A stretch of DNA of 64,000 bases from a virus (taxonomy: Duplodnaviria; Caudoviricetes): the IMG/VR virus record IMGVR_UViG_3300044695_004869. One strand, 5' to 3'. The notes beneath the pieces are model-generated. The model had not been told where the DNA came from and did not search any database. It saw only the letters and a list, made by a program, of their open reading frames with translations. Positions 1 to 64,000 of the stretch are shown in pieces. Numbering within the stretch: the first letter of the stretch is position 1; each line of letters starts with the position of its first letter. Position numbers and translations under genes: made by a program.

Positions 1-244
1 ATGGATATTTAACATTTTGTTTGTTTGATTTTGGTATACCGTCACTATTTTGACTACCAAATGGTGGTATTAATACAAAACTATTTGCTTGATTATAAGT
101 ACTAGAAACTTTATCGTAAGAAACTTCACTATCTCCAATTTGGAAATATGATATATTGAAATTGCCTTGAGACATTTTCAATCTACCTGTATCTGTCATT
201 CTAGTGTTAACAAGTCCTGATGTATTTTTTATTATATATGCCAT
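1..244 (-). CDS. 5' part of a virion structural protein (tail-fibre/baseplate-type N-terminus); runs off the left edge
   Basis: Not in the ORF track. Manual translation from ATG at 244 gives MAYIIKNTSGLVNTRMTDTGRLKMSQGNFNISYFQIGDSEVSY..., open to position 1. The TD.GR...G.F.I..F..GD.EV.Y pattern resembles fibre/baseplate attachment N-termini. TATTTATA lies 6 nt upstream. Confidence 0.7.
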   Translation of the reverse strand, partial: MAYIIKNTSGLVNTRMTDTGRLKMSQGNFNISYFQIGDSEVSYDKVSSTYNQANSFVLIPPFGSQNSDGIPKSNKQNVKYP

Positions 245-250
245 TTTGTA

Positions 251-258
251 TATAAATA
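251..258 (-). promoter_or_regulatory. TATTTATA late-promoter-like motif
   Basis: Same motif recurs upstream of most structural genes in the window. Confidence 0.5.
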
Positions 259-263
259 GTTAA

Positions 264-2327
264 TTATTGAATTTTTGGTGGTTTAGGATTAACAACTCTT
301 ATTGTATCACAATCATTATTAATTCTCACATTGTTTATGAAAATATAATATGATGAAGTTGCAACAAAACAATGTGGTGTTGGTAATATAGGTGAAATCG
401 TGTTAGTAAATGACCCACCTATTGTTGTTCCAAATGTCATATTTAAACTAACCCAAGTAAATTGTTTTGTTGTATTATATTGGAATGATCCTTGACAAGG
501 GAATGGTTGTGGTATTGGTGAAAGTTGATTCAATACCGGTGGTGGGGTATAAAGAACTGGAACACCATTAACATTTAAAGTAACCGTATTATTATAAGTC
601 GCACTTGATGGAGAAGGACCAACATTAAACGTATTTTGATGTATAACATCAAAAGTAACTGTAGTACCAATAGGTAATGAAGGAGAAATACTCACTCCAA
701 ATGTATTACCAGGTAAATAAGACATAGTTAAAATATAATTAACGGATAGTGTTGGAGCAGATAAAGACACAGTTTCTGTATATGTAAATCCTGAAGAATC
801 TCTTACATAAACAACATAAGTACCTTGACATAAATTATTATAAATTGTTGTTGGTGCGTAAGTACTTCCCCCATTAATTGAATAGGTATATGGTGGTGTA
901 CCACCAAAAGGAGTTAATAACAAACTTCCATCACACCCACATTCCGGATTATTAACAACTATATTTAAATTAGGGGTACTTATTAGTTGACATAACCCTA
1001 AAACCGCAGTTATTGATAATATTCTATTTGGTAATGTTGACCCTAAAGAATCCCAACCACTAAGTGGTGGTGTGGCAGGATTTGTATTAATTATTTGACC
1101 TGTAGTCCAACCAGATATTTCCCATTGATTATTTGATTCATTCCAAACAATATCTAACCCATCCGTAATATCTGTCCAAGTAGGATAATCCCCAATATAT
1201 CCATTAAAATCAAATTGATAATATTCCACAAAAGAAGTTTGTTTATCCCCTCTAATAATTGTAATACATATATCTTCATAAGATGGTAAAGGTTCTTGAG
1301 TTGTTGTTGTGGTGGTGATTGGTGTTTCAGCACTTAAAATACAAGTGGTATACGCCGTAAAATCACCATAATAATCAGTAACGACTGAACTATATTCCCC
1401 CACACCAATATTACTTAAAGATTGAGATAAAGATCCATTTTCCCAAACAACTTCATATGGAGGAGTTCCCCCTGTTATTCCTAAAGTTATTGCCCCATCA
1501 AAAGAATCCGCACTTGTAGGATCCACGGTAAAACATTCAACCCCAAGAGGAAAAATAGTTATTACAGAACATTCATTTTTTGGTTCAATTGGTGGGATAG
1601 GGGGGGCAAATGTTGTTGTGGTTGTTACAACGGGTTCAGTTGTTGTAGTTGTAATTACAGGACAATCAGGACAATCACCATTATTAATTACCTGAACATC
1701 CCCACCTAAAATTTTAATCCCACTTGAACTACATAATGAAATACCTGTTTGGTATTGAATAAAATATGGTGATTTTTTAGTTTCACCACAACAAGGTGTA
1801 AATTCAATTGAAGTTTTAACATTTGGTGCCGATTGGTTAGTTACAAAATAATTTACACAACAACTGTGATCAACAATACAGTTATTACAACTATTATATG
1901 GGGTACTATCAAAAGAAACAACACTAACATTTTCAGACCCATTTACACTACAAGAATGTGTATTTACGCTACCGATACTTATTAACTCATAACAACCTGT
2001 TTTATAGTTATTAGGATTTGACGATGAGATCGCCTGATCAAAATATATTGTGTCACCAATTTGATAAGTACTAAACGGATATTGATCACTTCCATCAAAA
2101 TCAATAATCTCCCCGTTACAACAACTTTGAAAACAATACCTGAAATCCTCTTTACCTAAATTAAGTACCGTAATAAATACGGCTGGCGACACAACACTAT
2201 TACCATTTATATAATAAGAAACATTTGGTAATAAATCCATTGATTTACTAACCCCATTACCATCAACAAATGTGAAGTTATTGTATATAACCGGGTTTAT
2301 ATTTTCTACCTTATATATTATCGCCAT
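264..2327 (-). CDS. Cys-rich modular virion decoration/adhesin protein with two SprB-like repeats and poly-Thr linkers
   Basis: DGAITLGITGGTPPYEVVWENG and CDGSLLLTPFGGTPPYTYSING...NLCQGTYVVYVRDSSG match SprB-type repeats. TTTTT linkers are present, and two Cys modules are shared with other ORFs in the window. Confidence 0.7.
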   Translation of the reverse strand: MAIIYKVENINPVIYNNFTFVDGNGVSKSMDLLPNVSYYINGNSVVSPAVFITVLNLGKEDFRYCFQSCCNGEIIDFDGSDQYPFSTYQIGDTIYFDQAISSSNPNNYKTGCYELISIGSVNTHSCSVNGSENVSVVSFDSTPYNSCNNCIVDHSCCVNYFVTNQSAPNVKTSIEFTPCCGETKKSPYFIQYQTGISLCSSSGIKILGGDVQVINNGDCPDCPVITTTTTEPVVTTTTTFAPPIPPIEPKNECSVITIFPLGVECFTVDPTSADSFDGAITLGITGGTPPYEVVWENGSLSQSLSNIGVGEYSSVVTDYYGDFTAYTTCILSAETPITTTTTTQEPLPSYEDICITIIRGDKQTSFVEYYQFDFNGYIGDYPTWTDITDGLDIVWNESNNQWEISGWTTGQIINTNPATPPLSGWDSLGSTLPNRILSITAVLGLCQLISTPNLNIVVNNPECGCDGSLLLTPFGGTPPYTYSINGGSTYAPTTIYNNLCQGTYVVYVRDSSGFTYTETVSLSAPTLSVNYILTMSYLPGNTFGVSISPSLPIGTTVTFDVIHQNTFNVGPSPSSATYNNTVTLNVNGVPVLYTPPPVLNQLSPIPQPFPCQGSFQYNTTKQFTWVSLNMTFGTTIGGSFTNTISPILPTPHCFVATSSYYIFINNVRINNDCDTIRVVNPKPPKIQ

Positions 2328-2355
2328 TTAAGTTATTTGTTTAATATATAAATAA

Positions 2356-3336
2356 TCAATTTATTGTTTTTTGAATAAATGATTTCATTACTTCAATATA
2401 TTTTATTGTAGTACTGTTCTTTTCAATGTAATCAAAATGTGATGGATTCTCTTTCAATTTTTCTATTGGATCAACATTTATATATTCACCCTTATAAAAT
2501 TTAGTACCTCTCAAATTATCCGTAACTCCAGCCATATGTAAAATTGGTCTTTCTTCGTAGATTTTTATATCATCTGTCGCCCAAGAAAAATTTAAATCAT
2601 CCACTACTTTGGTTTCATAATTATGTAACCATAAATTCCATAATAAAGACCACATTTCCGCAGTCCAAAATTGTATTTCACCAGGACTTATTGGATGTCT
2701 TTTATGATAATCATGCATTTGTTTATATAATGGAACACAATCTAAATATATTTTTTCCCAAAGTTCATACGTCATATTTTTTAACAAATATTGACCACCA
2801 CCCGAACTTTCTTGATTTGTTTTTATGACATCAACATCCAAACCAACAACATCCGCCATTTCTTTTAATAATTGACCTTTTTCTGATTTAGGATGAGCTC
2901 TTTCATATCTATCACAACAATCGGTTATATAATTGTATCCAATATAACCTATGGTGTCAGATAAATAACAAACATTATCTTTCATCAATTTATCAAAATC
3001 AGGCAATTCCCTAAAAATAATGTCGGCATCATGTAAGAAAAATACTTCACCATATTGGGGATGTTCATATAACCATCTTGATATTAAATATGGTTTAATA
3101 CTTGGGATATAATTTTTACCAATTCTTTCATCATAATAAAAATGTACATTAAACCCATAATCACATAATTCTAAAGCCCCTTGTGATGGTTCTTTTTGTC
3201 CATTAGTTAATCCGAAAATAACGTGAATTTGACATGGGTTAATTCCTTTTTCAATAAAATTATGAGTATAAAGTTTTACTTGCCAATGAAAATATGGTAC
3301 GTCAGGTTGGGCAGTAACAAAAATGATATCCTTCAT
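2356..3336 (-). CDS. Putative GT-A protein O-glycosyltransferase (SERGT1/GT96- or HPAT/GT95-like)
   Basis: Ordered motifs YFHWQ, YIPSIKP..I..WL, FLHDADIIFR (DxD), SGGG, FWTAEMW, KVVDDL and PILH parallel those recalled for plant peptidyl-serine alpha-galactosyltransferase. No signal peptide or transmembrane segment is seen. Confidence 0.65.
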   Translation of the reverse strand: MKDIIFVTAQPDVPYFHWQVKLYTHNFIEKGINPCQIHVIFGLTNGQKEPSQGALELCDYGFNVHFYYDERIGKNYIPSIKPYLISRWLYEHPQYGEVFFLHDADIIFRELPDFDKLMKDNVCYLSDTIGYIGYNYITDCCDRYERAHPKSEKGQLLKEMADVVGLDVDVIKTNQESSGGGQYLLKNMTYELWEKIYLDCVPLYKQMHDYHKRHPISPGEIQFWTAEMWSLLWNLWLHNYETKVVDDLNFSWATDDIKIYEERPILHMAGVTDNLRGTKFYKGEYINVDPIEKLKENPSHFDYIEKNSTTIKYIEVMKSFIQKTIN

Positions 3337-3377
3337 GATATAAAAGATATGTAACTTTTTAATAAAGTGAATTTATT

Positions 3378-5954
3378 TTACGCACTACAACTATAAGATG
3401 CAATACAAGCATCACAATCTCCAACAAATGTTATACCCGACCAACTTAAGTTAGGGGATTGAGGGTCTAATGATTGTACTTCGTAACATTGATTATCTGT
3501 ACCAATTATAATAGATCCAAGAGATGTGGATGTTGGTAAAATTACCCATTTTTTAGTTACACTGTCACAACAATATATTACCTCAAATACCGAGAAATCA
3601 CCACTTTTTGTTGGTGTCATAGTTGGGGTTTTAGTTACTGTTGGGGTTAGAGTTTTAGTTACTGTTGGAGTAGGTGTTAGAGTTTTAGTTACTGTTGGTG
3701 TTAGAGTTTTAGTTATTGTTGGAGTTGGTGTTAATGTGTTTGTTGGTGTAATAGTTGGTGTTGGTGTTATTGTTGGAGTTGGGGGTGTAACGTCACATTG
3801 TACACAAGAAATATCATAATTAATGATTAAATTAATAATGACTTTAGCATCCGCTAGTGTGTTAAATTTTGTTGGGTTACAACTTTTGTTAACATCTTTA
3901 CAATCATTAACTATAGTTATTTTATTTTTGGTAATATCTATATCTACTTCACCAATATCGGGGTAAGATAATAACACACTCTTTACAATATTAGCCCATT
4001 CAGTATCTGTTGGGTAATCATATATTCCTGTTGAGGTATAAAATAAATTTTGTTTAACCTCTCCATTAACAATTGTTTCAATTATAAATTGACCACTATT
4101 AACAATACAATTTAGATCATTTTCTGTCAAATCAAAAAACCCTTCATTATACATTTGACCAATACCTCTTCTACCATCAATTCCACTATTAACAAAATTA
4201 GTATCACTTATGTTATAAACCTGATAATTACCTAAAAGTATTGTCCCACTTAAAACAACAGTTTTATTATATGTACACCCAGAACTATCCACAACTTGTA
4301 AACTATATGTCCCGGCACTTAAATTTGTCACAGTTGATCCAGTTTGTAAATTTACATTTGAGGACCAATTATAGGTAAATGGTGGTGTACCACTACTAAT
4401 AAAAGCAATTATTTGACCATCATTACCATTAACAGGTTGAATTGTTAATAAATTAAAAAATACAGAACTTGATGGTCCGACATATGTTGTTGTAATTTGT
4501 GAACATCCATTCGCGTCTGTGACAGTAACTGTATAAAATCCTGATGGTAAGTTATTATAACTATTAATAGGTGAAACCGCATATCCTGTTATTTGATAAC
4601 TATATGGTAATGTTCCACCAGTCGTAGTTAATATCTGAATAGACCCATTATTTAATCCACAAGTTGTATTAGTTGTTAACGCCGTTATTGAAAATAAATT
4701 AACATTTGTAATAGTTGCCGACCCCGTATAAACACAACCCGAATTATTATCTATTAATATTGTATATGTATCTGAAGGTAAATTACTAAAAGTAGCATTA
4801 GTTCCAACCGTAATAGCATTAACCGTATTACCTGAAGAATCCAATATTGTATAAGTAAAAGTACCTGTTGGGGACCCGGTGTTTACTAAAATATTTATAG
4901 TTCCATTATTACCACAATTTGAGTTTGTTGATGTTATGGATGATACCGCAAATCCATTTGGTGTTATTAACGATATTGATTGAGTGTCGCTACATAATCC
5001 CGCATCTTTAACCGTAACTACTAAAGTACCCGAAGGTAGGTTATCAAACGTATAAGTGTTAGAAAAAGTTATTGACGTATCACCATTAGATCCCGAAAAA
5101 AAGAATGGAGCTGTTCCACCAGTTACCGTCACTTCAACGGCACCATCACTATTAAAACACGTACTTCCGGTCGTTGTAAATGACGCAATTCCTATAGGTG
5201 GTACATTATTAACAGATGCCCCCTCTGTAACAGAACATCCATTTGAATCTGTAACAGTAACGGTATAAAACCCAACAGTTAATCCCGTTGCCGTTGATCC
5301 AGTTTGACCATTACTCCAAAGATATGTGTACGGTCCAACACCTGTTTGACCCGTAACAAATATTTTACCTGATCCACCGGAAACATTACAACTAGCATCA
5401 TCAACAACATAAAACCCATAATCTAAAGTTGTTGATGTTAAAATAACAACACTTGCACTTAATCCTGTACAACCACCACCATCATCACCAATTATATAAT
5501 AAGTTCCTCCCGATAAGTTTGTAAATGTTAATCCACTTGTTGATGTTGCTCCACTAGTTATATAACCATTTGTTGTTTCATATAATAATCCGGTGCCGTA
5601 ACCATAAAAAGGCGTAAATCCAAAAGTTATTTCACCATTATCAACCCCACAAGTAGTATTTAATGCCGATTCAACACTTATTGTTGATCCTGAAGATATT
5701 GGTATATTAAGATATTCGGTAGTCGCACCAGAAAGACAAGAATCTTGTATCGCTAAAACATAGGTATCGGCAGAAAGACCACTATAATAATATGTGGTTG
5801 TTGCCGCGGATGTTGGTAATAATCCTGTTGATGTAACCTCATAAACAGTATACGGAGACGCACCTCCCGCTATTTCAACATAGATTTCACCAACGTTTGT
5901 ATTAGTACAATCGCCGGTTATGTATAAATTATATAGTATTTGTCCACAACTCAC
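3378..5954 (-). CDS. SprB-repeat virion adhesin/fibre with a (TP)n mucin-like stalk and C-terminal Cys-rich module
   Basis: About 7 SprB-like repeats (e.g. GVGPYTYLWSNGQTGSTATGLTVGFYTVTVTDSNGC), a roughly 60-aa Thr/Pro tract and a CC..CY..C..C..C tail. The GTG start overlaps the upstream TGA. Confidence 0.75.
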   Translation of the reverse strand: MSCGQILYNLYITGDCTNTNVGEIYVEIAGGASPYTVYEVTSTGLLPTSAATTTYYYSGLSADTYVLAIQDSCLSGATTEYLNIPISSGSTISVESALNTTCGVDNGEITFGFTPFYGYGTGLLYETTNGYITSGATSTSGLTFTNLSGGTYYIIGDDGGGCTGLSASVVILTSTTLDYGFYVVDDASCNVSGGSGKIFVTGQTGVGPYTYLWSNGQTGSTATGLTVGFYTVTVTDSNGCSVTEGASVNNVPPIGIASFTTTGSTCFNSDGAVEVTVTGGTAPFFFSGSNGDTSITFSNTYTFDNLPSGTLVVTVKDAGLCSDTQSISLITPNGFAVSSITSTNSNCGNNGTINILVNTGSPTGTFTYTILDSSGNTVNAITVGTNATFSNLPSDTYTILIDNNSGCVYTGSATITNVNLFSITALTTNTTCGLNNGSIQILTTTGGTLPYSYQITGYAVSPINSYNNLPSGFYTVTVTDANGCSQITTTYVGPSSSVFFNLLTIQPVNGNDGQIIAFISSGTPPFTYNWSSNVNLQTGSTVTNLSAGTYSLQVVDSSGCTYNKTVVLSGTILLGNYQVYNISDTNFVNSGIDGRRGIGQMYNEGFFDLTENDLNCIVNSGQFIIETIVNGEVKQNLFYTSTGIYDYPTDTEWANIVKSVLLSYPDIGEVDIDITKNKITIVNDCKDVNKSCNPTKFNTLADAKVIINLIINYDISCVQCDVTPPTPTITPTPTITPTNTLTPTPTITKTLTPTVTKTLTPTPTVTKTLTPTVTKTPTMTPTKSGDFSVFEVIYCCDSVTKKWVILPTSTSLGSIIIGTDNQCYEVQSLDPQSPNLSWSGITFVGDCDACIASYSCSA
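3600..3790 (-). repeat. Degenerate coding tandem repeat encoding TPTPTITKTLTPT-type units
   Basis: Repeated gttactgttgg/agagtttta units on the plus strand, translating to a Thr/Pro tract. Confidence 0.9.
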
Positions 5955-8900
5955 GGATTACATAGTATATCAAAGTTTATCCCAACATTTAATTCAAAGT
6001 TTTGGGTAGTATCTAACGGTAAACAGTTATTATTATATATAGTTATAGTTTGATCATCGGTGTTAATAATATAATCCAAACCATAATCAAGTAAACCAAC
6101 TAAAGCGTCATATAGACCATTAATCCAGTCATTTGCCGTTGGAACACTTAACGATGGGTTTGAATATCCAACACCATTAAAGAATTCATAAATTATTATT
6201 GGTGTCCCGTCAATTCTAATATCAATATACCAATCACTTTCCAATGTATTCAATAAACAATCATTATTAATATCCACATTAATATCATTTCCATAAGTGG
6301 TTAATGAACTACCTAAAAGAGCCCCAAAAGACGTAATAGATGGATTTGTATCCCAAGGATATAATCCAACAACAGTTTGCTGTACAGGACAGTCATATGA
6401 GAATATTTGAGTAATTAACTTACAAGGTTTACAAGGGACAGGAATAATTTCACAACCTCTTTGTCTTCTCCACACAAATTTTTGTCTGTGGAAAATTGAA
6501 TTCTCGTACTTAACACCAGTATTCCATATTGTTGTTGCCGGAATCATTTGTTCAACTAATCTAATCCAATAATCGCCCATACCATTAACATAATCAATCA
6601 TTGTTTGATAATTGAAGTTATCGTTAGGAACATTAATTGCTTGTTCGGACTCTAAATATTTCCAATATATTGATGATAATGTTGGATATCCACTAGTTTT
6701 ACCATCGGTCATAAACTGTCTATTCCTTACATTTATCATATTCTTCCAAAACGTTTGAGCAAACTCAAAAAATGTTTTTTGTTTTGGTTTTGGTACTATT
6801 ACCGTCCAATCTATACCTCCTCTGTTTGGATATTCAATATTTGGATATGGATTACAATAAGTGGGGTCTACATAGAATAAACCTTGTTCCGGTATTGGGT
6901 AATTATATCTTCTTGACATTGACCAAACATCATAAACCAACCCTTGAGCAGGATTCATAAAAAGATCAACATTTTTTACATTTATAACCAATCTATCATC
7001 AGAAACCCCATAGTAAGCATTAAAGTTACCATCAAAATTTTTTCTTAGATATTTTTCATTATCAGTCCAACTTTTTTTGTTATCCACAGTTTTTCTAAGG
7101 TTAAACCCTAAGTTCATATAAGGGAAACTACGATATCTTTCCAAATATTCTTGACCATAATTAAATGGTAATAATTTTGTTTGATAATTAGGGTTAGCCC
7201 CCGTAAACACACTATTTGTTAAATCTACTTGTTCCGGCATCCTATGTTGTGGGGTTGATTCAAACCAACCTCCTCCAATTTGAAAGAAATACGTATCTGT
7301 TGGTACAGGCATACTTGGGAAACCATAACTATCAATCGGATAATCATTTATCGTTAATGATACATCCTGACTAATTGTTGTTGTTGTAAACCCTGTGTAC
7401 TGAACACCCATTATAGAAAACAAATCATTCGTATCTAAAACAGGTAATTCTTGGGAATAAGTTCCTCCCGATATTTGAGCATATTGTATATTAAATTGTC
7501 TTAAATTAATTTTTTGATCAGCAACATATACGTGTTCATTAAATTCAGTTAATGCTTCAGGAGCTCCAACCATTCTTAATAAAATTTCTATTGATTTTCT
7601 TGTACCTTTTGATTTGAATAAAAAAGCGGAATTTAATATTAAGTTTCTAAAATATTGGTAGTTTAATTCCTCAGGTGTTTGACCTTGAGGCAAACCTGTA
7701 AAAGCATTACTACCGTCACTAAATACAGCATTTAATAACTGATCATTAGTGATCGGGGATATGTTAATATTCCACCCTAGTGTTTGTGCTAAGTTTTTAA
7801 GTAATTGTGATGGTATATCATTTTTAACATTATAATTAACTGAATTCATGTTGGCAAGAGCCGTAATGAATTTTCTTGTCTCATCAAAACTTCTACCATA
7901 AATTTGTAAAACCTTTTCCATTTTTCTATCCGAAGTATCAAATTCTTTGATTGCATCTGCGGTTAAAAATCTTGTTATTAAGTTAGTTTTATATAAATCA
8001 ATATATTCAGCAATGGTATTTAATTTTGTTAAATAGTTTGTAAATTTTGGTGAAACAATATCTAAGTTCCACGTACCAATTAATGGAAATATTGCAACTT
8101 CTTGACCATATGAATATGTACCGTCTTCATTCTCTATAGGTACTTGAAAATACGCACTATAAATCGGAACCATGTTTCTATTAAGTAGGAAATTTTCTAC
8201 CTGATCTAAATTTTCATTAAAAACTTTATTTACATAAAGTTGTTTTGGTCTTATTAAGAAGTTATCACTACTTGTTGTATTACTTAAAAATGGATTACCA
8301 TTAACGTATATTTTAAAAACTGTATCTGTTGGTTGCGCAGGTATAAAATCAGAAACAGGATATTCAACATCATTTAAAAATAACGAGTATTTCAAATATT
8401 GAGTTGTAAAGTTTCTTAAATAAGAAACAGGAATTTCTCTTAGTTCTATATTTCTTGTGGCATCAACAGTGTAGTCAATACCAAATGGATTCCTAATAAC
8501 TGAAATAGGTATTTCAAAATATGTTTCATCCTCAACACTATTATATGATGCATTTTGTACTGTTAAAGATGTAACAAAATTAGGTTGAGTACTTTGTATG
8601 TCTAACGCAGCCGGAAAATAATTTATTATATTACTTACCGAAGTTGACATTCTTTTTGTTAAAGACCCAAACATGGTAAAATTAGTTACCTGACTTAAAT
8701 CAAAATTAGGATAAACCCTAAAATTATCGGCAATTAATTTTTTTGATTCCTCAATACTATTAATATTTAACGTATCTAAAGATATTGGATCAGAAAAAGA
8801 TCCTATAGAAAATGTTCTATTTTGTTTTTCGGTAATATTTGTTGTAAACTCAAAATTTGCTTGGGTAAGACCTCCCCCATCAACTAATTGTAACCCAACT

Positions 8901-8968
8901 AAGTTGTCAGAAAAAGTGCCTTGACCGCTGGCAGGCTGAGGAGGACATTTATATTTATTTACCGCCAT
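5951..8968 (-). CDS. Baseplate wedge / tail protein (P2 gpI / T4 gp7-like core)
   Basis: LLKNLAQTLGW...ILNSAFLFKSKGTRKSIEILLRMVG is the LA..LGW...KGT..I..L motif of gpI-like wedge proteins. It lies in the baseplate cluster. Confidence 0.65.
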   Translation of the reverse strand: MAVNKYKCPPQPASGQGTFSDNLVGLQLVDGGGLTQANFEFTTNITEKQNRTFSIGSFSDPISLDTLNINSIEESKKLIADNFRVYPNFDLSQVTNFTMFGSLTKRMSTSVSNIINYFPAALDIQSTQPNFVTSLTVQNASYNSVEDETYFEIPISVIRNPFGIDYTVDATRNIELREIPVSYLRNFTTQYLKYSLFLNDVEYPVSDFIPAQPTDTVFKIYVNGNPFLSNTTSSDNFLIRPKQLYVNKVFNENLDQVENFLLNRNMVPIYSAYFQVPIENEDGTYSYGQEVAIFPLIGTWNLDIVSPKFTNYLTKLNTIAEYIDLYKTNLITRFLTADAIKEFDTSDRKMEKVLQIYGRSFDETRKFITALANMNSVNYNVKNDIPSQLLKNLAQTLGWNINISPITNDQLLNAVFSDGSNAFTGLPQGQTPEELNYQYFRNLILNSAFLFKSKGTRKSIEILLRMVGAPEALTEFNEHVYVADQKINLRQFNIQYAQISGGTYSQELPVLDTNDLFSIMGVQYTGFTTTTISQDVSLTINDYPIDSYGFPSMPVPTDTYFFQIGGGWFESTPQHRMPEQVDLTNSVFTGANPNYQTKLLPFNYGQEYLERYRSFPYMNLGFNLRKTVDNKKSWTDNEKYLRKNFDGNFNAYYGVSDDRLVINVKNVDLFMNPAQGLVYDVWSMSRRYNYPIPEQGLFYVDPTYCNPYPNIEYPNRGGIDWTVIVPKPKQKTFFEFAQTFWKNMINVRNRQFMTDGKTSGYPTLSSIYWKYLESEQAINVPNDNFNYQTMIDYVNGMGDYWIRLVEQMIPATTIWNTGVKYENSIFHRQKFVWRRQRGCEIIPVPCKPCKLITQIFSYDCPVQQTVVGLYPWDTNPSITSFGALLGSSLTTYGNDINVDINNDCLLNTLESDWYIDIRIDGTPIIIYEFFNGVGYSNPSLSVPTANDWINGLYDALVGLLDYGLDYIINTDDQTITIYNNNCLPLDTTQNFELNVGINFDILCNP

Positions 8969-9876
8969 TATGAAGTTATATTTGAGAAGTTTTTACTAAA
9001 ATCAATGTTATCACCTCTATCTTGTCTTACCTCATATAATAAATTATTAAATTGATCTCTAATCTCATAAAGGTTGTATTGTTTGTAGATATTGTTATCA
9101 CTATCGTAAATGGTGTATATACCATCATCCATAGATTTGGTTTGATTACCGTATAACGCAATCGCCAATGTTGATATATCGTGTTCAACAATTTCAATTT
9201 CAACCGTTGTTGGGTTGAAGAATGTATTTGAGATTATAATATTTTGATCAGGTTGTCCAATAAATGGTGTTGCATTTGGTTTATTGGTTGGTGATGATGA
9301 TGGTGATAACGTACAAAAAATCAAGTTTGTTGACGCTTCTACATATCTATATCTTATCGCTTTTTGACTAGTGTTTGTTAAATTTTCAACCACAGGTTCA
9401 CAATAAAATGATGAGGTTATTATCCTAAAGAAGTTAGGAATTTTTGTTCCATCAGAATTTAAATATTCAACTCTAAAACCAACTAAACCTTGATTAATAA
9501 ATTTGTTTCTAAAGTTAGATGGTACATTATTGATGTCTACAACGATACCTTTAACATTTGGTAATGCAGATAAAATACCACAGTCAAGAATTTTAGTTCT
9601 AATTTCCGCAGGTCTTATATATAGTGTGTAAATCCCTAATTGGTTAAATTGATCGGTTGGTAATTTAAGATTATATAAACCCCCAAGTATTTCAACATTC
9701 GCATTACCACCAGTAGTTCCATTGTGGAAATATGGTCGTAATACAGTACTAGCATTTAATTTTGTTAGTACGAAATTGTCCGTTTCGTCTCTTGATGGTG
9801 TATAATTTAAAATTATTTCTACGTCATCAGGACTCACATCAGCACTTCTTATTGTTCCGTAATTACCTGTAGCCAC
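8968..9876 (-). CDS. Conserved hypothetical virion structural protein
   Basis: 302-aa beta-rich ORF with a GTG start, TAATG coupling to the next gene and a TATTTATA motif upstream. Confidence 0.6.
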   Translation of the reverse strand: MATGNYGTIRSADVSPDDVEIILNYTPSRDETDNFVLTKLNASTVLRPYFHNGTTGGNANVEILGGLYNLKLPTDQFNQLGIYTLYIRPAEIRTKILDCGILSALPNVKGIVVDINNVPSNFRNKFINQGLVGFRVEYLNSDGTKIPNFFRIITSSFYCEPVVENLTNTSQKAIRYRYVEASTNLIFCTLSPSSSPTNKPNATPFIGQPDQNIIISNTFFNPTTVEIEIVEHDISTLAIALYGNQTKSMDDGIYTIYDSDNNIYKQYNLYEIRDQFNNLLYEVRQDRGDNIDFSKNFSNITS

Positions 9877-9926
9877 AATTATTAGTTTTTAAAATTTGTT
9901 TATCGTTTAAATATAAATACTCAAAA

Positions 9927-11099
9927 TCATTGTTTTTCAACATTAAAAAATCCATATCCATATTTTTCTAAGTCCCCAACATTATCCACTTCACCAAGTC
10001 GTTCAACGAATTCTAATGCTGAATTTTTACCTCTTTCAACATATACATCTGTTTGAATTTCGGGTTGATCAACCACATTAAGCAATGCCTCATTTTTAGT
10101 TATCGCCGATAATATTAAATCATTTTGCGTAAATCCAGATGAATCAATGACATATATTGTAGTACCATCATTATAATCATAATAAAGAATATCATTAATT
10201 GTATATGCAGTATATGTATTTGTTGGATCTGGTCCCCAATAAGTCCCAACAGATTCTGATGTACCCGTAACTTGTATACCTAATTTAAATTTACCACCAA
10301 ATAAATTATATGTTGGCCCATACACTCTTAAATCATTAACATTTGATTGTGTTAATCCTGTAATTACAAATGGTACCGTAGTATAATTAGAACTTATATA
10401 ATCATTTACATTTGTATTTGAATCCCCCGAAAAAATGTAATCATAACTAAATGATGTATTTGCCCAACTTCCACCAGCAGGAGTAAAAGTCGCCACACCA
10501 TTAGGATTTAAAATTGGTACATTAGTAAATGGTACCGTAACTGTTTTGGTTATAATAGATATCCCCCAAGGTGAAGTCGCCTTTAATGTAATTGTAAAAG
10601 TTTGATTAACAACAGGGTAAACATGGGTATATTGTGTTGGACTTGTTACAGTTTGTATAGGTGACCCATCACCCCAATCAACAGTATACGTTGAGACGGA
10701 CAAAAACTTTTTAAACTCCGTATCCGAAGTATTAAAGAAAAAAAACGTGTATGGATTACTTGTTGTTGCCGAAAATATAAAATTAGTAATAACTTCTTTT
10801 TGTAATATTGCTCCATCAAAAACAGAATAATAACCAATATCAGTTGCAACCTCAGTTAAAAGGATTGGAATGGTTAATCCCGTTAACAGTGATTGACCAT
10901 TTGTCCCCCCTGATAAAATCTGAGACATACCTGAGTACACACCCGTAAATCCAGTCAATGTCGTGGGGGTTACCGAAGTAATAGAACAACAAGGATCAGC
11001 ACTATACGCATATCCGGTATTCTCAATATACGTAACTTCCACAATGTCTCTCTTAACATTTTCGGGAGATATTTTAAAATAATATTTTTGTTCTTCCAT
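9927..11099 (-). CDS. PKD-domain structural protein
   Basis: YTVDWGDGS...YTHVY......TITLKATSPWG is a PKD/Ig-like signature. Confidence 0.65.
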   Translation of the reverse strand: MEEQKYYFKISPENVKRDIVEVTYIENTGYAYSADPCCSITSVTPTTLTGFTGVYSGMSQILSGGTNGQSLLTGLTIPILLTEVATDIGYYSVFDGAILQKEVITNFIFSATTSNPYTFFFFNTSDTEFKKFLSVSTYTVDWGDGSPIQTVTSPTQYTHVYPVVNQTFTITLKATSPWGISIITKTVTVPFTNVPILNPNGVATFTPAGGSWANTSFSYDYIFSGDSNTNVNDYISSNYTTVPFVITGLTQSNVNDLRVYGPTYNLFGGKFKLGIQVTGTSESVGTYWGPDPTNTYTAYTINDILYYDYNDGTTIYVIDSSGFTQNDLILSAITKNEALLNVVDQPEIQTDVYVERGKNSALEFVERLGEVDNVGDLEKYGYGFFNVEKQ

Positions 11100-11100
11100 C

Positions 11101-11922
11101 TTACGGGTTTACATATTCATACCACAAAATTGGGAATCCATCAATACCAACTCTTTGTGTTAAATTAGAAGTCGCATAAACTTCATAAGTTTTATTTATA
11201 TAATCTAAATTCACTTTGTAGTAAAAGTATTCATTAGGATTAAATGTGAATTTATTCGCAATGTTTGATTGTGGCGTGTTTGTCATTTTAACATAAACAC
11301 CCAATCTTGCATCAAAAAATTTAGCACTCATATAGAATTCACTTATATCAATATATTCTTGTTTTCTTAACCAATATATATGAAATCCCTCTTTATCACC
11401 AACATAATCCAAACTAAATTTTGGTATTCTTATATCAACATTAGAAAGTAAGGTTGTTAATGATACAGATTGGGTAAATCCTTGTTGTACAGGTAAAATA
11501 ATCGTTAAATATAATACTTGAGTTTTTTCATCATCAGTATCATATAAATCCAATTTAAAAAATGATTTAGTAAATGGTTTTGAGTAATAATAAACCTCAT
11601 CAACTGTAAAACCTTCATCTAAATAACTATTATTCCAATTTGTACTAGTAACCAATGGTGAGGTTATAGGTGATACATTATCATAAAAATAAAATTCATA
11701 ATTTATATTTGTTTTTTCAAAATTTAAATTATCAACATACTCATTATGAGAAAACTGAAGTACCTCAAAATCATTTACGGAACCAATTACCTCTTTGATC
11801 ATTGTTTCCTGATAAACTTCAATACTATCATCCCTTCCAAGAAAATCCCAATTCATTTCCAAAGGAATATTAAGATACTGATCGTTCTCAGGTAAAACTA
11901 TTTTATATTTATTCACAATCAT
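11101..11922 (-). CDS. Hypothetical structural protein
   Basis: 273-aa ORF tightly packed in the tail/baseplate operon. Confidence 0.55.
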   Translation of the reverse strand: MIVNKYKIVLPENDQYLNIPLEMNWDFLGRDDSIEVYQETMIKEVIGSVNDFEVLQFSHNEYVDNLNFEKTNINYEFYFYDNVSPITSPLVTSTNWNNSYLDEGFTVDEVYYYSKPFTKSFFKLDLYDTDDEKTQVLYLTIILPVQQGFTQSVSLTTLLSNVDIRIPKFSLDYVGDKEGFHIYWLRKQEYIDISEFYMSAKFFDARLGVYVKMTNTPQSNIANKFTFNPNEYFYYKVNLDYINKTYEVYATSNLTQRVGIDGFPILWYEYVNP

Positions 11923-13678
11923 CTACTATTGGTTCTGCTATTACGGTTATGTCATCAATACCCACATTATCACCTTCAGGTGTTATTCTAAAAATGGTGT
12001 TTACAAATGGGTAATGTTTACCATTTATAAATGGATAGTCAACTCCAACCCCATCGTTATCAACAAACCCATATGGATATATATCTCTCCATCTAAAACT
12101 ATTTGATAAGTTTGAATAAAAAGCGTAATCAGGAATGTTAACAACTTTTAATGGGTCTCCTTCCTCAACATATGTTGAATATCTTCTTATTACTATTGGG
12201 TCATGGGGTTTATAATAATAACCAAATTGATTAGATTGTGGGGCATCTGTATTTAACCCAAAATAATTTTGATTAAATGTAATTTTTTGATTGTACCTCG
12301 AAATCACCCTTTCAGTTTGTTCATAATCATTCCACTCACAATAATCACCATCAATTAAGTCACCAGATTTAAGATTTTCATTAAAAATAAATGGTCCAAC
12401 CGGTGGAACTGTTAAACTATTGTATGTATTAGTTGAGATATTTGTATTAGATAAAGGGTTTGAAACGTCCCACCAAGGATTGGGTATCGTATTACTAAGT
12501 GGTGTATTAAAATCCCAACCTTGTTTTAATCTTTTTGTCCACCCAAAATATCCTTTCCATACCGTTGTAAAGTATAATTCGGATATAGGTCTGTTTTGAT
12601 TATCCCTAAGTGGTTGTACATCAATATCCACATTAAAAGAAAGAGAATATGCTTGACCCCCTTCTTTAACAGATGATCTTGACACATTATTTGGTGTCAA
12701 CACCGCGGTTTCAAATTTAGTTTTTGGAATATAAATATTTTGTTCAAAACCAGCCTTTACTAAAACCGCATCTTCAGCGTTTGTTAAAATTTTATGAACT
12801 CTTACATAATATTCCGATTTAGTTTCATTAAGGTTACTTCTATTAATAACCCTTTTAAACGTACCAATGTTACCATTATTAAACGTTGTACCAATATATC
12901 CAATATTATATATGTTAAAAATATATTCATTACTACCAAAAGCCGGATCCCCCAAACTAATTACCTGAAATATACTTGTGTTATTATAAGTTAAAGATAG
13001 TTCAACAAACTCATTAACATTTAAACCATGTTTCATTGGACATCTAAATGAAATGACGGGTCCGAAATCATCATTACCTTGACTAATTATAAATGGTATA
13101 CCATCTGAAGCAACCCAAGCCCAACTTGCGGTTGTTATATTATCAATAGCATACATTTGTCTATTGGGTTCATTAGTAAAACCATAACTGATATAATGTG
13201 TCCAATTATATGTACTGGCACTTTTATTAACAAAATTTATATGGTTATTTGGTGGTACGGTATAACCAACAATATTATTGTCGGTTCTTATAAAATCAAA
13301 TTCAAAATATTGAGGATATCCCTCCCAAAGCACACTTAAGTTAGGTTGTATTGGGGGTAAGTTACCATTAGGAAACGTAGAAATTGTGTTAGCAATTGCA
13401 TTAGTGTAATATAGGTTGTTTTTAAAAGGAGCATAATTTGTTGTTCCCGTATATGTATTTTTAAAAATGACCGAATATTTTGTCACAGGTCTAAAAATAG
13501 TCCCCCTTTGTCTTTCATCACTAAAAACTTGTTGTAACCCCAAATCAACATTTCTATCAAATTCAATTAATTCTTTTTCATTTTGATTTAAATCAACATT
13601 TACGGACAATACCGTATTTGGGGACGCTTTGTATCTCAAAGACCCTAAAACAATTTTTGTTGTGTCATTTACTCCCAT
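11909..13678 (-). CDS. Hypothetical structural protein
   Basis: 589-aa Asn/Tyr-rich ORF overlapping both neighbours in the operon. Confidence 0.55.
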   Translation of the reverse strand: MGVNDTTKIVLGSLRYKASPNTVLSVNVDLNQNEKELIEFDRNVDLGLQQVFSDERQRGTIFRPVTKYSVIFKNTYTGTTNYAPFKNNLYYTNAIANTISTFPNGNLPPIQPNLSVLWEGYPQYFEFDFIRTDNNIVGYTVPPNNHINFVNKSASTYNWTHYISYGFTNEPNRQMYAIDNITTASWAWVASDGIPFIISQGNDDFGPVISFRCPMKHGLNVNEFVELSLTYNNTSIFQVISLGDPAFGSNEYIFNIYNIGYIGTTFNNGNIGTFKRVINRSNLNETKSEYYVRVHKILTNAEDAVLVKAGFEQNIYIPKTKFETAVLTPNNVSRSSVKEGGQAYSLSFNVDIDVQPLRDNQNRPISELYFTTVWKGYFGWTKRLKQGWDFNTPLSNTIPNPWWDVSNPLSNTNISTNTYNSLTVPPVGPFIFNENLKSGDLIDGDYCEWNDYEQTERVISRYNQKITFNQNYFGLNTDAPQSNQFGYYYKPHDPIVIRRYSTYVEEGDPLKVVNIPDYAFYSNLSNSFRWRDIYPYGFVDNDGVGVDYPFINGKHYPFVNTIFRITPEGDNVGIDDITVIAEPIVDDCE

Positions 13679-16600
13679 TATATGTCTGCAGTATCAATAT
13701 ATTTTTTTATGAATCTATTCATCGCCGTTTTTCCATTATTTAACCCAAAATAAAAATGACTTGGAGCTCCAACCAAATAAACATTACCATTTACTGTGAA
13801 TGAAGGCTCAGGTAATCCTGTATTTTGATTAAAATTTGTTATAAAACCTTGAGGTAATAACGGTAATGGATTACCAGGTTGTAATGCCGGTGTTGTAAAA
13901 TAAGGATCAACACTATAATCTAAATCTTGATACCCTTTTTTGAAGAATCCAACACCACCACTTTGGTTAGGGTTTGTATACCAATTATTAGATTCCGCAC
14001 CAAAAATAACATTAGATGGTTGTAATATCCATTTATAATGTGGTACCACTTGAGTTTTAGGGTGTCCATAAGCATCTTGTAATAAAGGCGATATGTTATA
14101 AATTTCAATTCCTGGCGTTAATTTTCTTCTATATGAATATTCAACATTTGATGATCTATAAAACACTCCGAATACTGGTCTACTTGTTGGTGGTGTTTGA
14201 CCATCATCACCAATAAAAATATCCACATTACCATAATTTTCATCAATAAATGGACTTATTTTAAATTCAGAGTTAATTGATAATGCCTGAGCAAAATCAC
14301 CATCAATTCTATCTCCACCTCTACTACTATTAAAAAATTGAGTTATACCTTTACCTTCCGAATTATTACCTCCGGTTGTAATAGGTATCATTCTTTGTCT
14401 AAAGCTTTCATTCAATATTCTTGATAAAAATCCAATTTGTATAATATCAGAATTATCATTATAACTAGTTGATCTATATTGATCACTCATATATCCCTTA
14501 AAATTAGGATTATTACAAATTTCACTTATATATGAATCTCTTGGTCCCATGTCTAATATTGTAGTTGGGAACATTATATTTTTATCGTTATATCCAGGTT
14601 TAAAATTAAGTGTTATCCAATTTGGTGATTGTGGTATTTCTTTACCAATAAATTCTTGTGAATTATCACTCCATGGTGAACTTCTATAATAAAAATTATT
14701 ACTTATATTATTGTATACAACAATATCTTTACAATATACATAATTAGGTGTTGATATATTGGTGAGATTATTTGCAGGATATATTGATCTCTTATTAAAT
14801 GATGGCATATATAACGTACCATTTATCCAATTGTTTTGGAAAGTTTGTGCGAATACTCCTCTACAAGTTGCAAATACTAAAGTAAACCTTGTTTTCCACT
14901 CCATAAACAATCTAGCATCATCACCAAACGCCTTTCTTATTAAATAATAATGTTTATCGTTATCACTATTATCTTTATTTAGTAAACAATAACAACCTTT
15001 AGTAACTCTATTTTCAGCAATAGAACATTGGTTAGCCGGTATAACTCCCACATTATTTCCACTACCTGAATAACATTCTAAGGAAATTAAACCTTCACAA
15101 GTTAATGTTTGTGTTAAACCTGTATTACCACTAAACTGATCTAAATTTTCCGCAATTTCATAAATACTTGCAAAACTATTTGTTTCTTGATTTATTACCC
15201 CATCTGTTTTATAATAACAAAATTTATTATTTTGATGTAAGGCATACGCAGTTCTATTACCAGGTGCAGTGTCAACACAAGTAGACGTTGGTAACCTATC
15301 ACTTCTCATAACAATTCTACCACTATTACTAAAGTTAACACCTAATAATGAAGTATACTTGAAATACGCCGGAGAATATAAACCATAAAACTGATTAGAC
15401 CCTATTGGGTATCCATACGTATCTTCATTTGGAACTGTTGTGTAAAAAACACCAGCTGTTGTAAATGAAGTATTAAATGAAGCCGCAATAAATGGTCCAC
15501 CACCAATATAATCTGGTTGTAATCTTGGTAACGTAAAGTTTGTATTACCAAGTAAAGTCCATGGGTTTGAGGAAAGTAGTGATTTTTGTTGGAATGGTAT
15601 TCCCGCCACGGGTGTATATGGGTTTGTGTTGGCATTATACGGGGTTGTCGTCGTATCGTCTGTTGATAAATAATAATATGGTAATGTTGATGTAAATCCA
15701 GTGTAATTTGATGGAGTTATATTAAATGTAAATGATGGGAAATATAAATTGTTTACTGTGTTATTTGATGTATTATGACTTAATGGTGCGGATCCAACAG
15801 GTTTAATTGGTTGGTTAAGATAATAATCACCAATAACCGTTAATCCCGGAACGTTCCATGTTGTATTACCAAAAATACGAGAAAGATCGTAACTTATATT
15901 TTGTTTTTCTGTATGTGGATCCACACCTCTAACAAACATTATTACCTCATAATTTAAATTATTGGCCAATGAATCGAGTGAATCGAAATTATTCACTTGG
16001 AGTTGTGGTATATTATTTACGTTATTATATGTGTTACCGTTAATAAATGTAGGTGGTGTAATTGGAAATGATATTGAATAAGATGCCGGAGTATTGGGTG
16101 ATACAGATGACGGACGAGATATTATATAACTTATTTTGTGTCTTAAAAATCTTTCAGGAAATAACGTATTATTTGTAAAATTTGCCATTGTTATAAATTG
16201 TGACACAGTAACTCCCGTTATAACTTGGAAATATTCCATGTCTGTTGGGTATTTTAAATAATCCGATTTAGTTGTTGCCGTGACTGTATCACCAGTTTGT
16301 ATAATATTAATGAAGACATTGGATGCCGCACCATTAGTTGCTGCATACTGTAAAGGAACTGATATTGGTACGACGTTAGCAGTTGTATTTGGCGCCGCAG
16401 ATAAAACGGTTGTTCCTGTCACCGAATTATTACCAAAATCATTTAATGTTGCCCCCGTTAAATTTATATTTCTTTTTATAACTAACCCATTATCAAAATT
16501 AGGGTCTTGAAAAGTAACAATTTCCCCTATACCTAACTGTTGTGCTGTACCAGGATTAGCCAGAACAACAATAATTTGATCCGTAAATGTTGATTGGGTT

Positions 16601-19344
16601 CCTAAATTATATGGAGCCACACTTAATTGTGGATTTACGGTTGTCCTAATGACATTAGGTGAATTATTCCCAAAATATTTATCTCTTGTATTAAATTCAT
16701 TTAATTTTTGTGGATAAGTTTCAGTTCTAGGAAATCCAAACCACCTATAGTGAACACCAAGATCTTTTTCCGCAGCAAATAAAAATGGTTGAGGAGCATG
16801 ATACTTATTAAAAGCATTTGGATCAGTAGTAGATGAAAGTATGTCATATCCCGAAAATAATCTTCTAAAATCTAAAACCGCATCAACAACAACATCACCA
16901 CCTACCTGATCATCTACCACTCTATTTAGTAATGATTTATACTGTATACTTGGACCAAAAGATCCTGCCGCATAAAAATACCCTTTATCATTATCATCAC
17001 TATCTTCACCAGGGAAATTTTCTAAGTTAGGGTGATTAACATTATAAGCCGAAGATAAATTGACAGGTGCAATAAATGATGTTGATTGAGCGTACTGTAT
17101 ATTACTATCATCTAAACCGTTTTGTTGTTCTTCAATACTTGCGTTAACCGTATTTTCATCAATATCGTCATCTATTTCGGCGTTACCACAATCACAATCA
17201 CAACTTGTACATTCAGGATAAGATAACATAGGTAAACCTAATCTTGGAAAATTATTTATCTTAACTAAATAAATCGCGGTAAACGCAATGAAGGCCAATG
17301 ATAAAGCTAATTTAAATAATGCGGCTAAAAGTTGTGCGGCAACTCTTAATATTAACCCCGCATTAATAACAGGACCTCCCGGAATCGAAACTGCCGTGAA
17401 TTCTAAAAGTGAATTAATAACATCAATTCCTTGTTGTACCGCCTGATAACCAAGATAAATACCTAAAACTATTAATAGATATTTTAAAACCGGCCAAATC
17501 AAAGCAATAAAATGGGCAATCCATAATATTATTAATATTGGTATTGCCAAAATATTCATTAACAAATTAAATAAGAAAAATATAAAATCAAAGTTTCTAA
17601 TTATATCATTAACAGGAAATGTATTAACTGTAGATTTACAAGCTCTATCATCAATCTCTTTAATACCTAAGTGTTTTGCCCTACCAGCACCCTTTTTATA
17701 TCGATCCAAGAACATTGATGTTGTATAAATTTTATTATAATTAAATTCATAAAATTTATCTTCACAATTAATTGCTTCTTGTATCATTTGTTGTCCAACA
17801 ACAGTTGTGTTGTCACCATAATCATTCCAATCTAAACTAAAAGCGTATGACCTTAACGCATCAAATGTTGGTTGTTGATAAAAAGTATAGTTAAATTGAG
17901 TTAATGTTCCGGGGTTAGTAGGAACAACATTTATTGTAAAAGTTGTGGGAATTACGGTAATTGGAATACTTTCTAAATCACCAAAATAAGGGTTACCATT
18001 TAATAAAACCGTGAAACTTTGAACGTTAATTTTATTATCTAAAACTAACCCCCCTGTTGAGGTATTATTTAATGAAAAAGTTGATGTTAAAGTACCATTT
18101 GGTAATGTAAATTGATATTGTGTAGTAGGATAGTTTATTAATGGATCTATAGCTGAGGTTACCCATCCGTGTTCTTTTATATTTGGAACCAAAAAATGAC
18201 CTCTTAAAAATGAATTTTGTAAACCTTGTTCATTTTGCCATTTAAATTTAAATCTGTATTTACCTTTAGTTGGTATTCCTTTCTTTGGGTCGTTGGATAA
18301 AACCTGTTCACCAAATTCATTTGTAATAATATAATTTAAGTTCATTGGCACATTTATTAAAAATGCACCATCAGTATCAATGACTTTACCGTCCTCATCC
18401 AATTCATGTGTTTCAAGAATTGGTCTTCCATCTTGATCAATATCAATAGTTTGTCTAATTGTTAGTATTTGACCAGGACCCGCAATTAACTCACATAAAT
18501 TACCTGTATCATTTTTTGGTTTACAAGTTGTTGCTCTAACTGCATCATCATCAGTTGTTGAGATTAACGACCCCATAAAAACAGCGTTTGGTTTTATAGA
18601 AATATTTGCACTTGCAGTTAAATCAAAATCGGCTCTTGTAATACCTAATAAACATATCTCAGGTTCACCCCATAACGGAGCAACCTCAATAATTTTATTT
18701 AAAGTAACGATTTGAGGTAATTCACTAAGATTAGTTGATGTTTTAAATTTAGAACCATTAACTTGTGATTCAACCGCAACACCCGAATCAATTAAATCTT
18801 GTGGTGAAAGTGAAAAACAACCAATATCCGATAAATCAACATCCATTAATATTGTTTGAGTTCCGGTTGGAACACCAAATATCATATAGTCACCACTATC
18901 ATTTGTTCTTACGGAAAATCTATAATACTTGTCATAAACCTCAACATATGATTGATCAGTTAATATTTCTTCTTTAGACGGGAAAGTCCCTGTTGCTGCA
19001 TGACCTGTATATGATGGATCTTTAGGGAGTAAATTATATCTATACCCATCGGCACTAACATCAGATAATGTTTGATACGGATAAAGTTCAGAAATTATTG
19101 GATTATCTATGTCAATATCATCAATTGGAATAAAGACAGATACTCTAGCATTTGGTACACCGTATCCGTTATTAACCAATACTCTACCAATAATAACACC
19201 ATAATCAGAACACATTCTATTATAGATGTCCCCTTGATTAATCTTAAGTGATAATATCTCTAAGAATTCAAAATCCTGTTCTAATTGAATATTTATTGTC
19301 TTCTCAGTACCAGGTGTTGTACGTATTCTATATGATTTTGGCAT
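13678..19344 (-). CDS. Large tail-associated protein with an N-terminal carboxypeptidase-regulatory-like (CnaB-like) domain and an internal hydrophobic multi-helix segment
   Basis: GVIIGRVLVNNGYGVPNARVSVF...TNDSGDYMIFGVPTGTQTI at the N-terminus. A roughly 110-aa hydrophobic stretch (about 17255-17590) is followed by CTSCDCDC. Confidence 0.55.
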   Translation of the reverse strand: MPKSYRIRTTPGTEKTINIQLEQDFEFLEILSLKINQGDIYNRMCSDYGVIIGRVLVNNGYGVPNARVSVFIPIDDIDIDNPIISELYPYQTLSDVSADGYRYNLLPKDPSYTGHAATGTFPSKEEILTDQSYVEVYDKYYRFSVRTNDSGDYMIFGVPTGTQTILMDVDLSDIGCFSLSPQDLIDSGVAVESQVNGSKFKTSTNLSELPQIVTLNKIIEVAPLWGEPEICLLGITRADFDLTASANISIKPNAVFMGSLISTTDDDAVRATTCKPKNDTGNLCELIAGPGQILTIRQTIDIDQDGRPILETHELDEDGKVIDTDGAFLINVPMNLNYIITNEFGEQVLSNDPKKGIPTKGKYRFKFKWQNEQGLQNSFLRGHFLVPNIKEHGWVTSAIDPLINYPTTQYQFTLPNGTLTSTFSLNNTSTGGLVLDNKINVQSFTVLLNGNPYFGDLESIPITVIPTTFTINVVPTNPGTLTQFNYTFYQQPTFDALRSYAFSLDWNDYGDNTTVVGQQMIQEAINCEDKFYEFNYNKIYTTSMFLDRYKKGAGRAKHLGIKEIDDRACKSTVNTFPVNDIIRNFDFIFFLFNLLMNILAIPILIILWIAHFIALIWPVLKYLLIVLGIYLGYQAVQQGIDVINSLLEFTAVSIPGGPVINAGLILRVAAQLLAALFKLALSLAFIAFTAIYLVKINNFPRLGLPMLSYPECTSCDCDCGNAEIDDDIDENTVNASIEEQQNGLDDSNIQYAQSTSFIAPVNLSSAYNVNHPNLENFPGEDSDDNDKGYFYAAGSFGPSIQYKSLLNRVVDDQVGGDVVVDAVLDFRRLFSGYDILSSTTDPNAFNKYHAPQPFLFAAEKDLGVHYRWFGFPRTETYPQKLNEFNTRDKYFGNNSPNVIRTTVNPQLSVAPYNLGTQSTFTDQIIVVLANPGTAQQLGIGEIVTFQDPNFDNGLVIKRNINLTGATLNDFGNNSVTGTTVLSAAPNTTANVVPISVPLQYAATNGAASNVFINIIQTGDTVTATTKSDYLKYPTDMEYFQVITGVTVSQFITMANFTNNTLFPERFLRHKISYIISRPSSVSPNTPASYSISFPITPPTFINGNTYNNVNNIPQLQVNNFDSLDSLANNLNYEVIMFVRGVDPHTEKQNISYDLSRIFGNTTWNVPGLTVIGDYYLNQPIKPVGSAPLSHNTSNNTVNNLYFPSFTFNITPSNYTGFTSTLPYYYLSTDDTTTTPYNANTNPYTPVAGIPFQQKSLLSSNPWTLLGNTNFTLPRLQPDYIGGGPFIAASFNTSFTTAGVFYTTVPNEDTYGYPIGSNQFYGLYSPAYFKYTSLLGVNFSNSGRIVMRSDRLPTSTCVDTAPGNRTAYALHQNNKFCYYKTDGVINQETNSFASIYEIAENLDQFSGNTGLTQTLTCEGLISLECYSGSGNNVGVIPANQCSIAENRVTKGCYCLLNKDNSDNDKHYYLIRKAFGDDARLFMEWKTRFTLVFATCRGVFAQTFQNNWINGTLYMPSFNKRSIYPANNLTNISTPNYVYCKDIVVYNNISNNFYYRSSPWSDNSQEFIGKEIPQSPNWITLNFKPGYNDKNIMFPTTILDMGPRDSYISEICNNPNFKGYMSDQYRSTSYNDNSDIIQIGFLSRILNESFRQRMIPITTGGNNSEGKGITQFFNSSRGGDRIDGDFAQALSINSEFKISPFIDENYGNVDIFIGDDGQTPPTSRPVFGVFYRSSNVEYSYRRKLTPGIEIYNISPLLQDAYGHPKTQVVPHYKWILQPSNVIFGAESNNWYTNPNQSGGVGFFKKGYQDLDYSVDPYFTTPALQPGNPLPLLPQGFITNFNQNTGLPEPSFTVNGNVYLVGAPSHFYFGLNNGKTAMNRFIKKYIDTADI

Positions 19345-19360
19345 TATTTATTCTTTCTTG

Positions 19361-19367
19361 ATAAATA
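19361..19367 (-). promoter_or_regulatory. TATTTAT late-promoter-like motif
   Basis: 16 nt upstream of the ATG at 19344. Confidence 0.45.
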
Positions 19368-19417
19368 GTTTATTTCCTATTTTCAAAAAATAATTCTTTT
19401 ATTTGAAAAATAAATTA

Positions 19418-21256
19418 TCAAGAGAAATTAATCGTTCTGAAGTTAAGGACATTAACCGTAATATCCTTGTTTGGGAACCTAATTTGGTATATTTGGGTAG
19501 GTTCGGCAAAGACAGTATCCGCAACTAATTTTATCATTTTTGTAGACGGGTCTTCATATTGTTGAGAAGTTTGTGAAGATGAGTATTGTCCCCCAACCTT
19601 ATTATAGACAAAAATACCCGAAATAGATATTACCCCATTTTCACTTTGTATTAATCGTCTTATTTCAGATATATAAACATTTTGTCCTAACCCTCTAACC
19701 GCTGGGCTAAAATAAGCGGTAATAATATTAATAATCTTAGCAACAATAGACCCTTGATTTTGACTAGAATCTAAAACAACATCAACATCAATCGCTAAAT
19801 CAATAACATTTGCCGTCTCAACGGAGATATAGTCATTAATCATTCTATAATTAGATAAATAATTAGCAACATTATTCTTAAGTGTGTTAGAAACTACTTC
19901 AGTTAAATTACCACTAGTGTCGTAAGATAACATTTTAATTTTTATTTTATTATTTTCTTCAACAATAGAAACTTTACCGGGTGCACCAAATTGTGATGGC
20001 ATCGTTCTTAATGCCGATTCATAATCATTAATGGTTACCGCCCTATTTTGTGCGGCAAAATTGTAAGTTACATATTGTCTTACTTCTTCTGTTGTTGGGG
20101 GATTTGATCCACCTATAGCTGCAGTTACATTGTTTACTCTAAGTGAATTCACCACAGTTGAATTAATCGATTCTGACGGACCATTAACAAAAAATGATAC
20201 CGTACCTATTTGAGTGATGATGTTAACCCCCAAGTTTGTTGCTTGACCTCCACCGACTCTGTATTGTACGAATAAAGTAGAGTTTGATTTCAACGCACTA
20301 CCTAAAGCTAAATTATTAACATATTTGTTTAAGTCAAAACCAACACCATCTCTTGCAAATTCTCTTAATTGTTCTTCTGCCGATACATTTCCACCACCAA
20401 AGGTTAATTTACAAAATCCTTCAGGTGTAAACTCACTAATAAATTTAGTATTTGTTACAACATACTTTCCAACCTTTATACCCGGTTGATCGGATGGTTT
20501 AGTTGGATCCTCAATAAATACTCTATCTTCAGCCAAAGCTTGTACTTCATACCATCTATTCTCTAACCCCAAAAATTCTTGAGCCGAAGGTGGTGAAGTG
20601 TATTGTGTTCCATCCTTAAGTAAAACACTTGTAATACCTAAAACATTTTTTTCAGGTAAAAATAATTCAAAGAATGGTTTAACATCATTTGGGGTAATTA
20701 CTCTTTTGAAAACTTTTGTTATACCATTAACGATAACTTCTCTTTTGGTTATTGTATAATTAATGATATTATTATTTGAATCAAAATTTGGTACTTTCAA
20801 TCTATTTGGTGACCCCTCAGCATTCGTTGGAGATGCAAAATCAATATCGTATACTGTTTCAAATGGTTGTCCCGCACCATTTACTTGAGATCCTCGTCTT
20901 AAAATACCACAGTATCTTAAATCTTCTTTATCCCCAAAAGCAGGAACAGTAATAGAAAAATCAACTAAAGCAACAGATGGTCTTGATCCGGGAATCTTTA
21001 AACCATACGTTCTTGCAATATTATAAACTGATGATTTTTGTTGAGCGTATTGTAGAACAGTTTCTTGTATACTTCTATCAATCTGAAACTGTAAGTTATC
21101 AGTTACCGCAGCATTTAAATCTAATAAAACCGAGAATACCCCAGCATCATTAAAATTCTGAACAAGGTCAGGGTAATAAGTTCTTGTGAAATTAATAAGT
21201 TCAGTTCTTATTCCCGCAAAATCTCTCGTTGTGTACGATATTTTTTTATTCGCCAT
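19418..21256 (-). CDS. Baseplate wedge subunit (T4 gp6 / baseplate J-like)
   Basis: YTTRDF..IR.EL, YRVGGG..TN, GG..PPT.EEVR, AQNRAVTINDY are gp6/J-type motifs. It follows the gp25-like gene. Confidence 0.9.
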   Translation of the reverse strand: MANKKISYTTRDFAGIRTELINFTRTYYPDLVQNFNDAGVFSVLLDLNAAVTDNLQFQIDRSIQETVLQYAQQKSSVYNIARTYGLKIPGSRPSVALVDFSITVPAFGDKEDLRYCGILRRGSQVNGAGQPFETVYDIDFASPTNAEGSPNRLKVPNFDSNNNIINYTITKREVIVNGITKVFKRVITPNDVKPFFELFLPEKNVLGITSVLLKDGTQYTSPPSAQEFLGLENRWYEVQALAEDRVFIEDPTKPSDQPGIKVGKYVVTNTKFISEFTPEGFCKLTFGGGNVSAEEQLREFARDGVGFDLNKYVNNLALGSALKSNSTLFVQYRVGGGQATNLGVNIITQIGTVSFFVNGPSESINSTVVNSLRVNNVTAAIGGSNPPTTEEVRQYVTYNFAAQNRAVTINDYESALRTMPSQFGAPGKVSIVEENNKIKIKMLSYDTSGNLTEVVSNTLKNNVANYLSNYRMINDYISVETANVIDLAIDVDVVLDSSQNQGSIVAKIINIITAYFSPAVRGLGQNVYISEIRRLIQSENGVISISGIFVYNKVGGQYSSSQTSQQYEDPSTKMIKLVADTVFAEPTQIYQIRFPNKDITVNVLNFRTINFS

Positions 21257-21262
21257 ATACTA

Positions 21263-21721
21263 TTAAATATTGATAATTACAAAATCGCTTGAATTGAAAG
21301 CGTTATTAGTGTTTCTATAATCAATTCTTACTTTTGCCGTATGTTCTAATTGAGCAATGTTTGGAACTGTAAATTCTTTCTCACCATATTGGTTTATATA
21401 AGTTCCTTGATTTTCTTCCCCCATTGAAGCATCTGTGATCTTAATGTTAGTAATCAGGATACCTGGCATATATTTACCAACCGAATCCCTTATCTCACTT
21501 TCAATTTCACTAAATGTTGGTCCATCTAATGGTTCAAAAATATATTCATACAATCTTGACCCAAAATCAGGTAAAAAATACCTTGTTCCTTTTTTACTTA
21601 ATAATAAGTGTACAAGATTACTTCTTATTTCCTCATCACTATCGTTAGAAGTATCCAAATATCTACCAACGAATGAATCTCTAAACGGGAAAGTTAAACC
21701 ATATGTTATTCCATTTGCCAT
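21263..21721 (-). CDS. Baseplate wedge gp25-like (sheath initiator)
   Basis: IRSNLVHLLLSKKGTRYFLPDFGSRLYEYIFEP is a GPW/gp25 motif. The real start is probably MANG at 21721, since the longer call overlaps a terminator. Confidence 0.9.
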   Translation of the reverse strand: MANGITYGLTFPFRDSFVGRYLDTSNDSDEEIRSNLVHLLLSKKGTRYFLPDFGSRLYEYIFEPLDGPTFSEIESEIRDSVGKYMPGILITNIKITDASMGEENQGTYINQYGEKEFTVPNIAQLEHTAKVRIDYRNTNNAFNSSDFVIINI

Positions 21722-21774
21722 ATTCAATAAATATACTCTCAATAATTTTTGAATAAATACATTAGAAAATAAAA

Positions 21775-21795
21775 AATCCCGACTTAGCCGGGATT
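21775..21795 (-). terminator. Rho-independent terminator after nrdA
   Basis: AATCCCG-gctaagt-CGGGATT followed by a T-rich run on the minus strand. Confidence 0.7.
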
Positions 21796-21817
21796 CTCTG
21801 ATGATACGCAATCCATC

Positions 21818-24250
21818 TTACGATGAACACCCAAAACACTCAAACTCTGAACTATCAGGTTTTGGTGGTAAGTTCATATTTGTATAATCAACTTTTGGTG
21901 GTTCTGGTGTAACTTTTGGTTTATCTCTTTTAGTCATATCCAACGCCAAGTGTTTCGCCCCTGTCGAAATTGCTTTAGTTCTAACATAATAACATAAAGT
22001 TTTCAATCCTTTTTCCCATGAATGGAAGTGTGATGAGGTAATTTTTGATAATGTTGGGTTTGACATATAGATATTCATTGATTGTGATTGATCAATAAAT
22101 GGTGCTCTGTCTGCCGCCATGTCAATAAGTTGTTTTTGCGAAATCTCCCAAATTGTTTTGTATTTAGGGATTAAATGTTCAATTCGTTTTACTTTCTTAT
22201 TGTAATTCTTATCCTCAGGATCTAAATAATTATTAAAATTGATGTTTTGAATAGAACCTTCATTCATGATGATTTCATTTTTTAAGTCCTCAGACCATAT
22301 TCCAATTTTCTCAAAGTCAGCGATTAGATATTTGTTTACAATCATAATCTCACCTCCAACCACACGTCTGTTGAATAACGCCGAGTGAGCCGGTTCAGTC
22401 ATTTCAAAAGATCCGGTAATTTTTGCGGAAGATGCTACAGGCATTTGTGCCGTAAATAATGAGTTACACACTCCATATTCACTAACATCATTCTTTAATT
22501 TATTCCAATCCCAATATCCTGATAAATCATTTTCAGTTAACCCCCACATATCGTATTGGAAAACTCCTTTTGACATTGGCGACCCTTTAAAGAATTTATA
22601 TGGTTTGTACTTACCTTTTTTACACAAATCATTACTTTCATAAATCGCCCCATAATAAATGGTCTCAAAAATTTGTTTATTTAAAGTTTTTGCTTCTTCT
22701 TCAGTAAAGATTAAATCAAGTAAATAAAACACATCTGCTAATCCTTGAGTACCAACTGCAATTGCTCTTTGTTCTAACCCACCTTTTAATCCTTTTTGTG
22801 TTGAGTAGTTATTAATATCAACAACTTTATTCAAAGTTCTAACAACTTTTCTAACCTCTTCAAATAACAATTGGAAATCAAATTTATTACTTTTAACGAA
22901 GTTTTTTAACACGATTGAAGATAGTGTACAGATCGCAGTTGTTTCTTCATCTGTGTATTGATAAATTTCATTACATAGATTTGATTGTTTGATTACCCCA
23001 ATGTTTTGATGATTTGTTTTTCTGTTAGCACTATCTTTAGAACATAAATATGGGACACCTGTTTCAACTTGAGATTCAATAATTTTAGTCCATATTGTTT
23101 GTGCTGAAACTTTTTTACCTAACCCTATTTGTACCGCAGTATCATATACCTGTTCGTATTCATCACCATAACATTCTTGTAATGGTTTTAAACCAGCCTT
23201 TTTAATGTCATTAGGACAGAACAAATACCAATCGGTATTTTCTTTAACCGCCCTCATAAAGTTATCAGGTAACCAAAGTGCCGTAAATAAATCACGAGCC
23301 CTTAATTCTTCCGCTCCGGTGTTCTTTTTAATGTCCAATAGATCCAATATATCTTTGTGCCAAGGTTCAAGATAAATTGCTGCCGATCCAGGTCTACGAC
23401 CTTGTTGATTAAAGAATCGTAATGACTCATTAACAATTTTAAGGTATTTTAACAAACCTCCCGCATATCCACCTGAACTTGAAATCCTACTTTCTTTACT
23501 TCTAATGTTTGACATTGATAAACCAATGCCAGCCGCGTCAGAAGAATACGTTGAAATGTCGTTCAAAGTATGTAATAAACCATTACGTGAATCTGAATTG
23601 TTGTAATGTAATACACATGATGCTAATTGAGGTACTTTTGTACCCGAATTAATCATGATTGGGGTTGCCTTAGATATAAGTTGATTTGATAGTGATTTGT
23701 AATACTCTACCGCCTCAACAAAAGTATCTGTAACCCACAATGCTATTCTCATATACATATGTTGTGGTCTTTCCACCGTAATACCATTAGGTCTCTTTAA
23801 AAGATACATTTCTTGTAGTGATCTCCAAGCAAAATAATCAAAATTATAATCATTATCGTGATTAATAACCGCATCAATTGTATCTTCACCATACTCTTTA
23901 ATGGTTTCAATTAATTTTTCATTAATGATACCATCACCATAAAGTAACATCATAGTTTCAGAAAAACTAGGATTTGTCTCTTTATGATATGATGAGATAG
24001 CAACTGAAGACGCCAATCTTGAGTAATCGTGGTGACTACCGGTATATGATGCGGCAATCTCATATACAAGTTTATCTAATTCTTTTGTTGTTATTTCACC
24101 TTCAGTAGGTACTGAAGTAATAACTTTAATAAAAATCTCATCTGAATTTACGTTCAGACCTTTTGCCGATCGTTTAACACGATTGTAAATTTTTTGTGGG
24201 TTAAATGATACATTATCCCCATCTCTTTTAAGTATTTTAAGTGACATCAT
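21818..24250 (-). CDS. nrdA: Ribonucleoside-diphosphate reductase class Ia alpha subunit with ATP cone
   Basis: N-terminal ATP cone, ATP(I)MINSG, QLASC, SNLCNEI, AQMPVASS, KTLCYY and C-terminal CFGC redox pair. Confidence 0.97.
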   Translation of the reverse strand: MMSLKILKRDGDNVSFNPQKIYNRVKRSAKGLNVNSDEIFIKVITSVPTEGEITTKELDKLVYEIAASYTGSHHDYSRLASSVAISSYHKETNPSFSETMMLLYGDGIINEKLIETIKEYGEDTIDAVINHDNDYNFDYFAWRSLQEMYLLKRPNGITVERPQHMYMRIALWVTDTFVEAVEYYKSLSNQLISKATPIMINSGTKVPQLASCVLHYNNSDSRNGLLHTLNDISTYSSDAAGIGLSMSNIRSKESRISSSGGYAGGLLKYLKIVNESLRFFNQQGRRPGSAAIYLEPWHKDILDLLDIKKNTGAEELRARDLFTALWLPDNFMRAVKENTDWYLFCPNDIKKAGLKPLQECYGDEYEQVYDTAVQIGLGKKVSAQTIWTKIIESQVETGVPYLCSKDSANRKTNHQNIGVIKQSNLCNEIYQYTDEETTAICTLSSIVLKNFVKSNKFDFQLLFEEVRKVVRTLNKVVDINNYSTQKGLKGGLEQRAIAVGTQGLADVFYLLDLIFTEEEAKTLNKQIFETIYYGAIYESNDLCKKGKYKPYKFFKGSPMSKGVFQYDMWGLTENDLSGYWDWNKLKNDVSEYGVCNSLFTAQMPVASSAKITGSFEMTEPAHSALFNRRVVGGEIMIVNKYLIADFEKIGIWSEDLKNEIIMNEGSIQNINFNNYLDPEDKNYNKKVKRIEHLIPKYKTIWEISQKQLIDMAADRAPFIDQSQSMNIYMSNPTLSKITSSHFHSWEKGLKTLCYYVRTKAISTGAKHLALDMTKRDKPKVTPEPPKVDYTNMNLPPKPDSSEFECFGCSS

Positions 24251-24261
24251 ATTTTTTTTAT

Positions 24262-25209
24262 TTAAAAATCTTCTTCAAATGTAATTGTTTCATTTAATTT
24301 CGCCTTTTGATATTCCATTGTTCTGGATTCAAAGAAATTACCTTTTGTTTCAACCGCAATTTGTTCCATGAACTTAAATGGTTGTTCAACATTAAATTCT
24401 TTACTACATCCAAACTTAAGAAGTAATCCGTCAACAACAAACTCTAAGTATTGTTTCATTAGGTTTGAATTCATTCCAATTAATGAAACAGGTAATGATT
24501 CTGTGATAAATTCTTTTTCAATCTCCAAAGCGGATAACAAAATTTCTTTAATTCTTTTTTCAGACGGTTTCTCATCACAATGATTATTCAATAAATGGAT
24601 AGCAAAATCACAATGTAAATTTTCATCTTTAAATATTAGTGAATTAGCGTTACATAATCCTTGCATAATCCCTCTTGATTTCATCCAAAAGATAGAACAA
24701 AATGACCCTGAAAAGAAGATCCCCTCAACCGCAGCAAACGCCACTAATCTTTCTTGAAATGATGAATTATCTATCCAATTTAATGCCCAAGTTGCTTTCT
24801 TCTTAACTGCCGGTAAGTTCTCAATAGCATTAAAACACTCATCTTTTTCTTTAGGATTACTAATGTAAGTATCAATCAATAATGAGTACATTAATGAGTG
24901 AATATTCTCCATTGCTAATTGGAATCCATAAAAGAATTTTGCTTCAGGATACTGAACCTCTCGGTAAAAGTTCTCCGCTAAATTCTCATTAACAATTCCA
25001 TCTGAAGCCGCAAAAAACGATAATACGTTCTTTACAAAGAATTTTTCATTATCCGTTAATTTTTCCCAGTCACGAATATCATTCGTTAAATCAACCTCCT
25101 CAGCCGTCCAAAAAGCCGCTTGATGCATTTTGTAATATTCCCAAATATCATTGTGTTCAATTGGGAAGATGACAAACCTATTAGGATTTTCAACTAATAT
25201 TTTTTCCAT
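24262..25209 (-). CDS. nrdB: Ribonucleoside-diphosphate reductase beta subunit (eukaryote-like R2 type)
   Basis: [43 protein letters not shown] and TNFFE-like GNFFE. Confidence 0.97.
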
Positions 25210-25225
25210 TTTCTTTAAATTTTTT

Positions 25226-26617
25226 TTAATTGTTTTTTGTTTCGTCTTTTTGTTTTTGTTGTCTTTTTTCCAACAATTCTCTAACTCTTTGTCTTTGTCT
25301 TTCTTCTTGTTTTTCCTCTAACCCTAAGAATGTCATTGAACTTTCAGTGTCAATATCAATCATCGCATTATCAAATTTACAATTTTCAAAGACAACACCA
25401 TCATCACCGATTCTTGATTTAGTGATGGCAATAGTTGCTAATTTCATTTCTTTTTGTTGTAATGTCTTTGCTATGGAAATGATAACGTGTCCAACTTGTG
25501 CTTTCTTAATAGATCCACCCATTTGGTCAGTGGTAACAACCTCAGAAGATATAGAACTTCTATTCCCTTGTGTTGCTGTCCATCCAACTAAATTAAGTTC
25601 GTGACACATCGCTTCAAATCCTCTCATTACAGATCCTTCACTCTTCCATTCATCCCCCAAGTTCTTATCAGGAACAACACAGTCAATGTAATCAAGTAAA
25701 ACCATATCAACCTTCAAACCATCTGCAATCATCTTTCTAATTTGATTCTTAATTTGTAACATTGTTACAGTATCAGATGGTAATTTTTTCATGATTAACT
25801 TATTACTCATGGTTTCCTCAATCTCTTTAACTTTTTGGATAACTACATCTCTTTTTTCTGACAATTCGTCAGGATGTATCTTAGTCCAAAGGGTGTAATG
25901 TTTTCTTTGAATTACCTTTGGGTTATCCTCAAAAAAGATTTGTAATACGTTAAATCCTAAGTTAAATGCGTGGTTAGCAATTTTAGTTAAGACAGTTGAT
26001 TTACCAACCCCTGTTGGTGCTAAAATCACACCGATCTCTCCTTTAGCCAAACCACCTTTCATTAGTCGGTCAATACCAGGTATTCCCATTGGAATTGGAT
26101 GTCTGTAATCGTCATCTAACACCTGATCCATGTTGGAGAAAACATCCAAAATACTTGTATCTTTTTCTCCAACTTGTAATGCTCCTCTGACCATTTCTTC
26201 AAGGGCATCGTAGTTCTCAAATTCACCACCGTCAATGATCTTTTGTGCCTTACCCATTACTTTCTGTAACTCTTGTTGTTTACAGAACTTTAATGCCTTT
26301 TCTTGTACAAAATCCACTCCGTCGATAGGTGCATCCTTGATTTTCTTAATTGTGTCTAACACAACTTTAGACGCAATTTCTTGTTGTAATTCAGATTTTG
26401 TGATCTGTTCTAATGTTTCAAATGATGGTGTATGATTGTATTTTGAATAATACTCTCTGATCATTTGTACAATTATTTTAAAGTATTTATTCTCAAAATA
26501 ATTGTTCTCAATCACATCAATAATTGAGTGTGAAAAGTCCTTGTCTAAGACCATTTGATTTAATAATTGTAATTGGAATACATTCCCCAAATACTCAAAA
26601 TTTTTGTTTGTCGCCAT
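25226..26617 (-). CDS. dnaB: Replicative SF4 helicase (DnaB / T4 gp41-like)
   Basis: Walker A APTGVGKS, Walker B LDYID, and TATQGNR motif. Confidence 0.92.
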
Positions 26618-26651
26618 ATAATTTTCCTTCTGTTAGTAAAGATAAATACTA

Positions 26652-27101
26652 TTAGTTTTGGATAAATTCGGGATAATAAAAATTAAAATTTTTGCCTGAA
26701 AAAATGTCAGTCAGGTCACTTAGTATACCTTTTAGTTGTGGGCGTAGGTCTACGGTGTATCTTACCTTTGGTGGGTATAGTTTAGCATCAAAAGTTCTCT
26801 GACAAATTGTCATGTCCCCAACCTTAATATATACATTAAAATTTTCAGGACCGTCTGTAATTGACGTATTTAACATCTCAGGGTTCTCCCCAATTTCATA
26901 TTGATTGTCTAACATATAGACAATACTTCTCATCTTTAAATTGTATTGTAGTTTTTCTGTAAAACTACGGATATAATCGTAAAACTCTTCTGATTTGTGA
27001 GCACTTCTATTAAAACCTTTCACATTAAAAAATCGTTGTACTACGATGTTATCATTACACATTAACAAAAACTCTACCTTTGTTACATCTTGATCTCTCA
27101 T
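26652..27101 (-). CDS. Conserved hypothetical protein in the replication block
   Basis: 149-aa ORF packed between the exonuclease and helicase genes. Confidence 0.6.
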   Translation of the reverse strand: MRDQDVTKVEFLLMCNDNIVVQRFFNVKGFNRSAHKSEEFYDYIRSFTEKLQYNLKMRSIVYMLDNQYEIGENPEMLNTSITDGPENFNVYIKVGDMTICQRTFDAKLYPPKVRYTVDLRPQLKGILSDLTDIFSGKNFNFYYPEFIQN

Positions 27102-27111
27102 AATTTTGTTT

Positions 27112-28119
27112 TTACTTTTTGTTTCTAAATTTTGTTTTTTCTTTTCTTGATAATTTCAAAAATGGTTTTAAGAAATTAACCCAATTATCATCTCCTTTTG
27201 GTAGGTATTTAAAGAATCCATCCTCCATCATCATTCTAATTAGATTTCTATGTCCTCTACCGTCGGGATCCATCGACTCTGATTGGTACATTTCAACTAA
27301 TTCTTTTCCCTCATCGGAAATTAAAGGTTCTGATAAATCAACTATTTTTTGATTAACTACAAAAAACTCATCCCCATAAATCCCCTCCTTTGTTTTCCCA
27401 CTGAGTAAATTCTGTAAGACAACAACGTCTTTATTTTCTTTCAGTAATTCCTCACCTTTTGTTAAAATATCGGTAAAAGAAACCTCTGAATCAAGTATCT
27501 CAGGAAAAAACTTAACTAAAGTTTTCTCACCAAGATAAAAGATACCATCGATGTTGTCTGAACTATCCCCCGTTAAGATCTTAACAGTTTTAATATTATT
27601 GTGCGGAAACTCATAATCTTTAAGTTTAATTTTGTCTCCGAACTTATAATAACGTTTTGCTTGGGGGGAATAAATAGATACCTTTTCAGATATCAACTGA
27701 GTTAAATCTCTATCACTTGAGAATATCGTTTTTTCTTCTTCTAACGATACTTTACAGTAGTGTGCGATAAGATCATCGGCTTCTGAATTTTCCGTCTCTA
27801 ATTGTCTCACAAACATCTCTTCAAGATATTGTTTAACTCTTTGTTTTTGATTGGTGAAGGATTCTTCCTTACTTTCGTTTTCCAAAGGATTACGATTGAG
27901 TTTATATTTTGGGTATAGTATTCTTCTCTGTGATGAGCTTGTTTTACTATCCCAAAATACAACTACTTTATTGAAGTTTGTTTCTTCTAAGAATTTACGT
28001 AACGTATTTAAAAAGTGCCAAATACCTCCTACGTGTTCACCTTTGTTAAAAAGATCACGAGCCCCGTGAAATCCTATTTTTAATAAATTGTTACCGTCAA
28101 CCAATAAGGTTTTTGACAT
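27112..28119 (-). CDS. 5'-3' exonuclease / flap endonuclease (T4 RNase H, Pol I N-terminal-like)
   Basis: LLVDGNNL, VVFWD, R..YP.YK.NR, EADDLIA, SSDRDLTQL and LTGDSSDNIDGI..LGEKT. Confidence 0.93.
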   Translation of the reverse strand: MSKTLLVDGNNLLKIGFHGARDLFNKGEHVGGIWHFLNTLRKFLEETNFNKVVVFWDSKTSSSQRRILYPKYKLNRNPLENESKEESFTNQKQRVKQYLEEMFVRQLETENSEADDLIAHYCKVSLEEEKTIFSSDRDLTQLISEKVSIYSPQAKRYYKFGDKIKLKDYEFPHNNIKTVKILTGDSSDNIDGIFYLGEKTLVKFFPEILDSEVSFTDILTKGEELLKENKDVVVLQNLLSGKTKEGIYGDEFFVVNQKIVDLSEPLISDEGKELVEMYQSESMDPDGRGHRNLIRMMMEDGFFKYLPKGDDNWVNFLKPFLKLSRKEKTKFRNKK

Positions 28120-28140
28120 TTTGTTTTACTTTAAATGTTA

Positions 28141-29148
28141 CTACTCTACTTCTTCTTTTTCTGTTTTCAAATCAAAGTCACCATCAACTCCGATTATGTC
28201 TTTCCAATAGTCAGCATATTCTTTCTTATACTTTTCTATTGATGCCTTTTCTTCTGTGGTATCTTTACCCGGTAAAAATCCGTGTGGGGTTACAATGATT
28301 TTACCATCTTCAAATCCAAGTCCATTGATGTGGTTTTTCATAACCGACACTTTTGTTCTTGAAGCAAACTTAACTGTTCGTTTGTCTTTTGTTGCGGTAA
28401 TCTTTGTTGTACCCGCACCTTTTTGATTCCCAAATAAGAATACCAAAGAAGAGTTCAACCAAATTGCCTCACCACCTTTAGCTTTAATTTTTGGTTGTCC
28501 AAATGGATTGTCAGGTAATTCAACCCAAGGTTGATTAACAATGATTAAAGTATTCTCGTATTTAGAATCCGCTTTACGAGATCCTGAAATACGTTGGTTA
28601 ATACCCATACCAATTTTATCCGCCAATGTGGAAGCGTTATGTTGTTTACCTCCTTTACCTTCGTAAGTCATTTTACAAGGAACTGATCCAACTGAATCCC
28701 ACATAATACAAAGTGAATAATCTAATTCACCTTTTTCTTGTGCATCCAATAGTTCATTAATGTAATCTGTAATTTGTTCAATATAACTGAAATTGTTATT
28801 AAACAAGAAGAATCCGTCCCAAGTTAATTCACCTGTTTCTTCATCGACTACTTCTTCACATTCAAACCCCATTATTTTTGAGTGTTCAAAGGACCATTTT
28901 TGTTCGGTAATAATGAAAACAGGAAGAATCCCTTTCTTTTGAGCATCAACCGCAGTTTTAATAAGTGCTGTTGTTTTACCAGTGTCAGAATGACCCAACA
29001 ACATATTAAGGTGTCCAATAGCAGGACCAGGTAAACCTACCGCATCCAAGAAATCAGATCCAAGATCAAAAAATCTTTGTGGTTTATATTTTGCGTCTGA
29101 AGAGAATTTTTTCTTCAATGAACTAAAATCTGTTTTCTTAATTGCCAT
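28141..29148 (-). CDS. recA: RecA/UvsX-like recombinase
   Basis: Walker A GHSDTGKTT, WDSVGS, LIIVNQ and GGEAI motif. Confidence 0.9.
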   Translation of the reverse strand: MAIKKTDFSSLKKKFSSDAKYKPQRFFDLGSDFLDAVGLPGPAIGHLNMLLGHSDTGKTTALIKTAVDAQKKGILPVFIITEQKWSFEHSKIMGFECEEVVDEETGELTWDGFFLFNNNFSYIEQITDYINELLDAQEKGELDYSLCIMWDSVGSVPCKMTYEGKGGKQHNASTLADKIGMGINQRISGSRKADSKYENTLIIVNQPWVELPDNPFGQPKIKAKGGEAIWLNSSLVFLFGNQKGAGTTKITATKDKRTVKFASRTKVSVMKNHINGLGFEDGKIIVTPHGFLPGKDTTEEKASIEKYKKEYADYWKDIIGVDGDFDLKTEKEEVE

Positions 29149-29149
29149 A

Positions 29150-29371
29150 TTAATTGAAATTATATTTATGGAATGTTTCTAATGCATTCATTTTATCTTG
29201 TGCGTTAACCATTTTCTCAACCAATTTATCCATTTCCTCAATGTGTTGTGGATGTTCTCCAATACCAACAGGATTTGTAAAATAAACTAACAAGGTTGCT
29301 TCCGCTTCCGCCATTTCCGAACGATACTTTAAGGTCAATGCCTCATACATTTTTTCTGAAATCTTATTCAT
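29150..29371 (-). CDS. Small conserved T4-like-phage hypothetical protein
   Basis: Y..NPVGIGEH motif, recalled from small proteins of aquatic T4-like phages. Confidence 0.6.
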   Translation of the reverse strand: MNKISEKMYEALTLKYRSEMAEAEATLLVYFTNPVGIGEHPQHIEEMDKLVEKMVNAQDKMNALETFHKYNFN

Positions 29372-29388
29372 TTTATTTTGATTTAAAA

Positions 29389-29425
29389 ATACTAGGACAC
29401 CTTGTCTATGTAAGTGTCCTAGTAT
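29389..29425 (-). terminator. 12-bp perfect inverted repeat / terminator after ssb
   Basis: ATACTAGGACAC-13 nt-GTGTCCTAGTAT followed by TTTT on the minus strand. Confidence 0.7.
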
Positions 29426-29440
29426 AAGTTATTATTTTAA

Positions 29441-30304
29441 TTAGAATGGTAAATCTTCGTCTTCGTCATCATTTACCTGAGGATCTGCAACCTCATTAAT
29501 TGATTTTGGTGTTGAACCTCCCATAGATACTTCCGATTCACTACTATTTGAGTAGATGTATTTACCTGCGTCTGTATCCCAACGAGGAGTTTCTCCTCTC
29601 GCAATTGATTCAAGATATTCAACAGGTTTTTTAGAATATACGTCCTCCCAAGTCAACTCATCGTTGATCCAAGTAGATGACTGTTCAGCGTCTTCATGTG
29701 TTGGTGTTGGATCGTCATACATTACGGTTTGAATTACCGTGTATGTTGCACCTTTTGGTGTCTTTGCCTTTGTAAGTTCAAGGATTAAGTCACGACCATT
29801 ATCTGAATCGGTAACATCTCCTTTAGCTCTAAGGATTGGAATGATTTTATCTAAAATTCCTTCTTGTTTGTAATTGTGTTTAAATCTCCAAAATTTAACA
29901 CCGTCTTCTTCGTGATCACGGTCAACCACTTTAACAATGTAAAACTTACGAGCTTTATATTGTGTTGCCAATTGTTTGTCTGATTCACGACCTGTTGACA
30001 TTAACTCTTCGTAAACCTCGTTTAAAGGTGAACGTTCGTTGTCATTTTTTCCCGGATCATAAAATTTCTGCCATTTACCATCAACATTGATTTCGTGGAA
30101 CCATACCTCTTTAAAAGGTGATGATCCATCAGTTGTTGGTAAAATACGGATTTTTCTTTGTCCTTGTTTTTCGCTGTCTTTAAGGATTGCTGCGAAATAC
30201 TTTTTCATTCTTTCGTCCTGAGACATTTTTGAAGTGGATGATCCACTTTGTTTTGAACTCTCGTACTGGTCCAACATTGCTTTTAAGGTTTCGTTTGTCG
30301 CCAT
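29441..30304 (-). CDS. Single-stranded DNA-binding protein (T4 gp32-like)
   Basis: IRILPT.DG.SPF.EVWFH, YIVKVVDR..EEDGVKFW, D..NGRDL.L and acidic C-terminus DEDEDLPF. Confidence 0.85.
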   Translation of the reverse strand: MATNETLKAMLDQYESSKQSGSSTSKMSQDERMKKYFAAILKDSEKQGQRKIRILPTTDGSSPFKEVWFHEINVDGKWQKFYDPGKNDNERSPLNEVYEELMSTGRESDKQLATQYKARKFYIVKVVDRDHEEDGVKFWRFKHNYKQEGILDKIIPILRAKGDVTDSDNGRDLILELTKAKTPKGATYTVIQTVMYDDPTPTHEDAEQSSTWINDELTWEDVYSKKPVEYLESIARGETPRWDTDAGKYIYSNSSESEVSMGGSTPKSINEVADPQVNDDEDEDLPF

Positions 30305-30336
30305 TGTATATATATTTATTAAAGGTTTACGTAGAA

Positions 30337-30365
30337 AATATAGTTATAAAAAATAGAGTAGTCAA
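30337..30365 (-). promoter_or_regulatory. Host-sigma-type (early/middle) promoter upstream of ssb
   Basis: TTGACT-17 nt-TATATT(TT) on the minus strand; also fits Flavobacterium TTG-N20-TAnnTTT. Confidence 0.5.
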
Positions 30366-30382
30366 TAAGGTATGTTAAAAAA

Positions 30383-30408
30383 AGAGAGAGATGTTAATGT
30401 CTCTCTCT
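30383..30408 (-). terminator. Rho-independent terminator
   Basis: AGAGAGAGA / TCTCTCTCT stem followed by a T run on the minus strand. Confidence 0.7.
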
Positions 30409-30414
30409 AAAGTA

Positions 30415-31032
30415 TTATATCATTTCATCTTCTTCAAAATCGTTGAAACTTCCCTTAATTTCACTAGGGGAATATTCTTCAACTTCATCAGTAGTTAAAA
30501 CATATTCATTTTTTCCTGATTTTTCCATGTCATCCATCTTATCATCAAAAAATTCACTTAGTTTTTGATTAAATGGCCCCGAATCTAAACTTCTAAGTTC
30601 TAATTTTTCTTCAGGTGTTTTTGGTCTAATTTTTTCAATTTTTGTTTCTAAATTATTTACCGTATTAACTAAATTATCCATTTCACCTAATTTGGTTTCA
30701 AGATTTTTTAATTGATCAAATAAATTGTTAAAATATTCTTCTTGTTTGTCAGCAAATGTTTTTTGAGTATCAACTAAATCTGTTATGTCAAGTTCTTCAG
30801 TTTCCTTACCCACCTCTTCAACATCAGGATCATTTTCAATATCAACAGGTTGTGGAGTATTTGTTGGAGGTACGGGTGCTTCAGGAGCTATTGCGGCTTC
30901 AGGACTTACAGGGGCAACAGCCGCCGCAGGATCCGGAGCCGGTGGGGGAGGTAATTCACCTTGTTCCAAGATATACTTATTAATGTTATTATATCTTTTT
31001 ATTTCTTCTAGTATTTTTTTATCTATTGACAT
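30415..31032 (-). CDS. Acidic coiled-coil protein with a Pro/Ala-rich linker (scaffold/head-associated candidate)
   Basis: ILEEIKRY N-terminus, PPPPAPDPAAAVAP linker, heptad region and acidic tail. Confidence 0.5.
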   Translation of the reverse strand: MSIDKKILEEIKRYNNINKYILEQGELPPPPAPDPAAAVAPVSPEAAIAPEAPVPPTNTPQPVDIENDPDVEEVGKETEELDITDLVDTQKTFADKQEEYFNNLFDQLKNLETKLGEMDNLVNTVNNLETKIEKIRPKTPEEKLELRSLDSGPFNQKLSEFFDDKMDDMEKSGKNEYVLTTDEVEEYSPSEIKGSFNDFEEDEMI

Positions 31033-31033
31033 A

Positions 31034-31258
31034 TTATCCGTTTAATAATTGTTTTATTCCAGTTTTAGTTTCAACTTGAATTTTTTTATTGGTATTCATC
31101 GTGTTATCCACACGCTCAATTAACCCATCTTTCATTCTTATAGTATAACAATCACCGGTATCTAAATCACATACCTCTTTAAATCCGTTACCCGCATCTT
31201 TTTCTGACATTCTTGTATTCTTACCAAGATAATTATCTAAAATTAATTTTGTGCTCAT
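31034..31258 (-). CDS. Hypothetical protein
   Basis: 74-aa ORF with TATTTATA upstream, abutting the next gene. Confidence 0.6.
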   Translation of the reverse strand: MSTKLILDNYLGKNTRMSEKDAGNGFKEVCDLDTGDCYTIRMKDGLIERVDNTMNTNKKIQVETKTGIKQLLNG

Positions 31259-31307
31259 AGTTTTTTTTATTATAAATATCTAACAAAACGAAAAAAACAC
31301 TTTCATA

Positions 31308-34300
31308 CTATATTGATTTAACAGTATTAAACGCCTCTCTAAATTTATTTTCAACAGTTTTTTTATCTTGTTCTGTCATTTTATCATAAACATTATCAGG
31401 TTGATTAATAGGCCATCTTAATATAAATGTTTTAGCCAACGCCTTTATTTGTTCATCTTCAGTTGTTAATGGTTGATTTTTTATGTATGGTAATTTCTCT
31501 TTGAACTTAGTTATAGCAAATCTAATAAACGCAGTATCGCTAATAAAAATCGCCAAAGGTATATTTTGAGTTGTACCTTGATTTACACAATAATATTTAT
31601 TTTCCATAATTGCGGATGCTCCACCATAAGAAACATCCAATCTTATTGATCCGTAATTATGTCCATATGCTTCAAATTTGTTGGACTTATATGAATCAAT
31701 ATACATTATAGAAAATAAAAAAGCTAACATTAACGTTTGATTATCTGTTGTAATATTAGCGTTATTCATTTCAACTTTTATTATATCAACAGCGTTCTTT
31801 AAAGTTAATGTTGTTTTAACAGGAGTTTCATTAGTGTAATTAACATAAGAACTATTCAATTTATCGGAACAATTTTGATTAGTAGTTAATGATCCGTTAC
31901 CATTAACAGTATTATTTATTATATCACTTTGTTCTTGTAAAATATTACCTTCAGATTCAAGTAACGCCGTTTCTTCCTTTACAATCTGTTCTTTTATTGT
32001 TTCTAAAATTTTAGTGTTTAATGACTGTAAAAATTTATCTATCGCGGGAATACTATAAAATGGTTGTCTTTGACCCTCAAATTCAGTGTCAAAACCATTC
32101 TCACTAATTCTATGTGTTACCTTTAAAATCATATAAGGACCACTAAACATAGGAACGTTTCTTAAATTAAAGTACATCATTGGTTGAATCATTGCATTCC
32201 CTAACATATCAATGTTACACTTATAACTTCTATTTCTATAAAGGTTATATAATGAAACACTCTGTGTAGATTCACTTCTATTACGATTCAAGTTTGCCAT
32301 TTGATTTAATACTTCCAACGACTCTGTTGTCGGCATACCAGGATCTTGAGAAATGTCAAACTGTTTGAATATTTGTTGGTTTTGAGGCCCTATGTCCACA
32401 TTAAAACCAACGACTTTATTTGACTTATCCCAATCTGTTTTTCCATTTAGATTATCAAGTAAGGGATTGTCACTTGCCCTTCTTAAATCAAACGCATCAT
32501 CCCTAAAACGATAATCCACATTATCATTTAATGCTAAATGTTCACTAGGTTTGTTAGCATATAAACATAAAAACTTTGAAGTTGTTTCTCTATAGTCCAA
32601 ACTTAAAAATGTACCAAATAACGAATTAGCAAACTCTAAAGTTCCTTCGGGATTTGGTGTTGGGTTTTTACTTGCATCTTGCACATTATAAAAATTAGCG
32701 TAAGCCGGTAAAGTAAAATATGTAAAATTATTTTCAGTTAAAATTGTGGTAACCATATCTAACATGGTGTTAGTATATTTACCATACTCTATTAAATCTT
32801 TTACTTTAAAAATATCAGCATAGATTCTTTGACCAACATCCCTACTTGCTCTATCAAATAATAATATATCTTCAAATAATGTTTTTGTTTTATAATCATT
32901 ACCCGAAATAAACTTATCGTTTATAGATTTAAATGTGTCCCAAAGCTCATATCTACTTTGTTCCCCCTGTAGATCAGATTTAACACTTGTTCTATCGGGA
33001 GTGACAATAATATTTGGTAATTTATTTCTTAATCTTGTTAACTCTAAATCAATAACGGTATCAATATAATCTTCATTTTTATTTAGATAATTATTCATTA
33101 GGGTATAAAATTCACTTCTCGTAATATTACTTTTTTTAAGTTTTTGAGTCGCATAAATTTTTATAATAGGAGCAAATTGTATCACATTCTTTTCATTAAA
33201 TTGTACGTCTAAATCAATAAAGAAATCTGTTATATATGATCCGGTGTTTTTATATTGTAATTGTGGTATTTCTGAAAAACCAACATATGTCTCTAACGCC
33301 TTCCATGTTTGTGGGTTATTAGCCTTTGATTGAGCCAACGTAACAGGACTTAAAACCCCATTTGGTAATGTATTAGGTGACGATTGTTTATAACCTTGAT
33401 ATACATATGGGTCCTCAATGTATTTGTTGGAAAATGTATAAAATAATTTCTTATTAAAATTAGATGGGTTACCGTATTTCATTACAACCTCATAATTCAT
33501 AAACCCAGACAAATATGTTTTAAACGACTCAATTTGACCATTTTGTATTTCTTCTACAATTGTGTTATCAACTGTTGACGTTGGTGTTGGGACCTTCATC
33601 ATCATTCTCATTAACATTTGGAAATTTTTATACGACTTTTCACTCTCTGTTTCATCTTCCGTTATTGAGAGTATTAAAGTATCATAATCGTAAGCAGACC
33701 TACTAAAATTTAAAAATTCTATTTCTAAAATATCTAACGAATCTTTATCAAACGTTGTAAACATCTCATCCAATTTAGAATAATCACTATCGTTACCATT
33801 TATTGAGAAGTTTTCTTGTGTTGTCCCACTATTAAAAATTTGTTTAAGATAACTATCAGGATCCGGTGAAACCACTTTACTATTATTGTAATAACCATAA
33901 TTAGGGGCTTTCCAAAATAATCTAACAGAACCATTATACATTGCTGAGTTACCAATAACTTCTGTTGTTATGTTACCATTTATATTAAAACATTCATCTT
34001 TTGTTTGATTAATCAAACCCCCAAATGAAGGTAAAGGATAAACAAACGCATCATCAGTTGTTTTTACATAACAAGACCAAGGAGTTAAATTCAAAGATCT
34101 ATTATTAACAATTGGATCAAATCCATTTGGTCTATTAATAACCGATTCAGTTGTTTTAACCATAGATAATTTTGTATCTAACGCAGCCTGTATTTCTCCA
34201 CTAGTATAACCAATAGAATTTAAATTTGTAATAACAAAATTAATTACACCACCATTTTGTGTTTGATTAGGTGAAACATTATATAAACCAACCCCACCTG

Positions 34301-37300
34301 TTGTTCCATTTACTTGTGAATCAATTGTGGTTCCAAATTGTATTCCTGTACCAGAAATAACCATACCATTAATTATCTCATTAGAATTTATTGATAAGAT
34401 ATTTAATTGATTATTATTAACTATCTGACAAGTTCCATTAATTTGGAATGTCGAGTCAAATAAAGTTCTACCTTGATAGAATACGTTAAAGTCATCTATT
34501 GTTTTTGGGTAAAATCCATTATTTATTACGGTTTTTATATAGTTGTTGTTCCCAACCGTAGTATTTAAATTACCTTCTAAAATTATTTCTTGGGGGATGT
34601 TATTAATTGTAACATTATAAACCTTAGTTGTTGCACTATTAATTGGATCATAGTTATATGAATAGTTATAATCTTTCCACACATCCGTTAATATATCATT
34701 CCCCGTATCTACCCAAGTTTTATATCTATGCCAAAGTGACCCATATTTTAATACCCAAGCGTAAGGTAATTTATGTATCGCACCAAATTTTTTAATTGTT
34801 GACATTATGTAACTCAACTCATTCGTTGTGTTATTTGTGTCATCAACTAATTTATATCTTTCTTTTAGTGTTGCCAAAGGTAAACTATTTAAAAAAAGAT
34901 ATGCCGCCAATTTATATGGTGCAAGATCCGCCCCGTTATATCTAAAATTATAAACACCTTTTTGAATCGCATTTATAAAATAGGGGGTATTTAACATAGA
35001 TGTTGTCTGATCCGATAATAAATTACCGTTATAGTTTTTATAAAAAATATTTCCCTCAGTAATAAATTGATCTTTTATTTGTCTATTTTGATAAAACAAT
35101 TTTAAATTTGTTGTTATAACTGTTTGATTAAAAACACTATCAACATAATTAAAATTGGTAATTGGTTTTATAACCTGACCCTCATTAAAATTAACGATTG
35201 ATTTATTATTTAAATTATATTTTAATACATCTGAAGTTTTATACACGGATTGAGTATTTTGTAATATCGTTCCATTTGCCAAATAATTGTTATCCCATTT
35301 TAAATTTGTTAATGGATATAAATCACATATATCATATGTTTCGGGAACATTATCAACACCAAAATATTTTTCAACTAATTCACTATTTTCTAAACCAACA
35401 TTTGGTTGTGAAACACCATTATTTAATATTTTTCCATCTAAAAGTTCAAAAGGATTAATTGTTTCATTTTTAATATATGTCGTATTAAATTCACCTCTAA
35501 TGAAGTTTTGCCATGATTGACCCTCACCTTGATTAGATATATGTCTCAAAAACCCTAAATAAACTTGTGAGTTGATATTATACTCTTTTAATTTTTTAGT
35601 TAAAAATGGATTATCATCTCCCAATGCCTTTATAATATCTGTAACCTCAGCCTCCGCAGAATAAAAACTCATATTATAAATTTTACCTGAATCCCTACTC
35701 ATTAAACTATAAAAAGAATTCAACATTAATCTCTCATAAATCTCATAGAAAAATTTAACTTCTTCCGTATTTTGGAATACTTGGTTGTTAATCGGGAATT
35801 CAATCGCGTTAAAACTTAATCTATCGGGTCTTGTAAGTCCATTATTTGTATATTCAGGATCCGGTATTGGTAATTCTCTCTCCGTATATCCTTTTATAAA
35901 TTCTTCAACAAATTCAACTTCAGGCCATATTTCAGGAATAAACGCTTTTAATTTACTTGCCAACACAGGATCACCGGGATATTTTAATTCATATTTTTCT
36001 CCCCCATCATTTTTTGTATTTTCAACAATTAATTGAGGCCAAGGATAAATTGGTGTGCTCTCTACACCATCCCCTTTTATATCAACACTAGGTACTGTTG
36101 AGTTACTTCCAAATACCGCTTCTTTACGATACGGGTCTTCTCTTAAATTCCAAGCCTTAGTATGAACATCATCCATTAAACGTAAAAACGCTTCACCTTG
36201 AGCAAAAAATACCGCAAGAATATTTCTCATCGTTGGAGCAAATCCAATTCCCGTTGAGGTATCACTCATTTGATCGGCTAATTGTGTCGTTAAACTTTCT
36301 TCAATTGATTGTCTCGCAGTTTGATACTTTTGTTGAATTTTCTTTGTAAAATCCATAAAATACCCTTTTCCCTCAAATTGATAGTTTTTGTTCTTTTGGA
36401 ATTCTATTTTTAATGTTTTTGTAAATGCCGCAACTTCAGATGGATTACCAGGTAATTCTTTATTTGTTCTAATATAATATGTTTTATTTATATTGATATC
36501 ATCAAATTTTGCTTTAGTAATACAACTTTCTAAATCAATTTTATTTGGTATATAGTTTGGTTGATTTAAACCAAGTGTTTTATTTTTAGATAAAGCAAGA
36601 TTGAACTTTTTGATTATACCATTAAGTTCATTTAATGGTGCTGTTTGTTTTGCGGGATCATCTCTATATTCTTTTTTCCATTGATAAACATAGTCACCAC
36701 TATCTTTAAGGATATAAACATTAGTTTGATCTAAATATGTTTTTGCCCAAGAATCTGGGGTATAAAAAAATACATAACCCTCATATTCAGTTAATTGCGT
36801 TTCATAGTCATTCAAATCGTTTAATACATTTAAGTTAGTTTTTTTAAAACTATCTATAATGTTTTTAATAAATCTATCTAACCTATATTTTAATTGTTGT
36901 ATTGTTATTTCAGGAAAGTTATCATCAATTAAACCTTTTGATTTATATTCAGAGTATAACTCTTTCATTTTTTGATATCCCTCACTTGCAAAAGATTTTA
37001 CAACTGAGGTTGAATCATTAGTACTACTATTAGGTTTTGTTTGGTTTGTTGACACAATAGATTTATACATTAATGGAGTACCCATCATTGCTCCGTAACT
37101 AACGTGAGACATAATTGTATACTTATATGTCTTCATTTCTAATCTCACTCTAAAATTTCCTGTACTTGGATCAAAAGATGATCCGAATTTTTCTAACATT
37201 AATGGTAATCTAACCGCTTTACCCAAATATCCTTTTATTGTTAAATAAAATAATGGATATGGGAATTGGAAGAAAGCCGCGTAAGGAGAATTATTACCCC

Positions 37301-37823
37301 CCTCAAATAAAGATCTACCTTTAACATCCTCAAGGGTAATATCAATCGTAGGTACGAAATCTAACCCACAAGTATAGTTTATTTGTGTTATACCTAATAA
37401 CCCATTATCTACAGCACCAGGTACACCATTAGAAACTAAACTTTGACTAAAATAAAAATCATCAGGTTTATCAGGATTAACACTAACCGACTTTCTTGGT
37501 TGATTTACCCCCTCACCTTTTAATGTATTCTTACCCGTTAATTCATCTGACCATCCATTATCTAAAAACTTTTTAAAACCGGGGTTTAAGAAATTTATTT
37601 TTCCAACAGATATTGTTTTAACTGACTCGTTCAATGAAACCCCCAACGCTAACTTTGTTCTTGGTAGAACTGAGCATTCTAAATTTGCATAGAACACAAG
37701 ATTTTCGTGATCTATAAGTCGCTCTTTTGGTCTACCTTCTTCATCAATAACTTTGTTTGGATCAATAACTGATATGTTTTGGTAGTCAAATTCAACTAAT
37801 ATATTCTCTCCGTTATTTACCAT
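31308..37823 (-). CDS. Very large baseplate hub protein (gp27/gpD/VgrG-like core with accessory domains)
   Basis: N-terminal GITQI...PTIDITLEDVKG and late MLGNAMIQPMMYFNLRNVPMFSGPYMILKVTHRI..GFDTEFEG match the hub/late-control-D pattern. It follows the gp53/LysM-like gene. Confidence 0.65.
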   Translation of the reverse strand: MVNNGENILVEFDYQNISVIDPNKVIDEEGRPKERLIDHENLVFYANLECSVLPRTKLALGVSLNESVKTISVGKINFLNPGFKKFLDNGWSDELTGKNTLKGEGVNQPRKSVSVNPDKPDDFYFSQSLVSNGVPGAVDNGLLGITQINYTCGLDFVPTIDITLEDVKGRSLFEGGNNSPYAAFFQFPYPLFYLTIKGYLGKAVRLPLMLEKFGSSFDPSTGNFRVRLEMKTYKYTIMSHVSYGAMMGTPLMYKSIVSTNQTKPNSSTNDSTSVVKSFASEGYQKMKELYSEYKSKGLIDDNFPEITIQQLKYRLDRFIKNIIDSFKKTNLNVLNDLNDYETQLTEYEGYVFFYTPDSWAKTYLDQTNVYILKDSGDYVYQWKKEYRDDPAKQTAPLNELNGIIKKFNLALSKNKTLGLNQPNYIPNKIDLESCITKAKFDDININKTYYIRTNKELPGNPSEVAAFTKTLKIEFQKNKNYQFEGKGYFMDFTKKIQQKYQTARQSIEESLTTQLADQMSDTSTGIGFAPTMRNILAVFFAQGEAFLRLMDDVHTKAWNLREDPYRKEAVFGSNSTVPSVDIKGDGVESTPIYPWPQLIVENTKNDGGEKYELKYPGDPVLASKLKAFIPEIWPEVEFVEEFIKGYTERELPIPDPEYTNNGLTRPDRLSFNAIEFPINNQVFQNTEEVKFFYEIYERLMLNSFYSLMSRDSGKIYNMSFYSAEAEVTDIIKALGDDNPFLTKKLKEYNINSQVYLGFLRHISNQGEGQSWQNFIRGEFNTTYIKNETINPFELLDGKILNNGVSQPNVGLENSELVEKYFGVDNVPETYDICDLYPLTNLKWDNNYLANGTILQNTQSVYKTSDVLKYNLNNKSIVNFNEGQVIKPITNFNYVDSVFNQTVITTNLKLFYQNRQIKDQFITEGNIFYKNYNGNLLSDQTTSMLNTPYFINAIQKGVYNFRYNGADLAPYKLAAYLFLNSLPLATLKERYKLVDDTNNTTNELSYIMSTIKKFGAIHKLPYAWVLKYGSLWHRYKTWVDTGNDILTDVWKDYNYSYNYDPINSATTKVYNVTINNIPQEIILEGNLNTTVGNNNYIKTVINNGFYPKTIDDFNVFYQGRTLFDSTFQINGTCQIVNNNQLNILSINSNEIINGMVISGTGIQFGTTIDSQVNGTTGGVGLYNVSPNQTQNGGVINFVITNLNSIGYTSGEIQAALDTKLSMVKTTESVINRPNGFDPIVNNRSLNLTPWSCYVKTTDDAFVYPLPSFGGLINQTKDECFNINGNITTEVIGNSAMYNGSVRLFWKAPNYGYYNNSKVVSPDPDSYLKQIFNSGTTQENFSINGNDSDYSKLDEMFTTFDKDSLDILEIEFLNFSRSAYDYDTLILSITEDETESEKSYKNFQMLMRMMMKVPTPTSTVDNTIVEEIQNGQIESFKTYLSGFMNYEVVMKYGNPSNFNKKLFYTFSNKYIEDPYVYQGYKQSSPNTLPNGVLSPVTLAQSKANNPQTWKALETYVGFSEIPQLQYKNTGSYITDFFIDLDVQFNEKNVIQFAPIIKIYATQKLKKSNITRSEFYTLMNNYLNKNEDYIDTVIDLELTRLRNKLPNIIVTPDRTSVKSDLQGEQSRYELWDTFKSINDKFISGNDYKTKTLFEDILLFDRASRDVGQRIYADIFKVKDLIEYGKYTNTMLDMVTTILTENNFTYFTLPAYANFYNVQDASKNPTPNPEGTLEFANSLFGTFLSLDYRETTSKFLCLYANKPSEHLALNDNVDYRFRDDAFDLRRASDNPLLDNLNGKTDWDKSNKVVGFNVDIGPQNQQIFKQFDISQDPGMPTTESLEVLNQMANLNRNRSESTQSVSLYNLYRNRSYKCNIDMLGNAMIQPMMYFNLRNVPMFSGPYMILKVTHRISENGFDTEFEGQRQPFYSIPAIDKFLQSLNTKILETIKEQIVKEETALLESEGNILQEQSDIINNTVNGNGSLTTNQNCSDKLNSSYVNYTNETPVKTTLTLKNAVDIIKVEMNNANITTDNQTLMLAFLFSIMYIDSYKSNKFEAYGHNYGSIRLDVSYGGASAIMENKYYCVNQGTTQNIPLAIFISDTAFIRFAITKFKEKLPYIKNQPLTTEDEQIKALAKTFILRWPINQPDNVYDKMTEQDKKTVENKFREAFNTVKSI

Positions 37824-38136
37824 AATAGAATGTGTAATTGTCTAATTCGTTTTTATAATCCTGTAATGAAGTTAGTAATGGATACGGAATAGTCAATACA
37901 GCCCCATCAGGTATGTTAAACTCAAAACCCGTATATTGGGGGTTTGCTTGTAAGATTAACCAACCAAAAAATGGTGAATTGTAATGTTGTTGTGATACCT
38001 TATCCAATCTTGAAATTCCGACTTTATAGATATATCTTTTATCCGATGATTTTGAGGGTAAGTTAATATACGGAACAACGGTTTGTTCTCCGTTTATTAA
38101 GAATGGACTATATCTATTATAATACTGTAATTGCAT
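37813..38136 (-). CDS. LysM-like baseplate wedge protein (gp53 / P2 gpX-like)
   Basis: RLDKVSQQHYNSP..GWLILQANP...IPDGAVLTIP. Confidence 0.8.
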   Translation of the reverse strand: MQLQYYNRYSPFLINGEQTVVPYINLPSKSSDKRYIYKVGISRLDKVSQQHYNSPFFGWLILQANPQYTGFEFNIPDGAVLTIPYPLLTSLQDYKNELDNYTFYYGK

Positions 38137-38138
38137 AA

Positions 38139-41100
38139 TTAATTAAATTTTACTTTACCATTGTATTTATCATCATTATTTAAATTTTGTTTAGAATATA
38201 ATTTTTTAATTCTATCAACTCCAGTCGCGTAGTTTGGTTCATTTTTATTTGTAGTATATCCAACTTTTGCTTCAAAAGGAAGTATTTCAAAACTTTGGAA
38301 CTTTTGATATTCGGGACTTGCCTCATAATCCGCAAAAATTTTGTCTTCATTATCTCTTTGTAATTTACATTTAATTTTATAAAAATCAAACCTAGCCTTT
38401 AAATCATTAACTAAATTTTCATATGGTTTTATTTTATCTAACGATGTTAAACTCTCAATAAAAGAATTGTATTTATTATCATCTAACATTATGTCTGACA
38501 TAACAATATAAAATCTTTGTTCTTCTTGTGTTGTAAATGACTTAAACCATTTATCCGGTAAGTTCCATAGATTTACGGGGGAAGGACTATATTCAATCGA
38601 TCCATTATTCATAATATAATTCGCGGACATTACATCAAAGAATTCTGTTATTGTTTTACCAACTTGGTTTGTATATACATCTAATATTGCGGTTGTAACC
38701 GTTGTTGCACTATCACCAGTTAAAGAATAAACTTTAGGTTCACCGCTTTCCAAAAGAATACCATCAAATTTTGATATAACAACATCCGTTTTTCTAAACG
38801 TATAATTAAAATTTTCTTGATAACTTGTTAAATCATTTATTGGTCCAATTATAACATTATTAATTTCAGCATTTCTTGTCCCTAAGATTTCTTCCATTTT
38901 ATTTTTAATTTGTCTTTGTTGCGCATTAGAAAATAAAGATTGTGGTTGGACAATTTCTTTAAGGACTGGCGACAATTCATTTTTACAATCTTTTACCGCC
39001 TGATCAACAATATCTTTTACTAATTTTTCAACACTGTCAGGTTTACCATAAATTTTTAATGGGGTACTGTTTTGAAATTCACTAATATTTCCATCAAAAT
39101 ATTTTCTTTTATAATTAACAAGTTGTAAAATACCATAATTACTTACATCTTTTATACTTTTTAATTGATTATAGATAGTTGAGAAAAATTCTTTGGTCCC
39201 TGTAGATAATTCAGAGATGAGGTTGTTATAATCAATCTCACCTGTCTCAATAGTTCCATCATCGTTTGCATTAGTACTTATAATTGTACCAACCGTTTGA
39301 CCACCTCTATTAGAAACCTCATTTGGTATTTGTGCAACAGTTAATGGTGCGGACCCATTTGAGATTAATTTGCCAACTATTTTCTCATCTCTTTCTGAAG
39401 TATCTTCAGTTGCAATTGCTCTTTCATCGTAGATTTCTGTGTTAGCATAATAATTAAATGATAATGCGTTTTGAAGTTGTTCTACCGGTCCCGCTAATCC
39501 ACTACCACCAATAAAATCAAAACCTAAACTAACTTTAGCAATCATAGGTTGTACTCCGATTCCCTCAGGGTTGATATCAAACACTAACGGATCATAAGTG
39601 ATACTAATACTGTTAGGTATAATTTTAGTATGGTAAAAGTCACCAATTCTTAAAACTAATACAGGTGGAGCACCAAATGATGTGTTTAACGCATCATTAT
39701 GTTTTGGTCTACCATCAGGTCCGATAACCGGAATTGTTTGACCCGGTCTCATACATTGATTTAAAAATGTTAATCTCGCATTTAAACCTTCAGGTGTTGT
39801 TGAGTGAAATGCCGGACTAAAATATTTTATTTTTTCCTTAATGGTATCATATACCATAGGATTAGTTTCTTTTATAACCTCAAAATAATCACACTCACTA
39901 AACAAATATCTTAATATTTTTTTAGAAATTCCTTCTTTAACTTTTTTAATAGGATCGGGTCTTCTAACAGGTTTTGGACCAGGAGGTGTTGGAGGTGTTG
40001 GTGGAGATGGTGGACCCGGAGGTGGAGGTGGTGGTGGTCCTGGAGGTGGTGATGGAGGTGGTGGTGGTCCCGGAGGTGGTGATGGAGGTTTAGGTACACT
40101 TGGTTCTATTCTTGCAATACGAACTCTCCTACAAGCCATTGCAGGTATTGAGTACCACTGAGCAATACTTGAATTATTAATATCACCTGATGTTGGATTT
40201 TCTGTTGGTGTCATCGTAATATTTTTTGTACAATCAACCTCTTCAAATATACTTCCATCTTTTTGTGGTATTGTTATTTCTTCCCCATTAAAATTTTCAA
40301 TAAAAGTTATTTTACCTTCACTTTCTAAAGTGGCAATAGTTTTATCACCAATTGTTTGATTCCTAAACCATTGTGTTACCGAATTTATTCTTCTTTTAGA
40401 AAGGTTTCTATTATAATTAATTTTAGCAGGAGCAGAAGCCGACCCTTGTAATTCTATTTTAACCGAACCATTTTTATCTACAATAATTTCTTTTAATTTA
40501 TTTAAAAAATCCGTTTGAATTGTCTGATAATTCCCAATAATTATATCATTATAGAATTTTTGTATAACACTTTTATTTTCGTACTTTTTAGTACCAACAT
40601 ATACATATTCAGGTGGGTTAGTTATATATTTAGTTCCTTTTACTGAAAGATACTGATTATACCAATAATCATATGGTTGACTCGCGGTAACCGCTTCACT
40701 ATATTGCCCTTCAGGATAATCATTATCAAAATAGAATGAATAATCTATAAACTTTTCAATACTTGTTATATCAACACTTTCTGTTTCATCCGTATTAATT
40801 GTATCATTATCTTCATTTTCAGGACCGGGTTCCGACCCATCACCACCTTCAGTATTACCATTACCATTAGTACCAATATTAGTTGACTTATCTTTACTAA
40901 TATTAGAATATATTGAACCCAACTCTTCCTCAGTTAATCTTGGTTCATTTAATAATTGTTGGTAAGTATATAACTCACTCGTCGGAATAGTATTAAACTT
41001 AGCCGCTAAATCATATATGTCGTATTTAACACATCCCGCAAAGAATGAATCAATAATTGAATCAACTTCTTTAGCCGGTCTATTCGCCAATTGTTTCTCA

Positions 41101-50600: not shown

Positions 50601-50968
50601 TTAACTCCGATTGTGGAACAATCTACGTTTGCTGTAGTTAATATTGACCAAGATGGTCCCGCATCATAACCTGAAAGTCCTAAGATTCTCGTTACGAATA
50701 ATTGATTAGATTGTTGTAAATAAGATTTTGCGATATACGCAGCCTCATATTTTGGGATTTGTGTATTCACAAATTTTTCAGGTGTAGTTCCACCAAAATA
50801 GGTTTGGAACTCGTCAAAATTTCTGATGAAGATTGGTTCAAAAGCGGGACCTTTTAAGGTCTCCCCTGCGATACCTAAAGTTGTAACACCAACACTCTGT
50901 GCCACAAAACTTAAATCTACTTCAGAAGTATAGACGCCTGGTGATACAAATACTTTACTATTAGCCAT
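47657..50968 (-). CDS. Tail sheath protein (gp18-like) with a large Cys- and Thr-rich insertion
   Basis: FVSPGVYTSEVD, GETLKGPAFEP, YYPWV, PWFAAAGYTRG, RINPI, WGNKT and RINVRRL. Confidence 0.95.
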   Translation of the reverse strand: MANSKVFVSPGVYTSEVDLSFVAQSVGVTTLGIAGETLKGPAFEPIFIRNFDEFQTYFGGTTPEKFVNTQIPKYEAAYIAKSYLQQSNQLFVTRILGLSGYDAGPSWSILTTANVDCSTIGVNCFSSVTVNCIPQCVIPLELPFVVDFSGCTNSTSSIEYLSNFPSEILDILDVSYETPQGGTSTLDENIRDLIFNVMTSTNPLTAEDNLISYFGSVDGNDYSALTVNGTYTATTNVFGVPAIPFDQNNLCDGANTSWYYALFDNNGGGSYSGFSFWSIVTGITNITPITTTTTAPTTTSTTTNPCVTPVPTTTTTTTIPVPVECYSGSVMGVIYYYTGTSYTNYDDMVVATFRSRGISTYVNGNNPVYEVSNLNNVSLDMTGQYAGVLQNPYLPFGINVTNNDGVNFNFEASFSTSDAEYLTKVFGTTNFAKPRTVVPLFVEERFQSLLNYGWRKGFIRGLKPVLVDLDSAQSNASDSIGWYLDRYQTPSSPWVVSELRGTKVYNLFKFYTIADGDAANYEIKISIGNISFANGTFDVFVRDYYDTDTNPVVVEKFTNCSMDPSQNNFIAKKVGTLDGEFQLNSTYIMVEMNEDAPVDALPCGFEGFNFRTYGSATSPFPVYKTKYDFPGEVIFNPPFAAPIQSPGDNVRRTYLGISNNNSWDGNYFEYVGKQNPISTCDLEGGEWNYRSRGFHMDKDASGITISDAFTTSGTPRFDVGDANFSSEPNNPTNPYYRIYSRKFTLLVQGGFDGWDIYREHRTNSDRYVLGRIGYLNGACPDNRYPNAVGWGAFKQIAVGDGTQDFANTDYYAYLLGIQTFANPEAVNINVFVSPGIDYVNNSDLVEATIDMIENDRADSLYITTTPDYNLFLPTTTGGDGIIYPQEAVDNLEQTGIDSNYTATYYPWVLTRDTVNNTQIYIPATAEVTRNLALTDNIAFPWFAAAGYTRGIVNSIKARKKLTQEDRDTLYQGRINPIATFSDVGTVIWGNKTLQVRESALDRINVRRLLLQARKLISAVSVRLLFDQNDEQVRQDFLNSVNPILDAIRRDRGLYDFRVTVSSDVADLDRNQMTGKIYIKPTRSLEFIDITFYITPTGASFEDI

Positions 50969-51002
50969 TGTCTTTTTTTTTGTTTAGTTGTTTTATTTTC
51001 TA

Positions 51003-51010
51003 TATAAATA
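51003..51010 (-). promoter_or_regulatory. TATTTATA late-promoter-like motif
   Basis: Upstream of the sheath gene; a divergent copy lies at 51047-51054 (+). Confidence 0.5.
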
Positions 51011-51089
51011 TTAGTTTTTTTTGTAAAAACTTTACTTCTTCCAAACTATTTATATTTTGGTAAGATTTTATTCTGCCTTTTTTCTACCT

Positions 51090-51254
51090 ATGGATAAAGA
51101 TACTAAGAAGATAAAAAATTTGAAGATTTCTATTGAGGTTCACGAAACCCTTAAAAAGTATTGTGATAAGCGTGGGATTAAAATGTATCGGTTTTTGGAA
51201 AACCTGATAATGGAAAAATGTAAAGAAAAAAGGGATATCTACGGAGAAGATTGA
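51090..51254 (+). CDS. Ribbon-helix-helix / CopG-like small DNA-binding protein
   Basis: KNLKISIEVHETLKKYCDKRGIKMYRFLENLI fits a beta-alpha-alpha pattern. The start is probably MDKD at 51090. Confidence 0.7.
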   Translation: MDKDTKKIKNLKISIEVHETLKKYCDKRGIKMYRFLENLIMEKCKEKRDIYGED

Positions 51255-52316
51255 TTACAATAATTCTTGATTGAAAATTAAGAATGATGTATCGTTAGGA
51301 AATTGTTTGTAAATAATGATTTTTAATGTGTCCCCACTATTAATTTGTATTTCTCTAACATCGTTCCCATAATAAAGACCATTGATATAAACTTCATACC
51401 CTGACGGAGGGGTTCCACTTGATATATTATCACTATCAACAAATCTTAAGTTAACATTATAATCAAAAACTTCGGTGACTTCATTTGATGTAACTCCTGT
51501 TGCGAAATCATATCTTTTAACTGAAGGTGGATTTGGTTCTTCCTTTTTTTGTCTTTTCCTTCTTGTTTTAGTTTCCGTTTCAAAAATCTGAAAAACTCTT
51601 GTGATTGCTGGAGTAATCTCAAACTCGTCTTCATCAATAAGGAAACCTAATAACGTAAATGTATATTTTTGAATATAAAATTTTCTCTTTTCAAGATCCA
51701 ACACCGATTCATCTGTTATATCATTCATTATGATCGGAATATAATGTCCTTTGATAACTTGATATGCTTGTCTTGATGCGAACTTTTCAAGAACGATTTG
51801 ATTGAACTTATTAAGTTCTCTCATTCTATTACATAATATTGCTACAGTATATGTTATATCAACAGGAACTGGTTGAGGTATTTTGTAAATATCCATGCCA
51901 TGTCTCTGTCCATCCCATGTTGGGACTTTGGCATAATAATATTGTCTTCTATTTGGTATATTCCATCTTAATGCCGGATTTGTCCCAAATTTAACTTCGG
52001 GAGTTCTAATGGTTGTTATAAATGGAGGTTCAACATTTTTATCGATATTTTGGAAATCCCAAGTTTCAACAAACTGAGACCAATTCTGAGTGGTTATCAT
52101 AATATCAACAGTTGGCATTATGGACCCTTCAACAACACATCTTAATTCATCTCTAACAAAATCTAAAAACCCACGATCCAAATCTGCGTGCAATAAAGAT
52201 TTTGGAAGATAAGTTCCATCATCAGAAATCATATCCGCAATCTCATGTCTTCTCGGAGTTAAGATTTTTTTCTCAATCAGAGGAATACTTTTTTTTATTT
52301 GTTTCGGGAACCCCAT
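51255..52316 (-). CDS. Tail terminator / sheath stabiliser (T4 gp15-like)
   Basis: PQPVPVDITYTVAI...ELNKFNQIVL resembles the gp15 PVPY motif. It lies next to the neck and sheath genes. Confidence 0.65.
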   Translation of the reverse strand: MGFPKQIKKSIPLIEKKILTPRRHEIADMISDDGTYLPKSLLHADLDRGFLDFVRDELRCVVEGSIMPTVDIMITTQNWSQFVETWDFQNIDKNVEPPFITTIRTPEVKFGTNPALRWNIPNRRQYYYAKVPTWDGQRHGMDIYKIPQPVPVDITYTVAILCNRMRELNKFNQIVLEKFASRQAYQVIKGHYIPIIMNDITDESVLDLEKRKFYIQKYTFTLLGFLIDEDEFEITPAITRVFQIFETETKTRRKRQKKEEPNPPSVKRYDFATGVTSNEVTEVFDYNVNLRFVDSDNISSGTPPSGYEVYINGLYYGNDVREIQINSGDTLKIIIYKQFPNDTSFLIFNQELL

Positions 52317-52317
52317 A

Positions 52318-52758
52318 TTAATTTACTAAAAATATTTTATTCTCTAAATTTATCATTTCGACCTCATTAGCCCTAAAAATAGGTTCCTGAGTTTTTTTAA
52401 TTAAAAATGTGTCATCAAAATATGGGTTATATTTAATAACAACATCTCTTTCAGGACTAGGCATATTTTCACACGGATTTTCACAATAATCAATTAATGT
52501 TCCTGTAACGTAAGCGTGTACATTTTTTTGTTTAACTTTTCTAACCTTTTGTTTTCCTGTTTCACTAACTAAAAATTTTACATTTTTCAATCTAACGTAA
52601 TCGGCTTTCAAAACTACGATACCACCAAATGTAACTGAGAACATATTTCTTGTGATGTCGTAGTAAACTTTAACGTGTTTGTTAATTAACAAATTAGGGT
52701 CTCCTTTAATGGAGTATATTAATTCTTTATTTTGAGATTCACTTAATAATAGTTTCAT
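52318..52758 (-). CDS. Conserved phage hypothetical protein
   Basis: V.VY......FSV...G.V......V.L.NV.F.V...G...V....KNVHAYV.G pattern, recalled from many phages. Confidence 0.6.
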   Translation of the reverse strand: MKLLLSESQNKELIYSIKGDPNLLINKHVKVYYDITRNMFSVTFGGIVVLKADYVRLKNVKFLVSETGKQKVRKVKQKNVHAYVTGTLIDYCENPCENMPSPERDVVIKYNPYFDDTFLIKKTQEPIFRANEVEMINLENKIFLVN

Positions 52759-53267
52759 AGTCCTCTAAATTCATTTGGTCCAACAGGTGATGCACTTATT
52801 GTACGATAAAAAGGTTTATAACCTGCATAGGTATGTTTATTGTCAGATACGACACGACCATCATTATTAACCGTATAGTATCTAACTAACGTTTCAGTTT
52901 CATAATAACCAATGTAATCACCAAAATTAATATCAATTCCTAAATCATCTAAAGTTTTTTGGTAAACTGAAATTCTTATATTACCCGGTTCCATTTGATC
53001 CACTCTTGTTGAACCTAATAATTTATTTTCAGGTGCCGATACTTGTACAAAAGCATTAAATTCAATTGGAGGTAAAAACTTAATACCATCTGATACAGTT
53101 TCACCATATACATCATCTGTTTTTGTTTTGTATCTATCAACACGATATAGTACACAGGTAAAATTCATATCACCCACCAACCATTCTTCTCCCATTGAAA
53201 TGTCAAGGTCGAAATCGTTTGATCCAAAAAATTTACCTATCCTTGTAATAGGAACTTTATTTGCCAT
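52755..53267 (-). CDS. Head closure / neck protein (gp14-like)
   Basis: T.TDDVYGE....KFLPPIE, L.DLGIDI..GD.I.Y. Located in the neck cluster. Confidence 0.6.
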   Translation of the reverse strand: MANKVPITRIGKFFGSNDFDLDISMGEEWLVGDMNFTCVLYRVDRYKTKTDDVYGETVSDGIKFLPPIEFNAFVQVSAPENKLLGSTRVDQMEPGNIRISVYQKTLDDLGIDINFGDYIGYYETETLVRYYTVNNDGRVVSDNKHTYAGYKPFYRTISASPVGPNEFRGL

Positions 53268-53326
53268 ATTTTCGGTATTTATTGATAAATATCTTTTTTA
53301 TTGTTATTTTTATTAAAAAGGAAAAT

Positions 53327-55090
53327 TTGGATATTAATCAATCATTAATAGAACGAAAAGCGTTAGAATTGTTAGACACCTATTCAGGTGCTAATAACTA
53401 TATTCTATACCTTAAAACCAAAAAAGAAACTAATAAAAAGTTTTACCCAACAAGAACCCAATCAGATTACATTATTAACTATTTAAATACCACACCAAAG
53501 ATTGCTCGTAAGTGGGTTGAGTTGGATACTTACTTCGCTAAAAAGTTTGCCGAAGAAAAGTATCTACTTGAAACTCCTGAAAATATCTTTATAGAAAAGT
53601 TGTTGGTTGAGAAAGAAAAATCTTATCACGTTTGGGCTAAATTCTTTGAGAAAGACAAATTAAGTGAATTTTGGATACCTAAATCCGCTCTTATTAAATC
53701 ACATAATGTTGAGAAGGTTGATGTTGATTATACTAAATATAGTCATAGACCACCGCTACAACATCAAAAAGAAGCAATAGAAAAATTAGCAGGATCAAGA
53801 AGATTTATTCTTGCTGATGATATGGGACTTGGTAAAACAACCGCAACAATTATTGCTGCCTTAGAAACGGGAGCGAAGAAAATATTAATTATTTGTCCCG
53901 CTTCATTAAAGATTAATTGGCAACGTGAAATTGAAAATTATTCAGATAGATCTGTATATATTGCCGAGGGTAAGAAATTTTCAACTGAATCTGATTTTGT
54001 TATCGTTAACTACGATATCCTAAAAAACTTCCACGATATGAAGGATAAGGATAAATCTTTATTAAACCAATCTGAATTTGAATTGGTTATTTTAGATGAG
54101 GCTCATATGATATCTAACCCCCAAGCACAACGAACAAAGATTATTAATCATTATGTGAAAAATATTAAAAGAGTTTGGTTATTGACGGGAACACCAATGA
54201 CATCTCGTCCAATGAACTATTATAACCTATTAAACATTATTGAATCTCCCGTCGCACAGAATTGGATGGCTTATGCTATTCGTTATTGTCAGGGATATCA
54301 ATTTACCGCGGGAAAAAGAAAAGTTTGGAATGTTACGGGAGCTTCTAACTTGGAAGAATTAAGAGATAGAACCTCAAAACAAATCCTTCGTAGATTAAAA
54401 GAAGACGTATTAGATCTACCCGATAAAATTATTTCACCAGTGTATCTTAGATTGAAATCCAAGGATTATGAAGAATTGATGGGGGAATATTATGATTGGT
54501 TTGATAATAAGAAAGATGAATCGTCTTCATTAACTGTTCAATTCTCAAAACTAATGAAAGTTAGAAAAGTTATTGCTAACGAGAAAACAAAACAAACGAT
54601 TGAGTTTGCTGAGAATATTATTGAACAAGGTAAGAAGGTAATTATCTTCACAAACTTCACAGATACTTTACAAACAATTTATCAACACTTCGGTAAACAA
54701 GCGGTTTATCTTGATGGTAGTTGTTCTAAACCTCATCGTCAACACGCTGTAGATGAATTTCAGGATAATGAAAAAATAAAAGTATTTGTCGGTAACTTAA
54801 AGGCCGCTGGTGTTGGTTTAACATTGACTGCCGCTGAGGTTGTGATAATGAATGACTTATCATTTGTCCCTGCGGAACACGCTCAGGCTGAAGATAGAGC
54901 GTATCGTTATGGTCAGAAATCAAATGTTTTAGTTTATTACCCCCTATATGAAAACACCATTGAAGGTGCCGTTTATGATATATTAAATCGTAAAAAAGAA
55001 ATCATCCGAACCGTAATGGGTGATGAACAACCTGAAAATACAGGAGATGTTGTTGAGGAAATTTTATCTTTAATAAACAAAAGAAGATAA
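53327..55090 (+). CDS. SNF2-family (SMARCAL1/HARP-like) helicase
   Basis: LADDMGLGKT, LDEAH, LTGTP..SRP, RRLK, AAGVGLTLTAA and QAEDRAYRYGQ. The likely start is TTG at 53327; the ORF-track start at 53261 overlaps the divergent gene. Confidence 0.92.
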   Translation: MDINQSLIERKALELLDTYSGANNYILYLKTKKETNKKFYPTRTQSDYIINYLNTTPKIARKWVELDTYFAKKFAEEKYLLETPENIFIEKLLVEKEKSYHVWAKFFEKDKLSEFWIPKSALIKSHNVEKVDVDYTKYSHRPPLQHQKEAIEKLAGSRRFILADDMGLGKTTATIIAALETGAKKILIICPASLKINWQREIENYSDRSVYIAEGKKFSTESDFVIVNYDILKNFHDMKDKDKSLLNQSEFELVILDEAHMISNPQAQRTKIINHYVKNIKRVWLLTGTPMTSRPMNYYNLLNIIESPVAQNWMAYAIRYCQGYQFTAGKRKVWNVTGASNLEELRDRTSKQILRRLKEDVLDLPDKIISPVYLRLKSKDYEELMGEYYDWFDNKKDESSSLTVQFSKLMKVRKVIANEKTKQTIEFAENIIEQGKKVIIFTNFTDTLQTIYQHFGKQAVYLDGSCSKPHRQHAVDEFQDNEKIKVFVGNLKAAGVGLTLTAAEVVIMNDLSFVPAEHAQAEDRAYRYGQKSNVLVYYPLYENTIEGAVYDILNRKKEIIRTVMGDEQPENTGDVVEEILSLINKRR

Positions 55091-55104
55091 ATTTCTCAAA
55101 AAAT

Positions 55105-55135
55105 TTTGTCAGTATTAAAAAATATTATATCTTTG
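55105..55135 (+). promoter_or_regulatory. Bacteroidota primary-sigma promoter
   Basis: TTTG (55105-55108), 19 nt, then TATCTTTG (55128-55135) match the -33/-7 consensus. Confidence 0.65.
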
Positions 55136-55155
55136 ACAAAATTTAAAAACTTTTT

Positions 55156-55998
55156 ATGGGAAAATTTCAAAAACAAGCAGCAAAAAAATACAAATACAAA
55201 CAATCTATGGTTAAACGAGATTTGTATTTAGAATTATCTGATTCCGAATTTTATGGGTTTTCATACGCTCATTTAACACCATCGGGATACGGATCAAAAA
55301 TTGAAAAAAGGTTAATGACTAAACTTGGTGTGGGTAAAGTTAATCGTAATGATATCAAAGGCGACTTTGTTACTAAATCAAAAAGTAAAAATAAACTGTA
55401 TGGTGAAATTAAAACAACTTATTTAGATGTTGATGGGTTTTATCATGTAACACATATTCGTCAATGGCATGAATTTGATGTTTATTTATTATGTTTTATA
55501 AATCCTACAACTTGTAAGGCGGAATATATTATGGTTAAAAAAGATGTTTTTAATCAATTACCATTAACTAACATGAATTTAACTAGTAACGATAATCAAG
55601 AAAATAATCATGTTGAGAAGAGGTTTTCTTTAACAGAAAATTCTGATTACATGAAATTTTTTAAAAGTGAAAACTTATTAAAATCTACAAGTTTTAAAGA
55701 TTTGTCTAATTATATTGATCAACGTGACTATTTTTATGGTAAACTTGAATTAAAAATTAATGATTATATTATGGATGCAATAATAAATTTATATAATATT
55801 TCATGTAAAACAAAAAACTATAATTATTTTTTTAAAAAAGTTTGTGATCATATATGGGACTCAATAAATAAAGATTTTGGAGATCAACCAAAAAGAAGAT
55901 TATTAAATAAGTTTGTAAAAAATACATTTAATGATGTTATTTTAAATTATTATATGAGATATAATTTATTATTTGATGATGAAAATCCTGAATTATAG
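55156..55998 (+). CDS. Putative PD-(D/E)xK endonuclease-like protein
   Basis: G..IEKR....L....KGD....YGEIKTT...HIRQWH.FD.YLL pattern. Very AT-rich, with its own promoter and terminator. Confidence 0.45.
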   Translation: MGKFQKQAAKKYKYKQSMVKRDLYLELSDSEFYGFSYAHLTPSGYGSKIEKRLMTKLGVGKVNRNDIKGDFVTKSKSKNKLYGEIKTTYLDVDGFYHVTHIRQWHEFDVYLLCFINPTTCKAEYIMVKKDVFNQLPLTNMNLTSNDNQENNHVEKRFSLTENSDYMKFFKSENLLKSTSFKDLSNYIDQRDYFYGKLELKINDYIMDAIINLYNISCKTKNYNYFFKKVCDHIWDSINKDFGDQPKRRLLNKFVKNTFNDVILNYYMRYNLLFDDENPEL

Positions 55999-56024
55999 AA
56001 TAATAAAAATATAATTTAATATAT

Positions 56025-56048
56025 AAAACCTCATTAACTTGGGGTTTT
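56025..56048 (+). terminator. Rho-independent terminator
   Basis: AAAACCTCA-ttaact-TGGGGTTTT followed by a T run. Confidence 0.65.
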
Positions 56049-56085
56049 TTTATTTTTACTACTATTTATTTGGAAACAACTAAAT

Positions 56086-56487
56086 ATGAAAAAAATCGTA
56101 AGGTTAACCGAATCTGATTTGGCAAGAATAATTAAAAGAGTTATAAAAGAAAATCAAAATGATATTCCATCTCAAATTATGGAATGTGCTTCTGAAGTAT
56201 TAACACTATCAGATCTTACTAAAATCCCAACTTGTTTGGAATTAGCTATGGGGGTTATGACCGATAAGAAAATACCAACAGATATTTTTAAAGTAATGGC
56301 TTGTGGTACAGAATTATCTAAATTAAATAAAACATCACAAGATGGAGTAGAATTTATGAATTGTGTTTTAGGTAAAATTGGAACATCAAATCCGGTTATG
56401 AACTATACCCCTAAAACCGATCGTTTAGGTGATGGTGGTGAATTTGAACGAATGGTGGGAATAAACCAAATGAAAAGAGGAAAATAA
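56086..56487 (+). CDS. Small protein with an LTESDL-type N-terminal leader and a 4-Cys helical domain
   Basis: MKKIVRLTESDLARIIKRVIKE leader; TATTTAT at 56063-56069. Confidence 0.7.
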   Translation: MKKIVRLTESDLARIIKRVIKENQNDIPSQIMECASEVLTLSDLTKIPTCLELAMGVMTDKKIPTDIFKVMACGTELSKLNKTSQDGVEFMNCVLGKIGTSNPVMNYTPKTDRLGDGGEFERMVGINQMKRGK

Positions 56488-56864
56488 TGAATAATAGTAG
56501 AAGTCAAACCAAAATTAGAAGAACTCAGCAAGTAAATCTAATTGCTGAACAAAGATATCTTAAACAAAAAGGTTTATTAACTGAAAACATAGATGTTTTT
56601 ATGGAATGTTTTGATACTTTTGGATTAACAATTGATCAAATTCCACAAAGTTGTATGTCAGTTACAAATAAAGAAGAATTTCTTAATTGTAGAAAAGAAA
56701 TAAATTTGGCAATTATGAGAATGAATAAATCCAATGAATTAACACCTCTACTTACTTGTTTAGAAACCAAAGCACAAAATTTAGGTTTATTTATTGAACC
56801 CCTTAACATAGAGGAACCACCTTCAGAAGAAGAGGGCGAAGAAACCCCTGAAGAAGGAAAATAA
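56487..56864 (+). CDS. Small 4-Cys protein, probable paralog of the upstream gene
   Basis: Shares the MEC..IP..C..C..E..NK..C..K pattern and overlaps the upstream stop (TAATG). Confidence 0.65.
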   Translation: MNNSRSQTKIRRTQQVNLIAEQRYLKQKGLLTENIDVFMECFDTFGLTIDQIPQSCMSVTNKEEFLNCRKEINLAIMRMNKSNELTPLLTCLETKAQNLGLFIEPLNIEEPPSEEEGEETPEEGK

Positions 56865-56870
56865 AATTAT

Positions 56871-56892
56871 AAACCCACCATAAGGTGGGTTT
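56871..56892 (+). terminator. Rho-independent terminator
   Basis: AAACCCACC-ataa-GGTGGGTTT followed by a T run. Confidence 0.8.
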
Positions 56893-56906
56893 TTTATTTT
56901 ATAAGA

Positions 56907-56913
56907 TATTTAT
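56907..56913 (+). promoter_or_regulatory. TATTTAT late-promoter-like motif
   Basis: 5 nt upstream of the ATG at 56919. Confidence 0.45.
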
Positions 56914-56918
56914 GGTTA

Positions 56919-58013
56919 ATGAAAGTAACTATTAAACATATAAAATGCGATATGTCCAAAGAGGACAAAAAATTGGTGGAGGATTTTTTAAAATATTTAC
57001 AAAAAAAATATCCCGTAAAAAATGATGTTACTGTTTTATTTTTAGGTGAAAAAACAGATGGTATGTCTACGGGGAGTAGAAATGAAAATTCAGAACTTAA
57101 AATTTTAACTAAAGGTAGAATTAATAGAGATGTTTGTAGAACACTGGCTCACGAATGGGTACACGAGTGGCAAAGATCAACCAAAGGTATGGAGAGAGGA
57201 CCTGATATCGGAGGTCCAAATGAAGATGAAGCAAATTCAGAAGCCGGTTCAGTACTAAAAAAGTTTGAACGTGATTTTCCCCAACACGAAAAATTAATGT
57301 ATGAAGGTTTAATTGGTATTGGTAAAAAAATTAATTTAATAACAGAACAACTTGTATTGGCGGAAAAAGAAAACATCCGTGAAGATTTCTTAATGGAAAT
57401 GAAAAAAATTGGTATTGATAAATTACCTTATTCATATTCGGCATTAAATAAGTTTGTGGATCCTGAAACTATGAACACTCACTATAACAAACATTACAAA
57501 GGATATGTTAAAAAATTAAACGATGCTTTATCAAAAAAAGATTATGGTGATGTTGAGTTAGAAGATATTGTTAAATCAATTGGTAAATACAATACAACAA
57601 TAAGAAATAATGCTGGTGGTGCGTTTAATCACGCTTTGTTTTGGAAGATGTTGTCACCAAAAAGACAGAAACCAAGTGGTGAAGTATTTGAAAAAATTAC
57701 CAAACAATATGGGAACATTAAAAAAATGAAGGACGAATTTAACCAATCAGCTAAAGATAGATTTGGTTCAGGATGGGTATGGTTGGTTCTTACTAAAACA
57801 GGAAGATTAAAAGTCATCTCAACACCAAACCAAGACAATCCTATGATGAGTGTCGTTAAAGATGGGGGATATCCATTGTTAGGTCTTGATGTATGGGAAC
57901 ACGCTTACTACTTACGTTATAGAAATAAACGAGACGAATACATTAAAAAGTTTTGGGATTACGTAAATTGGGAATTCGTTAATGAGCTATATCTATTGAG
58001 AACTAAAAAATAA
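56919..58013 (+). CDS. sod: Zincin (HExxH) domain fused to an Fe/Mn superoxide dismutase
   Basis: N-terminal LAHEWVHE...EDEAN. C-terminal LPYSY.AL, HYNKH..Y, NNAGG..NH.LFW, FGSGW.WL, NQDNP and DVWEHAYY. Confidence 0.88.
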   Translation: MKVTIKHIKCDMSKEDKKLVEDFLKYLQKKYPVKNDVTVLFLGEKTDGMSTGSRNENSELKILTKGRINRDVCRTLAHEWVHEWQRSTKGMERGPDIGGPNEDEANSEAGSVLKKFERDFPQHEKLMYEGLIGIGKKINLITEQLVLAEKENIREDFLMEMKKIGIDKLPYSYSALNKFVDPETMNTHYNKHYKGYVKKLNDALSKKDYGDVELEDIVKSIGKYNTTIRNNAGGAFNHALFWKMLSPKRQKPSGEVFEKITKQYGNIKKMKDEFNQSAKDRFGSGWVWLVLTKTGRLKVISTPNQDNPMMSVVKDGGYPLLGLDVWEHAYYLRYRNKRDEYIKKFWDYVNWEFVNELYLLRTKK

Positions 58014-58015
58014 GA

Positions 58016-58023
58016 TATTTATA
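58016..58023 (+). promoter_or_regulatory. TATTTATA late-promoter-like motif
   Basis: 10 nt upstream of the neck gene ATG. Confidence 0.5.
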
Positions 58024-58033
58024 AATAAAAACT

Positions 58034-64000: not shown

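Follow-up and report, generated by a model that had tools for sequence, protein, structure and literature searches.

What a tailed phage glycosylates with a transferase encoded between two of its adhesin-like genes is the question raised by this locus. In the window analyzed here (the whole 64,000-nucleotide stretch of IMG/VR record IMGVR_UViG_3300044695_004869), the initial annotation had reported a 326-aa ORF with a DxD motif, an ordered series of further motifs and SprB-repeat proteins on either side. We found all of these elements in the order given, and both flanking ORFs match the same Pfam family (Table 1).

A Predicted Soluble GT-A Transferase of a Large Phage Family

The transferase ORF is intact in the window ORF list and carries the motifs YFHWQ (aa 15), HNF (aa 25), YIPSIKP (aa 76), HDAD (aa 102), SGGG (aa 178), FWTAEMW (aa 223), KVVDDL (aa 243) and PILH (aa 264). 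Its product matches the profile phrog_4417 (E 3e-70), which is annotated as function unknown, and searches of the ORF with Pfam and NCBIfam models, the Pfam model Glyco_transf_8 among them, yielded no match. In an alignment of 59 relatives (alignment A1), D105 of the presumed metal- and nucleotide-sugar-binding DxD motif is invariant and D103 is retained in at least 90% of the sequences; neither residue varies among 65 longer relatives. In alignment A1, H267 and G270 are likewise without exception, and K282 is also conserved. Judged from the relation between the GT-A and GT8 folds, H267 is a candidate for the third metal ligand found in GT8-type enzymes, and we infer that the enzyme uses a UDP-sugar donor and a retaining mechanism. 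No hydrophobic segment was detected in the ORF (maximal KD19 value of 0.54); lacking a membrane anchor, the transferase must act in the cytoplasm, in contrast to the ER/Golgi enzymes of plants.

The family comprises 1335 relatives (E <=1e-3, 90% clusters), corresponding to 826 representatives at 50% identity, and an ORF matching its profile was present in 160 of 160 loci. Longer members are fused to GT7C, PF11397 GlcNAc-transferase, GT6, GT2, GT29, O-FucT or GT25 domains, as expected for an enzyme that initiates a glycan.

The AF2 model of the transferase is very confident (pLDDT 97, pTM 0.94). Its best match among the Swiss-Prot AlphaFold models is the Arabidopsis peptidyl-serine alpha-galactosyltransferase (E 1e-10, TM 0.63), followed in AFDB by the hydroxyproline O-arabinosyltransferases RDN1, PLENTY and HPAT1-3 (TM 0.55-0.63), while GT8 enzymes reach a TM of about 0.45. 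The Arabidopsis match aligns at residues 393-699 and the Chlamydomonas enzyme at residues 37-309, regions that may not be homologous to each other. In the AFDB cluster search, the transferase's own family is followed immediately by HPAT-like proteins of algae, and the Pfam HPAT domain occurs in 10-58% of the members of the Atlas neighbour clusters. The same model (PF23452) did not match the window transferase, gave no match at E values up to 10 in the genomes of its relatives and matched one of the 59 relatives (E 1e-4). The proposed plant/algal type of the enzyme thus applies to its fold only: GT95/GT96 enzymes are the closest matches in predicted structure, but the sequence searches do not place it in these families.

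Table 1. Coordinates of the transferase gene, its flanking genes and the candidate acceptor tracts in the window.
Feature	Position	Strand	Evidence or remark
Candidate protein O-glycosyltransferase, phrog_4417, 326 aa, soluble GT-A	2356..3336	-	ORF, profile match and AF2 model
DxD motif codons, D103-A-D105	3022..3030	-	conservation across relatives
His267 codon (within PILH..G)	2536..2538	-	invariant in alignment A1
SprB-repeat fibre/adhesin-like protein, 858 aa, directly upstream of transferase (41-nt gap, co-oriented)	3378..5954	-	Pfam SprB PF13573, E 1e-19
Long (TP)n / TPTxT tract, aa about 721-785 of upstream protein	3600..3794	-	candidate acceptor
SprB-repeat protein, 687 aa, directly downstream of transferase (28-nt gap)	264..2327	-	Pfam SprB PF13573, E 4e-11
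Two T5 runs, aa 226-239 of downstream protein	1611..1652	-	candidate acceptor
T6 run, aa 338-343 of downstream protein	1299..1316	-	candidate acceptor
Tail sheath, 1103 aa, large N-terminal extension	47657..50968	-	phrog_23, E 4e-55; Pfam Phage_sheath_1C and Phage_sheath_1
Poly-T/TP tract in sheath extension, aa 287-322	50003..50110	-	candidate acceptor
ORF with the highest Thr content in the window (21%); Cys-containing modules separated by six (TP)n tracts	62403..63893	-	phrog_15511
(TP)n tracts in ORF 62403-63893	62595..62783, 62982..63035, 63561..63791	-	
Poly-proline (SPPP/GPPP) tract in 1692-aa ORF 38139-43217	39966..40103	-	few Thr; weak candidate acceptor

Thr-Rich Tracts in the Window

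Thr/Pro/Ser-rich tracts, located by a script on the window ORFs, lie where the initial annotation had placed them. Its claim that they occur in at least five virion proteins stands for their positions and for the identity of the sheath; it does not extend to the tract in ORF 38139-43217, which is poly-proline, or to ORF 62403-63893, which is only a putative virion protein. The latter ORF matches only phrog_15511 (function unknown) and adjoins the DNA polymerase gene. The homologue of ORF 38139-43217 in the 291-kb relative G001 contains no Thr-rich tract. As acceptors, the Thr runs and (TP)n tracts are likely, but the SPPP tract, not being Thr-rich, is not. Only 4 of the 44 window ORFs carry tracts and two of these flank the transferase gene, which indicates more than a chance arrangement. 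In the sheath, a Thr-rich tract is found at the same position in 78 of 78 full-length relatives representing 37 different sequences, among which poly-T and (TP)n interchange; its place is conserved and its sequence is not.

The Transferase Co-occurs with Thr-Rich Virion Proteins

The predicted co-occurrence of the transferase with Thr-rich virion genes was borne out by a comparison of prophage loci sharing an SPP1-type tail-tube protein. All six transferase-positive loci encode poly-Thr C-terminal tails on both the tail tube and the major head protein; among the 28 transferase-negative loci with enough flank, all from one prophage group, such a tail was found in none by a strict rule and in one by a loose rule (Fisher p 5e-6, for loci that are not phylogenetically independent). 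In Javan47, phiJL-1 and ATCC8014, the homologous proteins end without a poly-Thr tag, and the capsid-to-tape-measure stretch that we examined contains no transferase gene. The tag carriers are non-homologous: the major capsid protein (MCP) of phrog_840 and that of phiFL1A differ, and the tail tubes belong to phrog_88, phrog_6686, phrog_14018 or the SPP1 type. Since this with/without comparison stems from Gram-positive prophages and no transferase-negative relative of the window's jumbo lineage was found, the link between transferase and tags is an extrapolation for the window itself.

The remaining enzyme-bearing groups that we examined (Enterococcus, Staphylococcus, Clostridium, Lactobacillus and Chryseobacterium phages and six metagenomic lineages) all possess Thr-rich virion genes nearby. 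VPE25 has a Thr-rich tag on the major tail protein close to the transferase, and Iacchus has such tags on gp071 and gp072. In Staphylococcus phage SA2 and Arcanobacterium phage TPWB06 they occur on the major tail protein, an overlapping ORF and the head maturation protease; in Clostridium phage FA88 an identical tag ends a head protein and the tail tube, and in Chryseobacterium phage MA9V-3 two upstream ORFs are tagged. The 160 loci of the metagenomic set represent six lineages, in which a tract lies no more than two genes from the transferase in 74/80, 44/67, 9/9, 1/2, 1/1 and 1/1 loci, counts taken, like all those on co-occurrence, without correction for shared ancestry. Counting a single representative per lineage (14 lineages), we found tracts in 13 of 56 near ORFs versus 11 of 190 far ORFs (p 4e-4); the transferase-negative loci, again from the single prophage group, had tracts in 2 of 707 ORFs. 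Across the whole of G001, 11 of 343 ORFs carry tracts, 4 of them less than 7 kb from the transferase. Besides the transferase, G001 and the relatives G002 and G003 contain at least four GT2 genes above the Pfam cut-off.

Proposed Role of the Transferase and Alternative Explanations

We consider it probable that the phage encodes, in this transferase, a protein O-glycosyltransferase that works in the cytoplasm and modifies virion proteins at their Thr-rich tags. The soluble, metal-dependent enzyme would be produced alongside the late tail-fibre genes, presumably by co-transcription, and would most likely transfer a sugar from a host nucleotide-sugar to Thr (or Ser) hydroxyl groups within these low-complexity tags, which we infer to be its acceptors, before or during assembly of the newly made proteins. 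In the phage studied here, the likely acceptors are located in the sheath extension and in the two SprB-repeat proteins beside the transferase, as T-runs and (TP)n linkers; in Gram-positive siphophages, they would be the poly-Thr tails at the C-termini of the tail tube and the major capsid protein. The first sugar might be extended by further glycosyltransferases, and the outcome would be a mucin-like glycan coat over exposed parts of the virion. The phage may benefit from it through stiffer stalks, shielding or adhesion, as the initial annotation proposed.

It is unlikely, in our estimate, that the enzyme instead modifies a glycan of the host envelope (teichoic acid, cell-wall polysaccharide, LPS or capsule) to mask receptors or to exclude superinfecting phages, with the Thr-rich tracts as ordinary flexible linkers. 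Interdomain (TP)n linkers are indeed frequent in proteins that bacteria secrete, and the tracts could be spacers and nothing more. Moreover, the O-antigen transferase WbbM (PDB) and LPS galactosyl- and glucosyltransferases (AFDB) are among the structural matches (TM about 0.45), and serotype-changing phage transferases are well known (PMC12619734). However, peptide O-glycosyltransferases clearly outscore the LPS enzymes by fold, the transferase has no membrane anchor, and its gene is situated within late structural modules beside capsid or tail-tube genes, also in phages annotated without lysogeny functions (VPE25, SA2, Herelleviridae). Such a role would also leave the coupled presence and absence of poly-Thr tags on homologous proteins unexplained, and the same coupling speaks against glycosylation of modified phage DNA bases as a means of evading restriction. 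Although this is a classical role of phage transferases (PMC12619734), we regard it as very improbable here: the gene sits in structural operons rather than among nucleotide-metabolism genes, the small temperate phages with the transferase show no hydroxymethylase in the annotated stretch, and the best fold matches include no DNA transferase.

Co-occurrence demonstrates coupling, not chemistry, and tags and transferase might be coupled other than as substrate and enzyme, for instance if the latter were a tag-binding virion or assembly protein, or if the host glycosylated the tags and the phage enzyme elongated or edited the product. The fusions of elongating type and the multiple GT2 genes of relatives show several enzymes at work in one pathway, among which the transferase need not be the first to act. 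Nevertheless, we give this possibility the same low probability as envelope modification. The catalytic DxD and His residues are conserved, and by fold the enzyme most resembles peptide O-glycosyltransferases that initiate glycans. In phiFL1A and R3.3, phages of 36-39 kb, no second transferase is annotated or was found by an ORF scan of the structural stretch examined, and the general O-glycosylation of Bacteroidota operates outside the cytoplasm, where virion proteins are absent. The lack of Pfam and NCBIfam matches could suggest a degenerate gene or an inactive remnant; given the size of the family, its presence in every locus, the conserved catalytic residues and the very confident structural model, we deem this extremely unlikely.

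Comparison with Known Systems

The phrog_4417 family and the Thr-rich virion tags point to a widespread mode of virion sugar-coating. Glycosylation of phage virions is already known in kind, but in the literature we found no description of a phrog_4417-type enzyme sugar-coating Thr-tagged virions. The nearest predicted folds, SGT1/SERGT1 (GT96) and HPAT/RDN1/PLENTY (GT95), are those of ER/Golgi membrane enzymes that attach the first single sugar directly to side-chain hydroxyls of the repetitive, proline-rich extensins, a sugar that other transferases then extend; HPATs have been described as GT8-related (PMC4908140). These enzymes share the GT-A fold and the DxD motif with the phage transferase but no significant sequence match, and their acceptors are Ser next to Hyp, or Hyp, whereas the phage enzyme, free of an anchor, likely acts on Thr in poly-T/(TP)n. 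The best matches among solved structures are retaining GT-A enzymes of GT8, GT24 and GT6 (glycogenin, galactinol synthase, the catalytic domain of UGGT, blood-group GTA/GTB; Foldseek E 3e-7 to 4e-6). These have a DxD motif and a distal His, and glycogenin and UGGT likewise act on proteins, but TM values are only 0.39-0.45 and sequence identities 9-12%.

Dense acceptor arrays formed by low-complexity Ser/Thr-rich tracts are also known from Gram-positive serine-rich repeat adhesins, glycosylated in the cytoplasm, and from the Thr/Pro-rich tandem repeats of animal mucins. In both systems a dedicated transferase adds the first sugar and others extend it, which results in a protease-resistant glycan brush. 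This resemblance is functional only, as the initiating enzymes (GT-B GtfA/B and GT27 GalNAc-transferases, respectively) belong to families other than that of the phage transferase.

In mycobacteriophages, virion proteins are presumably glycosylated by transferases that the phages themselves encode (Freeman et al., 2023, Cell Host Microbe, as summarized in PMC12619734 and PMC13313380). The hosts considered here are Bacillota and Bacteroidota, and the tags of the jumbo lineage are internal linkers of fibres and sheath rather than C-terminal tails. In the Gram-positive phages, by contrast, the poly-Thr tags, set beside the mycobacteriophage glycans by description, match the sites reported for the latter in the summary of PMC12619734, namely the C-termini of capsid and tail-tube subunits.

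The transferase gene lies among virion structural genes

The window consists of AT-rich phage DNA (GC content about 30–35%) whose ORFs are mostly encoded on the minus strand. A baseplate wedge protein and a tail sheath are found among its predicted products. Replication and nucleotide-metabolism genes are intermixed with the tail and baseplate genes and do not form a separate module. The 326-aa ORF described in the initial annotation is present, with all of its listed motifs in the order claimed and the DxD codons where they had been placed, and both flanking genes indeed match the SprB repeat (see the table below). A promoter and terminator scan of positions 1–9500 yielded no more sites than shuffled sequence and is uninformative with respect to operon structure.

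In cultured phages, the transferase gene was always found within the structural module. It directly follows the gene for the major tail protein in Enterococcus phage phiFL1A, Clostridium phage FA88, Staphylococcus phage SA2, and Arcanobacterium phage TPWB06, and directly follows the major head protein gene in Lacticaseibacillus phage R3.3; it is located two genes upstream of the head-tail connectors in Enterococcus phage VPE25, and after a small tail protein gene in the Herelleviridae phage Iacchus. Association of the transferase with virion structural genes is seen in the window, where it resides between fibre genes, and in seven cultured phages.

The relatives of the window are metagenome contigs of 274–318 kb with Bacteroidota-type domains (SprB, Por_Secre_tail). 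This lineage may correspond to the "moraphages", a group that PMC12619734 describes as aquatic jumbo phages reaching 307 kb, for which Bacteroidota hosts are predicted and which share four core groups of transferases.

Coordinates of the features discussed in the window, in cultured phages, and in the 291-kb relative of the window (G001)
Genome	Coordinates	Feature	Remarks
Window	2356-3336(-)	Transferase ORF	326 aa
Window	3022-3030	DxD codons	D103-A-D105
Window	264-2327	Downstream neighbour	SprB repeat match; co-oriented with transferase, 28-nt gap
Window	1299-1316 and 1611-1652	T-runs	In ORF 264-2327; located by script
Window	3378-5954	Upstream neighbour	SprB repeat match; co-oriented with transferase, 41-nt gap
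Window	about 3600-3794	(TP)n tract	In ORF 3378-5954; located by script
Window	21818-24250, 25226-26617, 53261-55090, 59526-62309	Ribonucleotide reductase large subunit, DnaB-like helicase, DNA helicase, DNA polymerase	Replication/nucleotide metabolism
Window	38139-43217	ORF without family match	1692 aa
Window	39966-40103	Poly-proline tract	In ORF 38139-43217; located by script
Window	47657-50968	Tail sheath	1103 aa
Window	50003-50110	Thr-rich tract	Inside the confirmed tail sheath; located by script
Window	62403-63893	Candidate virion protein only	
Window	62595-63791	Several tracts	In ORF 62403-63893; located by script
SA2	4868-5977	Head maturation protease (phrog_36211)	Poly-Thr tract near C-terminus
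TPWB06	4912-6033	Head maturation protease (phrog_36211)	Poly-Thr tract near C-terminus
SA2	9111-9924	Poly-Thr ORF	Overlaps 3' end of major tail protein gene, other frame
TPWB06	9158-9920	Poly-Thr ORF	Overlaps 3' end of major tail protein gene, other frame
FA88	6207-6605 and 9333-9938	Two tagged proteins	Both end TTTT(T)IAPTTTTSTSQ plus one residue
R3.3	767-1684 and 3995-4621	Two tagged proteins	Both end in T-run, then (S)SHA
G001	C1:271701-280704	Group of GT2-type matches	At about 272–281 kb
G001	C1:286256-289922	Two strongly (TP)n-rich ORFs	286–290 kb

Family and predicted fold of the transferase

The window protein matches the phrog_4417 profile over its full length (E 3e-70; residues 6–319 on positions 3–290 of 293), a phage protein family annotated without an assigned function. 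The family is large, with 1335 relatives in 90% clusters and 826 representatives at 50% identity. In an alignment of 59 relatives, D105, H267, G270, and K282 are invariant and D103 is nearly so.

Sequence comparisons with characterized families were largely silent. Scans of the window ORF against NCBIfam and Pfam, including Glyco_transf_8 and extending to E values of up to 1 for Pfam, returned nothing, and searches of PDB sequences with the protein and the family profile gave chance hits only. The Pfam HPAT profile (PF23452) found no match at E values of up to 10 in three related jumbo-phage genomes and two phage records, with control genomes silent as well; it matched one of the 59 relatives (E 1.3e-4). 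Membership in GT95 or GT96 is not established by sequence.

The AlphaFold2 model calculated from the alignment of 59 relatives was very confident (pLDDT 97.2, pTM 0.94). The best solved structures were retaining GT-A enzymes (WbbM, glycogenin, the UGGT catalytic domain, and blood-group transferases), at TM scores of just 0.39–0.45. Among the AlphaFold Swiss-Prot models, Foldseek placed the Arabidopsis peptidyl-serine alpha-galactosyltransferase SGT1 at the top (E 1e-10, TM 0.63; alignment over its residues 393–699), followed by the hydroxyproline O-arabinosyltransferases RDN1, PLENTY, NOD3, and HPAT1-3 (TM 0.55–0.63), versus about 0.45 for the GT8 galactinol synthases; the targets of all these close fold matches are themselves predicted structures. 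Together with the conserved DxD motif, this ranking agrees, at the level of the fold, with the plant/algal-type peptidyl glycosyltransferase proposed in the initial annotation. HPAT-like algal proteins rank directly below the transferase's own family among the AFDB clusters, and Pfam HPAT is found in 10–58% of the members of neighbouring ESM Atlas clusters. Viral models gave high scores for family members only, including Orf49 of Lactobacillus phage LP65. The resemblance of the modeled fold to GT8, GT95, and GT96 points to a retaining mechanism.

The window transferase possesses no hydrophobic segment (maximal 19-residue Kyte-Doolittle mean 0.54), and the first strand of the fold stands right at the start of its AlphaFold2 model; the absence of such a segment means that the cytoplasm must be its site of action. 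In longer members of the family, the transferase is joined to additional glycosyltransferase domains (GT7C, PF11397 GlcNAc-transferase, GT6, GT2, GT29, O-FucT, and GT25), an architecture consistent with a glycan-starting enzyme whose product is extended by others. Fusions to radical SAM/SPASM, methyltransferase, or F5/8 type C (discoidin) domains were also observed in some family members.

Poly-Thr tails follow the transferase gene on homologous virion proteins

The initial annotation had called for a test of whether the enzyme co-occurs with Thr-rich virion proteins, and such co-occurrence is what we found in the SPP1-type tail-tube family of phiFL1A, for which we compared 37 prophage loci from species-representative genomes and five phage records. 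In all six transferase-positive loci, the tail-tube protein ends in a poly-Thr tail, and so does the major head protein. Among the 28 transferase-negative loci with sufficient flanking sequence, not a single tail was present under a strict rule, and one marginal S/T-rich case appeared under a loose rule. The association of transferase and tail is significant (Fisher p 5e-6), with the caveat that the loci are not independent and that these counts are uncorrected for shared ancestry. Eight further loci, whose flanks were too short, were excluded; one of these encodes a poly-Thr tail, but its sequence breaks off 680 bp upstream of the transferase gene. The homologous proteins can be aligned to their last conserved residues, after which there is either the tag or a stop. 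No relation was detectable between the tagged head proteins of phiFL1A and those of R3.3/L089.

This with/without contrast derives from prophages of Gram-positive bacteria and not from the jumbo-phage lineage of the window. A sheath-based search for transferase-negative relatives within the latter returned only close relatives (identity of at least 72%).

Thr-rich tags in the window and in other transferase-positive phages

Low-complexity Thr/Pro/Ser tracts had been reported in at least five predicted virion proteins of the window. A script located every one of them at its claimed position, but the tract at 39966-40103 is poly-proline rather than Thr-rich, and ORF 62403-63893 is only a candidate virion protein. 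The former is a 45-residue stretch of nearly pure proline (SPPP/GPPP) and is not kept as a Thr tract in the 291-kb relative. The phrog_15511 profile, which has no assigned function, matches both ORF 3378-5954 (aa 706–782) and ORF 62403-63893 (aa 357–454), each time overlapping Thr/Pro-rich tracts; this may reflect a shared module or merely a shared low-complexity composition. Sheath profiles match only the last ~300 residues of the tail sheath, and its 800-residue N-terminal extension, which bears the Thr-rich tract, is conserved in 78 relatives. The tract occupies the same position in 78/78 of these but in 37 different sequences, with poly-T and (TP)n interchanging. Such retention of composition rather than sequence suggests that poly-T and (TP)n tracts are one kind of element.

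Comparable tags accompany the transferase in cultured phages. VPE25 has a poly-Thr tail on a phrog_88 tail protein, Iacchus has tags on gp071 and gp072, and two ORFs upstream of the gene in Chryseobacterium phage MA9V-3 contain long runs of poly-Thr. FA88, which is missed by the strict poly-T rule, proved on inspection to carry the same Thr-rich C-terminal tag on two virion proteins, a head protein and the tail tube. The near-identity of tags on two different virion proteins within one phage, as in FA88 and R3.3, suggests transfer or copying of the tag as a whole. In both SA2 and TPWB06, the tail-tube protein and the head maturation protease are tagged, as is an ORF that overlaps the 3' end of the tail-tube gene. 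This overlapping ORF resembles a tail-tube extension made by programmed frameshifting, which would place a much longer tag on a fraction of the subunits; gp17.1* of phage SPP1 is a known extension of this type. A tag on the protease is unexpected, since this enzyme is usually thought to leave the capsid.

Among 160 loci from metagenomic viral contigs, which form six lineages at 60% identity, a tract was present no more than two genes from the transferase in 74/80, 44/67, 9/9, 1/2, 1/1, and 1/1 loci; ORFs farther away seldom bore tracts (7/1062 in the second lineage). With each of 14 lineages reduced to one representative, 13 of 56 ORFs within two genes of the transferase were tract-bearing, compared to 11 of 190 ORFs more than four genes away (p 4e-4). 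All 14 lineages contain tract-bearing ORFs in the locus, versus 2 of 707 ORFs in transferase-negative loci, a count uncorrected for ancestry.

The 291-kb relative is 99% complete and collinear with the window; tracts occur in 11 of its 343 ORFs, four of these within 7 kb of the transferase. In this genome and in each of two further related jumbo-phage genomes, four or more GT2 genes score above the Pfam cut-off. Apart from the group of GT2-type matches listed in the table, the 291-kb relative has two more at about 219–221 kb; the group and the (TP)n-rich ORFs may represent a second glycosylation island outside the window.

Proposed function and alternative readings

On balance, and with modest confidence, we read phrog_4417 and the portable poly-Thr/(TP)n "glyco-tags" as a widespread, modular virion O-glycosylation system of Bacillota and Bacteroidota phages that span temperate siphophages of 36 kb and jumbo myophages of 300 kb. 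Capsid, tail-tube, sheath, and fibre proteins that are not homologous to one another would each have acquired the tag independently, and the enzyme would be a prokaryotic-virus counterpart, possibly an evolutionary relative, of the extensin-glycosylating GT95/GT96 enzymes of plants and algae. The transferase is most likely made along with the late fibre genes. It would bind a host nucleotide-sugar, the presumed donor, at its DxD/His-metal site and pass the sugar in the cytoplasm to Thr hydroxyls of exposed, disordered Thr-rich virion tags; further transferases may then lengthen it. The resulting coat could provide stiff, protease-resistant linkers, promote adhesion, or shield the particle from antibodies or host defences.

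Were the transferase to modify a glycan of the host envelope, or to glycosylate DNA, neither the gain and loss of tags with the gene on homologous proteins nor its position inside late structural operons of phages with very different lifestyles would be explained, and we rank both possibilities low. DNA transferases are absent from the best fold hits, and the context of the gene is structural. We also considered that transferase and tag are coupled in a way other than as enzyme and substrate, a reading that leaves the same two observations unaccounted for. That the gene is an inactive remnant is contradicted by the conservation of both the ORF and its catalytic residues.

If virion O-glycosylation by this module is correct, sugar-coated virions would be common among phages of Enterococcus, Staphylococcus, Lactobacillus, Clostridium, and aquatic Bacteroidota, some of them relevant to therapy or dairy production, and this could affect how immunogenic and how stable such phages are, how they adhere to mucus, and how they recognize their hosts. 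It would also give the large phrog_4417 family a testable role, offer a short transferable tag for glycosylating proteins in the bacterial cytoplasm, and tie a branch in prokaryotic viruses to enzymes described as plant-specific. The proposed module can be tested directly with cultured phages and standard mass spectrometry.

Comparison with known glycosylation systems

Mucin-type glycosylation and the glycosylation of serine-rich-repeat proteins resemble the proposed phage system. The nearest described phage precedent comes from mycobacteriophages, in which the capsid and tail-tube subunits are reported to be glycosylated at their C-termini (Freeman et al. 2023, cited in PMC12619734 and PMC13313380). 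In the full texts searched, which include few subscription journals, we found neither HPAT/SGT-like enzymes nor poly-Thr tags linked to phage particles; PMC7698478, an apparent lead, was irrelevant. In what it would do, the proposed system also resembles the glycosylation of plant extensins, in which SGT1 and HPAT put single sugars, later extended, on side-chain hydroxyls of repetitive structural proteins (PMC4908140). The plant GT95/GT96 enzymes are membrane-anchored and face the ER/Golgi lumen (PMC4908140), whereas the phage enzyme is predicted to be soluble. The acceptors differ as well: Ser next to Hyp receives galactose, or Hyp receives Araf, in plants, whereas the candidate acceptors in the phages are Thr-rich tracts.
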